Origin: Nemertoderma westbladi
Taxonomy: Eukaryota > Animalia > Xenacoelomorpha
DNA length: 58,093 nucleotides
Reading direction: 5' to 3'
NCBI GenBank assembly: GCA_032718475.1
Contig: JAUCBJ010007347.1
Location: 1-58,093 of the forward strand
In this document: positions 1-58,093 of the stretch, in pieces
How positions within the stretch are numbered: position 1 is the stretch's first letter
Layout of the letters: the number at the start of each line of letters is the position of its first letter
Notes under the pieces: generated by a model
Told to the model about the DNA's origin: nothing
Databases searched by the model: none
What the model saw: the letters and a program-made list of their open reading frames with translations, nothing else
Translations under genes and position numbers: made by a program

Positions 1-192
1 TTTGAATTTCCCTCTATATATTAGTTTAGTTAGAAGTGGTGATTGTTGAGTTACCTACCGGTAACCAGTGTGCTATTATTATGTATGTACAATGCAGCAA
101 TATTAATGATATAACTTTAGTACTCTAATACAATAGGCCTACGGGCTTCAGATATGATTATTTTATATTATTATATCTAAAGAAATAGAAGA
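1..192 (+). repeat. 5' LTR of element 1 (partial)
   Basis: Matches 5199-5390; homology stops at ...AATAGAAGA, directly before the PBS. Confidence 0.93.
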
Positions 193-204
193 TGGCGCTG
201 CGAG
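193..204 (+). promoter_or_regulatory. Primer-binding site, probably tRNA-Ser type
   Basis: TGGCGCTGCGAG immediately after the LTR, complementary to a tRNA 3' end (...CAGCGCCA). The tRNA identity is inferred. Confidence 0.75.
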
Positions 205-427
205 TATTTCAGTATTTACCGACAATGCTGCACCTGCAATGAACACCGGCAGACCGGTGACCGGTAGTTAAACCTAAATCGTGGTACCGGTGATCAAAAA
301 AAAATAAATAAACAGGCCTACCGCTATACCGGTACCGACTGTCCAGTACAGAGTACTGTGTCGTTGAAAGTAGGCCAATATATATGACCAGCGGAGCTGA
401 AGTATCGAAGTAGATAGGCTAAACAGC

Positions 428-3400
428 TTGATTATGCCTACAGGTACAGGTGCTGAAATTACTTCTGCAAGACGTAGCCGTGGCCAATATCGTTTTGGTG
501 CTCAAAAAGCCATAACGCGAGTAGAAATATTAATGGCTGAAATCCAACAGCCGGATTACCGGTTGTGTGACTTGCTTACTGCAGAGTTAGCAGTTAAAGA
601 GGCTAGAGATTTAATGAATACATATCAGGCAGCCGTTGATAGATGTCTGGACGTTGAAGGTGTCGATGAAGACAACCTACACACAGATAAAGGGTGGGTC
701 GAGTACTGCGACCTAGATGAAATCCTGGATGGATTCTGTAGCTTCATAAGGAAGATTCGAGGGCAGTTTGATGCAAAGCCTCCACCGGGAGTTCTAGCTG
801 TAGCTCCTAGATCGTCAAGGATCGATACTTCATTGAAGCCGCATATAAATTTATCTGTATCAGCTAGTTTGGCTGAATACCGCGTTTGGAGAAAAGGATT
901 TGAGTCCTTTTATAATTCCAACCAGATGTCTGCATTGCCAGCCTCAACTCAGCGTTCACACCTTCGGTCATGTGTTGACCCAGCCATGGATCTTAAGGGT
1001 GAACAACTTCTTAAAGTTCTTGTAGATACACCAATAATGGAAGTTCTCGAATTTTATGAGCAACATTTTATTCGACAGGTGCCAGTATTGAATCGCCGAC
1101 ACAACTTTTGGAGTTGTGAATGGGCAGATGGTGAACTCTTCAGTGACTATATCGTGCGTTTGAAGCAAATTGGCCAAGATTCGGAGCTTGATAGGCTTCC
1201 ATATGAAGATTTACTGGCTACAAAGATTGTTTGTGGAGCTATTAAGCATCCCAGGTTACAAGAAGAACTTTTAAAGATAAAAGAGCCTACATATGATAAG
1301 ATAATGGAAATAGGCTTAGCATGGGAAATTGCTGCTGCGGCCAAAAAGGCTTTGAATAGAGGAAGAAGTAGCGAAGCTACAGTGAATAAAGCCTCTACAT
1401 CTAGTTATAAACGCAATAAAAATGCTAGACAACAAAGCTCAAATCGGGGGCGTTCTCAGTCCAGAGATCGTAATAATGAATCAACCGACAAATGTAGTTA
1501 TTGCGGTAATGAAAAACATGGTGTTGGTAAATATTGCCCAGCATATGGGAAATTTTGTAATAAATGCAAACGTAAGAATCATTTCAGTAAGGTTTGCTAT
1601 TATAGAAAATCTCAGAAATCTATATCTGGGAACAGCAATGCAGAACCGATTCAAAATAATATAATACGCATTTGTGTAACCATGTCACACCATGGTCGAT
1701 CTACACCTACTGCACGAGTACGTGTGGATCCTGAAGATGGGTCTCCAGGCCAGGCATTTAATGTTGATATTTTACCTGATTCTGGGGCATCTCACTGTCT
1801 GATATCTGCCGATCTAGTTGAGAAATTTAAATTTGAGTGTGAGACTGATGATATACGGCGAATAGTTGCTGCAGGTGGCCATGAGCTTCAATGTAGCGGA
1901 TCTACGCAACTAGTTGTTACCTGGTATGATCGTGTAACAACTGTTACAGCATATATAACTCCTGATTTACAGGATGAGTTGATAATTTCTTGGCATACCT
2001 TAATTGACCTTGATATTATTAATAAGTCATTCCCATTGAGTGAACGAATCATAAAGAAATATGATCTTGGTGTTAAACAAATAGTGATTAATAATACTAT
2101 TTCAGAAAAACATGTACATTTCACAGATGTCAATCATCAACCAACCTCAACTGAAATAAATGAGTTCATTCAGAAATTAAATATAGAATTTCAAGATGTT
2201 TTCGATAGTGAAACTGAATTAAAGCCCATGACAGGGGCCCCTATGCGAATTCATCTGAAGGATGATGTTGAAATCAATCCAACTCATGTCACTACAGCAA
2301 GGGCAATTCCATTTGCCTACAGAGAAAAAGCTAGACTTGAGGTTGACGACATGGTGAGGAAATGTATTATCGAGCCAGTCGATGGTCCATCTGAATGGGT
2401 ATCACCTTTTCACATAGTGGGGAAACCTAATGGCAAAGTTCGTTTAGTTGTGGATTATACTGGGCTGAACCGCTATGTAAAGCGACCTATCCACCCTTTT
2501 CCCACACCGTCAGAGATCATGACAACAATCCCACCTGGATCAAAATGGTTCGCATCCCTTGATGCTGTCAAGGGATATTGGCAGGTTGCTCTTGAAAAAG
2601 AGAGTAGGGCATTAACAACGTTCCTAACCCCATGGGGTCGATTTCGATATCTTCGTGCTCCAATGGGTTTAGCTTCAAGTGGCGACGAGTATTGTGAGCG
2701 CGGAGACAAAGCTCTAGAAGGACTTCATGGATATAAGAAGATTGTTGATGATATTCTTGTTCATGCTGCTGATTGGGACACCATTAAGACCAGAGTTAGA
2801 AATATACTGACAAGATGTAGATCTCATGGAATAACGATATCGTTAGAGAAGTTTCAGATTGCCTTAGAAGTTAATTTTGTAGGTCATGTAGTAAGTGGCA
2901 ATGGAGTTAAACCAGACCCTAGGAAGGTTGAAGCTATTCGAGAGTTTCCCATTCCTGTTAATATTACTGATTTGAGAAGCCTTTTTGGCTTAGTTAATCA
3001 GTTGGCGCAGTATACACCTCATGTATCTCAACTAATGACACCTCTACGACCATTACTCTCGCAAAAAAATCATTTTGCGTGGTTGGAGGAACATCAGTTG
3101 GCCTTTGAGGAGCTCAAACAAGCATTAACATCAGCGCCGATTTTGCGCCACTTTGATAATACACTTCCTACAGTGCTTCTAGCTGATGCATCGCGAGTGG
3201 GAGGTTTGGGATTTGCTTTGGTTCAGCATGACCATGATGGTGCTATTCACCTCATTCAGTGCGGTAGCAGATTCTTAAGTGATGCTGAAACACGCTACGC
3301 AGTCTGCGAACTGGAATTGTTAGCTATCCAGTGGGCAGTACAAAGATGTCGATTGTACCTTGCTGGAACTGAATTTAATGTGGTGACAGACCATAAACCT

Positions 3401-4939
3401 TTACTTGGTATTGTAAATGGTAAATCATTAGATGCCATAGATAACCCTCGTCTTCAGCGGATTTTACAGAAATTGGCTGGTTATGTTTTCAAACTCGAGT
3501 GGACACAAGGTAAAAAGCATTTGATTGCTGATGCTTTGAGTCGAAATCCAATAGAGGACCCTTCTCCAGAAGATCAGGAAGATGTGGCTGTTAGTGAAAT
3601 ATGTTTCATTAATAAAGTAATGAGTTCTGAGGAAACAAATGACATACAAGACAAAGATAATAAAAATGATATAGCTCTGGAGAAGATTATATTAGTAGCT
3701 AATAGTGATGCTACATATTTAGCTATAAAAGAAGCCCTTTTGTCAAATAAGATTGTTAAGAATTTGCCGATAAGTCATCCTGCTCGGCCTTATTCTAACC
3801 AGTGGGCTAAATTAAGTGTTGATGTGAACTCCGGTTTAATTCTTCTAGACGCATCCCGGATCATTATTCCTACTGGTTGTAGGAAGGAAATATTGAATGC
3901 ATTACATTATGCTCATCAAGGCCAATTAAAAACTTATTCCCGAGCTAGGCAGCTATATTATTGGCCTGGGTTATCCAATGATATAGCACAGGTGACTTTG
4001 CAGTGTGAACAGTGTCAACAGTTACAGGCAAGTCAGAAATCTGAGACTCGTAAACAGACATTTGTAAATCGACCTTTTGAAGATGTCTCCATGGATCTCT
4101 TTGAATATGGATCCAGGCACTTCATCGTTTTGGCTGATCGGTATTCTGGTTGGCCTGTAGTTGGTTTACCATCTCTCTCCAAGGCACCAGATACTGGAGA
4201 TATTATTAAAGTTATAGATCAGTGGTTCCGAGATTATGGAATTCCCGAAAAAATGCGAACGGATGGTGGACCACAATTCCGTTCTGAATTTGGAAAGTAT
4301 TGTATAGACAATGGAATAGACCATCAGACATCGTCAGCCTATTACCCGGAGTCTAATGGGCATGCAGAGTCTGCCGTTAAAAGTATGAAACACCTTATAA
4401 AAAAACACTGGGACAACAGTACTGGGCGATTAAACCAGAGAGCGTTTGGAGTGGCACTGTTGGAATGGAGAAACACGCCACGTTCCGATGATGGGCTTTC
4501 ACCAGCACAATGGCTTTTTGGGCGTAGCCAACGAACCCGGGCACCGGCCCACTCTTCAACATATTCTACCATTAAACCAAATGAATTGAAGAAAGCTGAA
4601 GAAAAACGAAAAACTGTTGCTAACTATCGCCGAGATCTTCTTGGTGGTCATGATTTGAAACCTTTAGCTATCGGAGAAACAGTACGTATTCAAGTTTCTG
4701 GACGTTGGGATCGACTTGGAGTAATTAAGAAGAAACGTAACACTGATCGTTCTTATATAGTTCTCAGCGAGGGACACGAATACCTTCGCAATAGGAAATT
4801 TCTGAAACCTTTCTATCATTTTACCGAATACGATGATAAAAATAACTCGGATGAGAACAATAGTAACTTTACTGAGACACCACCATTGCGCCGAAGTACG
4901 CGTGAACGTTCTGCTCCTGACAGATATGGTTCTGTTTAA
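428..4939 (+). CDS. Gag-Pol polyprotein (zinc knuckles, protease, RT, RNase H, integrase)
   Basis: 1503-aa ORF with CSYC..H..CPAYGKFCNKC...NH....C Mag-type knuckles, protease LPDSGA, RT LDAVKGYWQ/APMGL/IVDD, RNase H ADAS..ELE..TDHKPL..ADALSR, and integrase HHCC plus D..D..E. The true start may be the ATG at 434 or 534. Confidence 0.95.
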   Translation: MIMPTGTGAEITSARRSRGQYRFGAQKAITRVEILMAEIQQPDYRLCDLLTAELAVKEARDLMNTYQAAVDRCLDVEGVDEDNLHTDKGWVEYCDLDEILDGFCSFIRKIRGQFDAKPPPGVLAVAPRSSRIDTSLKPHINLSVSASLAEYRVWRKGFESFYNSNQMSALPASTQRSHLRSCVDPAMDLKGEQLLKVLVDTPIMEVLEFYEQHFIRQVPVLNRRHNFWSCEWADGELFSDYIVRLKQIGQDSELDRLPYEDLLATKIVCGAIKHPRLQEELLKIKEPTYDKIMEIGLAWEIAAAAKKALNRGRSSEATVNKASTSSYKRNKNARQQSSNRGRSQSRDRNNESTDKCSYCGNEKHGVGKYCPAYGKFCNKCKRKNHFSKVCYYRKSQKSISGNSNAEPIQNNIIRICVTMSHHGRSTPTARVRVDPEDGSPGQAFNVDILPDSGASHCLISADLVEKFKFECETDDIRRIVAAGGHELQCSGSTQLVVTWYDRVTTVTAYITPDLQDELIISWHTLIDLDIINKSFPLSERIIKKYDLGVKQIVINNTISEKHVHFTDVNHQPTSTEINEFIQKLNIEFQDVFDSETELKPMTGAPMRIHLKDDVEINPTHVTTARAIPFAYREKARLEVDDMVRKCIIEPVDGPSEWVSPFHIVGKPNGKVRLVVDYTGLNRYVKRPIHPFPTPSEIMTTIPPGSKWFASLDAVKGYWQVALEKESRALTTFLTPWGRFRYLRAPMGLASSGDEYCERGDKALEGLHGYKKIVDDILVHAADWDTIKTRVRNILTRCRSHGITISLEKFQIALEVNFVGHVVSGNGVKPDPRKVEAIREFPIPVNITDLRSLFGLVNQLAQYTPHVSQLMTPLRPLLSQKNHFAWLEEHQLAFEELKQALTSAPILRHFDNTLPTVLLADASRVGGLGFALVQHDHDGAIHLIQCGSRFLSDAETRYAVCELELLAIQWAVQRCRLYLAGTEFNVVTDHKPLLGIVNGKSLDAIDNPRLQRILQKLAGYVFKLEWTQGKKHLIADALSRNPIEDPSPEDQEDVAVSEICFINKVMSSEETNDIQDKDNKNDIALEKIILVANSDATYLAIKEALLSNKIVKNLPISHPARPYSNQWAKLSVDVNSGLILLDASRIIIPTGCRKEILNALHYAHQGQLKTYSRARQLYYWPGLSNDIAQVTLQCEQCQQLQASQKSETRKQTFVNRPFEDVSMDLFEYGSRHFIVLADRYSGWPVVGLPSLSKAPDTGDIIKVIDQWFRDYGIPEKMRTDGGPQFRSEFGKYCIDNGIDHQTSSAYYPESNGHAESAVKSMKHLIKKHWDNSTGRLNQRAFGVALLEWRNTPRSDDGLSPAQWLFGRSQRTRAPAHSSTYSTIKPNELKKAEEKRKTVANYRRDLLGGHDLKPLAIGETVRIQVSGRWDRLGVIKKKRNTDRSYIVLSEGHEYLRNRKFLKPFYHFTEYDDKNNSDENNSNFTETPPLRRSTRERSAPDRYGSV

Positions 4940-5164
4940 TTTAAAAGTTTCAGTTTGAAAGTTTTATATCTGTTTAATGTAGAAAGTTTCAGTTTGAAAG
5001 TTTTATATCTGTTTAATGTAGAAAGTTTCAGTTTGAAAGTTTTATATCTGTTTAATGTAGAAAGTTTCAGTTTGAAAGTTTTATATCTGTTTAATGTAGA
5101 AAGTTTCAGTTTGAAAGTTTTATATCTGTTTAATGTAGAAAGTTTCAGTTTGAAAGTTTTATAT
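4931..5164 (+). repeat. 39-bp tandem repeat x6 in the 3' UTR of element 1
   Basis: Unit TCTGTTTAATGTAGAAAGTTTCAGTTTGAAAGTTTTATA, head to tail, no spacers. Confidence 0.95.
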
Positions 5165-5177
5165 AAAACTCTTTAGC

Positions 5178-5189
5178 GGGGAAGGGAGA
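5178..5189 (+). promoter_or_regulatory. Polypurine tract of element 1
   Basis: GGGGAAGGGAGA directly before the TG start of the 3' LTR. Confidence 0.85.
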
Positions 5190-5390
5190 TGTACTGTATT
5201 TGAATTTCCCTCTATATATTAGTTTAGTTAGAAGTGGTGATTGTTGAGTTACCTACCGGTAACCAGTGTGCTATTATTATGTATGTACAATGCAGCAATA
5301 TTAATGATATAACTTTAGTACTCTAATACAATAGGCCTACGGGCTTCAGATATGATTATTTTATATTATTATATCTAAAGAAATAGAAGA
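5190..5390 (+). repeat. 3' LTR of element 1 (201 bp, TG...GA)
   Basis: Starts TGTACTG after the PPT and matches 1-192. Confidence 0.93.
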
Positions 5391-6350
5391 ATGTCCTTTC
5401 ACTTGTAGCAAAAATACTTTAGCAACATAATCACAAATTACACAGCCCATCTTAAACGGTAGTTTCTGTGCAGAATCATCATCAATATTTAAACCCTTTT
5501 CAATCAAATCGTTTGATTCTGCAACAAATTCTCTCATAAATTCGTTTAAATCATCTGGTTTTGTTGTGCCACAATACATTGCAATCAGTACAGGAAGCGA
5601 TTTTCTTTTCTTATATATAAATTGGCCAACAATTGGCCAAGCTTGATGTTTTGAACTATTGTACAGTGGAAGTCCATCTACATTAAATGAAAGCACCAGT
5701 GGGGTGAGTGGAGTTTTGTCCGCATTACTGATAGTTTGCAAAAACTCAATTGCATATGCACGTATTCCAAAGTATAAAAATTCACCGTCCCTGCCAAGAG
5801 GCCTCACATCTAGATTTCTTGGTGTTTTCAAAATAGTCCTTGAGTCTTTTGGCAGACTAACATTTGGAATTAATTTGTTGAGGTTTTTCAGCAAGTCACT
5901 GAGTGCTACATGGGTAATGTTATGTAATACTGCCCAAGTGCACAAAAACGCTCTTAATTTAGTTACCCAATCTGCATCATATATGACGAATTCAGCATCG
6001 TCTTCATCTGATGATGACTCTATCTCTTCATCGCTTACATCTCTTAGCCCATCATCATCACCTAAATAGGCATGATCTGAGCTGCAATCATCTTCATACC
6101 CTCTGTGATCTTCCAATACCTGGTCTTGGTCCTCCCTTTCACATTCAACCACAATGTTGTCGTCACGTATATCTTTGTGAGTCCCAGAGTTGTTATCTAA
6201 CCTTCTAGAACCAAATACATTATCCTCAGATAAATCATATTTCGTGCAAAAACCCATCACCACATCATCAATCGTGTAGCTAATATTTTTAAGATCATTT
6301 TTAACTTCCTCTTGCACATGGCGCCGTAAAGTTCGCTTTGAACAACTCAT
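5391..6350 (-). pseudogene. CACTA/EnSpm-like transposase, N-terminal part, interrupted by element 1
   Basis: Motifs LPKDSRTILKTP, YFGI, SFNVDGLPL..SSK..WPI, YCG..KP..L..F, ICD...K......KGH. After KGH the frame runs into the LTR and stops. Confidence 0.75.
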
Positions 6351-6692
6351 GATATTGTAGTTATAGTAATCGCTTTATTATTCAACCTCCTAATAAATTA
6401 ATTGTTTAAATATTTGTATCTCAAAATTTCAATTTAGTAGATTGATAATTAATTGATGTTTGAGTTCTCTATAGATTGATACTGTAGCAAATATAAAATG
6501 ATATTGGTAAAAAAGTAGTAATCATAAATGCTTTACCCCCCCCCCCCCCCCCCCCCCATGTAAAGAATACTAGGTTTTAACTAAAAATTCAGGTTACGGA
6601 AGGGCTGAATACAGGAATATAACCAAAACAATAAACTAATTAGTATCTGTACACTGTACAGGTTATACTGTTATAAGCACTACAGGAATCAA

Positions 6693-6880
6693 TGTGGTAT
6701 ATATATAATGTACCACCTACCTGTAGTACAGTATGGTACCGGTACTGGTCTTCTGTGACAGAGATATACATACATTTTGAGATATACAATATATCTGGTT
6801 GGCGATCAGCCTGTTGATATAGGCCTACTTTTATATATTATACCGGTACTGTACTACGGTACCCGGCCCGGCATACTACA
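6693..6880 (+). repeat. 5' LTR of element 2
   Basis: TGTGGTAT...TACTACA, repeated at 11532-11719. Confidence 0.95.
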
Positions 6881-6881
6881 T

Positions 6882-6893
6882 TGGCGCAGTGTG
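6882..6893 (+). promoter_or_regulatory. Primer-binding site of element 2
   Basis: TGGCGCAGTGTG, 1 nt after the LTR. Confidence 0.75.
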
Positions 6894-6950
6894 TACCTAT
6901 CTACGTGTATAGGTATTGGTTTTTTTTCTTAATAATATTATATTAATGTT

Positions 6951-9900
6951 ATGGCGAAATATCCGGCACCGACTCCACTGGACGTGGGAGCGCAAGACAT
7001 GGCAATGGAATTTGGCGACTGGCGACAGTATTTTGAATACTGGGCTGACGCTACTGAACTTCGGGCGGAGGATATTCCAGAATCTAAAAAGGTTGGGGCG
7101 CTAATGACTTGTATTGGGAAAGCACCACAGCGGATTGCTAAACAAAACTTTGAATATACAGCAGAGCGCCCGAAAACTCTGGACAACGTATTAACAGATT
7201 TTGAAGAATATTTCGCTCCCGAACGAAGTCTGTTGGTTATGCGGTTCCGTTTTGGAAAACGTAAACAAGCTCAAGGAGAAACAATTGCAGATTATTTTAC
7301 TGCACTACGGCAGTTGGCTGGCTTATGTGATCTGGAGTCTGAAACTCCAGAAACGCGTTTAAGGGACACATTTATTGCGGGTATTCGAGATGACGAACTT
7401 CGCAAGCAACTCCTTCAGCAACCTTCGAATGCGGCCGTGCAGCATATTAAGAAATTGGCTGGTGTTTTCGAAGCAGCAGTGGCAGGTCATGAAGAACTAG
7501 GTTCTTCAGACACAGGCGGTGTAGCTTCTACAGCTCAGGATGTTATGGCGGTACAACAAACCCATCTCCAACGTCGAGTAAATTCTGACCGAGCTAATTC
7601 TAATTCATTGACAAATCAGCAGCAACAGATGGGTCGACTAATGATAAGCAACTGTCGATTCTGCTGCAGATCTCACAAAAAGGGAGCCTGCCCATCGTAT
7701 GGCTCGTATTGCAGAATTTGCGGTGAACTTCATCATTACCCAGGATCGCCTTTGTGCAAGAAATCTTCCAACGACCGCTCGTTCCGTAGTGGGTTGTCCC
7801 AGCAGTTCTCTCGAGGCCGTGGCTCATCTAGTGGATTCCATGGTAGACAATCGGGTAGAAACAATGTTAACTTTAACCAAGATGTAGCTAAAATCTCTCT
7901 GGGAGATGCAGGATTGTCGGATAATGACGAGTACTCGGAATTTCAAAGTGAAATACTTCCAGAATATGAGGATGAAGATGTTTATAGTTCCCTTTACTGT
8001 ATTAGTTCAGTGAACTGTAGTCCCCTAAACGAAAACTGCATTCATTCGTGTAGTGGCACTGGAGCTGGGGTTAATGAATGGTTCGTAGAAATAAAGGTTT
8101 CTGGACCAAACTCTAGTCTTAATATTAATTTCCTGGTTGATACAGGTTCGCCATTCACTATTATCCCAAGCCAGCTCGTTTCTGCTCAACTAGTACAACC
8201 ATGTAAACCTAATGGAAAAATTTTATGTGCTTTCATGAGTAAGTTGCCACTTCCATTGTTGGGTTCAGCCACCCTGGAACTAGAGTATCAGGGACGGCGT
8301 GTTACACTGTCAGTGTATGTTGTAAAAGGCGCACCTCTGCCATTATTAGGGCGGGATGCTTTGGGTAGCAATGCATTAATGCTAGTTAGAAAATTATTTT
8401 CTCCCTCCCCCACTGTGATCCCATCGAGAGTAAGCTGTTCCGACCTCGTTACTGGGGTCAACGTCTCCGAGGACGCGACTACTGCCAGAAATAGAGTTTC
8501 CCTTCTTCCAGCAATGAGTGTGCCAGAGGCCCACATAACGGTTCGACCTGGCGCAACACCCACACAACAAGCCCCACGCCGCATTCCATTCGGTTTACAA
8601 GATGAGGTGAAGGATGAAATTTCCCGTCTTATAAAAGAAGGTGTTGTTGTCCCAGTGGATAACAATGAGTCGCCAAGTGAGTGGGTTAGCCCCGTTGTGA
8701 TTAGCCGCAGGAAGAATGGTAAAATTAGATTGTGTCTAGATTTAAGAGTTTTAAATAAGAATTTAGTAAGACAGAGAGTCCTCATACCTACCCCTGAGGA
8801 ACTCTTTGCTCAAATAGAAGGGAGTTGTTATTTCTCTAAGCTGGATGCTAAGAGCGGGTTTCACCAGATTAAACTAGACGAGGAGTCTAGTAAACTCACA
8901 ACCTTCGTGTTACCCTTTGGGACATTCAGGTATGTTCGGCTCCCTTTTGGGATCTCGCCTGCCCCTGAACTTTATCATAAAAAAATGTCTCAATCAGTTA
9001 GTCAATTTAAGAATGTAATTGTTCTTGAAGACGATATTCTAATTCATACAAGCACCCTTGCCGAACATGATTTTCTAGTGAAGGAAGTTACAGACTTATG
9101 CCGGAAACTTCACATTTCTCTACAACCTAGCAAATGTGAATTTCGTAAGACTGAAATAACCTACTTAGGCCACCGACTTTCTGGCACTGGTATTGAACCT
9201 GATCCAGAGAAAGTTTCAGCCATAAAGGATATGTCCACACCATCTTCTGTGGCAGATTGCCGTCGTCTTCTAGGTATGGCTACCTACTTGGGAAAATTTA
9301 TTCCCAACTTCAGCGACTTGACATTACCAATTCGTGAGTTATTGAAATCCCGAAACATGTTTCATTGGTCACCTGCATGTGATTCGGCATTTACGAAACT
9401 GAAAGAACTACTTACAACTGCCCCTGTATTAAAGTACTATAATGTCAAGCACGCTACTTTCCTCCAATGTGATGCCTCTCCCGTCGGATTAGGTGCTGCA
9501 TTGTTACAGAAAGACTCTGGTGGTACAGTTCGACCTGTTGCTTATGCAAGTCGCACCCTGACTTCAGCTGAGAAAAATTATTCCCAGATAGAAAAGGAAA
9601 CTTTGGCTATAGCTTTCGGGGCAACCAAATTTCGACAGTATCTTATTGGTGTTGACTTCATTGTCCTTTCGGATCATAAGCCACTGCGATTTATTTTCCT
9701 CAAACCAATTGACCAGTGTCCAGCAAGAATTATCAGGTTTCTTATTCTCCTCCAGCCATTCTCATTTAAAGTAGAGTTCATTCCCGGGAAAAATAATCTA
9801 ATTGCCGATACACTTTCGAGGGCTCCTATAAAGCCAGTAGATGAGAACAGAAATGAGTCTGAGAACTTTGATTCTTTTGTCAATATAATACTGGATTCCC

Positions 9901-11273
9901 AGATGATTGATATCCTGCAAGTTGCCCATGAAACTGCTAAGTGTTCTGAACTCTCTAAAGTAGTTGATAACTTAGAACGGAACTCGTGGTCCAACATGTC
10001 TTCAACTACAGAACGTAGATTGTTTTCTGTACGCAACGAACTCTCAGTACATTATCTAGAACAGGACCCGGTAATCTTGAAAGGTCAATGTTTAGTCATT
10101 CCCAGTTCACTCCGACCTGTGATGATGAAACTTGCCCATGAAGGACACCCTGGCATTACTAAGATGACTGATATCCTTGTTAGCAGTGTTTGGTGGCCTG
10201 GAATCACCCAAGACGCACGCGTGTTTGTTGAGAATTGTCACCCCTGTAAGTTGGTAAGTGACCTCCCACCACCTCAACCGATGACCCAATCTGGAATCTT
10301 TTATCCTTGGGAACGAGTGGCCATTGATTGCGCTCACATTGAGGGTCACTTGTGTACTACTCTGATAGATTATGGTTCTCGGTTTGTTGAGGCGATTCCG
10401 ATTCCATCATCCACAACTCGGCACATCATAGGGTGTTTAAACAGTATTTTCTCTCGATTTGGCATACCAAAGTCACTGGTATCTGATAACGCACAGGAAT
10501 TCCGCTCGGCAGAGTTTAAAAATTTCCTTCGTACCATCGGATGTAAATTGGTCGAAATATCTGCTAAGTACGCTCAATCAAATGGTATGATTGAGCGGCC
10601 ACACCGCGTAATAAAAAAGATGATGCGAGCTACATCAGTAACTTCTGATACTCCATTTATATCTCGACTAGCGACTGTACTGTTTACTCTCCGTAACTCC
10701 AGGCATCGAATCACAGGAGAGATACCATCTCGAGTACTATACTTGAAGCTGTCTTCATCTCTCCAGACGCGGTTTCCTCAACTACCCAGTGAACAGCCTG
10801 AACCAAATGAAAACTATATCAGAAACAGGGAACGTATCGTCCGCAACTACAATAAAAGTCACAGCGTTAAGCCATTGCGTGATCTCAACATCAACGATCC
10901 TGTCATGATCAAGAAGAATAACAGTCCTGGATATTCGTACCAGGGCCACCGGATCACTGAGATCAGAGGCGACAAAGTAGTCTGCTTGGGGCCTAGTGGG
11001 ATACTGATTTCTAGAAATCGGCGGTTTATAAAACCAGTAGATTTACGAGAGGAAGACAACTATACACGACCTCCACCAGTTCTTTTACCACGAGAACCCA
11101 ATTCACAAGCCTCTCATACTACTAACAATTATCATGAAGAACAACCTGGTACATCATTACCTGCAAGTGTTTCTCGTCCAGAGATCGGTCAGGAGGAGGC
11201 TATAACATCAGATTCAAAAATTTACCCACGGCGAAACCATGCTCGACCAGATTATTATGGGTTTCCATCATAA
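6951..11273 (+). CDS. Gag-Pol polyprotein
   Basis: 1440-aa ORF with gag (RKQAQGETIADY..LR.LA..C), CRFC..H...CPSYG..CRIC, protease LVDTGS, RT LDAKSGFHQ/LPFGI/LEDD, RNase H CDAS..EKE..SDHKPL..ADTLSR, and integrase HEGHPG..C..C, SDN, NGMIER. Confidence 0.95.
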   Translation: MAKYPAPTPLDVGAQDMAMEFGDWRQYFEYWADATELRAEDIPESKKVGALMTCIGKAPQRIAKQNFEYTAERPKTLDNVLTDFEEYFAPERSLLVMRFRFGKRKQAQGETIADYFTALRQLAGLCDLESETPETRLRDTFIAGIRDDELRKQLLQQPSNAAVQHIKKLAGVFEAAVAGHEELGSSDTGGVASTAQDVMAVQQTHLQRRVNSDRANSNSLTNQQQQMGRLMISNCRFCCRSHKKGACPSYGSYCRICGELHHYPGSPLCKKSSNDRSFRSGLSQQFSRGRGSSSGFHGRQSGRNNVNFNQDVAKISLGDAGLSDNDEYSEFQSEILPEYEDEDVYSSLYCISSVNCSPLNENCIHSCSGTGAGVNEWFVEIKVSGPNSSLNINFLVDTGSPFTIIPSQLVSAQLVQPCKPNGKILCAFMSKLPLPLLGSATLELEYQGRRVTLSVYVVKGAPLPLLGRDALGSNALMLVRKLFSPSPTVIPSRVSCSDLVTGVNVSEDATTARNRVSLLPAMSVPEAHITVRPGATPTQQAPRRIPFGLQDEVKDEISRLIKEGVVVPVDNNESPSEWVSPVVISRRKNGKIRLCLDLRVLNKNLVRQRVLIPTPEELFAQIEGSCYFSKLDAKSGFHQIKLDEESSKLTTFVLPFGTFRYVRLPFGISPAPELYHKKMSQSVSQFKNVIVLEDDILIHTSTLAEHDFLVKEVTDLCRKLHISLQPSKCEFRKTEITYLGHRLSGTGIEPDPEKVSAIKDMSTPSSVADCRRLLGMATYLGKFIPNFSDLTLPIRELLKSRNMFHWSPACDSAFTKLKELLTTAPVLKYYNVKHATFLQCDASPVGLGAALLQKDSGGTVRPVAYASRTLTSAEKNYSQIEKETLAIAFGATKFRQYLIGVDFIVLSDHKPLRFIFLKPIDQCPARIIRFLILLQPFSFKVEFIPGKNNLIADTLSRAPIKPVDENRNESENFDSFVNIILDSQMIDILQVAHETAKCSELSKVVDNLERNSWSNMSSTTERRLFSVRNELSVHYLEQDPVILKGQCLVIPSSLRPVMMKLAHEGHPGITKMTDILVSSVWWPGITQDARVFVENCHPCKLVSDLPPPQPMTQSGIFYPWERVAIDCAHIEGHLCTTLIDYGSRFVEAIPIPSSTTRHIIGCLNSIFSRFGIPKSLVSDNAQEFRSAEFKNFLRTIGCKLVEISAKYAQSNGMIERPHRVIKKMMRATSVTSDTPFISRLATVLFTLRNSRHRITGEIPSRVLYLKLSSSLQTRFPQLPSEQPEPNENYIRNRERIVRNYNKSHSVKPLRDLNINDPVMIKKNNSPGYSYQGHRITEIRGDKVVCLGPSGILISRNRRFIKPVDLREEDNYTRPPPVLLPREPNSQASHTTNNYHEEQPGTSLPASVSRPEIGQEEAITSDSKIYPRRNHARPDYYGFPS

Positions 11274-11518
11274 AAAAAAAAAAAAAAAAAAAAAATAAAA
11301 TACTCGAAAAATACTCTTTCTTGAGGATTTGTTTAAGGAGACTTTATATAGAGACTATTGTATACGATTATCACATAGGTTTTGTTTGGAGGACTTTATA
11401 GAGATTATTGTTGTATAAAATTTTCTCATAGTTTTTTTTAGGTGGAAGATGGGATGTATATTAGACTCAAACTTATTAGCTGTGATTATTATTAGCATTA
11501 TTTGTTAAGTGGTTTGTT

Positions 11519-11531
11519 AGGAAGGAAGTAG
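11519..11531 (+). promoter_or_regulatory. Polypurine tract of element 2
   Basis: AGGAAGGAAGTAG directly before the 3' LTR. Confidence 0.8.
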
Positions 11532-11719
11532 TGTGGTATATATATAATGTACTACCTACCTGTAGTACAGTATGGTACCGGTACTGGTCTTCTGTGACAG
11601 AGATATACATACATTTTGAGATATACAATATATCCGGTTGGCGATCAGCCTGTTGATATAGGCCTACTTTTATATATTATACCGGTACTGTACTACGGTA
11701 CCCGGCCCGGCATACTACA
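11532..11719 (+). repeat. 3' LTR of element 2
   Basis: Matches 6693-6880 and is followed by the TSD ATCAA. Confidence 0.95.
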
Positions 11720-11724
11720 ATCAA

Positions 11725-12426
11725 GATCTCTCAAGATTCGATTCAAAGGAAGTCGTGGGCAGTCCACCATGCATATTCACTCCATGAGGCCGCCAAAGCA
11801 CACGATTATGCACTGGCTGATCCTCGCGGCGGCTTTGTTCTACTTCTAGTGTCAAGCTTGGGGGAACCAATGAGACACCTCCAATGTTATATAGCGTCTG
11901 GTTGGAGATGTCTGCATTGTACTTGATACAATGAACCAGGCGTAGCATTCTTGTCTGTGAATGTACCCATCTGTTAGAGCCCAGCATGGACTCTCCCATA
12001 GAGGAGTACTGGAACAACTGCTGCTCTAAATAATCGGACCTTAAGTTTCCGATGAATTCTATATGACTTCCTGATCCATGTTCCCAGGTAACAGAAGTCA
12101 TCCACATGCTCAAGTATACCACCCTTTGAGCTTATGCTCATTGGGTCAGAGACTTGCTGTGGACTTTCAAAGTTACATTTTGGTCTTTCTGGAGTTAATA
12201 AAAAGACCAACACTAGAAGCAGCATGTTCTAATGAGCTGAGGAGCCGATGGGCTCCCTCTAATGATTCTGAGAGTACTCCTAAGTCATCAGCAAAGTTTA
12301 GATCAGATAGGTAGGCCTACTTGGCGGGATTTCCTCTACTTCTGGAGCCAGTAGGTGGAGTTACCATCACCCCATCCTTACTGCCTTACAGCCGTATGTC
12401 ATCCTTATGACATGATCTAAAAGACA
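11725..12426 (-). pseudogene. Decayed RTE-like non-LTR retrotransposon RT, 3' part
   Basis: Frameshifted VDDFCYLGTWI and KLKVRLFRAAVVPVLLYG motifs; nucleotide similarity to about 49460-50238. Confidence 0.85.
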
Positions 12427-15400
12427 CGTTCGTGGGGCCTTCGCGCAGCACGAGGCCCAGTTATTAGATACAAATTAAAATTGAGCGACTGTATCACAAA
12501 ATCAGGTTTTGAGAAATTTACCCACACCACCAATCAATCAAAGAAAGGGGGACAGTACGTGTTCACCCCTTTTAATCCCCCCCCCCCCCCCAACCTTCCC
12601 AACCACCAATACATAACCGGGACATCTACCACCCACGGAAGGGTAGCACGAACTTATTTCCAATCGCACGTTAAATATGCAAAGCCAGGTGGTTTATAGG
12701 AATATAATAAACGCAGTACTCGTTTTCATTATAAGCCTCTTTGCGTTCGTCCTGTTTTGTATTTAAATATATTTCTTAAACGCAGGCTGACGATATTTAT
12801 AATAATAATAACTAGGGATGCGATCAATATGTGAAGCCAGGTGGTTTATATAATAATTTAGTCAACGAGGTACTCGTCTTCATTATATGCCTCGTTGCGC
12901 TCGTCGCTTGTCCTGTTTTGTCATAAAATATTTTTCCTAAACGCAGACTGACGATCTTTATACAGTTATAACTATGCGAAGTTTCGAAACTGTGCGATAC
13001 ATCTATGTGGAGATGTGTGATATGTGGAGATGTGTGATACAACGCCAACGCATCTTATGCCGATGTAGTAATATGGGTATTGAAATAATATTAAATCAAT
13101 GTACACTCTTAAAGCTGCAGCGAAAAAATGTAGCTAATTTCCTAGGTTACATATAAAATAATAATATTATTTTTAAGAACATTAATTTTACTACTTTGCA
13201 AAAATTCAATTAAAAAATAACCAGACATATACATTGTGGAATAAACTATTTCAGATAAGCCTACACAACAGCCATGCCATGGATGGTATTTATGTTATTA
13301 TATCTGTCATTTACCTGAGATAGCAATACAACACTTATAGTAGAGTCAATACAGGAAGGATGTTGGAATGCTGCCTGGGCTGGAATAGCAATACTGGTTG
13401 CCTATTACAATTTCTCTCTGGTTAGTCTACAGCCACAACTCCAAGCTAGCTCCACACCAGCAGAGACATGACCAATAATCATTCCCAGCAACTAGCTGCT
13501 GCCTTACACACACATCCTTCCATCGTACCAGCATGTTAGCCAATAAATGAGCAGTATTTAATGAGAATCAATTTTTTATGACGTTTTAATTACTTTAGAT
13601 CAATTAAAGACACAATTAATAAAGCAAATCACTTGAACTAATTAAAAACTATAATAGAATGGCGTATGTGGATTACATCTGTATAATTTTTAAGTATAAT
13701 TATTTAAATCTTATACTGTAAAACAATTAATTTCCTTTAACAGGCAGGTTGAAAATGGTGTTTTTACCGTAATCAACTTAATTAACTAATTAACTGCTAT
13801 TATCTTAGCTTCTCGAAGGCCACACGGAAATTCTACTTGGAAAATTTCTAAACTTTTGCCAAACAACATGTGTACCAAGTTTGGATAGATTTCATCAAAG
13901 ATTGGCTGAGTTATTAACGTTTAAAATTGGACGCGACAGAACGACAGAACGACAGAACGACACGTTCGTGGGGCCTTCGCGCAGCACGAGGCCCAGTTAT
14001 GAGATACAAATTAAAATTGTGCGACTGTATCACAAAATCAGGTTATGAGATATTAACCCACACCACCAATTAATCAAAGAAAGGGGGACAGTACGTGTTC
14101 ACCCCTTTTAATCTGCACACCCCCCCCCCCCCCCCCACCCACCAATACATAACCGCGACATCTACCACCCACGGAAGGGTAGCACGAACTTATTTCAAAT
14201 CGCACGTTAAATATGCAAAGCCAGGTGGTTTATAGGAATATAATAAACGCAGTACTCGTTTTCATTATAAGCCTCTTTGCGTTCGTCCTGTTTTGTATTT
14301 AAATATATTTCTTAAACGCAGGCTAGGACGATCTTTATAATAATAATAACTAGGGATGCGATCAATATGTGAAGCCAGGTGGTTTATATAACAATTTAGT
14401 CAACGCAGTACTCGTCTTCATTATATGCCTCGTTGCGCTCGTCGCTTGTCCTGTTTTGTCATAAAATATTTTTCCTAAACGCAGACTGACGATCTTTATA
14501 CAGTTATAACTATGCGAAGTTTCGAAACTGTGCGAGTAACTGTTGATACATCTATGTGGAGATGTGTGATATGTGGAGATGTGTGATACAACGCCAACGC
14601 ATCTTATGCCGATGTAGTAATATGGGTATTGTAATAATATTAAATCAATGTACACTCTTAAAGCTGCAGCGAAAAAATGTAGCTAATTTCCTAGGTTACA
14701 TATAAAATAATAATATTATTTTTAAGAACATTAATTTTACTACTTTGCAAAAATTCAATTAAAAAATAACCAGACATATATACATTGTGGAATAAACTAT
14801 TTCAGAAGCCTACACAACAGCCATGCCATGGATTGTATTTATGTTATTATATCTGTCATTTACCTGAGATAGCAATACAACACTTATAGTAGAGTCAATA
14901 CAGGAAGGATGTTGGGATGTTGGATTTCAAGAATGATGTCTGGGCTGGAATAGCAATACTGGTTGCCTATTACAGTACAATTCCTCTCTGGTTAGTCTAC
15001 AGCCACAACTCCAAGCCAGCTAGCTCCACACCAGCAGAGACTTGACCAATAATCATTCCCAGCAAATAGCTGCCTTACACACACATCCTTCCATCGTACC
15101 AGCATGTTAGCCAATAAATGAGCAGTATTTAATGAGAATCAATTTTTTATGACGTTTTAATTACTTTAGATTAATTAAAGACACAATTAATAAAGCAAAT
15201 CACTTGAACTAATTAAAAACTATAATAGAATGGTGTATGTGGATTACATCTGTATAATTTTTAAGTATAATTATTTAAATCTTATACTGCAAAACAATTA
15301 ATTTCCTTTAAAAGGCAGGTTGAAAATGGTGTTTTTACCGTAATCAACTTAATTAACTAATTAACTGCTATTATCTTAGCTTCTCGAAGGCCACACGGAA

Positions 15401-15669
15401 ATTCTACTTGGAAAATTTCTAAACTTTTGCCAAACAACATGTGTACCAAGTTTGGATAGATTTCATCAAAGATTGGCTGAGTTATTAACGTTTAAAATTG
15501 GACGCGACAGAACGACAGAACGACAGAACGACAGTACGACAGAACGACAGAACGACAGGTTGATTAATGGTACCACTACGCTAAGGCTCACTCACTTCGT
15601 GGCTCGCCCCACAGGTTGATCAATGGTACCACTACGCTAAGGCTCACTCACTTCGTGGCTCGCCCCACA
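12427..15669 (-). mobile_element. Non-autonomous Helentron/DINE-like element, family 1 copy A, with copy B nested inside
   Basis: About 1.6-kb unit. Ends are CGTTCGTGGGGCC... and ...GGCTCGCCCCACA, with a short subterminal IR GTGGGGC/GCCCCAC, a GGGCCT...AGGCCC hairpin near one end and a (GACAGAAC)n microsatellite near the other. Superfamily and strand are inferred by analogy. Confidence 0.7.
13963..15613 (-). mobile_element. Family 1 copy B, inserted in the microsatellite of copy A
   Basis: Complete unit starting after ...GAACGACA. It leaves two consecutive 56-bp termini (15558-15613 and 15614-15669). Confidence 0.75.
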
Positions 15670-15792
15670 TGCGTAGAATATAGTCAACCACAATTATTAA
15701 CAGCATATCAAACTTCGCAAGTGTGTCACCCTGGAGGACTCCCCATAACACTTTGAATGGTTCTGTGTCACCGCAAACAGTAGACATAATGT
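15670..15792 (-). pseudogene. Continuation of the same RTE-like RT relic beyond the inserted elements
   Basis: GVLQGDTLA..IIVVDYILR motif. Joining 12426 to 15670 restores the sequence seen at 50230-50250 (GACA|TGCGTAGAA). Confidence 0.85.
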
Positions 15793-16683
15793 AATTACAC
15801 CATGTCCTGGAATATAGTGTCTTAATTCTGTAACTCAGTGATCCCACCCCCCTCACTGTCAGCCTGAGCTAAAAAATTTATAAAATATGTGTAAAAAATA
15901 TGAATATCAATATTCGTATTACTACTGTATCATCACAATTTAACTTGATTGAAAAAACTTATTAATGACACGTTCAGAACGCCGATAAGTTGGCACAATG
16001 CAACAAAATTGTAGGGCCTATGCATCATATCATTGTATGAAAAGAGCACTATCAGCGTTTACGACCTGTTTGTTTATTTATGTAAACATCCGTAGCCTGG
16101 TAGCTCTGCGCTCGCTCGGTAATAAATACTGTACATATACTGTACAAATACTGTACAAATACTGTACGCTGAAAAGTACTAATTTTCACACAATTATGTA
16201 AATAGTTATTTATTCTTAAATACTGTAGTTTCCAATGGAACGTACTGCACTTCGCTTTTAAAAATGTGCGATAATAATATAATATTTGAATTAATAATGC
16301 CGATTACGGTAATATAAAATAGTAAAAGATTTATTAGAGATGTACTTCTTACAGAACATTAATTTTATTATAAATACTGTACATCAATTATATTTCTTTT
16401 AACTGTATAATTATTACACGATACCGAATGAAGGAATGCTAAACTGAATTCAGGTATTACGGTATACAGACAGATATTATACTGTTATAAGGGCTTTGAT
16501 ATTGGATGGGAAAATCCAGCCAGGTAATATGCCAGTATGGTTTATCAGGATGGCCACATGTTTTTGGATGACTCGGGAAGTCCCAGCCAGTTATAGAATT
16601 ATTGGCTGGCCACATGTTTTGTATTAAACCAGGAAAACACTGTACAGTAGTAGGTAGACAACGAGTGCTACACATACTGTACA

Positions 16684-18249
16684 CGTTCGTGGGGCCTTCG
16701 CGCAGCACGAGGCCCAGTTATGAGATACAAATTAAAATTGAGCGACTGTATCACAAAATCAGGTTTTGAAAAATTTACCTACACCACCAATCAATCAAAG
16801 AAAGGGGGACAGTACGTGTTCACCCCTTTTAATCCCCCCCCCCCACCCTTCCCAACCACCAATACATAACCGCGACATCTACCACCCACGGAAGGGTAAC
16901 ACGAACTTATTTTCAATCGCACGTTCAATATGCAAAGCCAGGTGGTTTATAGGAATATAATAAACGCAGTACTCGTTTTCATTATAAGCCTCGTTGCGTT
17001 CGTCCTGTTTTGTATTTAAATATATTTCTTAAACGCAGGCTAGGACGTTCTTTATAATAATAATAACTAGGGATGCGATCAATATGTGAAGCCAGGTGGT
17101 TTATATAATAATTTAGTCACCGCAGTACTCGTCTTCATTATATGCCTCGTTGCGCTCGTCGCTCGTCGCTTGTCCTGTTTTGTTATAAAATATTTTTCCT
17201 AAACGCAGACTGACGATCTTTATACAGTTATAACTATGCGAAATTTAGAAACTGTGCGAGTAACTGTTGATACATCTATGTATGTGGAGATGTGTGATAC
17301 AACGCCAACGCATCGTATGCTGATGTAGTAATATGGGTATTGAAATAATATTAAATTAATGTACACTCTTATAGCTGCAGCGAAAAAATGTAGCTAATTT
17401 CCTAGGTTACATATAAAATAATAATAATATTTTTAAGAACATTAATTTTACTACTTTGCAAAAATTCAATTAAAAAATAACCAGACATATACATTGTGGA
17501 ATAAACTATTTCAGAAGCCTACAACAGCCATGCCATGGATAGTATTTATGTTATTATATCTGTCATTTACCTGAGATAGCAATACAACACTTATAGTAGA
17601 GTCAATACAGGAAGGATGTTGGGATGTTGGAATGTTGTGTGGGCTGGAATAGCAATACTGGTTGCCTATTACTATTCCTCTCTGGTTAGTCTTAGCAACA
17701 ACTCCCTGCCAGCTAGCTCCACACCAGCAGAGACTTGACCAATAATCATTCCCAGCAACTAGCTGCTTTACACACACATCCTTCCATCGTACCAGCATGT
17801 TGGCCAATAAATGAGCAGTATTTAATGAGAATCAATTTTTTTTGCCGTTTTAATTACTTTAGATCAATTAAAGACACAATTATTAAAGCAAATCACTTGA
17901 ACTAATTAAAAACTATAATAGAATGGGGTATGTGGATTACATCTGTATAATTTTTAATTATAATTATTTAAATCTTATACTGTAAAACAATTAATTTCCT
18001 TTAAAAGGCAGGTTGAAAATGGTGTTTTTACCGTAATAACTTAATTAACTAATTAACTGCTATTATCTTAGCTTCTCGAAGGCCACACGGAAATTCTACT
18101 TGGAAAATTTCTAAACTTTTGCCAAACAACATGTGTACCAAGTTTGGATAGATTTCATCAAAGATTGGCCGAGTTATTAACGTTTAAAATTGAACGCGAC
18201 AGAACGACAGAACGACAGAACGACAGAACGACAGAACGACAGAACGACA
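16684..18249 (-). mobile_element. Family 1 copy C, lacking its own 56-bp terminus
   Basis: Near-identical to copies A and B up to the microsatellite, then continues directly into family 2. Confidence 0.75.
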
Positions 18250-18794
18250 CGTTCGTGGGGACTTCGCGCAGCACGTAGTCGGCAAGCCTTGGCATACTGT
18301 TCATATAGAGCAAATGGGGCATGTCTAGTTTGGACCCAATATCCCATGCTATAAATGTATTCATTCGATATACAATCATATGTTAATCCGCTAGGAGGTG
18401 TCAAATTGTTATTCTGCAATTTCGTACTTACCAGTGCAGCACTGTACAGCAGTACCGTACCGGTAGGCCTATGTCATTACTTCTGAGTCTCTAGCGGATC
18501 CCCAATTAAATGTCTTAACTTTTCAATTTCGTAAAAGATAGAGTTCATGATTCTCTACAAGCCACCAAAATTTCAGCTCAGGAAAATGAGGCCTTCCCGA
18601 GAAATTTAACATTTTCTAAAAACCACATAATCTGTCGTAGCTGACGTCAGACTGCATGATTTTCACCAAACTTTACAAACTTTCTAAACTTTCTCTCTAC
18701 TACTTACCTACTAAGTTTGGTTCAATTCCGAACCAGCGATGCAGAGAAATTTGCGTTCAAACATTTACCAGACAGACAGACAGACAGATGGACA

Positions 18795-19979
18795 TGTACG
18801 CGCTTTTGAAGACCTTTAGCTGTTTAACCTGCCAAAATTTATATGTCTTTTGGTTTATAAATAGACTTTAGAAAATGACAAGTATTTAATACCAATAAAC
18901 ACAACATTAGCCGAAGCCAGCCTAGTGCGCGTCCATTCACCCGCTGGATATACCCGGGAGACTGGATTCGGAGGGCTTAGATTGTTATTGCAGTGTAAGC
19001 TTACTGTATTATTCGATTGATCGTTAATAAATAATTTCTGACCAATATTATTCACTTTCGGGAAATATTAACAGTTCCTTTAGGACGTGGCGCTCTATCT
19101 AGGTAAACAGAGATATGACTTATACTAAACACAACGGTAAGTCGGTAAGGCTTATATGATTCACGTATGAGGCGCATTCTTTAGGAGATGCTTAGTTATC
19201 AGCCACAATCATGCACACTACCGGTAACGCACAATACTGCTCACTAATCTGCCGACCTTCAATGAATTTTATCATACATAAAGAGAACAGCAATTGACTC
19301 ATGTAGTGCTTATCAAATAGCATTAAATTCACTACAAACCACAATAATATAAGTCGCAATCGCTATATGTAACCCGTCTCTCTAACCTGTAGTGTATCAA
19401 GAAAATTGGGAAATTTGGGTTCTTTATAGATGTTCTCCAAATAATAATATTCAACCAACTGATACAAATAATGACAACAGTAAATAGCAGTATAATAATG
19501 TATGTTGCAGTGATATAAGACTGCTGCTGATTGCACTGATAACAGTTATACGTTCTATAATCTAAGCCTACTAATGTTTCTTCTAAAGTCTGAAACGAAT
19601 TGACTCTAGAGCCGGTGTTCTTGGCCTAGATAAAAACAACACAACAGTATCAAGAAAAAACAGTAAGACAGAACACGCCTAGCACGATCTGTAGAAAATC
19701 TCCACATCGACAGTAAAAATCGCCCTGATTGGCTGTTAAGCTAAACAAAGAACCATGTGTCCAATGGCCGTTTCCATGCCAGCAACCAGCTGTTAGATGT
19801 CGTAATCTGAATCATCAAGGCTACACTGTGCTAGAGTATTTGACGCATTGCGGGTTTTATGCCTTGCCATGTCCGCCAAAGCACATATATAGAAGAATGA
19901 CTTTTATGTCCGTTAAAACACCTACAACGGTACTTTGCGGGACAGGGGACTGATTATATCCTGATAAAAAGCTTTTACA
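18795..19979 (-). repeat. 3' LTR of the BEL element
   Basis: Matches 36051-37230; preceded on the minus strand by a short purine run GGGAGCGG. Confidence 0.95.
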
Positions 19980-20057
19980 CCGCTCCCAGAAAATGGGATT
20001 CAAGTCTACAAATATACAAAAATCACAGTTTCTAATATATGTAAATACTCTAAACAG

Positions 20058-22580
20058 TTAGTCTTTCTTGCGCGGACGGCGTTTACGCAGTTTTTTAAAG
20101 CTGGCCAGAGTCCTTTTCTCTTTGGGGCGAGCCACTTTACAAGGAGGGCTATAACTCCTGGGTGAAGGGTGCAATATGATTGCATCAGAGGGTGTAGGAT
20201 TATGGTCGGTGTATCCGCCAGTCGAAGTACCGGGTTGATTGACATCAACGTCGGGGGAGAGGGGTCTAACGGCCTTGAGAGCGCGTTTTAGGACAGCGGC
20301 TCTTACGGGTCCTTTACGAGTGGTCTGAACGAGAGCCGTGGGTGGACCATAGGCAGTCAGAAACCTCCTGGGTTTAATGGTTCTTTCCAACTCGCGTTTG
20401 CGGGCTCGGTATTCGTAAGGCCGTCGATATACTTCCTGTAACTCGGGGTGTGAGTTAACAAATAAGTCTCCATAGTCCGGATCCTGACGGATATAATTGA
20501 TTAAGTTATAGGAATGAAGGTCGCTAGGATTAACACTCCTGAGAAATTTGCGTACGAATTTGGTTGAAATACATTCTCCGATGCGCTTCAGTAGTTCGTA
20601 ACTCGATATGCGTGATTTCTGTTCGACAGAAGCGAATAGATAAGGATGGAACGCATAAACTCCTTCGTAAGCGCATCCAGGATAATAGCGATGGCGCGAA
20701 TCACAATGTAAATCAGCGTTCGCTTCCCAAGCTCTGATGTAACGTAGTATGATCATTTCATCTACGCTTTCCAAATCGTGATTAAAAGGGCAATCGAAAC
20801 TGGCGTGTCCCTTTAGTTGACAATGGTGACATTGAGTCATAAATTGAGGGCAAACCGCAAAAATATGCAAGTTATTGAGTCTGCAATATGCGCAATAAAT
20901 TTCCATCGTCGGTTGTTCTTGGAAATAGGAACAGCGGACGTTTGTGTCCATGGGCGTAACATGGTCTCTCGATGCGCATAACCGACAACGTTGCCTAGAA
21001 ACATATTTGGCATGTCGATAATCGTACGCAGTGAGACACTGTGGACCTTGATACCATTCTAGGATGTAATCGTTGTCGCTGTTCCGGGGCGCGATAGGCT
21101 GAATCTCCTCAGATTCTAGGCATATTGGTTCGTCTTCCCAGTGCATAGCTGAGGTGGGTGTGTCTGTCTCTTCAAGTGGACCTATTGTCTGAATTTCCAC
21201 GACAGAATAACCTGTGGGGATTCGAGGTCTTTGTATAACAGAGGAGTGCAAGTTCGATATACAAATCTCTTTGAAAATGGCAAATCCAGCGCTATCCAAC
21301 TTCTCTGCAGCTGAGTTTCTTAGGCTGAGCTTGGTCAAAGCGCGGTCTTTAAATTGGCTATCCACGTTGCGGAACGGGGTTAAAAATCGCCGGAAACATT
21401 CGAAGCGGATGAATTTATTATGTTCATCTAGCTTAGCGAGTTTGGTCCCAAGTATTAATGGATGGGCGCGTATAGTACAACTGCACACATCGGCTAGCCA
21501 ACCGGCAAGTGCGGTGTTTTCAAAGATCGTGTAGATAGCTAAGGAGGGGCGGAGTGGAACACTCATGAAGCTATACACGGCGCCAGGTGCGGTCAATGGT
21601 CCATCAAAGTATAATCGAGAATAATGGTCTCCGTATACTTGTTGATAGTTGATGGGATTTCCGACTTTGAAATTCCATCCGTATTCCTGAAAGCCAAGAT
21701 GTCCGATGGAAGTTCGTTGCACCTTTGTAATGTTGCTAGACGTATTAGCATACATGGTGCGGAAGAAACCTCGACCTTCTGCCCAGGGAGCAATCAGCTG
21801 CGTATCCACGAAAGGATATGGGATATTTTCCATATTCCGAAAGTCGTTTTGGAGATCTCCATAAACAGCTGAGCCGATTTTAAGGATTCTTTCGTTGAAT
21901 AACATCTCGAGTACGGGCTGGGGTAACATCGATCCATCGATACCCATGGCCGGTTTGCGTTCGGTGTCAATGACGTAACGCTGCGCGAGTTCGAATTGTC
22001 CATGTCGGAGATTCTTTTGTGTTTCGGTGAGAGTTTCAAAGGAATAATCAATCACGGCGGAACACGCTCGAGTAAACACGTGGGTAGAACCAGCTAATCC
22101 GCGTATGTGGATCATGCGCGTAGTTCCTAGTTCTCCGACCGGAACGCTACCTTCATTATCGTAGGTAACAACTCCATACATCTCAATAACATTAAGAGTT
22201 TCATTCCACTCCTTGGTGGCGTTCTCTAGGGTCATCCCTACTGGATGCCACAAGGTGGCGCATTGGTTAGCGTCAGGGAGATCACTATACTTCATGTGCC
22301 GAGTGGTATACGTCTCCACATTTCCATATCTTTGTATTTTCTCTTCTTCAAATAATACATCTAGATTCCAATGGACTAATCGAGTTTTAATAAATCCATC
22401 GAGATTATAAGGAGGTTCTATATCCTTCTCGATTCTAGAAATGTTACATGGTTTTCTAAATGAGTTTACCTTTACTAACTGATCCAGATGTTTCTGCAAT
22501 TGTTCGAGTTCGACAATGTCTAGAGGATTTATTAGTGGTAGAAACTTTAAATTATGCGTCGGGTCTTCTGGTTTTACCAT
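20058..22580 (-). CDS. Accessory ORF: DEDDy-like 3'-5' exonuclease, Cys/His zinc knuckles and a basic tail
   Basis: 840 aa with VVTYDNEG (ExoI), LPQPVLEMLFNERILKIGSAVYGD (ExoII), FVDTQ and PL....IYTIFE (ExoIII-like). Also CRLC..DH, CAYC..H...C, CHHCQLKGHASFDC, and a KKLRKRRPRKK tail. Confidence 0.65.
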   Translation of the reverse strand: MVKPEDPTHNLKFLPLINPLDIVELEQLQKHLDQLVKVNSFRKPCNISRIEKDIEPPYNLDGFIKTRLVHWNLDVLFEEEKIQRYGNVETYTTRHMKYSDLPDANQCATLWHPVGMTLENATKEWNETLNVIEMYGVVTYDNEGSVPVGELGTTRMIHIRGLAGSTHVFTRACSAVIDYSFETLTETQKNLRHGQFELAQRYVIDTERKPAMGIDGSMLPQPVLEMLFNERILKIGSAVYGDLQNDFRNMENIPYPFVDTQLIAPWAEGRGFFRTMYANTSSNITKVQRTSIGHLGFQEYGWNFKVGNPINYQQVYGDHYSRLYFDGPLTAPGAVYSFMSVPLRPSLAIYTIFENTALAGWLADVCSCTIRAHPLILGTKLAKLDEHNKFIRFECFRRFLTPFRNVDSQFKDRALTKLSLRNSAAEKLDSAGFAIFKEICISNLHSSVIQRPRIPTGYSVVEIQTIGPLEETDTPTSAMHWEDEPICLESEEIQPIAPRNSDNDYILEWYQGPQCLTAYDYRHAKYVSRQRCRLCASRDHVTPMDTNVRCSYFQEQPTMEIYCAYCRLNNLHIFAVCPQFMTQCHHCQLKGHASFDCPFNHDLESVDEMIILRYIRAWEANADLHCDSRHRYYPGCAYEGVYAFHPYLFASVEQKSRISSYELLKRIGECISTKFVRKFLRSVNPSDLHSYNLINYIRQDPDYGDLFVNSHPELQEVYRRPYEYRARKRELERTIKPRRFLTAYGPPTALVQTTRKGPVRAAVLKRALKAVRPLSPDVDVNQPGTSTGGYTDHNPTPSDAIILHPSPRSYSPPCKVARPKEKRTLASFKKLRKRRPRKKD

Positions 22581-22586
22581 ATAATA

Positions 22587-23471
22587 TCAAGTATTATCGA
22601 CGAGTATACCGTCAACACGAGCGGCCTCGATCGGTGGACGCTGTAACATAGGGGCGTCAGCGATAAGATTTTGCGATCCTGTACTGATATCAACCGGTTG
22701 AGGTTGTATCGTCGCGAAGAGTTTGTCTCCGAAATGTGGAATCATCGAGGGATGACGGACGGTTTTAGAGTAGAGATCTGTCATAAGGATTTGAGCTTCG
22801 GGTTGGGCTAAAGCGGCTTCTTCTCTCTCGTCCATTTTCGTGTGTTTCTCCTCGAGTAGATTTTCTTCCGCTTGTCTCTGTAAGCGTTCATCTAGAAACT
22901 CTTGTAGAGAATACGTGCGTCCAAGCTCGATGTCCTCCTCGAGGTTTTGGATTTCTCTATCGAACTGTGGCAAGGCTAACTCCTTCACCGATTGGACTTG
23001 TTGTCGTAATTTACGTTTCTCTAAACAATCTTGTGTTCCCTTTCCGATCTTCTGTCGAATAGCGTCTAAAGCGTTTCTTATAACGCTCTCCTCGACTTCC
23101 GTGGCGGGTTGCATCGGGTTTAATCCTGGACGATTGTAAGGATCAAAGGGCGATATTAGCTGCCCGCGTCCCAATCCGGCTAAGTAGGATGGGCGAATGT
23201 CTAACGAACCCACTACTGGAGCACCACCGATTAATTGTTCGGGTAACACTAAGTCTTTGAACAGGGAATATAGTTCGGGAGGATCAGTGATACTGTTAGG
23301 ATCAAGAGTTTGAGGTCTCACTAGGGAATGAGGAGGCCTGACCGAGTATTCCGGAACTCTGATCATGGGTTTATTCAGTGATCGTTTAAGACGAGCGATC
23401 GTAGGTGATACGTCGAACAGGTTTCGCTCGAAACTCCCGTAAGTATAACGCGTAAAGCTGTGTTTACGCAA
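22587..23471 (-). CDS. Accessory ORF of unknown function, with a coiled-coil-like acidic segment
   Basis: 294-aa ORF in frame with the exonuclease ORF, separated by one TGA plus two codons. Confidence 0.5.
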   Translation of the reverse strand: MRKHSFTRYTYGSFERNLFDVSPTIARLKRSLNKPMIRVPEYSVRPPHSLVRPQTLDPNSITDPPELYSLFKDLVLPEQLIGGAPVVGSLDIRPSYLAGLGRGQLISPFDPYNRPGLNPMQPATEVEESVIRNALDAIRQKIGKGTQDCLEKRKLRQQVQSVKELALPQFDREIQNLEEDIELGRTYSLQEFLDERLQRQAEENLLEEKHTKMDEREEAALAQPEAQILMTDLYSKTVRHPSMIPHFGDKLFATIQPQPVDISTGSQNLIADAPMLQRPPIEAARVDGILVDNT

Positions 23472-24196
23472 CGTCTCCGCGGATGTTTATGTCTTTCAGT
23501 TTGTTGGTTGGGTCTAGGGCATTCGTCACAATAATACCAAAGACGTACGTCCTGTAGAGGAAACGCGGGTGATCGTTCTCCAGTTTTGCAATATTCTTCC
23601 ATTTGTTCAAAACTATCCGGGATAACAGGTAGTGGACGATCGGCGGTAAGATACATCATAGTGAAATAGAGCCGTTTGAGTTCTACCATAGGGTCATGAT
23701 GTATACCTTGAGGATATCGAGTCTCTAGGTTCTGCTGACTGGCGATGTTGAGATAGGTTTCTCTCAAAAATTCTAGGTAGTCGTTGAAGTCGATGCGTTT
23801 ATCCGGTTCTTCAACGTTTTCTCTTTCCAGTCTATTAGGAATAGAATTTTCGTGATCTATTCTCGGTTTATCATTACGACTCCGCTGGGTATGATATTTA
23901 AATAGAACCATTTCCCTTTCTGTATCTACATCGTCCGTATCATGTAAATCGATAGGATGGCCGGTAGTTAAGAAGTCCATATACGTACCATTACGATTCG
24001 TATAGAGAGCGGTGAATTTTCGATAGTCCAATTCACGCGCAAGTTGCTCTTGGGACATCGACGGTTCAATATAACGACCATCGTCCTCCGTAATGGTTGG
24101 ATCGGCTTCACCGCGTATTAAGCTATCCACAAATGCTTGTAAGGGTAGAGTATATCGCTCCCTAATACCAAGATCATCTTCTATCAACTCCGTCAT
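23375..24196 (-). CDS. Accessory ORF of unknown function
   Basis: 273-aa ATG-initiated ORF overlapping the next ORF in another frame; possibly one frameshifted gene. Confidence 0.5.
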   Translation of the reverse strand: MTELIEDDLGIRERYTLPLQAFVDSLIRGEADPTITEDDGRYIEPSMSQEQLARELDYRKFTALYTNRNGTYMDFLTTGHPIDLHDTDDVDTEREMVLFKYHTQRSRNDKPRIDHENSIPNRLERENVEEPDKRIDFNDYLEFLRETYLNIASQQNLETRYPQGIHHDPMVELKRLYFTMMYLTADRPLPVIPDSFEQMEEYCKTGERSPAFPLQDVRLWYYCDECPRPNQQTERHKHPRRRCVNTALRVILTGVSSETCSTYHLRSLVLNDH

Positions 24197-25808
24197 ATCT
24201 GCTATCTGAGTTTATTAATATCAAAATGAGTTTATGTTTAGGCTAGCGGGCGTTGCTGCCTACCTCTCGTTGCCCCCGGACAGTGGGATTCTCAGCGCCG
24301 ATGTACCGTCGTCGCGGTGTTTACGCCAACATGTAGCAACAGCACGACAACGATAACTGGCACAAGTCACTCCACTGTCCGTCGCAAAGGTTTGGATCCA
24401 CTTTAGGTTCTTTCTATAGGAGAGTTGGGTTACTTTCACAATTGCGACTAGCTACTGTAAACATACTTTAGCAGTAACATTCACCTATAAACGCACAAAT
24501 TCCACACAACTGTCACCAATTGTACACATACAGGCCATTTGTCCGTTAGTCAGTGCCTTCCAGAATGTCACGTTATTACTGTGTATCCTTGGATACTAAC
24601 AGTGTGCTATGTATTCTCTATGCTATGCAATGGGACAAGCTTTCTATTGTTCTTTTAACTTGCTTCTAATTCTAGCGTGGTTGTTGCTATGGTGACATTA
24701 TGGAAAGCTAGCGGTAGAATTAGGGTAATTTTCATGCATACAGATCTGGAATGCTATTTAATAGTAATTCTTTAATTGTCAATATCCTCTTTATACATGA
24801 TTTTATTAATTTTATCGGCTATTGACTATATGTCGGAGATTCTCGCACTCTAATACACTCAATAGGATGAATCTCCGCTCCCATGATCTATTAATTAATG
24901 GAATTTTGGGAATGTTATAAATTGCACAAAATGACAATTTATGAAATTCATTTAAAATATGAATTTAAATTTATTCCCGTGAATTTTATTATTTGATGTT
25001 AAAATTGACACAATTTTTATTCCAGAGCATGTCTGGGGACTGAGGATCCTTAATTCTATAAAATTGTCTTTTAAGAGTATCGGTAAGACTTAACTGACTA
25101 GAAATTTTAAAGGATCTGAATTTTACAGATTTTAATAAATATTAAATTAATATTTAAGATGGGCACCGATTTATTCCAGAACTTGTCTGGGGACGTTAAC
25201 CACTGATTCTAGAATTTGTCTTTCAAGTATATCGGTGGGTGCCGCGATATCTTAATCGACTAGAATTACAGATGGTCAAAAGGTTTAACAGATTTATTTG
25301 CGTTTTACGCTACTGTTATAGGGACATCACGCTACTATATGTATTATTATATATGGTATGAGAGCAATATCGCACGAAGCAATGTCAGTGTGAAGAGGCA
25401 AGTCGTTTCCAAGGTCTACCCAGAGCTTGGTTTAGCCGAGACACGAGGATCTGAACTTTGCATTCCTAATACTCTGCCTACCAATAATACTTGAATATAG
25501 TAGTGGCTTTATTGTACTTTAATAAGTATGGACATTTCATCTTACTGTAGTCACGTATTTATAATATGATACGGACAGTAAGGAAAAAGAAAAAATTATT
25601 TCTCGCCGTCACACTAAATATATATTATATATATGTAATTACGTAATAAACACTAATATATTGCACTAACCTACTAAATAATCTAAAATAACATTCTACT
25701 AAATAAAATTAAATAAAACGATTATAATAAAGTACATAATAAAGTTCGCATATAAAAATATAATAAAAATAGATAGAATAATATAGTCATACACCCACTC
25801 CAGACGTA

Positions 25809-28445
25809 TCACGTTGGGGAGTCCCTAGATGTTTGAGGAATTAGGGAGGTGATCGTGGGAAGAGTGTCTTGCCTTCCATAGTTTCCGGAGAGTTCTCTGT
25901 CTCTTTCCAGTAAACATAAACGACCAACTGGGCGGTTGAGTTGTTGCGTCTCAAAGATTATGCCTGGCTTCTTGAAGTTACGCCGCATGACGACGAGTTC
26001 TACCGAGCGTACTAAACCATCATCCGAGATGTGAGTCTCGATGATACGACCTGTCTGCCACCGTTTACGTGGAAGGTCTGAATCTACAATAAGCACCATA
26101 TCTCCAGCGCTGACGTTTTCTTGCTGCGCAAACCACTTAGTTCGAAGTTGTAGCGTGGGCAGATAATGTTTCTCGAAATGGTCAGCGAAACGACGGGATA
26201 GCAACTGCATAAGTTGCCAAGTTCGACGGCAGTATTCGTCTCCGTCGGTAATCTCCGATCGTGGGAGCATGGCTACAGGTTTCTTCAGTAGGAAGTGCGC
26301 GGGTGTTAGCGCTTCCAGGGAATCGGGACTCGATGAGACTGGCATAAGCGGTCTCTCATTGAGATAGGCAGCTATTTCCTCCATTAACGTCCGCAAAAGT
26401 TCGTCGGTGAGATACGCGCGGCATGGCACTATAAAGTGAAATGCGGTCTTGACACTTCTAATTAATCTCTCCCAACTTCCTCCCCACCAAGGGGCGTCGG
26501 CGGCGTTGAAGGTCCAGCTAGACGCTGTTATCCTTAGCTGATCGTCCACCTGTCTTTGGTTCCAGTCCTTCACGTAAGCCTGTATTTCGTTGTTGGCACC
26601 AATGAAGTTCGTTCCCTTATCCGATCTCATGGTATTACTCGTCCCGAAGCGAGCGATCTGTCGGCGTAAACTTAAGACGAAGCTGTTGGTAGATAGATCG
26701 TTCACCATATCGAGATGGATGGCTCTACAAGTCATGCATACGAAGATGACACACCATCTCTTGACTATAGTCCTAGCACGATATACTTCAATAGGGCCAA
26801 ATAAATCTACACCAGTATTAGTAAAAGGTGGTTCATAGAAGCTTACTCGTTCCCTAGGTAATTCTGCCTCTCGCTGTGTTAAAGGCCTACTGAATGCTTT
26901 CCTACAGGGTATGCAGTTCCTAAGAACTTGGTTCAGAGCTCTACGGGGTTTATCAAAATAATAGCGAGTTCGAATTTCGCTAAGAACTCGTTCTCTACCA
27001 GCATGATAAAGTTTGCTGTGAACATCTACAATCATCTTGATTTGTACTTCAAGATTTCTAATGAGAATGGGGAATTTAGTGTCAAAGGATAATGGCGCAT
27101 TGGTGAGCCTTCCTCCAACACGTATTAACCCATCTATCATTGTGCTGGAGAATCGATCCCTTAAGCGCATCTGCGGATTTCTCAACAACAGGAAATACTT
27201 ATCGGAAACCTCATAGCATTGCAGGAGTCTCAGTATCTGCTTATTGGTTTCTTCATGCTCCTGGTAACTAATTTTCTCCTTTAGAAACCGGTCGGATGTC
27301 TTATATTTGGGTAAATTTTTAATAACATGAACTTGCGCAGATGTCAATGGAGCGGTATCACTAATGGTCTTCGTCCTGGAGTAGTGATGATGAAAACATC
27401 TCCTTAAATACGTGACGGCTTTACAGAGCCGATTCCAGGAACTGTAGTGATGCATTGCTCTCTGCAGCAGGGGTGAGATTCCTTGCGAGACGTCTGGTAT
27501 TCCAGATTTCCAATCTCTATCTCTAATTTCCACAACAGACTTATTTGTGGCGAGGGATTGTGGATCCGAAGCATCGTTTCCGGAAGTATGTAATACAGAT
27601 AGATCGATAGTCGGTTTAAATAACTTCGATTTACTCGCCCGGGTTTTAGGTTTGACTTTCTCCGCTCCCTTGGCTTGTCTAATCTCCGCCGTAGTAAGGT
27701 GAGGAGGCCATTCATCCTCTTCCTTACTCAGGAAGTCGGGTCCACTCAACCAGTCTGGAGTATCTATCAGTTCCTGTGGAGTCGCTCCCCTGGAGGCGAT
27801 ATCGGCTGGATTAATCGTACCAGGGCAATGTCTCCATTGATCTATCTTTGTGCGACTAAGAATAATAGCTACCCTGTTAGTAACAAAAACCCTGAACTGA
27901 CAGACTTCATTGGTTAGATACTCCAACACGAGTAAAGCGTCGGTCCAATAAACAGTTTTCTCCAGTGGATAGTCGATTTGTTCTGTTACGTTCCGGCCGG
28001 TGGCTGTAGCGTATAAAGCCGCCTTTAACTCCGCTCGAGGAACCTTTAACTTGTTGTTAATCAATGCCTTAGAGGTAACCAAGGCGACTTTGATTCCATC
28101 CGGAGTTTCGACTCGCAGATATGCTACTATACCTATTCCCATGTCGCTGGCGTCTCCAAACACATGGAGTTGATAGGAATAGGTAGGAAGAACATGACCA
28201 AAATTAAAAATTAGGGAAATTATAAAGCTCTCGATGGCAGGTAGAGAATCTTCCCATTTCATCCATTTCTTTAACAGTTCTCCCTTAAGTGGATCGTCCC
28301 ATGAGTGGTTTTCAAGCCACATTTGTTGTACTAAACTCCGAGCAATCAATATAACTGGGCTAATAAATCCCAATGGGTCGAAATAAGTGCTCAGGATACT
28401 TAAACAAATCCGTTTGGTCCGAACTGGATTATCTCGCTGTCCCAC
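25809..28445 (-). pseudogene. BEL/Pao pol, RNase H and integrase part
   Basis: TKR..LS...FDPLG, HVFGDAS, PRAEL, WTDA, NPADIASRG, H...HAG..C..C, DLFGP, SDKGTNF, WERLIRSVK. Joined to RT across a frameshift near 28430. Confidence 0.9.
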
Positions 28446-31400
28446 TTCAAGCCAAGCGTCTTGGTTTCTGGAAGATCATCCTTTATTAAGTCTAGGTCTT
28501 TCGCTCCTTGGTCTTCTACCGGTATCGCTTCCAGAAACTCACGGGAGTTGCTGGTGAATTTCGTCAGTCGAAATCCACCTCTTTTCAAACACTCTACCGT
28601 TCCTTTCGCGACATCAATGGCTTCTTCTACTGATGGAAGGGACCTTAAATTGTCGTCCATGTATATATTACGCTTGATGTTGTCTATCACCTCTTTTGAG
28701 AAGGCGTCTCGGTTGTCATTCGCAGTGGTCCGCACCACGGAGCAGGCGTTGGAAGGGCTAGATATGATCCCAAAAGCCTGGATGGTCATCCAGTACTCTA
28801 CCGGTTTCTGGTTGAGATCTCCTTCAGGCCACCACAGAAATCTGAGGCTGTCTCTATCTCTATCCAGCGCCTTGACTTGTAAGAACATTCCTTCTATATC
28901 GGAGGCGAACGCGATGGAATATTGTCTTAATCTTAAAAGTATTCCCAACAAAGATTGGAGTAAGTTGGGTCCTGGTAACAACTCGGAATTGAGGGATTGG
29001 CCCATATATAGAGCAGAGCCATCGAATACGACTCGTACTTCATGGGGTTTACCGGGTTTGGGAACGTAATGATGTGTTAAGTAATACGTTCTCTCAGTCA
29101 CTGGTGTTCCTTCCGGTACTCGCTCCGCGTATCCCTTTGTAATAAATTTCTTCAACTGAGTTTGGTACATTTCTTTAGCTGAAGCATTAGCCGTAAGGCG
29201 TCGATGTAATTGAGTGATTCTTTTCTCTGCCAAGGGTCCGTTATTTATAAATCTAGGTTCTCGTTTTCGAAATGGTAGGCCGATTTCATATCTACCTTGA
29301 TCTTTTAAAAAACGTGTAGTTGTTTCCTGGATTTGCTTGGCTCTTTCTTCTTCTATCGATAGGGCCTTATCGTATGAATTGGGCTCTACCAATTCTTGAG
29401 TAAAGAATCGTACGGCGAGTTCGTCCCGAGTTCTAGCGTTGTAGCGCTCTATTTCATCATTTAGTTCGTCATTGTAGTCAATGGGTCCCGATGGGCGAAT
29501 CAGTTGACCTAGGTTCACCTGGTTTTTCCAAGTTTTGTTTTCTGTAAGTAAGTCGATTGTGTTCTCTTCATCGAAGAGTTGGTAGATGTCGTCATTATCT
29601 GAGGAGTATGGTGTTCCCTCAGTTAGTTCGTCCACCTCACTGCTCTCCACTTCCCAATCGTTTACTTGGTATATTCGTTCTTGTGGCATTCTCTCTTCGA
29701 GAGTTCTGCGGGAAGGGCCAGTAAAGTACCAACCTACTCTAGCTCTTACCGCATAGGTTTGCAGTGGCTGCGGTTGAGCAGGCCGTTTCTCCAATGTCTC
29801 GAGCGCCTCATGCGCGTTTTGGCTGATGAGTATTTGCACTCCAGGATAATCTGTCTGGAATCGAGGTATCTTAAGCTGTTGGATGCTCTCATCCTCGTCC
29901 CAATTATAAAGATATGCTTGGGTAGTAGCAAAGTTCTTTATAGCCACCATTTTTACCGACCTTATACCTTGTGCTCCTAATTTATCCTGGGGGGTGGACA
30001 ACACACCTACATAGTAATCTGCCGTTAGGGTAGATTTCCAAACCTGCATAATTCCTGACATATTCAATTTAGTCCGGAATTTGGGTTGTCCAGCAAAGAT
30101 ATCTTCGGCTAGTTCTTGATCGATGAATGTTCCTGTGCTGCCGGAGTCAAGGAGGGCGTTCACTATGTAACTTTTGTTAGGACCGTGAACTCTTACCTGC
30201 ACTACAGGAAATTCTCTGATTCCTACATTGGAAGTTGGAGCTTTCCAAGATGGTTGTCTGTCAAAGGTAGTTGGGGGGAACTCATTGTCGGTGTCCTTTT
30301 CGTAAGTAAGTGCTCAATACACCGCGGTATTGATTAGGTAACAGGATTCGTTGGCGTCAGAGAATTCGTCAGTATAGAATCCTTCCATCTCAGACTCTTG
30401 ATCAGTGTCATTTACATCACTGAATTGGACATGTAGTTCGGGCTCACTTACCTGACTCGAGTTGTCTCGTTCGAATTCACTGTGTAACAAGATGTGATGT
30501 TTCGCACCGCACTTTGCACACTTTACGTCGGAGTAACAGGTTCGCCGTTGGTGTCCTGATCTGAGGCAATTATAGCATAACCGCTTATCCCACATGACTG
30601 CACGTCTGTCTACAAGGGATTTCTTTAGAAATTCAGCACACGCACTCAAATGATGGGGCCCGTCGCACAGCGCACAGTTTGGTTTGATGTTACTCACTTT
30701 ACCTTGGGTAACTTGATGCACTCTCGTTCTTTCTTCGGGCTTTCTTCGGTGCATTCTGTTAGGAGACTGAGGAGGGGTCTTGGCAACCTGTTCTCTCCTA
30801 TCGTTGGTTCGAGCCTTGTATTTACTTACGTCTTTTGAGATTTTGTTAACGTAGTAAAATTTGTCAGTGTCTTTTCCGCTGTCCTCTTCTTGAGAAGCTT
30901 GGCTTTCGCCGTCATCAGTGTAACACACTGGTGTTACTCTTCTCCTAGAAACGGGTTTCTCACTTACCTTATTTTCCGATGTCTTCTCTCTGGACTGCTT
31001 GATGAGTTGTAGTTTTACTTCACCATCTAAGAAGGACATGAGATCAGCCATGGTAGGGCTTCGTCGTTGCTGCTCATTCATATACAACACTTTCTTGTCC
31101 CAACGTGTACATACTCCACCCTTTGGTAAAGTAGAGACTACGGCTCCAATAACCATGGAACTCTGATATTCATGAGACTTACCTAACCAGTCCAATTGTC
31201 TACAGATCTCCTGAATCTCATCGGAAAACTCTATAATCCCGCTACTAAGGAAGTTTCTGGGGGCTACTAATTTTGCATACAAATACTTAGCTATGTTATC
31301 CTTGTTACCATACCTGATGTTTAATGTATCCCAAACTTGTCTTAATCCATCTGGATGTCCAATAAACTTTAACGCCATTCACTTGGGAGGTCCTTCCAAG

Positions 31401-33778
31401 CACTTGATGAGGAATCTAAGTTTCTCTCCGTTAGATAGTACAGAGTTCTGTATGCTATCTTTGTAATATTCATTGAAAGGTAACCATTTCATCTCATCTC
31501 CATTGAATTTAACGATCTCTCCCACTTTGACCGCTTGGCGGGCTTCTGTTCTAGCCATCTGACGCGTAAAGCTTTCTTGGGCCATCGTGTTATTTAATAT
31601 CGAATTATCGGTATATAAATTTCTCGGATCATTATCAGGTCTATAGGGAATATCATTAACAACAGGTTTATAATCACCCTTAATAGGGTTTGCTATAGGA
31701 GTTTCTACTTCACTAGCAGTATAGATGCGTGTAGGCTCCACACCTTGCGCATGTAATACTTCAGACCTAACAGGTTGACACAATGTTACTGGGGGTATTG
31801 GTATACCCTTTTGTATATTGACTAATTTGTCACGTTCTAGCGCGATACTTTGCTGCACTTCTTGCAATTCTGCCCTACTTTCCCTTACTGTTCCCTTAAA
31901 TTGGTGGACAGTCTCCTGCATCTGTCCGAGCAGGAGATTCATCCCCCGCCGTCCCTCCTCTACCCACTCGACCGCCGAAGCGGGAGTCGCCAACATTGTA
32001 GCGGGCCGACGCGGGACGACGGGAGACAAATCTTTGATTTCTCTCTCAGCTTCCAGGACAGGAATATTCTCATGGACTGTTCTACCGGGTACAGGCAGTG
32101 TAGTACTGTGTAAAGGGAATTTAGAGTTAAGCTCTGGAAGTACAGGGGTCTCTAGTACAGGAATGGCTTTGGGAACGACAGGCCTAATTATTTCAGGCTC
32201 ATCAACTATTGTAGGGAGTCTTTTGACCTGAATAATTTGGTCTGTGGGTTCTGTACTACCTAAGTCTGTGCTAGCTAGTTGTCTTCTAACCGCTGGGGGC
32301 AAATCAGGCAATTTGTGACGGTGAGATGTTTTTCTACGCCTGCTTAGACGAGATCTATTTCCTCCGCCTTCAGGATCGGTGGTTTCGCTTTCCTCCGATG
32401 ATGTGTATCCCTGGCGTTTGGGAGTAGATCGTCTCATCATCTGCATTTGACTAGCAGTTAACTGTTTATTTATGTTGTCTTGCGTCTCTTGCAGATTTTC
32501 CAACTCCAGTTGGGTAGTCTGCTCAGACGCTCTCCGTTCTGCTTCTGCCACTGCCTTTGCCGCCTTTCTTTCCGCTTCTGCTTCTGCCATGGCCGCTGCC
32601 TTTTGGTCCTCTATCCGTCTTTTCTTTACTTGTTCTTCTTGGACTCTAGCGAGGCGGAGTTTTTCATCAAATTTAGCTTGGTTTGCAGCTAACATTTCCG
32701 CATCGATTGAGTCCAACACAAGCTTGGCTCCTTCACTATTGGGGCGAAGTCCAGCCAGTCATCTCCTCAACTCTTCATCACCCAAGAAGCGTTGATAGTC
32801 TGACAGATAGATGTCGATGGCGTCTCTCGTTCGCGGTCTCTCTGCTGTCCCTTCGCTTTCCTCTTGAGAAAGGGTGGCATCGGTTGGTTCTTCATAGGTT
32901 GGTCTCTCAGCCAGCTGGGATTTCCACTGGGCCGTTTCTTGTACTTTGAGACCTACCCGTTGGAACCAAGTCTTGACAGCAACCTGCAGCGACGTGTCCT
33001 GTCTTCTTTTGGAAGTTTCCTCAAAGGCTGATAGGATTAGTCTAATGCGTAGGGTTCTTTCGCGTACTTGATATAGCAGCTCTTCCTGCTCTTGAGGTCC
33101 TTGGGGTTGTCGAAACAGTTGTTCTTCTAATCGCTCTAAGGAGCCGAAGAATCCCTGCACATATCCTGCTGCCGACCTCTTCCAAACAGCTGGATCCATC
33201 GTATCTTTAGTCACTCCCATCCTGTGTATGTCTTCCTAAGTAGCTTCGGACAAATCTAACGGGAGTCCGGGTCTGGGAAAGTTCCATTGTGACTCGACAA
33301 TAGACATCAATTCTTCCCTGGCGTATCCCGCATAACTATCTTGGGTCGCTCGCTTACTTCTCGCCCAATTGACTTGGTGTTCCTCCACCGCAATGAATAT
33401 AGTTGTTAATACTGCGGCAGGAAGGGTGAGAAGGGGATCCGAGTAGGCTGTAGCCGCCATCTGTACTCCGCGTTCGGGGGTCAGCTCTACAGTATCCGAA
33501 CTACTGGAGCTATCGGGTCGCTGGGAACAAGTTTCTTGACTAGGATGTTGCTGCTGTTGGACAGCTGCTTCCTGGTTCCGTTTGACTTGGGCTCGAGTGC
33601 CGATGATAGACCTACGGTGTTGGATTAGCCTAGGGTCTGATACTACTACTGGAGGGATGACTTTTCTTTCAGTAGGAGGTGAGCTGAACCCCTTTCTTAA
33701 TCGCTCCACACTCCTATCTGTGTCACAGATGGTTGTATCGATTAGACTGTCTGACAGGTTTTGCTTAGTGTCAGACAT
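28400..33778 (-). pseudogene. BEL/Pao gag-protease-RT reading frame with four in-frame stops
   Basis: ORFs 33236-33778, 32759-33220, 31379-32719, 30314-31378 and 28400-30202 share one frame. Triple knuckle CALC..H..C/CYNC...GH....C/CAKC..KHH.LLH, protease LLDSGS, RT RVVFDGS, DIEGMFLQ, YMDD. Confidence 0.9.
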
Positions 33779-33885
33779 GTTTATCTATACAGTTGAATGC
33801 TTACTGCTATAGTTACAGTTAAAGCAAGTCTAGTAATTCAGTATGACCGTTGGCCTAGTACCGGTAATTAATTACAGTATATTAG

Positions 33886-34130
33886 AATACCGGTATACAC
33901 TTATAATATATATAAGTATTGTAAACTAGGTTTGTCACAGAATGCCGGTATATAATTTTAGCACAAATATATATAAATATATAATAGGCCTATCGTGAAT
34001 ACCGGTATACAGCCTACACTTATAGTATATAAGTATAATTCTGGACTAGAATTAATTACAGAATACCGGTATAATTTCAGCCTAAATTTATAGAAATAAA
34101 GATAATAGGCCTATCATGAATACCGGTATA
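33886..34130. repeat. Imperfect tandem duplication (about 120 bp) in the BEL 5' leader
   Basis: GAATACCGGTATA...ATAATAGGCCTATC block occurs twice. Confidence 0.65.
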
Positions 34131-35123
34131 TCAATTATTTAAATAATTGAATTTCTGAATTTTAAAGGTTACTTAGTTACTTTAACTTACTTTATTACCG
34201 TTATTTAAGCAGTAGTCCAACTGATATTGAGACCTAGTTGTTGTATGGCAGGCCTACTATTTATAAATCGTTTGAGTTGATTTATAATATATATATACCC
34301 GTTTAAAATGGGTTTTGTCAATATTTGAAATAAATGTTATTATTTCTGGGGGGAGTCACTACACAGAAGCTGTGCGCTCTCAGTGAAGTGCTACGTGTTG
34401 GACTCTAAAACAAATAATTCTAATTTACCTAAGTTACTTAATACTACAAATTACGTACGATACGGGTGAGATTAATTCTCTAACTAAACACAACAAAAAT
34501 ATTACGCACGAAATTTTAGGGTAATTTTACAGGAAATCTACAAACCAGCCTAACAAAGGGTTAGGATTCTGGTTATTACAACGGACAGGGTACTACGGTA
34601 TTTGAAAATAATAAGTAGTAGTAAATATGTTGCGCTGTCCAGATAGGAAAAATACCACCGTCTGACGACCTATAGCCGTATCGCTATAGGTACTACGTTA
34701 TGTATCACAGAGTGTTCCTACCTGGAAGTTAATTACCGCGGACTACCAGATCCAACATGCCTATTAACCACTTTACAACACAATACACTGCCTACACACT
34801 AATTACTTTCGGAAAGCACTGTACACTAAACCCTAAATTAGGTACAAGTACTTATTAAAAACAGATAACTAGCAGTTAAATATACTTGAACAGTTAAAAG
34901 AACCACGGCATCTGCTGGAGTGACTGGAGCACAAAATCACCAGTCTTTACCTACGCCAAGCAGCCCATGTAGTACCGGGGTTAATTTAACTATAACGGTA
35001 TGTGTAACAAGCACAATTACTGTAGGAATAAACTTGGGGACATGAATGTTGCGAATAATCGCATAAACTCTGAATAATAAATATTACGCTACCCGTACAG
35101 AATACTCAAACAAAATACAAACC

Positions 35124-35655
35124 AAACGCTGGCAGACTACCACCAAGCCTAAATAAACTACAGTATGTGCAGATTCCAAAATGGTTAGTTAGTATGCGTT
35201 CTAACACGGTGGTACGACTTATTCTTTAAGAGGGGATTGACCTTACAGCTCTGGCTGCCCCAACTTACTAACTGGCACTTTATCAGATAAACTCTACACA
35301 CGCAGCAATCTCTTCAGACCTAATAATAGCTAGACAACAATCCAGCCTACAAAATATCTGAGTAATAACTATTACGGTACCTGAACAGACCACACAAACA
35401 AACACAGGCTAAAACGCTGGCAGACTACTATCAAGCCTAAATAAACTACAGTATGTGCAGATTCCAAAATGGTTAGTTAGTATGCGTTCTAACACGGTAG
35501 TACGACTTATTCTTTAAGAGGGGATTGACCTTACAGCTCTGGCTGCCCCAACTTACTAACTGGCACTTTATCGGACAAACTCTACACACTCCGCAATCTC
35601 TCCAGACCCAACAACAGTCAGACAACAGTCCAGCCCACAATTATCTGAACAATCT
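35124..35655. repeat. Tandem duplication (period about 289 bp) in the BEL 5' leader
   Basis: AAACGCTGGCAGACTAC...GGCACTTTATC occurs at about 35124 and 35413. Confidence 0.85.
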
Positions 35656-35824
35656 GAGCAGACTTACATGTCTTCAGCTCAATATTAACTTACTAGGAAA
35701 TAAAACTGACAGAAATAGACCTAAGTAAAATCCCAATAAAAACCAGGCGTCCCCGATTTAATATCGAGACCTACCGGTATACAATAATCAAAATCGAATA
35801 ATACTAATGTACTTATACTGGAAG

Positions 35825-35988
35825 TACCGGTTAGGACAGTTGGGCCTACCGACCTACAGCAGTACCGGTTCAGGCAGTTAGGCCTACGGACCTACAGCAG
35901 TACCGATTCTGGCAGTTGGGCCTACGGACCTACAGCAGTACCGGTTCTGGCAGTTAGGCCTACGGACCTACAGCAGTACCGGTTCAGG
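35825..35988. repeat. 38-bp tandem repeat x4 in the BEL 5' leader
   Basis: TACCGGTTCWGGCAGTTRGGCCTACGGACCTACAGCAG units. Confidence 0.9.
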
Positions 35989-36050
35989 TTTACCGGTCGA
36001 CCGGTACTTTCAACTTTATTGCTTACTGCAATAAAGAAAATAACTGTTAT

Positions 36051-37230
36051 TGTACGCGCTTTTGAAGACCTTTAGCAGTTTAACCTGCCAAAATTTATAT
36101 GTCTTTTGGTTTATAAATAGACTTTATAAAATGACAAGTATTTAATACCAATAAACACAACATTAGCCGAAGCCAGCCTAGTGCGCGTCCATTCACCCGC
36201 TGGATATACCCGGGAGACTGGATTCGGAGGGCTTAGATTGTTATTGCAGTGTAAGCTTACTGTATTATTCGATTGATCGTTAATAAATAATTTCTGACCA
36301 ATATTATTCACTTTCGGGAAATATTAACAGTTACTTTAGGACGTGGCGCTCTATCTAGGTAAACAGAGATATGACTTATACTAAACACAACGGTAAGTCG
36401 GTAAGGCTTATGATTCACGTATGAGGCGCATTCTTTAGGAGATGCTTAGTTATCAGCCACAATCATGCACACTACCGGTAACGCACAATACTGCTCACTA
36501 ATCTGCCGACCGTCAATGAATTTTATCATACATAAAGAGAACAGCAATTGACTAATGTAGTGCTTATCAAATAGCATTAAATTCACTACAAACCACAATA
36601 ATATAAGTCGCAATCGCTATATGTAACCCGTCTCTCTAACCTGTAGTGTATCAAGAAAATTGGGAAATTTGGGTTCTTTATAGATGTTCTCCAAATAATA
36701 ATATTCAACCAACTGATACAAATAATGACAACAGTAAATAGCAGTATAATAATGTATGTTGCAGTGATATAAGACTGCTGCTGATTGCACTGATAACAGT
36801 TATACATTCTATAATCTAAGCCTACTAATGTTTCTTCTAAAGTCTGAAACGAATTGACTCTAGAGCCGGTGTTCTTGGCCTAGATAAAAACAACACAACA
36901 GTATCAAGAAAAAACAGTAAGACAGAACACGCCTAGCACGATCTGTAGAAAATCTCCACATCGACAGTAAAAATCGCCCTGATTGGCTGTTAAGCTAAAC
37001 AAAGAACCATGTGTCCAATGGCCGTTTCCATGCCAGCAACCAGCTGTTAGATGTCGTAATCTGAATCATCAAGGCTACACTGTGCTAGAGTATTTGACGC
37101 ATTGCGGGTTTTATGCCTTGCCATGTCCGCCAAAGCACATATATAGAAGAATGACTTTTATGTCCGTTAAAACACCTACAACGGTACTTTGCGGGCGAGG
37201 GGACTGATTATATCCGCAAAAGCTTTTACA
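36051..37230 (-). repeat. 5' LTR of the BEL element
   Basis: Matches 18795-19979 and is flanked by the TSD GGACA. Confidence 0.95.
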
Positions 37231-37505
37231 GGACATGCCCCATTTGCCCTATATGAACCGTATGCCAAGGCTCGCCGACTACGTGTCTCGCCCCACAGTA
37301 CAAGTGTACATAATTAATACAAACATTAAATGATTCATGTTATGAAATAGTTACCTTATTAATTTAAGCAGTTTTTAGAACCCGAATGTTTTGTAAACGA
37401 GTAGCTTCCATCAAGGTCATCTTAATATGATTGCCAAACACAATCAGAAGAAAATAACAGTGTGATGTGTGGGGAGGGGGGGGGGGGGTGGTTGTGCTGT
37501 ATCAA

Positions 37506-37538
<33 letters not shown>

Positions 37539-37694
37539 TGCAGGACACTATTTTTAGTTACTTGTTACCAATAATGTAAGAATAATATACAATATATAAA
37601 TATACGATAAATAATTATTAGATGATCGGCGAGCGTGAATTAGTGAGCGTCTTGTATTTAACCATCCAAGACATTCAGCTCCAGTATCTTCTAA

Positions 37695-39674
37695 TTAACC
37701 GACAGTGACCATTTCCATAGGATCTCCGAACTTATTGAAACGGAAATCAACTCCGCTAGCTTTTATCTTATCATTCCATTGACGGTTCAGGATACTCAAT
37801 TCAACTCCATTATCCGCACCCTCGAAGGCGATGTGACACTTCTTTAATTCTGGAATAATTTCTTGCTGGAACTTCAGCTCACAGATATCAGTTACAACTT
37901 CCGTTTTGAGAGACATGTCCGTAATTGTGATGCTCTCTAGCTTCTTACAATCTCTTACCATCGAAACGAAGTCAACACGTATTTCTTCATCCTGCCCGCA
38001 GGCCATTACCAACTCTTTCAGACATTGGTCCATGTGATCACCTAGATAGCGGAATAGTATAGATAAGCCGTCGACTGTTTCCATCCAAGCTGCAAATAAT
38101 TCGAACTTCGTCAGAGGAGGTCGTCCTTTTATCAAGCGAATCAGCGAATGAACGTCAACTGTCTCGAAGTCGAATAGCATATGAACCGAGAGCTCGGGGT
38201 TGGCTTTTCTCCACGGGCTGTTGTTATTATCAGCAATAGGTAGAACATTATCAGATCCAGTCAGGCAGAGGCGGAGTACCTGTAAAAGCTTCTGTGGGAT
38301 GTAACTGGCCCTTCGCCCCGCAACCCAGTTTTTCCCCCATACGCTAAAATACTCTGAAACCTACTGTAAAGGTTTTTCTGGGATATGACTGATTTGTTTT
38401 CTTTGCTAACCAGTTCCCCCCTCCAAGGCGTTGGAATCCTTTAGGAGGGATCTGAGCTGTTCGATTGGCCAGCCGGCTTGGGAAGGTTGCCCCAGTTACC
38501 CATAGCCCTGCGTTGAGTTAGTTCTGATTTCGACCAATCCCGAGCTACTGAACTGAAATTATCCTGTCTCACTGCTGATTACATGTGTTGAACGGGATTC
38601 TTGGAAAATAAGAGAGCTAAAGTCACGGGACTTTTTGTTATGATTTTAGACTTTATTATCAGAGTTTTAAGACCGTGTTGAGATAGCGAAATGTTTTCTG
38701 CCTTTTATAAGAACATTAGTAGGCTAAATTATAGAAAGCATAGCTATTATCAAACAAACGATTCATACCAATAATATTAGATGGGGACTTTTAGTCAGAA
38801 TTCTTTCTAATATATCTGGATTCAAGTAGTTATAATTGATATCCAGGTTCGTCAACGCCTTCAATGAAGTGAGCGGTCCCATAGCAGATGATATAGGCCT
38901 CGCAGTAGATGCGGCAGATGGATGAATTAATTCATCGATTTTGATCTTCCTAAGAGATCCGCGGTTGTGTCTCACCAAACTTTCTATTAATCGAACACCG
39001 TCAATTAAAGACTTTACTTGCAAATTTATTAGTGTCACGACTTCTAACTCTTTCTGTGATCGGAAGAATTCATTTAAATGCTGATAGAACAGCGATATTG
39101 TTGTGTCATAGATACCGAGGGAGGCCATCCCTTGAAAGCCCCCTAATTGACCGAATAGACTGAATTGTTTTAGCTGGGATACCTTAAGATGATCCACTGA
39201 TTGGCTGAGGTGCCATAACATCTGTTGTCTATTGCTTAGCCTCCCATTGCAACGGATTTCAACTTTTTCCATATGAACTCCGTATTGTCTAAATACTTCA
39301 ATCTCTTTCTTATCGTGATGCCGTTCTCCACTGATGGTAATATCTCTCGTTCTCCAAAGCCCCGCATCTTTCTGGGCCTCATTCCATTTGAGATAAGTTC
39401 CGCCGGCTGACAACCGATCGCATTCTGGTAAATGGCTGAACAATTTAAAAATAAGTTCGTGTGGGAGCGCTGCCCAATCACGGCATTGGGTTGATGTTGA
39501 CCCTTCGTTATCTGGTAGTTCTTTGGAGATCTCAATGACTTCATCTTCGCTATCACCACCGGGGATATAACGTTTATGTCCTAAGTCGTTGTCGCTCTCA
39601 CTATCTGATCCACACGGGAGATGTCGCTTCAATGAAGACTGTTTTCTGGAAGGGCCATGTTGATCTCCCATCAT
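37695..39674 (-). CDS. F-box/LRR-like protein, copy 1; predicted exons 39674-38769 and 38279-37695 (about 496 aa if spliced)
   Basis: F-box motif DWAALPHELIFKLFSHLPECDRL; paralogue of 41920-43428. Removing 38280-38768 (GT...AG) restores the frame exactly. If unspliced it is a truncated pseudogene. Confidence 0.7.
38281..38765 (+). mobile_element. Solo or truncated LTR related to the BEL LTR
   Basis: Absent from the paralogue, TG...CA ends, flanked by TACC repeats. Shares TGTAAAAGCTT..., AAATACTCT and ACATTAGTAGGCT..ATTATAGAA blocks with the BEL LTR. Confidence 0.8.
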
Positions 39675-41039
39675 GAGAATAACTTCCGGTACTTAAATAT
39701 GTTTAAATAAACTACTGGGATGGTAAGTTATGCTACTGTAGAAAGAGGTAATTGATTTTAAGTGAGATTCAGTTTTAATTGTTACTTTTAAATAATTGTT
39801 TATTAATTAGCTTCTAATTTCATGATACTAGTATATTATTTGTGAGCTAGTAATGATGAACGGACAAATTAGTTTCTAGAATAGACACTTGCGCAATTAC
39901 ATTGGAAACACAGTTCTATAGCAATAAATAACTGGTATTTATGTATATATCTACTGTAGGTATATTTTTAGTAAGGCATGTAGAACGTCTGATTTCTACA
40001 GGGCTATCATTATTATTTTCCGCTACAGTATGCAGTTTAGTAAAATCGGAACATTTGAATTCTTGCAGTCTAAGTTTCTAACTTTCTCCATAGCAGTACA
40101 GGCAAACGGTAGGCCTGGGAATAACACCGTTGATGAATGTGTTATATGTCCTCAATACACGTCATTATGCTATGTACAGTACCTCCCAGGCCCAGCAATC
40201 CTACAGATCACCTACACATACATTATTTTTCCAACGATATTGAACTTGACCCTCGATTTATATTCTCACATTTAGTCTGTTAAGTCAATATAATTGTTTG
40301 GTGATACGGTAGGATTTCTAATTTATTGGTCATTGTCTTAATTTAGTGGTGCAGTTTTATTAGGGTAGAGGTGGGGTTCGTGGCACACTGCTGATGAGGA
40401 GAACCACGAATCCCAGGGTTCAGTGTTTAAATCTCCGAAACCCTTTTATTTTTATAAAATTTATTACTTAGACTTACCTTTTCGGCGAACAAAATGTCCT
40501 ATATTTTTCGTAATTTATGGGATAGCCTATTTCGTGCAATACTTACCGGAACCTGTAGTTACTGTATGGTTTGGTGTAATTTTTCTTGTGGTAGTTGGGT
40601 TGGGTTATGTAGCACTAAAATCGATTTGGTATTTTGTTTTTTAATGGGCCTTAGTTCCTGAGTACTAACAGTGACCCAAGTGGCCCTAAATGCTAGGTAG
40701 TATCTGAGGGAATAAGACCCCATGTCCTATTTTATTGTTTTCATATCAATATAAAGGGGATCGACCAAGCAGCAATTCGCAATCCCTGCAAAATAAATTA
40801 GTTGAATTATACATCGTCGTGAGAAATTCTCAAAATGTCTATTAAAATATTGTCTTCTTAAATTGTTACTTTTTTGCTCGAATATCCGAAATCGGGAGAA
40901 AAAAATCCTTTTTACATATGGTAAAACAGGTAACCCAAAGGTTTGCATTGATAATACTGTTTTCCAAATAAAACTAGAAGGGGTTACAGTTACGTGTCTG
41001 GATAACTCAATGTTGAAAATACCCCCTTGGTCTATGCAG

Positions 41040-41295
41040 GGGACACGATGGGGCCGTTGGAAGGGGCAAGGGGTGCCCCCTACGTTGCTCAGTAACGCCC
41101 CCTTCCAGGGAGGGACTGTTGCTATAGACTGAAGGCGGTCTCCAGGAACGCATTCCATCCCACCGACTCCAAGTTCGTCTACCATCTAGAGGTCGCCGGT
41201 CCTATTCTTCCTTCCAACCTCCGTAACATCGTCCACTTAATCACCAACAGCGGTGCCAATAGCGACGCTATTCTAACTACCTTCGGCAATCATTT
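41040..41295 (+). pseudogene. DONSON-like fragment, frameshifted and truncated copy
   Basis: Duplicate of 44255-44508 with a 2-bp insertion near 41124. Confidence 0.5.
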
Positions 41296-41919
41296 GCTCA
41301 CTGCACTCCAGCACTGTTCCCTTGCCCTGCGAGTATTGAAACAACACCAAGTCGCACTAGAAGTTAATAGTAACGCTACTCCGCCTCTAACTTTAGTGGT
41401 ACATCCCAATTTGAGATGCCTTAGGATTAAAGAATCAACAAATTTTCTTATGAATTATTCAAGTAGGAAGGTCAAGCTCTCCATTATAAAGTTGATGCTA
41501 ATAATATAGACCGACTGTACAGTACAAGTGTACATAATTAATACAAACATTAAAAAAAAATGATTCATGCTATGAAATAGTTACCTTATTAATTTAAGCA
41601 GTTTTTAGAACCCGAATGTTTTGTAAACGAGTAGCTTCCATCAAGGTCATCTTAATATGATTGCCAAGCACAATCAGAAGAAAATAACAGTGTGATGTGT
41701 GGGGAGGGGGGGGGGGGGGGGGGGGGGTGGTTGTGCTGTATCAAATATATATCTAAATATATAAAATATTGCAGGACTCTATTTTTAGTTACTTGTTACC
41801 AATAATGTAAGAATATACAATATATAAACACGATTAATAATTATTAGCTAATCGGCGAGCGTGAATTAGTGAGCTTCTTGTTGTATTTAACCATCCAAGA
41901 CATTCAGCTCCAGTATCTT

Positions 41920-43428
41920 CTAATTAACCGACAGTGAATGGTCACTGTCGGACGTATCCTCCACAGGATATCCGAACTGATTGAAACGGAAATCAACTCC
42001 GCTAGCTTTTATCTTATCATTCCATTGACGGTTCAGGATACTCAATTCAACTCCATTATCCGCACCCTCGAAGGCGATGTGACACTTCTTTAATTCTGGA
42101 ATAATTTCTTGCTGGAACTTCAGCTCACAGATATCAGTTACAACTTCCGTTTTGAGAGACATGTAATGAATTGTGATGCTCTCTAGCTTCTTACAATCTC
42201 TTACCATCGAAACGAAGTCAACACGTATTTCTTCATCCTGTCCGCAGGCCATTACCAACTCTTTCAGACATTGGTCCATGTGATCACCTAGATAGCGGAA
42301 TAGTATAGATAAGCCGTCGACTGTTTCCATCTCAAATGTTAATAATTCGAACTTCGTCAGAGGAGGTCGTCCTTTTATCAAGCGAATCAGCGAATAAACG
42401 TCAACTGTAACGAATTCGAACAGCATATGAACCGAGAGCTCGGGGTTGGCTTTTCTCCACGGGCTGTTGTTATTATCAGCAACAGGTAGAACATTATCAG
42501 ATCCAGTCAGGCAGAGGCGGAGTACCAATAATATTAGATGGGGACTGTTAGTCAGAATTCTTTCTAATATATCTGGATTCAAGTAGTTATAATTGATATC
42601 CAGGTTCGTCAACGCCTTCAATGAAGTGAGCGGTCCCATAGCAGATGATATAGGCCTCGCAGTAGATGCGGCAGATGGATGAATTAATTCATCGATTTTG
42701 ATCTTCCTTAAAGATCCGCGGTTGTGTCTCACCAAACTTTCTATTAATCGAACACCGTCAATTAAAGGGTTTACTTGCAAATTTATTAGTGTCACGACTT
42801 CTAACTCTTTCTGTGATCGGAAGAATTCATTTAAATGCTGATAGAACAGCGATATTGTTGTGTCATTGATACCGAAAGCCATCCCTTGAAAGGGGCCACA
42901 TAATAGACCGTCTAGACTGAATTGTTTTAGCTGGGATACCTTAAGATGATCCACTGATTGGCTGAGGTGCCATAACATCTGTTGTCTGCTTAGCCTCCCA
43001 TTGCATCGGATTTCAACTTTTTCCATATGAACTCCGTATTGTCTAAATACTTCAATCTCTTTCTTATCGTGATGCCGTTCTCCACTGATGGTAATATCTC
43101 TCGTTCTCCAATGCCCCGCATCTTTCTGGGCCTCATTCCATTTGAGACAAGTTCCGCCGGCTGACAACCGATCGCATTCTGGTAAATAGCTGAACAAATT
43201 AGAAATAAGTTCGTGTGGAAGTGCTGCCCAATCAGGGTATCGGGTTGATGTTGACCCTTCGTTATCTGGCAGTTCTTTGGAGATCTCAATGATTTCATCT
43301 TCGCTATCACCACCGGGGATATAACGTTTATGTCCTAAGCCGTTGTCGCTCTCACTATCTGATGCACAAGGGAGATGTCGCTTCAGTGAAGACTGTTTTC
43401 TGGAAGGGCCAGGTTGATCTCCCATCAT
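41920..43428 (-). CDS. F-box/LRR-like protein, copy 2 (intronless, 502 aa)
   Basis: F-box DWAALPHELISNLFSYLPECDRLSAGGTCLKW followed by LxxLxL-type repeats (LKQFSL, LEVVTL, LRKIKI, LTNLDI, LKELVM). Confidence 0.88.
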   Translation of the reverse strand: MMGDQPGPSRKQSSLKRHLPCASDSESDNGLGHKRYIPGGDSEDEIIEISKELPDNEGSTSTRYPDWAALPHELISNLFSYLPECDRLSAGGTCLKWNEAQKDAGHWRTRDITISGERHHDKKEIEVFRQYGVHMEKVEIRCNGRLSRQQMLWHLSQSVDHLKVSQLKQFSLDGLLCGPFQGMAFGINDTTISLFYQHLNEFFRSQKELEVVTLINLQVNPLIDGVRLIESLVRHNRGSLRKIKIDELIHPSAASTARPISSAMGPLTSLKALTNLDINYNYLNPDILERILTNSPHLILLVLRLCLTGSDNVLPVADNNNSPWRKANPELSVHMLFEFVTVDVYSLIRLIKGRPPLTKFELLTFEMETVDGLSILFRYLGDHMDQCLKELVMACGQDEEIRVDFVSMVRDCKKLESITIHYMSLKTEVVTDICELKFQQEIIPELKKCHIAFEGADNGVELSILNRQWNDKIKASGVDFRFNQFGYPVEDTSDSDHSLSVN

Positions 43429-44254
43429 GAGAATAACTTCCGGTACTTAAATATGTTTAAATAAACTACTGGGATGATAAGTTATGCTACTGTAGAAAGA
43501 GGTAATTGTTTTTAAGTGAATGAATAATTGTTTATTAATTAGCTTCTAATTTCATGATACTAGTATATTATTTGTGAGCAAGTAATGATGAACGGACAAA
43601 TTAGTTTCTAGAATAGACACTTGCGCAATTACATTGGAAACACAGTTCTATAGCAATAAATAACTGGTATTTATGTATATATCTACTGTAGGTATATTTT
43701 TAGTAAGGCATGTAGAACGTCTGATTTCTACAGGGCTATCATTATTATTTTCCGCTACAGTATGCAGTTTAGTAAAATCGGAACATTTGAATTCTTGCAG
43801 TCTAAGTTTCTAACTTTCTCCATAGCAGTACAGGCAAACGGTAGACCTGGGAATAACACCGTTGATGAATGTGTTATATGTCCTCAATACACGTCATTAT
43901 GCTATGTACAGTACCTCCCAGGCCCAGCAGTCCTACAGATCACCTACATACATTATTTTTCCAACGCTATTGAACTTGACCCTCGATTTATATTCTCACT
44001 TTTAGTCTGTTAAGTAAATATAAAAGGGATCGACCAAGCAGCAATTCGCAATCCCTGCAAAATAAATTTGTTGAATTATACGAATTACATCGTCGTGAGA
44101 AATACTCAAAATTTATATTAAAATATTGTCTTCTTAAATTGTTACTTTTTTTTCTCGAATATCAGGAAATCGGGAGAAAATGGAGTACTTTGCATATGGT
44201 AAAACAGATAACCCAAAGGTAACCCAAAGGTTTGCATTGATAAGGTCTATACAG

Positions 44255-44539
44255 GGGACACGATGGGGCCGTTGGACGGGGCAAGGGGTGTCCCCTACGT
44301 TGCTCAGTAACGCCCCCTTCCAGGGAGGGACTGTTGCTAGACTGAAGGCGGTCTCCAGGAACGCATTCCATCCCGCCGACTCCAAGTTCGTCTACCATCT
44401 AGAGGTCGCCGGTCCTATTCTTCCTTCCAACCTCCGTAACATCGTCCACTTAATCACCAACAGCGGTGCCAATAGCGACGCTATTCTAACTACCTTCGGC
44501 AATCATTTCACTACGGCGTTTAACGCTGACTTTTATTAA
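44255..44539 (+). pseudogene. DONSON: DONSON-like C-terminal fragment (isolated exon or pseudo-exon)
   Basis: G.xPTLLS..PF.G.T...LKA.S.N...LEVAGPILP..L..I..L...S..A.L...T..FN matches the DONSON C-terminal pattern as I recall it. Preceded by a CAG acceptor-like site. Confidence 0.55.
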
Positions 44540-44728
44540 TTAAATTATTTATTTGCAATAAAATATAATATAATTAAATAATATTAATTAAATAATATAT
44601 CTTTATAGAATTCCATGGTTTTACCTTCACATAAACTGAAGCTTTAGGCCTACCGTTACTTGTTATTATCATCACCAAACATCGCATTGTACAGCACGCC
44701 CAAACGTCAGACCATAAGTACAAGTACA

Positions 44729-47700
44729 CGTTCGTGGGGCCTTCGCGCAGCACGAGGCCCAGTTATGAGATACAAATTAAAATTGTGCGACTGTATCACA
44801 AAATCAGGTTATGAGAGATTAACCAACACCACCAATTAATCAAAGAAAGGGGGACAGTACGTGTTCACCCCTTTTAATCTGCACCCCCCCCCCCCCCCTC
44901 CCTTCCCACCCACCAATACATAACCGCGACATCTACCACCCACGGAAGGGTAGCACGAACTTATTTCCAAACGCACGTTCAATATGCAAAGCCAGGTGGT
45001 TTATAGGAATATAATCAATGCAGTACTCGTCTTCATTATAAGCCTCTTTGCGTTCGACCTGTTTTGTATTAAAATATATTTATTAAACGCAGGCTGACGC
45101 TCTTTATAATAATAATACCTAGGGATGCCAGCTTCCAGACTTTCAATCTTTACTGCCGCGCAAACCCCGCAGAGGAAGTTTTGGTTTGAGAGATCAAGCC
45201 CATCGGCAATTGGTGTTTCAATTTCGGTCCAGGAACTCTGACAATGGGAGCATTCAATCTTAGCTGTGGTCCATTCCCGTGGTTTCGGCTTCCTTTTCTT
45301 CGTCCCAATGACAGATTCTTCTGAAGACGTTCGATTCGCTTTCAGTTTATTGTTGGCGTTTGTGTTTTGAAGTTGTATTCGAGTGGACAGTCGCGCCGGT
45401 TTCGAGGTAACCATACCGACCTGTGATAAGCGTTGGTTTTGTTGAGTGTCGGTATTCATCTTCTCTCACCTCTTCAATGTCAGATGTTGCAAATACTGAT
45501 AACACGAATAACGGTATATATTTCAATACTTGTCAATAGTAATATATATAATTTAGATAACTATTTTATATCTGTACTGTTGAGCAAACTCTACATAAAT
45601 TTCAACCTGTGTATCGCCGGTAGGGCTGTTGCTGTGCAAGTGCTAGTTGCCACCGGTCAGCCGGTACCGGTAGTAGGGTGGTACCATGGCCTACTACACA
45701 CAGGCCATGACAAGGACTTTGCTGTGAAATTAGCGTAGGCTGACTGGTGACTGATGAATTATCAAATATTATATTTTCCATGAATGCAGGGTCCATATTT
45801 AAAAGAAGATGACTAGATTTTCGTAAAGAATTTAATTGAAACAGTATTTAATAATAAATAAATTAATTATCGCTCGAGTTCCTGCAGCTTTTATTCGTGG
45901 CAGGAATGTTTGAACGCTAATAAGTCGGTCAATCAAGGATGAAATGGAACCAAACTTGGTACACTTGTAGTCTTAAAAAAATTTAGAAATTCTACACACA
46001 GACAGACTTCTACAGTTCCCCGGTCTGCCGCTAGGGGGCGAATTAACAGAAACGTAAAAATAGCTGTAATTATAGAACCAACGATCAGATTCATCTGAAA
46101 TTTAGTAGTAGTTACCTAAGAGCATTGCTTAATTAGAAATTCTACAGAGACTTTTACAGTTCCTGTCTGCCGCTAGTGGGGAATTGTTAGAGCTCCAGTT
46201 CAACGTGCTTAGCACGGTTTAATAAACAATCAATTAATTATTTTATTCAATACAGTAATTATAACAGTAAAATGCAATGTATTCTATTTTTTAGTGAAAT
46301 CAAGAGATAGGAGGGGGGTGGGACTGGACGCAAATCCCATCTTGGCGAATTAATATCCCGCCTCAATATTAATTTCTAAATTTTGGGAAAGGAGCAGGTT
46401 ACAGTGGCACGTTATTTTAACCAAAACAATAAAGTAAACACAATAGAACAGGTTACAGTTTTATTTTTGAGAGTAATCAGCTGTTGTTATTTGCGTCCAA
46501 TTTCCCCTGGAGAGGGATGAATTTTTATTGCGTCCAGTTCCCCCCCCCCCCCCCCCCCCCTATCTTGAAATCAAATACCAAAAATATATTTATTATATGA
46601 ACAATCTATTTGGAAATTGTAAGTTCGGCCTATCTCTTTACCATAAGCTCAGTATCTTTATCTGGTGTGTTTTTATTATTTTACCAATTATTTAATATGT
46701 TTGATAGAATTGAACAACACCGCCCAACACAACCAACTCTCTATCCGCCTCGAGCATCGAGAATACGAGAAACTCGATCGAAATACCTGCTTATCCTAGT
46801 AGTATCCGTCCGTAGTCAAGTCACCGGACCGCTGCGGTTTACTCCCGTAGAACAGTAGAATTCCCGCAGCTTCCGACCCAATTCGACAACGAATTCGCTT
46901 CACACTTTCGCGTCACAGAGAACGTAATCCAGTGCGATAACGTCTGCCCAACGTTCAACCATTTCCCCCAGGCGATCCCAGGATCCGGGCCGCCGCTAAA
47001 CCCAGATCGCAATCCTCGTCGATTCGTCCAGTCGTCGACGTAAGTCAGTAAGTGGGACTCTTCCCACCGCACTCCAAGGTGGGTGACCGGAGTGAGGCAT
47101 GATGAACTTGGCAGTGGCCCGCATTACGATCTGACCGACCGCCGTATTCCCAGTGTCTGAGTGTAGTAAATACCCGCATAGAATCGTACTGACAAACAAG
47201 CAATTCCGTAGTATTCCCCCGTTAATCACCTCTTGAAGCAACTCGGCTGCTCGGGTCCAGATACATCGGACTGTCGGGAGCGTTTCAGACAGTAATGGAG
47301 CGGCATTTGCGAATATTTCCAATGGTTTTATAATAAATAAGGGGATTCAACAGTTCAATGCTAAAACAAATGGATTATTCCTAACCCCACCCCAATACAG
47401 CAATATACCTAACAGTATATAGCTTAGGTACCACAGTCTGACTAGCTTTAAATATTAGAGTATGAAAATTATTATAGGACCCTCATGGAAACGAGGTATA
47501 TACCTCATGAGGCTATCCTTACACCAGAACCTTTTATTTAAGTAAATAAACATTTTATAAGTTGACTATCTACATAAATCAGTATTGGTGCTCCTAAATA
47601 TCTAGTGTTATTACTTGTACTGTAGGCCTAATATCGTAACGTAATCTTTATAAATGTATTATTGTGAATTTTAAAAGGTTTAATTATGTGTAAAAAACAA

Positions 47701-48576
47701 TCAATCAATCAAACCATAATCAGCACAGTCAGCCTACGCATGGGTGGTACCTACGGTGCGCACTACAACTGTACAACGGCAGTACAGCAATACAGCAATA
47801 CGGTGTACCGTGCCAAACTGCCAATGACTGAATGATTAGCGGTAACTACTGAACTATCTAAACTATTATATTATTATTACCGGTACTAGGCTAATTAGGC
47901 CTAAACTATAATCACTGCAAGGGTTTCCGGGGCCATGTTTAGATTACATGATATGGCATGTCTGCAGTGTATGGTACCGGCTGACCTGTATTACAGCCTG
48001 ACAGTACCGGTACAAATGGTACATGCAGATTGGCAGACAGCCCCTATGTTTTGCAAAATTTGTCAGATTGCAAAATTTTTCAGGGATTGAGTACAGCCTG
48101 ACAGTACCGGTACACATGGTAGGCCTACATGCAGAATTGCAAAATTTGTCAGAAAACCCAGCTGATTTATCCTACAGTAATAATAATTTAACGCATTTTA
48201 AATTTGGATAAACAAATGTATTATAACTGCAATAACAGTTACACTGATGCTGCACGAAGGCCCCACGCAAATTCTACTTGGAAAATTTTCAAACTTTTGC
48301 CAAACAACATGTGTACCAAGTTTGGATAGATTTCATCAAGGATTGGCCGAGTTATTAACGTTTAAAATAAAATACTGAAAAAAAACGCGACAGAACGACA
48401 GAACGACAGGTTGATTAATGGTACCACTACGCTAAGGCTCTCTCACTTCGTGGCTCGCCCCACAGGTTGATTAATGGTACCACTACGCTAAGGCTCTCTC
48501 ACTTCGTGGCTCGCCCCACAGGTTGATTAATGGTACCACTACGCTAAGGCTCACTCACTTCGTGGCTCGCCCCACA
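44729..48576 (-). mobile_element. Long family 1 variant (copy D) with a different interior and three tandem 56-bp termini
   Basis: First about 400 bp and last about 330 bp match copies A-C; ACA at both junctions. Termini at 48409-48464, 48465-48520 and 48521-48576. An internal IR of the left end lies at 48248-48267. Confidence 0.7.
46304..46566. mobile_element. MITE, possibly Mutator-like
   Basis: TIRs GAGATAGG(G)n..ACTGGACGCAA / TTGCGTCCAGT(C)nTATCT, with flanking direct repeat (T)GAAATCAA of 8-9 bp. Related fragments at about 56707-56765 and 57861-57965. Confidence 0.65.
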
Positions 48577-49399
48577 AAGAGAGTTCCATTAATTTCGAAA
48601 TCCCGCTGATCCCCCGCCAACTGCTTAGCAGGCTCCAGTTTATACAGGCTAATTACTGTCTACGTTCATTATACGTTCAAATTGCGTTGTATTTGCACGA
48701 CCCACAACATACTCTCTGTACAGAGCGTATGGTCTTCGTTGAATTGAAGTTAAGAAATAACGTAAATTCAATGTGGTTCATTAGTTGGTTCTGCATTGAC
48801 GTAAATTCGACAACATCTGCACTTAAACTGGAAATACTATTATAAAGATTATGTTAAAATGTGGTTGAAAATACGTTTAGACGTAATTTGGATATATTTT
48901 CGACGTCCATTGCTACTAGGGGTTATTGTTGAAAATATAATATATAATTGGTTGTATCAAACACATATCTCATTGTATTATATTATACTTTTTTAAAACA
49001 TGTACAAACAAAAATATACTTTGTATTTTACATGATGTACATGTTTACATAATATTGTAATTAACAACTTGCAGACTTGAATTAGTTGAGTACATAATAT
49101 TTATTCCGATAGTTTTGGCGTAAACGGTGCTTCATATACATTTTGATGTAATTTAAAACGGTTTTCCGATTAGGAATCTGCAGATGAAGGCGGTTCTTAT
49201 AATGATGTCGAGATTACATTCCAATTTCAGTCTAGATTTCCGGCCTAGCTACTGCATACTGCGGGGCGTGCTACCCCTAATGTCTAAATGCAGAAAAGTC
49301 CCACCTACACTACTACTACTAGGATCGGCATGCTGCATTGCAGCTGCATTTTTTAGAATGATGTGCCGGCTTATCGACAAAATTGCACCGCCACAACTC

Positions 49400-50905
49400 C
49401 CTATCACCCACAGACCCATGACATTTGCTAGATCATCCGCATCTTCAAGGCTAGTGTCCTTTAAGATGCGTCTCAAGAAAGTCATGGGCTGTCCCCCATG
49501 CTTATTCACTCCATGAGGCTGCCAAAGTACAAGATTATGCACTGGCTGGTCCTCACGGCGAAAGCAATGTCCTGCAAAGCGGAGGCGATTTTGTTCTAGT
49601 GTCAAGCTTGTGGGAACCAATGAGACACCTCCAATGTTATATAGTGTCTGGTTGGAGATGTGTACATTGTACTTGACACAATGAACCCGGCGTAGCATTC
49701 TTGTGAATGTGCCATCCAGAGATTTGGTGTCCTCAGCAGTTAGAGCCCAGCATGGACTCCCATAGAGGAGTACTGGAACTACTGCTGCTCTAAATAATCG
49801 GACCTTAAGTTTCCGATTAATTCTCGGTGACTTCCAAATCCTGGAAAGCCCATTCTAGGCTGCCCATGCCTTTCCCTTCGGTATTCGAAGGTCCTCACCT
49901 GACTTCCGGATCCATGATCCCAGGTAACAGGAAGTCATCCACATGCTCAAGCATACCATCTTTTGAGCTTATGCTCATCCGATCAGAGACTTGCTGAGGA
50001 CTTTCAAAGTTAACTATTAAAATTTTGGTCTTTCTGGAGTTAATAAAAAGTCCAACACTAGAAGCAGCATGTTCTAATGAGCTGAGGAGCCGTTGGGCTC
50101 CCTCTAGTGATTCTGAGAGTACTCCTACGTCATCAGCAAAGTCTAGATCAGTTAGGTACTTGGCAGGATTTCCTCGACTTCTGGAGCCAGTAGGTGGAGT
50201 TAACATCACCCCGTCATCATTATGATGATCTAAGGACATGCGTAGAACATAGTCAACAACAATTATGAACAAGAATGGTGCAAGTGTGTCTCCACGCCCC
50301 ATAACACTTCAAATGGTTCTGTGTCACCGTCAACAGTAGACACAAATGTTGTCGAACCATCGTATACTGATTTGATTGCTGCAATAATTTCATCAGGAAT
50401 CCCATATAATGAAAGTATGCTGAACATACGTGAGCGAGAGACTGAATCAAAGGCCTTGAAGAAGTCAACAAAAGATAACAGCCAAATGCCTGTCTTTCTT
50501 TTTTGATAACTCTTCAATTATCCTTCTAAGTGCCAAAATGGGCTCCATGGTCCCACGACCTTATTTACGGAACCCATTCTGATTTCCACGGAGCAGTCTC
50601 TCAATGGGATCCCTGATGCGATTTAATGGAATTCTATTGTATAGCTTTGCAGCAATCGAGATCAATGAGATTCCCCGAAAAGAACCATAGAGTGTTAGGT
50701 TGCCCTTCTTGGGAACTGGCACCAACTTATTTGTTTTCATTTCTTGTGGGACTCTTGTTGTTCGGTACATGTCTACTATGATGGGATATATGCGCTTTAA
50801 ACACTCAGGTATTTTAAAGACCTAAGGGGGAACACCATCTACTCCACTGGCACGATTGGTCTTAATGCTCTTTGCAGCAGCCTTCACTTCTGCAAAGGAG
50901 ATATC
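49400..50905 (-). pseudogene. 5'-truncated, frameshifted RTE-like non-LTR retrotransposon RT
   Basis: PKKG.L....FRGISL...AAKLYNRI, NQNGFR, FVDF.KAFDSV, GDTLAPFLFIIVVD, DLDFADD, GL.IN..KTK. Confidence 0.9.
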
Positions 50906-51735
50906 ACCAATGGGTCCAAATAGTCCCACCTACAGCAGTCATGTAGTACAGAGCTAGAGCAGTAGACTGGCTGACTGGTAGAGGACAGTATGCAGTAGGA
51001 GTAGGAGCTAGGACAGTAGGAGGGAGGACTGTTGGACTACAGTATAAGACTGTAAGTGTGTAAGATGTAGAAGGACTGAAGGGCATTAATCAGTTAAGGA
51101 TTGCTGGATTGGCTGCTGATTGGCGTTATTCTGAATTTCTGCATTACATGACACAGATGATGTAGCTGTCAGGCTGTGTAGGTCTGCAGTGCACTGTCTG
51201 ACTGTAAACCAAGATCAGACAGTCAGACAGTCAGAAGATTGCCAATGGAAGCGTTCAACCATTCCGTTTGCCTTGCCCCACACCCACTGCAGCACTGGCA
51301 CTGTAGCACTGGCCTAATCGCTGTATTGCTGGGTTGTTCAGTATTGTTGAAGATGAGATGGGTCTATCTATCAAACAGGCACCACTTTTTAAATGGAAAA
51401 CATACAGTCGTTAGTTTTGTTTACTTAGCCTGTTAGCTGATTTCAGACTTGGGCTAGTTAAGCTTAAGGCTGTAAGGCGACTTTCAGTGACTTTGGCTGT
51501 TTGGGACTTGCTGATTGCTGGATTGGGGTGTTTCGTGTTTCGTATATCCACTAGCAGACTAGATAGAGCAGTAGTGTAGTGAGTGACTGAGTGTGGGATA
51601 TTGGTTTGTTTTTTAGGTTAGGGCAGTCGTTACTGCGTTAGGGTTTGTTGACTAGACAATACCGGTAGGCCCGCTGTCAGGCAGTCAGGCTGTTGTAGTT
51701 TCGGACATTACTATTTAGGCCTAACATAATCTAAA

Positions 51736-52290
51736 TTTCATTGAAATTAGATATGGAATGGAAACTGGGATATCGGCTTTCAATAAGTTGCATGGTTTTG
51801 CACCTGTCAGCCTGCACAAGGCTATTTTATTCTTTTAAATAAATATATCTTATTCCGGATCATTTTTTGATGTATGACTGTCTGACTGTATGAATAGCCA
51901 AGTGCAGAAGTGCTAACGTTTTCATTGAAATTAGATATGGAATGGAAACTGGGATATCGGCTTTCAATAAGTTGCATGGTTTTGCACCTGTCAGCCTGCA
52001 CAAGGCAATTTTATTCTTTTAAATAAATATATCTTATTCCGGATCATTTTATGATGTATGACTGTATGAATAGCCAAGTGCTAACGTACTAGTTCCGTAT
52101 TTATAGACATATTATATTGCATTGTTGCCCAGCTACCGGTTGGGGGCCTACTTATGAGTATGACTGTATGACAGTATGAGATAAACTAAATTTTCCAGAA
52201 TAGGGTGTATTTATTATATCTGTATATAGAATAAAATCGCCTTGCAGCCTTGTGCAGGCAGATAGGCCCTATGCAAAACCATGCAACTTT
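51736..52290. repeat. Tandem duplication (about 180 bp) plus a partial inverted copy
   Basis: TTTCATTGAAATTAGATATGG... at 51736 and 51920; inverted GCCTTGTGCAGG...GCAAAACCATGCAACTT at about 52247-52289. Confidence 0.75.
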
Positions 52291-52833
52291 CGAACATCCA
52301 AAAAACTTGTTAAAACTAAAAAAACTTTGTTAAAACTTAATTTTATTTATTTAAACAGCAAGGGAAAGGAGCATAACAGAGGCAGTGTTTCCTAATCAAA
52401 GCAATAAATAAAACATAGGATAATTTAATTTGTGCCCAATTTGCTCTGGAGATCACCTTTTCACTTGCGGTAAATGTGCGCAACTACTTGCAGCAGTCCG
52501 TATAACTAAAGCGTCATATAATGCATGTAATGCCATGTTGTCCTTACTTAATGCCTTGGCTTGCAAGCCATACTGGCTGACTGGTTAGATAATTTCAATA
52601 AACATTAAACATTTTATACTCTAATACCGGTACCGGTATATAGAATGCATGAAAGTTACTAGTCAGTGGTCACTATCATTCCCGAATGACAGAATGAGTT
52701 TCATTCTAATGTTAAAATGTCAATTATAGTTCACAGTTTTCAAGTTTCATCAGTTTATGTAGGCATAAATTTGATATTATATATAGACAATTCGAAATCC
52801 ACCAAGCCTATGTTACATCAAATTTAAATTAAA

Positions 52834-55290
52834 ATGCTAAGGTTATCAACTCTTTTGCCAGTTCATTGTAAGACTGGTATTCGATGTAAATCCTTCAATT
52901 ATTCTGCTTCATCATTATATTTCCAACACAATAGGAGACGAGGACTATTTACTAGGAATCAACACCGCAGTGATGTAGAAGGGGACGATGTACGATCTGA
53001 GCACGTATTTAATATACTCAGACTAGATGAATATTTGAAGAATGAGTTGCCGAAAAACTATCCCTCAACTGAAAGCAATGTCATACTGAGGCAGTATAGT
53101 TTGGGTCAATCGAATCCAACATTTTACTTGCGTAAAGATGATTCCACTTTTGTGGTACGTAAGAAGCCCCCAGGACCACTACTCAAAGGAGCCCATCTCA
53201 TAGACAGGGAGTTTCATATCCAATCAGTATTGGGGGATTACGGATTTCCAGTTCCTAAAATGCTTCACTACTGCTCTGATCAGTCGGTAATCGGTACAGA
53301 ATTCTATGTGATGGAGCATATGAAGGGGAGAATATTCACTAACCATATGCTACCTGACTTTTCTTCAAAAGATAGAGTAGAGATTTATGCTGAATTTATT
53401 AATACATTAGGTGAACTCCATTCCATCAATTGGTGTAAGTTGGGATTGGAAAAATTTGGGAGAGTTGGTGGATATTCCCAACGACAATTAGCTATTTGGA
53501 CTAGGCAGTATAAAGCTGTTGTGGAGAAGACATCGAACCATGACAAGGCCATGGAAGAGTTGTCCAAGCGTTTGGAGCAAACATTACCATCTAGTGAATG
53601 TGAAGCCATTTCTATAGTTCATGGAGATTACCGAATGGACAATGTAATGTTTCACCCAACAGAAAACCGCATCATAGCAGTGTTGGATTGGGAGATGTCT
53701 ACACTTGGCGATCCACTTGTAGATTTGGGTTACTTGTGTCAGATCTACCATGTTGGGTCTGAAATAAATTTCCTTCCAAAGTTTACAGGAAATGATAAGC
53801 CTTTATCTGATGTGGAAGGAATTCCCTCAGAACCAAATGTATTGGAGTCCTATTTGAAGGCCAGATGTTTACCTTTGGTATCTAACATACCACATTGGCC
53901 ATTCTATCTAGCTTTGGCCTTTCATAAAACATCATCTATAGCTCATGGTGTTTACCATAGGTACTTGCAGGGCAGTGCGAGTTCAGACACTGCTCATTTG
54001 TTCAAAGAAGGTGCCACATTAATGTCGGCATATGGTTTATCAATCTTGGATGCTGAAAGTTCGACATCCACAAATAAAGACCTGCAGTTATTTCCCATTT
54101 CAGAAAAAGGTAAAGAAATTTTAATTAGAGTGAAAGCCTTTATTAAGGACCATGTAATCCCAGCATTTCCCTTGTATGAAGAACAACTAAATAATGGACA
54201 GTCGAGATTTCATTCACCTCCAATAATGGAAGAGTTAAAAGTTAAAGCTAAAACAGCTGGTTTGTGGAATTTGTTCCTACCCTCAGTAAGTGGTCTCACC
54301 AATGTTGAATACTCATTGATCGCTGAAGAAACAGGTAGAAACCCGATTGCTCCAGAAGTTTTCAACTGCAGTGCACCAGATACTGGTAATATGGAAGTTC
54401 TGCATTTGTTTGGTACAGAAGAGCAGAAAAAACAATGGTTACGGCCATTACTCGATGGGACAATGAGATCATGTTTCGCTATGACAGAACCAGATGTTGC
54501 CTCCAGTGATGCTACTAACCTTCAATGTGATATCCAACAAATTGGAGAGGAATTCGTAATAAACGGAAGAAAATGGTGGACAAGTGGTGCTGGAGAATCT
54601 CGAGTTAAATTAATTCTATTAATGGGAAAGTCAGAAGATGATACTAAAGGGAAATACCAGCGCCATACTATTGTCATTGTACCGAGCAACGCACCTGGTG
54701 TAAAAATAAAACGGCATCTTACTGTTTTTGGTTATGACGATGCACCTCATGGACATTTTGAGTTGGAATTCAAGGATGTTCGAGTTCCTACGAGCAATGT
54801 GATCCTCGGTCGTGGTAGAGGATTCGAAGTGGCTCAAGGAAGGTTGGGACCCGGGAGGATACATCACTGCATGAGGATGATTGGACACGCCGAACTAGCT
54901 TTGCAGTTAATGTGTCAAAGGGCTAAGATCCGAGCCCCTTTTGGTAAATCTCTGTTGGAACAAGGTGTTGTTCAACACAGTATTGCCGAATCCCGCATCG
55001 CGATAGATCAAGCGCGATTATTGTGTCTCAAAGCGGCCCATCATATCGACGTGAGCGGAGGGAAAGTCGCTCGCAAAGAGATTGCCATGCTGAAGGTTGC
55101 TGCTCCAAGAATGGCCCAACGGGTTATTGATCGCGCTATTCAACTCCACGGTGCTTGCGGGGTTTCTCAGGATACTTTGTTACCGATACTGTTTGTTATG
55201 GCTCGATGCGTAAGATTGGCAGATGGCCCAGACGAGGTTCATCTGTCATCGATTGCGAAGTTTGAGATTCGTGAACATTTAGATTATTAA
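52834..55290 (+). CDS. ACAD11: Acyl-CoA dehydrogenase family member 11-like (APH kinase domain plus ACAD domain), intronless
   Basis: GQSNPTF, RKKPPG.LL..AH.IDREF, YCSD.SVIGTEFYVMEH, HGDYR.DN, LDWE, GLWNLFLP.VSGL, APDTGNMEVL, MTEPDVASSDATN, QGRLGPGRIHHCMR, RLADGPDEVH. No N-terminal HAD domain, so ACAD11-like rather than ACAD10. Confidence 0.9.
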   Translation: MLRLSTLLPVHCKTGIRCKSFNYSASSLYFQHNRRRGLFTRNQHRSDVEGDDVRSEHVFNILRLDEYLKNELPKNYPSTESNVILRQYSLGQSNPTFYLRKDDSTFVVRKKPPGPLLKGAHLIDREFHIQSVLGDYGFPVPKMLHYCSDQSVIGTEFYVMEHMKGRIFTNHMLPDFSSKDRVEIYAEFINTLGELHSINWCKLGLEKFGRVGGYSQRQLAIWTRQYKAVVEKTSNHDKAMEELSKRLEQTLPSSECEAISIVHGDYRMDNVMFHPTENRIIAVLDWEMSTLGDPLVDLGYLCQIYHVGSEINFLPKFTGNDKPLSDVEGIPSEPNVLESYLKARCLPLVSNIPHWPFYLALAFHKTSSIAHGVYHRYLQGSASSDTAHLFKEGATLMSAYGLSILDAESSTSTNKDLQLFPISEKGKEILIRVKAFIKDHVIPAFPLYEEQLNNGQSRFHSPPIMEELKVKAKTAGLWNLFLPSVSGLTNVEYSLIAEETGRNPIAPEVFNCSAPDTGNMEVLHLFGTEEQKKQWLRPLLDGTMRSCFAMTEPDVASSDATNLQCDIQQIGEEFVINGRKWWTSGAGESRVKLILLMGKSEDDTKGKYQRHTIVIVPSNAPGVKIKRHLTVFGYDDAPHGHFELEFKDVRVPTSNVILGRGRGFEVAQGRLGPGRIHHCMRMIGHAELALQLMCQRAKIRAPFGKSLLEQGVVQHSIAESRIAIDQARLLCLKAAHHIDVSGGKVARKEIAMLKVAAPRMAQRVIDRAIQLHGACGVSQDTLLPILFVMARCVRLADGPDEVHLSSIAKFEIREHLDY

Positions 55291-55635
55291 TATTATTATC
55301 AATTAATTATTACTCTTTAGTACTATGTAATTGTGTACTAAGACTAATGGCTTTTTTCCATTTCATAATTTATTTTCATACATTATCGTTTGGCCTATTG
55401 CTTTAAATATATTACATATTTAGTAAAAATAAAATTGATCATGTTATATACAGTAATAATATTGGAATTATATAATTTAGTTATGTTTTATTGTGCTTAT
55501 GTTAAGTTATTAATGTTGTAATCTAATTATGTGATTTTGAGACCGATGGGAAAACTTACTCAAATGCCTTCTAAACTAATTAATAACATCGTATCAATGT
55601 TAAATATGAATTAAGGGATAGGAACAGGATATAGT

Positions 55636-55978
55636 GGTGCTAGCACCAAATTTTGAAACCCACAATTATATCAATTGATTTTGTCATCTTGTTTCTTGCG
55701 TTATACGGGTTTGTGAGGGTTCTGAATTCATTGGAATAAGTAAAAATTGCATAAGAATTTTTAAACTTGTATTTTTCGCCGGTGGGTGAAAATTTTTGTG
55801 CCAGTACCAAATTTTTGAAAATAAGCAAATTGATCAATAGATAGTATCATCTTGTTTGTTTCTTGCGTTATACGGGTTTATGGGGGTCCTGAATCCGATC
55901 AATCAATAAAAACAGCACCAGATATCTTAAACTTTTTGGTGATGGTTACGAAGTTTGGTGCCAGCACCAAAATTTGCC
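55636..55978. repeat. Degenerate tandem repeat, period about 160 bp
   Basis: GTGCYAGYACCAAA occurs at about 55638, 55798 and 55958; TTTCTTGCGTTATACGGGTTT occurs twice. Confidence 0.6.
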
Positions 55979-57340
55979 ATATTACACCGTTAAATACGAG
56001 TAGCAATCAATGATCTGGAGCAGTAGTAATGTATTCCATTAGAATCAGCGCGCCAGAAAACATGTAAATGTGAATTTATAGCATCGTATACTGTAAGGGA
56101 ATAAAAAATGTGTTCAAACTGAAAAGTGCTGGTTACTTTTTTTCTTTTTTGCCTACGTAGAGAATCAGATAATTTTTAAATATTTGCCAATGGATTCAGC
56201 GCCCAAGAAAACCTTTATTGAATGCTGAAAAATGACCATCCCAGTAAATTTTTCTGACTGACTCAGACTAGTAAAATCTACATACAAAACAAATAAAAAA
56301 ATCGGACGTTTTCGTTAAAATTTGTTGATTTTGGAGGGGGGGGGGGGGGGGGGGGTTGGTTGGTCAATATGACACCCCTCAGGTATTTTTTACAATTAAT
56401 TAAAGTATGTTTTCTCTGACACCCGAATTACTTCTCCATCCATATATATAAAACTGGGTTTTCATGTGTCGGGTTCGTTTTTCCGTTGGTTTAGTTTTTG
56501 GTTTGGGTTCTATCATCATTCAATTGGCATATCCAGTACATTTAACACCAGCCTGACAGAGTGCCAGCCTTAATTACATTCCGCCTTACACTTGTCTTTA
56601 CTGCAAAAAACTAAAATACTGTCCGGTTTTTACGCGCATACACACGGATTTTTTTCATTACTTTTTGTCAAAGAATAAGTATATGTAAACCCGGGTTATT
56701 TAAACACCATCGCGGCGAATTAATATCTCGTTTCAATGTTGTGGAAAGTAGCAGGTTACAGTGGACCCCTCCCACAACCTAACTGATATAAATAATATAA
56801 ACACGTTTGTTTTTAGTAGGCTAGGCCGATTGTAATATATTTATCGAGATTATAATGAAATACTATAATTAATAAAGTAATGAAATATAAATCAAATGCA
56901 CATTAATTACAGTAATTTGAGCACATGCTTATCATACAGTAAGCTACGCTATAATCATACAATTGTAATGTAATTATAATTGCATTGATTATAACCAAAA
57001 TATTTTGTATAGGGGGCTACACTAGTTCAAAGTTCTTGTAGAATATCTACATTAGATTATTGTAGAACTCCATAATTTAACATAAAAAAAATACACCATT
57101 TAAATACAGTAGCATGATACTATTATTCTTACACTTTCATCTTATGAATATATATATGGCAATAATTTTTCGATACCTAAACGGCTACGGTATTTTTTTA
57201 ATTTTTTTTGGCTATTTATTTTCTCATTTTACCAATTTTTTCTCAATTGTATACCAACTTTTTTTTACCTATTTATTGTTATTTTTACCTTTAAATATTA
57301 TTATAACATTCGTTGAGCACAGCTTTGCAAAGCCGTCACT

Positions 57341-57402
57341 GACGTCAGGATGGGATCGAACTGATGACCAGTCTTACGCTCTAACCATTCCGCTAGCGGC
57401 TC
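57341..57402 (-). other. tRNA-derived relic (SINE head or tRNA pseudogene)
   Basis: Minus strand has A box TAGCGGAATGG and B box GTTCGATCC, but the spacing is too short for a full cloverleaf. Confidence 0.45.
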
Positions 57403-58093
57403 AGGTAAAAGGTAGACCTGAAAATTTAGTAGGCCTACTACCTGATACAGTACTTTGTGTGTCCGCAATTGACGTCTCCTCAAAGCCTCCCGATCCCATA
57501 TGTCCAGACTTACAACCTGGAAATCACCAGTTCAATCCCACCTGGAACTTTACCAAGCTAAACCCAACGAAAGTTATGTATAATAGTATGAAACCACTCG
57601 TTGCTCGTTCACCCAAAACACCAATAATAATTAAAATATTATGACGGTCACTATCAGAATATCAACTGGCAGACAGGTAAAGAAAACGGTACCGTAGTAA
57701 CTTGATTGGTGGTTCAAACCCTAATTAAAACAGTAATTTGACCCTACAGTAAGTCTAGAGGCACTAATATAATAAATTTTGTGTAATTTTGAACTTATTG
57801 CTTTGGTTAGGGTTAATTTATTACATTCTTTAAAGCAAACAGACCCTAACAAAAAAAAACGAGACAGGGACGCAAAACCCATCTTGGCTAATTAATATCT
57901 CGCATCTCTTCATTTAGGGAAAGGGGTAGGTTACAGTGGCACATTAATATAACCAAAATAATAAAAGAAAGGAGACAGTATATTATTCACAAATAGCAAA
58001 AAATACACAATTTGACTACATATACACTATATTGACTATACAACAATACACACGTCAAAATTTAACTGTACAAAATTACATAGTGGGGGTAAA

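Follow-up and report, generated by a model that had tools for sequence, protein, structure and literature searches.

The window (the whole stretch of 58,093 nt that was analyzed) holds on its minus strand a complete 18,436-bp BEL/Pao retrotransposon of an animal genome, present in many copies. The question that it raises is what the long open reading frame in the env position encodes and what its product could do for the element. An earlier note on this DNA had described an intact 840-aa ORF within the LTR pair, between integrase and the 3′ LTR, and this ORF (here, ORF-C) was confirmed on the minus strand at 22580-20058. Read from stop to stop it spans 22586-20058 (842 aa), with the first ATG at 22580. 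The parts of the element are as follows.

37231..37235, no strand: target-site duplication, 5 bp, bordering the 5′ LTR
36051..37230, minus strand: 5′ LTR, 1,180 bp, TGT...ACA ends
35069..35988, no strand: leader repeats, 288 bp in 2 copies and 38 bp in 4.4 copies
25809..33784, minus strand: BEL/Pao gag-pol (gag, protease, RT, RNase H, integrase)
23375..24211, minus strand: ORF-A, 278 aa stop to stop, overlapping ORF-B in a different frame
22587..23486, minus strand: ORF-B, 299 aa stop to stop, in the frame of ORF-C and separated from it by one stop
20058..22580, minus strand: ORF-C, 840 aa, predicted DEDDy exonuclease with three zinc knuckles and a basic tail
19980..19988, minus strand: polypurine-tract position, a short purine-rich run adjoining the 3′ LTR
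18795..19979, minus strand: 3′ LTR, 1,185 bp, TGT...ACA ends, with 9 mismatches and 4 gaps relative to the 5′ LTR
18790..18794, no strand: target-site duplication, 5 bp, bordering the 3′ LTR

The two LTRs are 98.8% identical, have TG...CA ends, and are flanked by the target duplication. In Pfam searches, pol matched Peptidase_A17 (E 2.7e-33) and DUF5641 and gag matched DUF1759; these Pao-type domains lie in order (PR-RT-RH-IN), and the element was therefore assigned to BEL/Pao. Rfam gave no match within it. The description of the element as giant holds against the published BEL/Pao median of 7,382 bp, of which 18.4 kb is 2.5 times, but not against the published maximum of 22,762 bp. In the window copy, gag-pol carries four stops and one frameshift across ~2,659 codons.

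ORF-A and ORF-B both lie between integrase and ORF-C, and family profile searches gave no match for the former and no informative match for the latter; a longer third gene may exist, of which ORF-C would be the tail. An env identity was ruled out for ORF-C, which has no hydrophobic, transmembrane-type stretch (maximum 19-residue hydropathy of 1.1), and the element has no env. A separate nested insertion of the ORF was also considered, and there was no sign of one in the repeats or among the 15 joints listed of 160.

The predicted exonuclease domain and the zinc knuckles

Three parts of ORF-C bear on what it encodes.

21486..22253, minus strand: predicted DEDDy exonuclease domain, residues ~110-365 (D141, E143, D242, Y350, E354)
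20790..20987, minus strand: residues 532-597, holding three Cys/His clusters, of which the last is a canonical CCHC knuckle
20061..20138, minus strand: Lys/Arg-rich C-terminal tail, seen in the sequence

The motif residues named in the earlier note (D141, E143, D242, FVDTQ, Y350, and E354) all have the numbers that it gave, with FVDTQ at 257-261 and P342-L343 upstream of the tyrosine. Only one homologue turned up: P0001, which comes from one ENA record, a contig of 9,449 bp. It has the predicted exonuclease domain and three zinc knuckles and is ~29% identical to ORF-C over the domain. For Exo I, a D-x-E follows a hydrophobic strand in both proteins (D141/E143 in ORF-C, D62/E64 in P0001), a pattern that by itself arises in 19% of shuffles. 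MAFFT leaves the two D-x-E motifs out of register, and only a global BLOSUM62 alignment pairs them, by way of an insertion, ORF-C having ~29 extra residues after the third strand. For Exo II, the acid D242 follows LP...K-x-G. For Exo III, Y350 stands four residues before the last acid, and the WRN spacing (PL-x6-Y-x3-acid) is exact in both ORF-C and P0001. That acid is not the canonical Asp, as had been suspected, but Glu (E354 in ORF-C, E233 in P0001), and since P0001 has the same residue, Glu at Exo III is a family trait. Judged by its motifs, the predicted domain is a variant (D-E-D-E) rather than a canonical DEDDy member.

Several profile and embedding searches agree with this assignment, each of them weakly. 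The RNase D profile TIGR01388 matched residues 221-266 directly (E 0.0023, among 18,950 models). In the ESM Atlas, 25 of 30 matches of the ORF-C domain fell in PF01612 clusters (score, 0.93), as did matches of P0001 (score, 0.94); the ORF-C match shares 166 features, slightly below the tool's guide value of 170, and the top clusters consist of ~213-aa proteins, most frequently from basidiomycetes. A profile of four sequences had human EXD2 as its sole PDB match (E 2.1), and among the weak matches in PHROGs one was an exonuclease (E 0.14). With hhalign, the ORF-C domain was linked at 94% probability to a fungal-type Dada exonuclease, which itself exceeds the PF01612 cutoff and matches WRN at E 1.2e-7; this link is partly circular, because the loci L001 and L002 were picked with a pattern drawn from Exo II, and the L001 match was reported to residues 110-134 of the profile. 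The motifs in order were found in 0 of 200,000 shuffles, a significance that is overstated because the pattern was composed after the sequence had been viewed. The matches point to both the RNase D and the WRN/EXD/Mut-7 groups. Neither protein reached the PF01612 gathering threshold (no match for ORF-C, E 0.2 for P0001), and the full ORF-C had no Pfam match, including to an HRDC or helicase domain, and no relevant PDB match. Two AlphaFold models (pLDDT 29.9 and 30.9) were unusable for placing the acidic residues, and Foldseek with the second gave no match at E <= 0.001.

Overall, several weak, concordant sequence tests support the reading of ORF-C as a DnaQ/DEDDy protein with zinc knuckles, and the domain very probably has the predicted DEDDy fold. 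Catalytic activity is somewhat better than an even prospect, because D141, E143, D242, and Y350 are kept over ~70% divergence and Glu retains the carboxylate. A published alignment of viral and cellular enzymes gives D alone for Exo III and allows D/E at Exo II (PMC7968707), and the Glu may therefore weaken or abolish catalysis.

The C-terminal features were as described earlier. The clusters are C532-x2-C535-x4-H540-x9-C550, C563-x2-C566-x5-H572-x4-C577, and the canonical C584-x2-C587-x4-H592-x4-C597. The region matched zf-CCHC_3 at E 0.0029, and its best PDB match was yeast Air2 (E 0.26); the knuckles of P0001 matched retroviral nucleocapsids (E 1e-4). An origin of the ORF-C knuckles from the element's own gag was not supported (E 0.24). 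The last 120 residues contain 30 K/R compared to 9 D/E, and this basic tail could serve as a localization signal or in RNA binding.

Copies of the element and selection on ORF-C

Relatives of the protein were few. Word-seeded searches, which like the other homologue searches covered proteins of 128 to 1,470 aa, returned nothing for ORF-C and only itself for P0001, and a two-sequence domain profile returned nothing at E <= 10. No relatives were found in scans of IMG/VR and GTDB or by tblastn against plasmids. A further candidate, P0002, was discarded because its match is compositional, the protein being made of low-complexity acidic repeats.

Sister copies of the element do carry the ORF: all 30 bins of ORF-C were covered in four of four runs from four studies, one of these runs (X4) being guessed to be RNA. 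Five of the seven contig pieces listed in ORF-C were gap-free, at 81 to 93% identity, and of the 12 indels listed, none lay in ORFs A to C. A derivative that skips 21138-23826, and thus lacks the exonuclease domain, was present in three of the four runs. Third positions made up 14 of 18 polymorphic coding sites compared to 3 of 13 sites private to the window copy (Fisher P 0.004), counts that rest on 31 coding sites among the 40 listed of 4,288 differences; the polymorphic sites in ORF-C itself were all at third positions (3 of 3), as were 6 of 7 in ORFs A to C. The earlier argument that ORF-C has been kept open while gag-pol decayed did not hold up, since an open ORF-C beside a broken gag-pol is expected by chance with P ~0.21, and ORF-C of the window copy also shows private changes at first and second codon positions. 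Together, the copies support ORF-C as an accessory gene integral to a BEL/Pao family that has many copies and diverged subfamilies.

Possible functions of ORF-C

The reading that we tentatively prefer, while giving it less than an even chance, is that ORF-C is an accessory DEDDy exonuclease with knuckles that acts in trans as a counter-defense factor against silencing RNAs. The protein would be expressed from a 3′ subgenomic RNA, its knuckles would capture RNA, and the exonuclease would trim or degrade the RNAs, small or antisense, through which the element would otherwise be silenced. Action in trans is proposed because the derivative without the exonuclease domain recurs among the runs. An analogy is arenavirus ExoN, which suppresses host innate signaling (PMC7968707). 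A Mut-7-like silencing role is mentioned by Rodriguez et al., who pictured it as self-limiting and doubted it (PMC5408684). It counts against counter-defense that the same paper gives the rotifer DEDDy ORF3s no clear link to copy number.

A somewhat unlikely alternative is that the nuclease is a replication factor that trims the 3′ ends of the element's own nucleic acids. In its most specific form, an RNA overhang would be cut back to an 11-bp duplex of LTR and primer site, yielding a tRNA-independent primer; in another form, cDNA ends would be tidied before integration. The sites concerned are the following.

36040..36050, minus strand: primer-site position, with 11 nt that pair exactly with a stretch of the LTR
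36793..36803, minus strand: complement of the primer site, LTR positions 428-438, with a second copy at 19539-19549

A tRNA-type TGG primer site is absent at the position directly after the 5′ LTR, where the first 11 nt pair exactly with LTR 428-438, and both observations favor trimming of an RNA primer; two gypsy elements in the window carry ordinary TGG primer sites. Such complementarity was reached in 6 of 5,000 shuffles (19 of 5,000 with offsets of 0 to 3 allowed) and, within the leader, at 4 of the 2,220 remaining positions. The candidate self-complementary, Tf1-like primer site had not been described in the earlier note; no paper on a self-priming BEL/Pao element was found in the literature searched (most subscription journals outside). 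However, the pairing probability of primer site and LTR is just ~0.09 in the whole R-U5-leader fold, and in Tf1 the primer is produced by RNase H, with no exonuclease involved. 3′-end processing has been proposed for the DEDDy domains of rotifer elements (PMC5408684) and of Dada (PMC3706591). The fullest version, in which a tRNA-free family uses the knuckles to hold RNA while an active D-E-D-E nuclease trims to the 11-bp duplex and so finishes the primer, is quite unlikely.

The Glu at the Exo III position of both family members is also what would be expected of a DEDDy fold with lost or weakened catalysis, joined to knuckles in an adaptor that binds RNA for packaging, transport, or the sequestering of silencing factors, as with EXD1 and Maelstrom. 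Inactive RNA-binding DEDD derivatives are known in the piRNA pathway (PMC5408684, PMC7968707), and binding would need no more than three knuckles and a basic tail. However, two proteins only ~29% identical over the domain have retained the Tyr and the remaining three acids, and Asp to Glu is a conservative change; we consider such an adaptor fairly unlikely. A proofreading role is improbable, in which a DNA 3′-5′ exonuclease would correct RT errors and so permit a genome of 18 kb, much as ExoN does in nidoviruses with their RNA genomes (PMC7968707). The length of the element relative to the BEL/Pao median would fit it, as would the resemblance of the Exo II region to WRN and polymerase-type domains and the DEDDy domains of rotifer Terminons of up to 40 kb (PMC5408684 and PMC6431247), but the gene stands apart from pol and its product is joined to RNA-type knuckles, and BEL/Pao elements of up to 22.8 kb are listed in a survey whose main text mentions no exonuclease. 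Least probable is a captured host or transposon fragment without current function for the element. Deletion derivatives without the exonuclease domain do exist, and intragenomic variation of the rotifer env and GDSL ORF3s is neutral (PMC5408684), whereas the gap-free relatives down to 81% identity and the third-position bias argue against a mere passenger.

If the preferred counter-defense reading is correct, ORF-C would be an enzyme that the element itself encodes to act against the piRNA pathway. If the exonuclease instead makes the primer, it would represent a new route of reverse-transcription priming and a first function for retroelement-borne exonucleases. With its many copies and diverged subfamilies, the family is a system in which selection, expression, and small-RNA effects can be measured, and the Exo III Glu in both proteins is a test of how much variation the DEDD active site tolerates.

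Comparison with known systems

DEDDy cargo has been published for rotifer elements (PMC5408684, PMC6431247), as the earlier note had correctly said, and for Dada transposons (PMC3706591). In the literature searched, no report of a BEL/Pao exonuclease was found among titles and abstract openings (most subscription journals and Repbase outside), nor a paper on an extra BEL/Pao ORF or a metazoan BEL/Pao env. Enzymatic cargo in the env slot, known in rotifer retroelements, would extend to a third retroelement group, and an exonuclease there would show that retroelements repeatedly recruit 3′-5′ exonucleases.

According to the available text on rotifers, the DEDDy ORF3s of the Juno and Vesta LTR retrotransposons and of the Athena/Terminon Penelope-like elements lie, like ORF-C, downstream of pol in the env position, and likewise lack a transmembrane segment (PMC5408684, PMC6431247). 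The host element here is BEL/Pao, whereas that text names only the Juno, Vesta, TelKA, and Mag clades (PMC5408684). Compared by description, the rotifer motif is reported there as DEED and that of ORF-C is D-E-D-E, the changed acid being the fourth; the same text mentions neither three C-terminal knuckles nor a basic tail in the rotifer ORF3s. The Dada DNA transposases of Laccaria and Ectocarpus likewise have a transposon-borne DEDDy domain, and L002, a Dada-like soil-metagenome locus, matches the Exo II region of ORF-C. In Dada, however, the domain forms an insertion within a DDE transposase and all four DEDD residues are intact, whereas ORF-C is a separate retroelement gene with an Exo III Glu (PMC3706591).

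ORF-C has its Exo I, II, and III motifs in the order and at the spacing of the cellular nucleases WRN, EXD2, Mut-7/Nibbler, and RNase D/Rrp6 (PF01612), but the direct scores of ORF-C are far below the family cutoffs, and it differs from them by the Exo III Glu and the fused knuckles. For priming, the closest likeness is to the self-primed Tf1/sushi elements, which this element resembles in the 11 nt that directly follow the 5′ LTR and can pair with its own LTR. Those are gypsy elements and this one is BEL/Pao, and for Tf1-type self-priming its LTR complement would have to be the first bases of the transcript.

Gene layout and primer site of the BEL/Pao element

Nine mismatches and 4 gaps separate the element's two LTRs, which have TGT...ACA ends. 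A 5-bp duplication lies on both sides of the element, and its gag-pol is of the BEL/Pao type by Pfam (Peptidase_A17, E 2.7e-33; DUF5641; DUF1759). The earlier note called the element giant; at 18,436 bp it is large yet no record, because the published BEL/Pao lengths in supplement 9 of PMC3118150 (median, 7,382 bp) reach a maximum of 22,762 bp. A 1.6-kb non-coding gap separates integrase from three reading frames, the last of which, ORF-C, is the predicted exonuclease gene.

36051-37230, minus strand, 5′ LTR
24211-23375, minus strand, ORF-A, overlapping ORF-B in a different frame
23486-22587, minus strand, ORF-B, in the frame of ORF-C with one stop between them
22586-20058, minus strand, open frame of ORF-C; the ATG at 22580 gives 840 aa
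18795-19979, minus strand, 3′ LTR

These ORF-C coordinates agree with the earlier note. Also present as described there were D141, E143, D242, FVDTQ, Y350, and E354 at their named positions, three Cys/His clusters (residues 532-597; the third has the canonical form), and a basic tail. The plus strand across this region has stops throughout. An env identity was ruled out for ORF-C because no membrane-spanning segment was found in it. ORF-A and ORF-B gave no informative family match in family-profile searches, including Pfam. ORF-A has a Cys/His cluster close to its end and an acceptor-like CAG immediately before its first ATG, and variation in ORF-A plus ORF-B (22587-24211, minus strand) is third-position biased (3 of 4 polymorphic sites).

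The claim that ORF-C stayed open while gag-pol decayed was not borne out. At the gag-pol rate (5 breaks in ~2,659 codons), 1.6 breaks would be expected in ORF-C, with a probability of 0.21 for none, and 2.6 in ORFs A-B-C, where two discontinuities were seen. Since intactness of ORF-C is thus compatible with chance, its contrast with gag-pol carries no weight. ORF-C may represent the C-terminal portion of a single gene ~1,380 codons long. The single stop parting it from ORF-B is six bases upstream of the ORF-C ATG. Among the relatives' contigs listed, the alignment of four ends at 22600, which means that the B/C junction varies among subfamilies.

A TGG primer site was absent after the 5′ LTR. 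The Tf1 self-priming model prompted a look for primer-site complementarity to the element's own LTR, and the 11 bases after the 5′ LTR (36040-36050) pair exactly with LTR positions 428-438 (36793-36803; second copy, 19539-19549). Complementarity of 11 nt was reached in 6 of 5,000 shuffles and also at 4 of 2,220 other leader positions; the predicted pairing of the site in the full leader fold was only ~0.09. After this Tf1-like self-complementary site come a hairpin (9 bp) and a palindrome (16 bp).

Other features of the window are as follows.

1-5390 and 6684-11719, plus strand, two gypsy-type LTR elements, each with a single open gag-pol ORF (1,512 aa in the first, 1,445 aa in the second) and, unlike the BEL/Pao element, a TGG primer site; LTRs of the first are identical over 192 bp, with no TG...CA ends at the aligned limits, and a 39-bp tandem repeat precedes its 3′ LTR
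5361-6374, minus strand, 337-aa ORF between the gypsy-type elements, with no Pfam match
12420-18253, ~1.55-kb repeat in three copies at 94-95% identity, parts of which occur again near 44720 and 48250
37295-44023, duplicated F-box genes (38763-39692 and 41920-43446) with weak C-terminal Glyco_hydro_39 matches
52828-55290, plus strand, ACAD11-like intronless gene of 820 aa with kinase-like and acyl-CoA dehydrogenase domains

Evidence for a DEDDy fold in ORF-C

Two matches for ORF-C came out of an exhaustive search against 1.84 billion representatives, and one of them was rejected as compositional. Identity between ORF-C and the second protein, P0001 (648 aa; E 1.3e-6), is 29% over residues 198-365, and a further match covers the knuckles, with the domains in the same order. 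The local alignment score was 155, whereas none of 300 shuffles exceeded 63; judged by sequence, P0001 is a real homologue. The Exo I motifs of the two proteins were not in register by MAFFT, a point against the DEDDy reading, and were in register, with a 29-residue insertion, in a global pairwise alignment.

The DEDDy reading in the earlier note drew evidence on both sides, and direct matches to known families were weak. For it are the motif set common to ORF-C and P0001, including Tyr-x3-Glu at Exo III; the match of the isolated domain to the RNase D model TIGR01388 (E 0.0023, residues 221-266); and ESM features, a tool whose calibration is not for partial proteins, by which 25 of 30 matches of the domain were in PF01612 clusters (0.93, 166 shared features). 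The same count was obtained for P0001 (0.94, 173 shared features). Against it, full-length ORF-C had no Pfam match at E 0.1 and two AlphaFold models gave no usable fold. The Foldseek search was uninformative, and full-length ORF-C had no relevant match in PDB. A two-sequence profile recovered two soil-metagenome loci, L001 and L002, from 365 candidates. The L002 exonuclease is above the PF01612 cut-off and resembles WRN (E 1.2e-7) and, more weakly, Mut-7 (E 0.053); against our profile, 33 Exo II columns aligned with a probability of 94%, a partly circular comparison. With a four-sequence profile, EXD2 was the only PDB match (E 2.1). The domain very probably adopts a DEDDy fold.

From its sequence, L002 looks like a Dada transposon. 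The two loci (L002, 2394-4966; L001, 644-1088) carry a Dada-like transposase with a WRN-like DEDDy domain, apparently intron-split.

Variation among copies of the element

ORF-C, whole or in part, was found in 6 sequencing runs from 4 studies and two organisms; the best-matching run may be the source sample. When the element was mapped with four runs, 30 of 30 bins were covered in every run, which supports the presence of ORF-C in sister copies. In one run (X1), 143,084 records aligned to the element, a depth that does not equal copy number. Among the pieces listed, 5 of 7 inside ORF-C had no gap, including stretches of 533 nt (100 differences) and 231 nt (44 differences). Among the 12 indels listed (291 more exist), 11 were non-coding and one was an in-frame 3-nt loss in gag.

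Among the 40 differences listed (4,248 more exist), 31 were coding, and third positions made up 14 of the 18 polymorphic coding sites (binomial P 1.4e-4). Sites private to the window's copy, where 99% or more of the depth disagrees with it, fell at third positions in only 3 of 13 cases (Fisher P 0.004 versus polymorphic sites). Within ORF-C, all 3 polymorphic sites listed were third positions, and the two private sites were a first and a second position. In this small sample of sites, picked by the tool for support, the pattern reads as purifying selection on the gene among active lineages and drift in the window's copy.

A deletion joint (21137 to 23827) seen in 3 of 4 runs skips 2,689 bases; it drops ORF-B and ORF-C residues 1-481, which include the exonuclease domain, and keeps the knuckles. 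Other run-contig joints remove part of integrase (25944-27655) or RT (27844-29589). Such internally deleted derivatives fit with element products acting in trans.

Possible function and comparison with known systems

The Exo III Glu is found in both ORF-C and P0001 and is therefore unlikely, as far as these two sequences indicate, to be a private decay mutation. We infer that ORF-C is probably catalytically active. The element's own gag is not a good match for the knuckles (E 0.24), whose best PDB match, a weak lead, is Air2 (E 0.26).

Because of the domain combination, the dispensability in cis, and the analogy with Mut-7/Nibbler and arenavirus ExoN, we tentatively favor counter-defence, in which the ORF-C protein would act in trans on silencing RNAs as an exoribonuclease guided by its zinc knuckles. 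The same nuclease might instead process ends or make primers, a role that we consider doubtful, and a catalytically weak RNA adaptor is about as doubtful. Proofreading is quite improbable, and the gene as a passenger is the least probable reading of all.

In the literature searched (titles, abstract openings, and passages of main text, mostly outside subscription journals and without Repbase), no BEL/Pao element was described as carrying an exonuclease gene; the word "exonuclease" has 0 occurrences in the main texts of PMC3118150, PMC2774666, and PMC13524379. DEDDy domains are found in other elements: as ORF3s in the rotifer elements Juno, Vesta, and Athena, where the text consulted describes activity as undemonstrated (PMC5408684), as ORF3s described likewise in Terminons (PMC6431247), and in Dada transposases (PMC3706591). 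Among cellular enzymes, WRN and EXD2 have a K-x-G Exo II and an Exo III spacing like those of ORF-C, and RNase D has a similar DTQ strand. WRN has Asp where ORF-C has the Exo III Glu, and the legend to a published alignment lists D alone at Exo III (PMC7968707). The rotifer exonucleases carry a DEED change, whereas the Exo III Glu of ORF-C is another change. ORF-C is a real, family-wide accessory gene, a known kind of cargo in a new element group, BEL/Pao; its altered active site and fused knuckles set it apart, and its host element also bears a self-priming signature.

What the first reader, a model, noticed from the sequence alone, without database searches (positions are those of the whole stretch)
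38277..38769. LTR insertion that creates a frame-restoring spliceosomal intron in an F-box paralogue (candidate intron gain)
Seen: copy 1 has a 485-bp TG...CA insert plus a duplicated TACC that copy 2 lacks. On the gene strand the junctions read TTG|GTATGAAT.....AGCTTTTACAG|GTACTC. Removing 38768-38280 gives CTA ATA TTA TTG GTA CTC CGC, identical to the uninterrupted paralogue (LILLVLR), and both exons stay open. The donor GT comes from the target duplication; the acceptor comes from the antisense LTR end (CTTTTACA) plus one duplicated G. Inference: a recent TE-derived phase-0 intron, Introner-like but made from an LTR. The duplication may be a 4-bp TSD or an eroded 5-bp one (GTACC/ATACC).
Basis: partly seen in the sequence, partly recalled or inferred. 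Interest (0 to 1): 0.8.

Follow-up and report, generated by a model that had tools for sequence, protein, structure and literature searches.

The report
Truncated LTR insertion, candidate newborn intron
A 485-base retrotransposon end-piece sits inside one of two neighbouring F-box genes of an animal, with GT and AG placed so that cutting it out would restore the protein exactly; it is likely a recent, not yet fixed insertion of a known intron-making kind, and its splicing is untested.

Summary
Observation confirmed: TACC-TG(38281)...CA(38765)-TACC; removing 38768-38280 (489 nt, phase 0) restores a 496-aa F-box/LRR frame matching the intronless paralogue. Corrections: (1) The insert is probably not a whole solo LTR. 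It is the 5' part of a BEL/Pao LTR: it shares its head and polypurine tract with the window's BEL element (5-bp duplication), lacks the 3' terminal repeat, and relatives in public runs continue past its end. Likely history: 5-bp-duplication insertion, then a deletion. (2) Open exons are weak evidence: the insert looks young (nearest relatives differ at 1 of 254 and 1 of 367 nt), so a dead gene would often still be open. (3) The ends are partly automatic: any TG...CA element landing at GGT gives them (1-2% of coding sites). Other samples show the empty site. Splicing is untested: about 45% spliced, 40% dead allele. LTR-made introns, including solo LTRs and one Pao-labelled family, are published (PMC12130899). 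The scan had no look-alike of this insert but has transposon-derived introns in other genomes.

The parts
38281..38765 (+). 5' part (likely U3 and start of R) of a BEL/Pao-type LTR, antisense to the gene, probably truncated at its 3' end
   Evidence: Aligns to nt 1-440 of the window's BEL LTR (score 160.5, shuffles max 118) but not to the rest (79.5, shuffle mean 89.6). Loose ends before 38281 in run X6 read the same purine tract as the window's BEL element. Summed contig depth is about 1e5 against 4e2-1.7e3 on the flanks in X1 (not a copy number).
38277..38280 (+). Left TACC repeat; with 38276 it reads GTACC, the likely 5-bp target; 38280 supplies the G of the acceptor AG
38766..38769 (+). 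Right TACC repeat; supplies exon-end G and donor GT; its first two letters are also found in LTR relatives (possible deletion microhomology)
   Evidence: loose ends
38280..38768 (-). Predicted 489-nt phase-0 GT-AG intron
   Evidence: donor matches 5 of 9 consensus letters; further in-frame AGs at 38289 and 38292 (499 and 500 aa)
38769..39674 (-). Copy 1 exon 1, 302 codons: F-box plus the first predicted LRR strands
37695..38279 (-). Copy 1 exon 2, 194 codons plus stop: six further predicted LRR strands
41920..43428 (-). Copy 2, intronless F-box/LRR paralogue (502 aa) with the empty site
   Evidence: model pLDDT 82; best fold match FBXL3 4i6j_B, E 2.3e-13
38652..38657 (-). AATAAA on the gene strand, 112 nt into the insert: possible premature polyadenylation signal
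   Evidence: function inferred
38704..38752 (+). 51-bp block 84% identical to the window's BEL LTR; possible LTR core promoter
   Evidence: function inferred from conservation only
18795..37230 (-). Related full-length BEL/Pao element used as reference: LTRs 18795-19979 and 36051-37230, 98.7% identical, 5-bp duplication GGACA
   Evidence: Peptidase_A17, DUF5641 and DUF1759 hits

Best explanation
The 5' piece of a BEL/Pao-type LTR lies antisense in the coding sequence of one tandem F-box/LRR paralogue with GT and AG exactly at the frame-restoring positions, and it is likely a recent, unfixed insertion that is likely spliced out of at least part of the transcripts as a nascent intron. Shown: the junctions, frame restoration, LTR-head identity and the empty site in the paralogue and in other samples. 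Inferred step 1: integration at GGTAC (gene strand) with a 5-bp duplication put GT in the first target copy and CA+G at the other end. Inferred step 2: a deletion from the LTR's degenerate pentamer tract to the second target copy, at a 2-letter overlap, removed the rest of the element and one duplicated base. That left the apparent 4-bp repeat and gave the donor a G at +5. Inferred step 3: the U2 spliceosome joins 38769 to 38279, or to one of two in-frame AGs 9-12 nt upstream, giving 496-500 aa. The intact paralogue would buffer leaky splicing.
For: Exact restoration. Three consecutive in-frame acceptors. Donor has -1G, +3A, +5G. The window's BEL element makes a 5-bp duplication and has a terminal repeat matching at 9 of 12 nt, against 4 of 12 for the insert. 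Related contigs fit to 38751-38758 and then continue in pentamer-like sequence, one variant sharing CGATTCATA. Contigs in X1 and X2 join across the site, skipping exactly 489 nt (table 5). These runs also hold contigs of copy 1 type: X1 39072-39609 has 5 differences and 0 gaps, where copy 2 differs by 21 substitutions plus indels. Nearest LTR relatives differ at 1 of 254 and 1 of 367 nt. Private copy 1 coding changes are 4 synonymous and 4 non-synonymous, leaning towards constraint (P 0.08). LTRs and solo LTRs are reported to form functional introns (PMC12130899 passages).
Against: No splicing evidence. The donor matches only 5 of 9 consensus letters, and two 6-of-9 in-frame GT sites in exon 1 (38975, 39017) could compete and would delete 69-83 aa. 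There is no YTRAY branch motif in the last 100 nt and only 9 pyrimidines in 15 before the AG. A gene-strand AATAAA sits 112 nt in. The geometry arises unaided at 1-2% of sites. A dead copy this young would still be open with probability 0.5-0.6. Copy 1 has two other insertions within about 1 kb, as expected of a copy under relaxed selection. The empty-site contig (225 nt) is not physically linked to the copy 1-type contigs, so polymorphism is inferred. The same-subfamily full LTR was not recovered, so the deletion is inferred from relatives.
Confidence: 0.45

Rival explanations
1. Dead or truncating allele. The insertion knocks out a redundant paralogue and the GT-AG fit is a by-product of TG...CA ends at a GGT target. 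Transcripts would stop at codon 304 (303 aa, F-box plus half the LRRs), end at the internal AATAAA, or be absent.
For: 1-2% chance geometry; moderate splice signals; intact 96%-identical paralogue 4 kb away; young insertion seen only in this assembly; two more insertions flank copy 1; stop at the second codon of the insert; the insertion splits a predicted LRR strand.
Against: All core U2 dinucleotides are present, with three in-frame acceptors. No stop or frameshift apart from a C-terminal 17-bp deletion that run X2 also carries. Mild synonymous excess, not significant.
Confidence: 0.4
2. Antisense promoter allele. The surviving U3 region fires on the + strand across exon 1 with no LTR poly(A) signal left to stop it, and the antisense RNA would dampen copy 1 and its near-identical paralogue.
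For: The insert is the promoter half of an LTR, points into exon 1, keeps the block conserved with the related LTR, and has no AATAAA or ATTAAA on the LTR strand.
Against: Promoter position is inferred. High-copy LTRs are usually silenced (general knowledge). No RNA data.
Confidence: 0.07
3. One member of a true introner family: an LTR family that prefers GGT targets and has made many introns in this genome.
For: High-copy family; LTR introner families exist, including a Styela family classed as Pao.
Against: Only one site is known. The related element in the window sits at GGACA, outside a gene. The right end looks like a one-off break. No look-alike in the scan's notes (78 noted windows in this genome).
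Confidence: 0.04
4. Assembly error at the right junction: a repeat mis-joined or collapsed, so that the real insertion is longer.
For: The junction lies in a low-complexity tract of a high-copy repeat. No raw reads of the source were available.
Against: Both flanks resume at the exact target base. The window has no N. A 2-4 nt overlap is too short for an overlap-based mis-join.
Confidence: 0.04

Closest known systems
LTR-derived introners (Gozashti et al. 2025, PMC12130899; passages and rows of supplement file 8 seen): Panicum Copia and Gypsy families including solo LTRs; Styela clava fam3 classed LTR/Pao
   Same: An LTR sequence in an exon with splice sites carried by the element or co-opted from the target duplication. 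LTR elements are about 12% of their classified introners.
   Different: Their families need 4 or more copies in non-paralogous genes and start from annotated introns. Here there is one copy, no RNA, and a truncated LTR rather than a solo LTR. The Styela Pao row has mostly non-canonical sites (2 of 6 canonical) and weak LTR evidence.
Symbiodinium microadriaticum introners (PMC9860276, Fig. legend passage)
   Same: [quoted passage not shown]
   Different: Those are TIR DNA transposon-like families in a dinoflagellate; this is a single retroelement fragment in an animal.
Single TE-derived intron gains, e.g. Doc1053 in Drosophila sechellia GM26034 (PMC3296678 passages)
   Same: One retrotransposon insertion read as a new intron in an animal.
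   Different: A non-LTR element that adds five residues; here the predicted removal is exact.
BEL/Pao (Belpaoviridae-type) LTR retrotransposon fragments
   Same: Same 5' terminus and purine tract as the window's BEL element.
   Different: 3' terminus absent; 4 rather than 5 duplicated bases.

Membership tests
Solo LTR of a BEL/Pao element | 5' TG terminus homologous to a BEL/Pao LTR, preceded by a polypurine tract in full elements | tested here: met
   First 11 nt identical to the window's BEL LTR; same tract in loose ends
Solo LTR of a BEL/Pao element | Genuine 3' terminus: CA within a short terminal inverted repeat, shared by family copies | tested here: not met
   4 of 12 matches against 9 of 12 in the BEL LTR, and no alignment to that LTR's last 200 nt; relatives continue past the end
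Solo LTR of a BEL/Pao element | Target duplication of the family's length | tested here: inconclusive
   4 bp here against 5 bp for the related element. 4-6 bp is the general LTR range (PMC8220671 passage); the length for this exact subfamily is unknown.
Introner (PMC12130899 criteria) | At least 4 intron copies in non-paralogous genes | not testable with these tools
   No whole genome held; one copy in the window
Introner (PMC12130899 criteria) | Splice sites carried or co-opted at the element's ends | tested here: met
   Donor co-opted; acceptor is element CA plus target G
U2 spliceosomal intron | GT...AG ends with frame-preserving removal | tested here: met
U2 spliceosomal intron | Branch point and pyrimidine tract | tested here: inconclusive
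   No YTRAY in the last 100 nt, a TNAY at -25, 9 of 15 pyrimidines. The consensus is recalled and this organism's is unknown.
U2 spliceosomal intron | Excised from mRNA | not testable with these tools
   Needs RNA from a carrier of the insertion
F-box/LRR (FBXL-type) gene | N-terminal F-box followed by an LRR solenoid | tested here: met
   PF12937 above cut-off in both copies; model pLDDT 82 with 13 repeat strands; Foldseek 4i6j_B E 2.3e-13

The most novel reading that the evidence does not exclude
A two-step intron birth caught segregating in an animal. A BEL/Pao insertion at GGTAC first makes a weak intron, a microhomology deletion then shrinks it and supplies the donor's +5 G, and the result is a cleanly spliced first coding-region intron in a formerly intronless F-box/LRR gene, with the empty allele still present in other samples for direct comparison.
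Probability: 0.2. Interest if true: 0.6.

Novelty: new member of a known kind. Interest (0 to 1): 0.35.

Why it matters
Known transposon-made introns come mostly from family-level surveys of annotated genomes. A single young allele with its empty counterpart and an intronless paralogue beside it would allow direct measurement of splicing efficiency at intron birth. It would also show that any TG...CA retroelement at a GGT target is a ready-made intron that deletion can tune. If unspliced, it is an ordinary knockout in a fast-turnover gene family.

Tried and rejected
Whole-genome search for other copies: no genome held. Sequencing runs: no RNA holder listed, which is no evidence on expression. 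X6 (RNA is a guess, another organism label) covered LTR relatives and next to none of the gene. No contig covered 38760-38764 in 4 of 4 runs from 3 samples; contigs show presence, not absence, and no run holds more than 0.62 of the words, so none appears to be the source. Both tables were cut (96 and 7 loose-end rows not shown; 24 of 64 variant rows not shown). Homologue search with the F-box protein: none among 6582 candidates; the HMMER search gave 101 hits at 20-38% identity, of which 67 were aligned. Single-sequence fold failed (pLDDT 34). dN/dS between copies (pN 0.034, pS 0.037, 487 codons) says nothing about the time after insertion. The host lineage stays undetermined: ACAD11 is at most 53% identical to many animals, so no lineage-specific splice model was used. 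No real intron was found in the window to calibrate against. Paper searches for BEL/Pao duplication length and for solo-LTR GT-AG exon insertions returned 0; one search gave only the general 4-6 bp statement. Rejected: complete solo LTR; open exons as proof of function; novelty of LTR-made introns.

Full report
Observation. The window holds two minus-strand paralogues about 4.2 kb apart. Copy 2 (43428-41920) is an uninterrupted 502-aa ORF. Copy 1 starts at 39674 and carries 489 extra bases: TACC (38277-80), TG at 38281, CA ending 38765, TACC (38766-69). Removing 38768-38280 (GT...AG, phase 0, 8 in-frame stops) gives 496 aa, with LILL|VLR at the junction as in copy 2. Unspliced, the frame stops after 303 aa.

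Host gene. Both copies have an F-box above the PF12937 cut-off. With a 68-row alignment the copy 2 model reaches pLDDT 82 and shows 13 repeat strands; its best solved match is the chain named FBXL3. The insertion splits strand 300-306, with six strands downstream, so only splicing would give a whole protein. The host is an animal of undetermined lineage.

What the insert is. A full BEL/Pao element lies at 18795-37230, with 1180-bp LTRs 98.7% identical and a 5-bp duplication GGACA. The insert shares its first 11 nt and a 51-bp block at 84%. It aligns to LTR nt 1-440 (score 160.5, shuffles max 118) but not to nt 501-1180 (79.5, shuffle mean 89.6); the middle of the insert alone is not significant (84.5, shuffles max 97.5). 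In public runs the insert is covered at summed depth near 1e5 against 4e2-1.7e3 on the flanks (X1; not a copy number). Loose ends before 38281 in X6 show the purine tract that precedes the window's 3' LTR. So the left end is a true LTR head of a related, abundant family. The right end looks different. The terminal repeat is 4 of 12 against 9 of 12 in the BEL LTR. Contigs fit to 38751-38758 and then run on in varied pentamer-like sequence. One variant (X1 and X3, one sample; also X6) contains CGATTCATA and continues, overlapping the first two letters of the supposed right duplication. The simplest reading, inferred, is an insertion with a 5-bp GTACC duplication and a later deletion at that 2-letter overlap. 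With a BEL-type end the donor would have lacked G at +5; it now has it, which a random join would give about one time in five. I did not recover the full LTR of this exact subfamily.

Age and distribution. Contigs in X1 (1) and X2 (2) join 38276 to 38766, skipping 489 nt. These runs also hold copy 1-type contigs: X1 39072-39609 has 5 differences and no gaps, against 21 substitutions plus indels for copy 2, and X2 37594-38074 has no gaps across the 17-bp C-terminal deletion. This suggests that copy 1 exists without the insert elsewhere, but the pieces are not linked. Nearest LTR relatives differ at 1 of 254 nt (X5) and 1 of 367 nt (X6), less than the 0.9% separating copy 1 from its X1 counterpart, on small counts.

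Is it spliced? For: exact ends; -1G, +3A, +5G at the donor; three consecutive in-frame acceptors (38292, 38289, 38280); 4 synonymous among 8 private coding changes, counted from the 40 of 64 rows shown (P 0.08; 0.12 if a probable ninth, non-synonymous change is added). Against: the donor matches 5 of 9 recalled consensus letters, with two 6-of-9 in-frame competitors upstream; no YTRAY; a short pyrimidine tract; a gene-strand AATAAA 112 nt in. The geometry is automatic for a TG...CA end at GGT, 1.1-2.3% of coding positions. At 0.3-0.4% divergence a dead copy would stay free of stops and frameshifts with probability 0.5-0.6 under an assumed indel rate. Copy 1 also has a 461-bp insertion upstream and the BEL element about 460 bp past its stop. 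I put meaningful splicing at 0.45 and a dead allele at 0.40.

Comparison with print. PMC12130899 (passages; supplement file 8 rows; files 13-14 not searched) reports LTR elements as about 12% of classified introners, states that solo LTRs generate functional introns in Panicum, and lists a Styela family as LTR/Pao. PMC9860276 (passages) describes the geometry of a carried 3' site and a co-opted 5' site. PMC3296678 (passages) gives a single retrotransposon-derived intron in Drosophila. PMC11282704 (passages) notes that single cases are reported in many eukaryotes. PMC8220671 (passages) gives 4-6 bp LTR duplications. My seven answered searches showed no deletion-tuned truncated-LTR intron in their listings; the library is partial and I read only five papers in passages.

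Verdict. It works like a transposon-derived intron on paper. It cannot be filed as an introner (copy criterion untestable) or as a solo LTR (3' terminus not met). It is a real, neat single candidate of a known kind, untested at the RNA level. Interest 0.35.

Noticed in passing
window 37695-39674 vs 41920-43428: Amino-acid differences between the paralogues cluster at the C-terminal ends of predicted LRR strands: 15 of 20 sites, 7 of 11 clusters, permutation P 0.024 (zone chosen after seeing the data). Suggests diversifying selection on the substrate-binding face.
   Followed up: partly
window 20058-24211 (-): Extra ORFs inside the BEL/Pao element, downstream of pol. The 842-aa one has no Pfam hit but resembles 3'-5' exonuclease plus CCHC proteins (Atlas score 0.87, a lead only).
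   Followed up: partly
window 41029-41295 and 44244-44508 (+): Duplicated fragment of a DONSON-like gene (E 2e-5 to PDB 8q6o_R) carried in the same tandem unit as the F-box genes.
   Followed up: partly
window 40285-40754: A 461-bp insertion with a 9-bp direct repeat upstream of copy 1 only; no terminal inverted repeat found.
   Followed up: partly
window 52834-55290 (+): ACAD11-like gene with an uninterrupted 818-codon frame, at most 53% identical to animal homologues; intronless coding region, possibly a retrocopy.
   Followed up: no
window 38281-38450: The LTR head is imperfectly duplicated with an 85-bp period, giving a second acceptor-like site at 38364 that would leave a stop right after the junction.
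   Followed up: partly
window 401-4939 and 6684-11719 (+): Two Gypsy-type elements with long open gag-pol frames; a 39-bp tandem array at 4905-5203 and a 38-bp array at 35823-36012 beside the BEL 5' LTR.
   Followed up: no
window about 37700-37715: Copy 1 has a 17-bp deletion that changes its last residues; run X2 has a gap-free contig across it, so it likely predates the insertion.
   Followed up: yes
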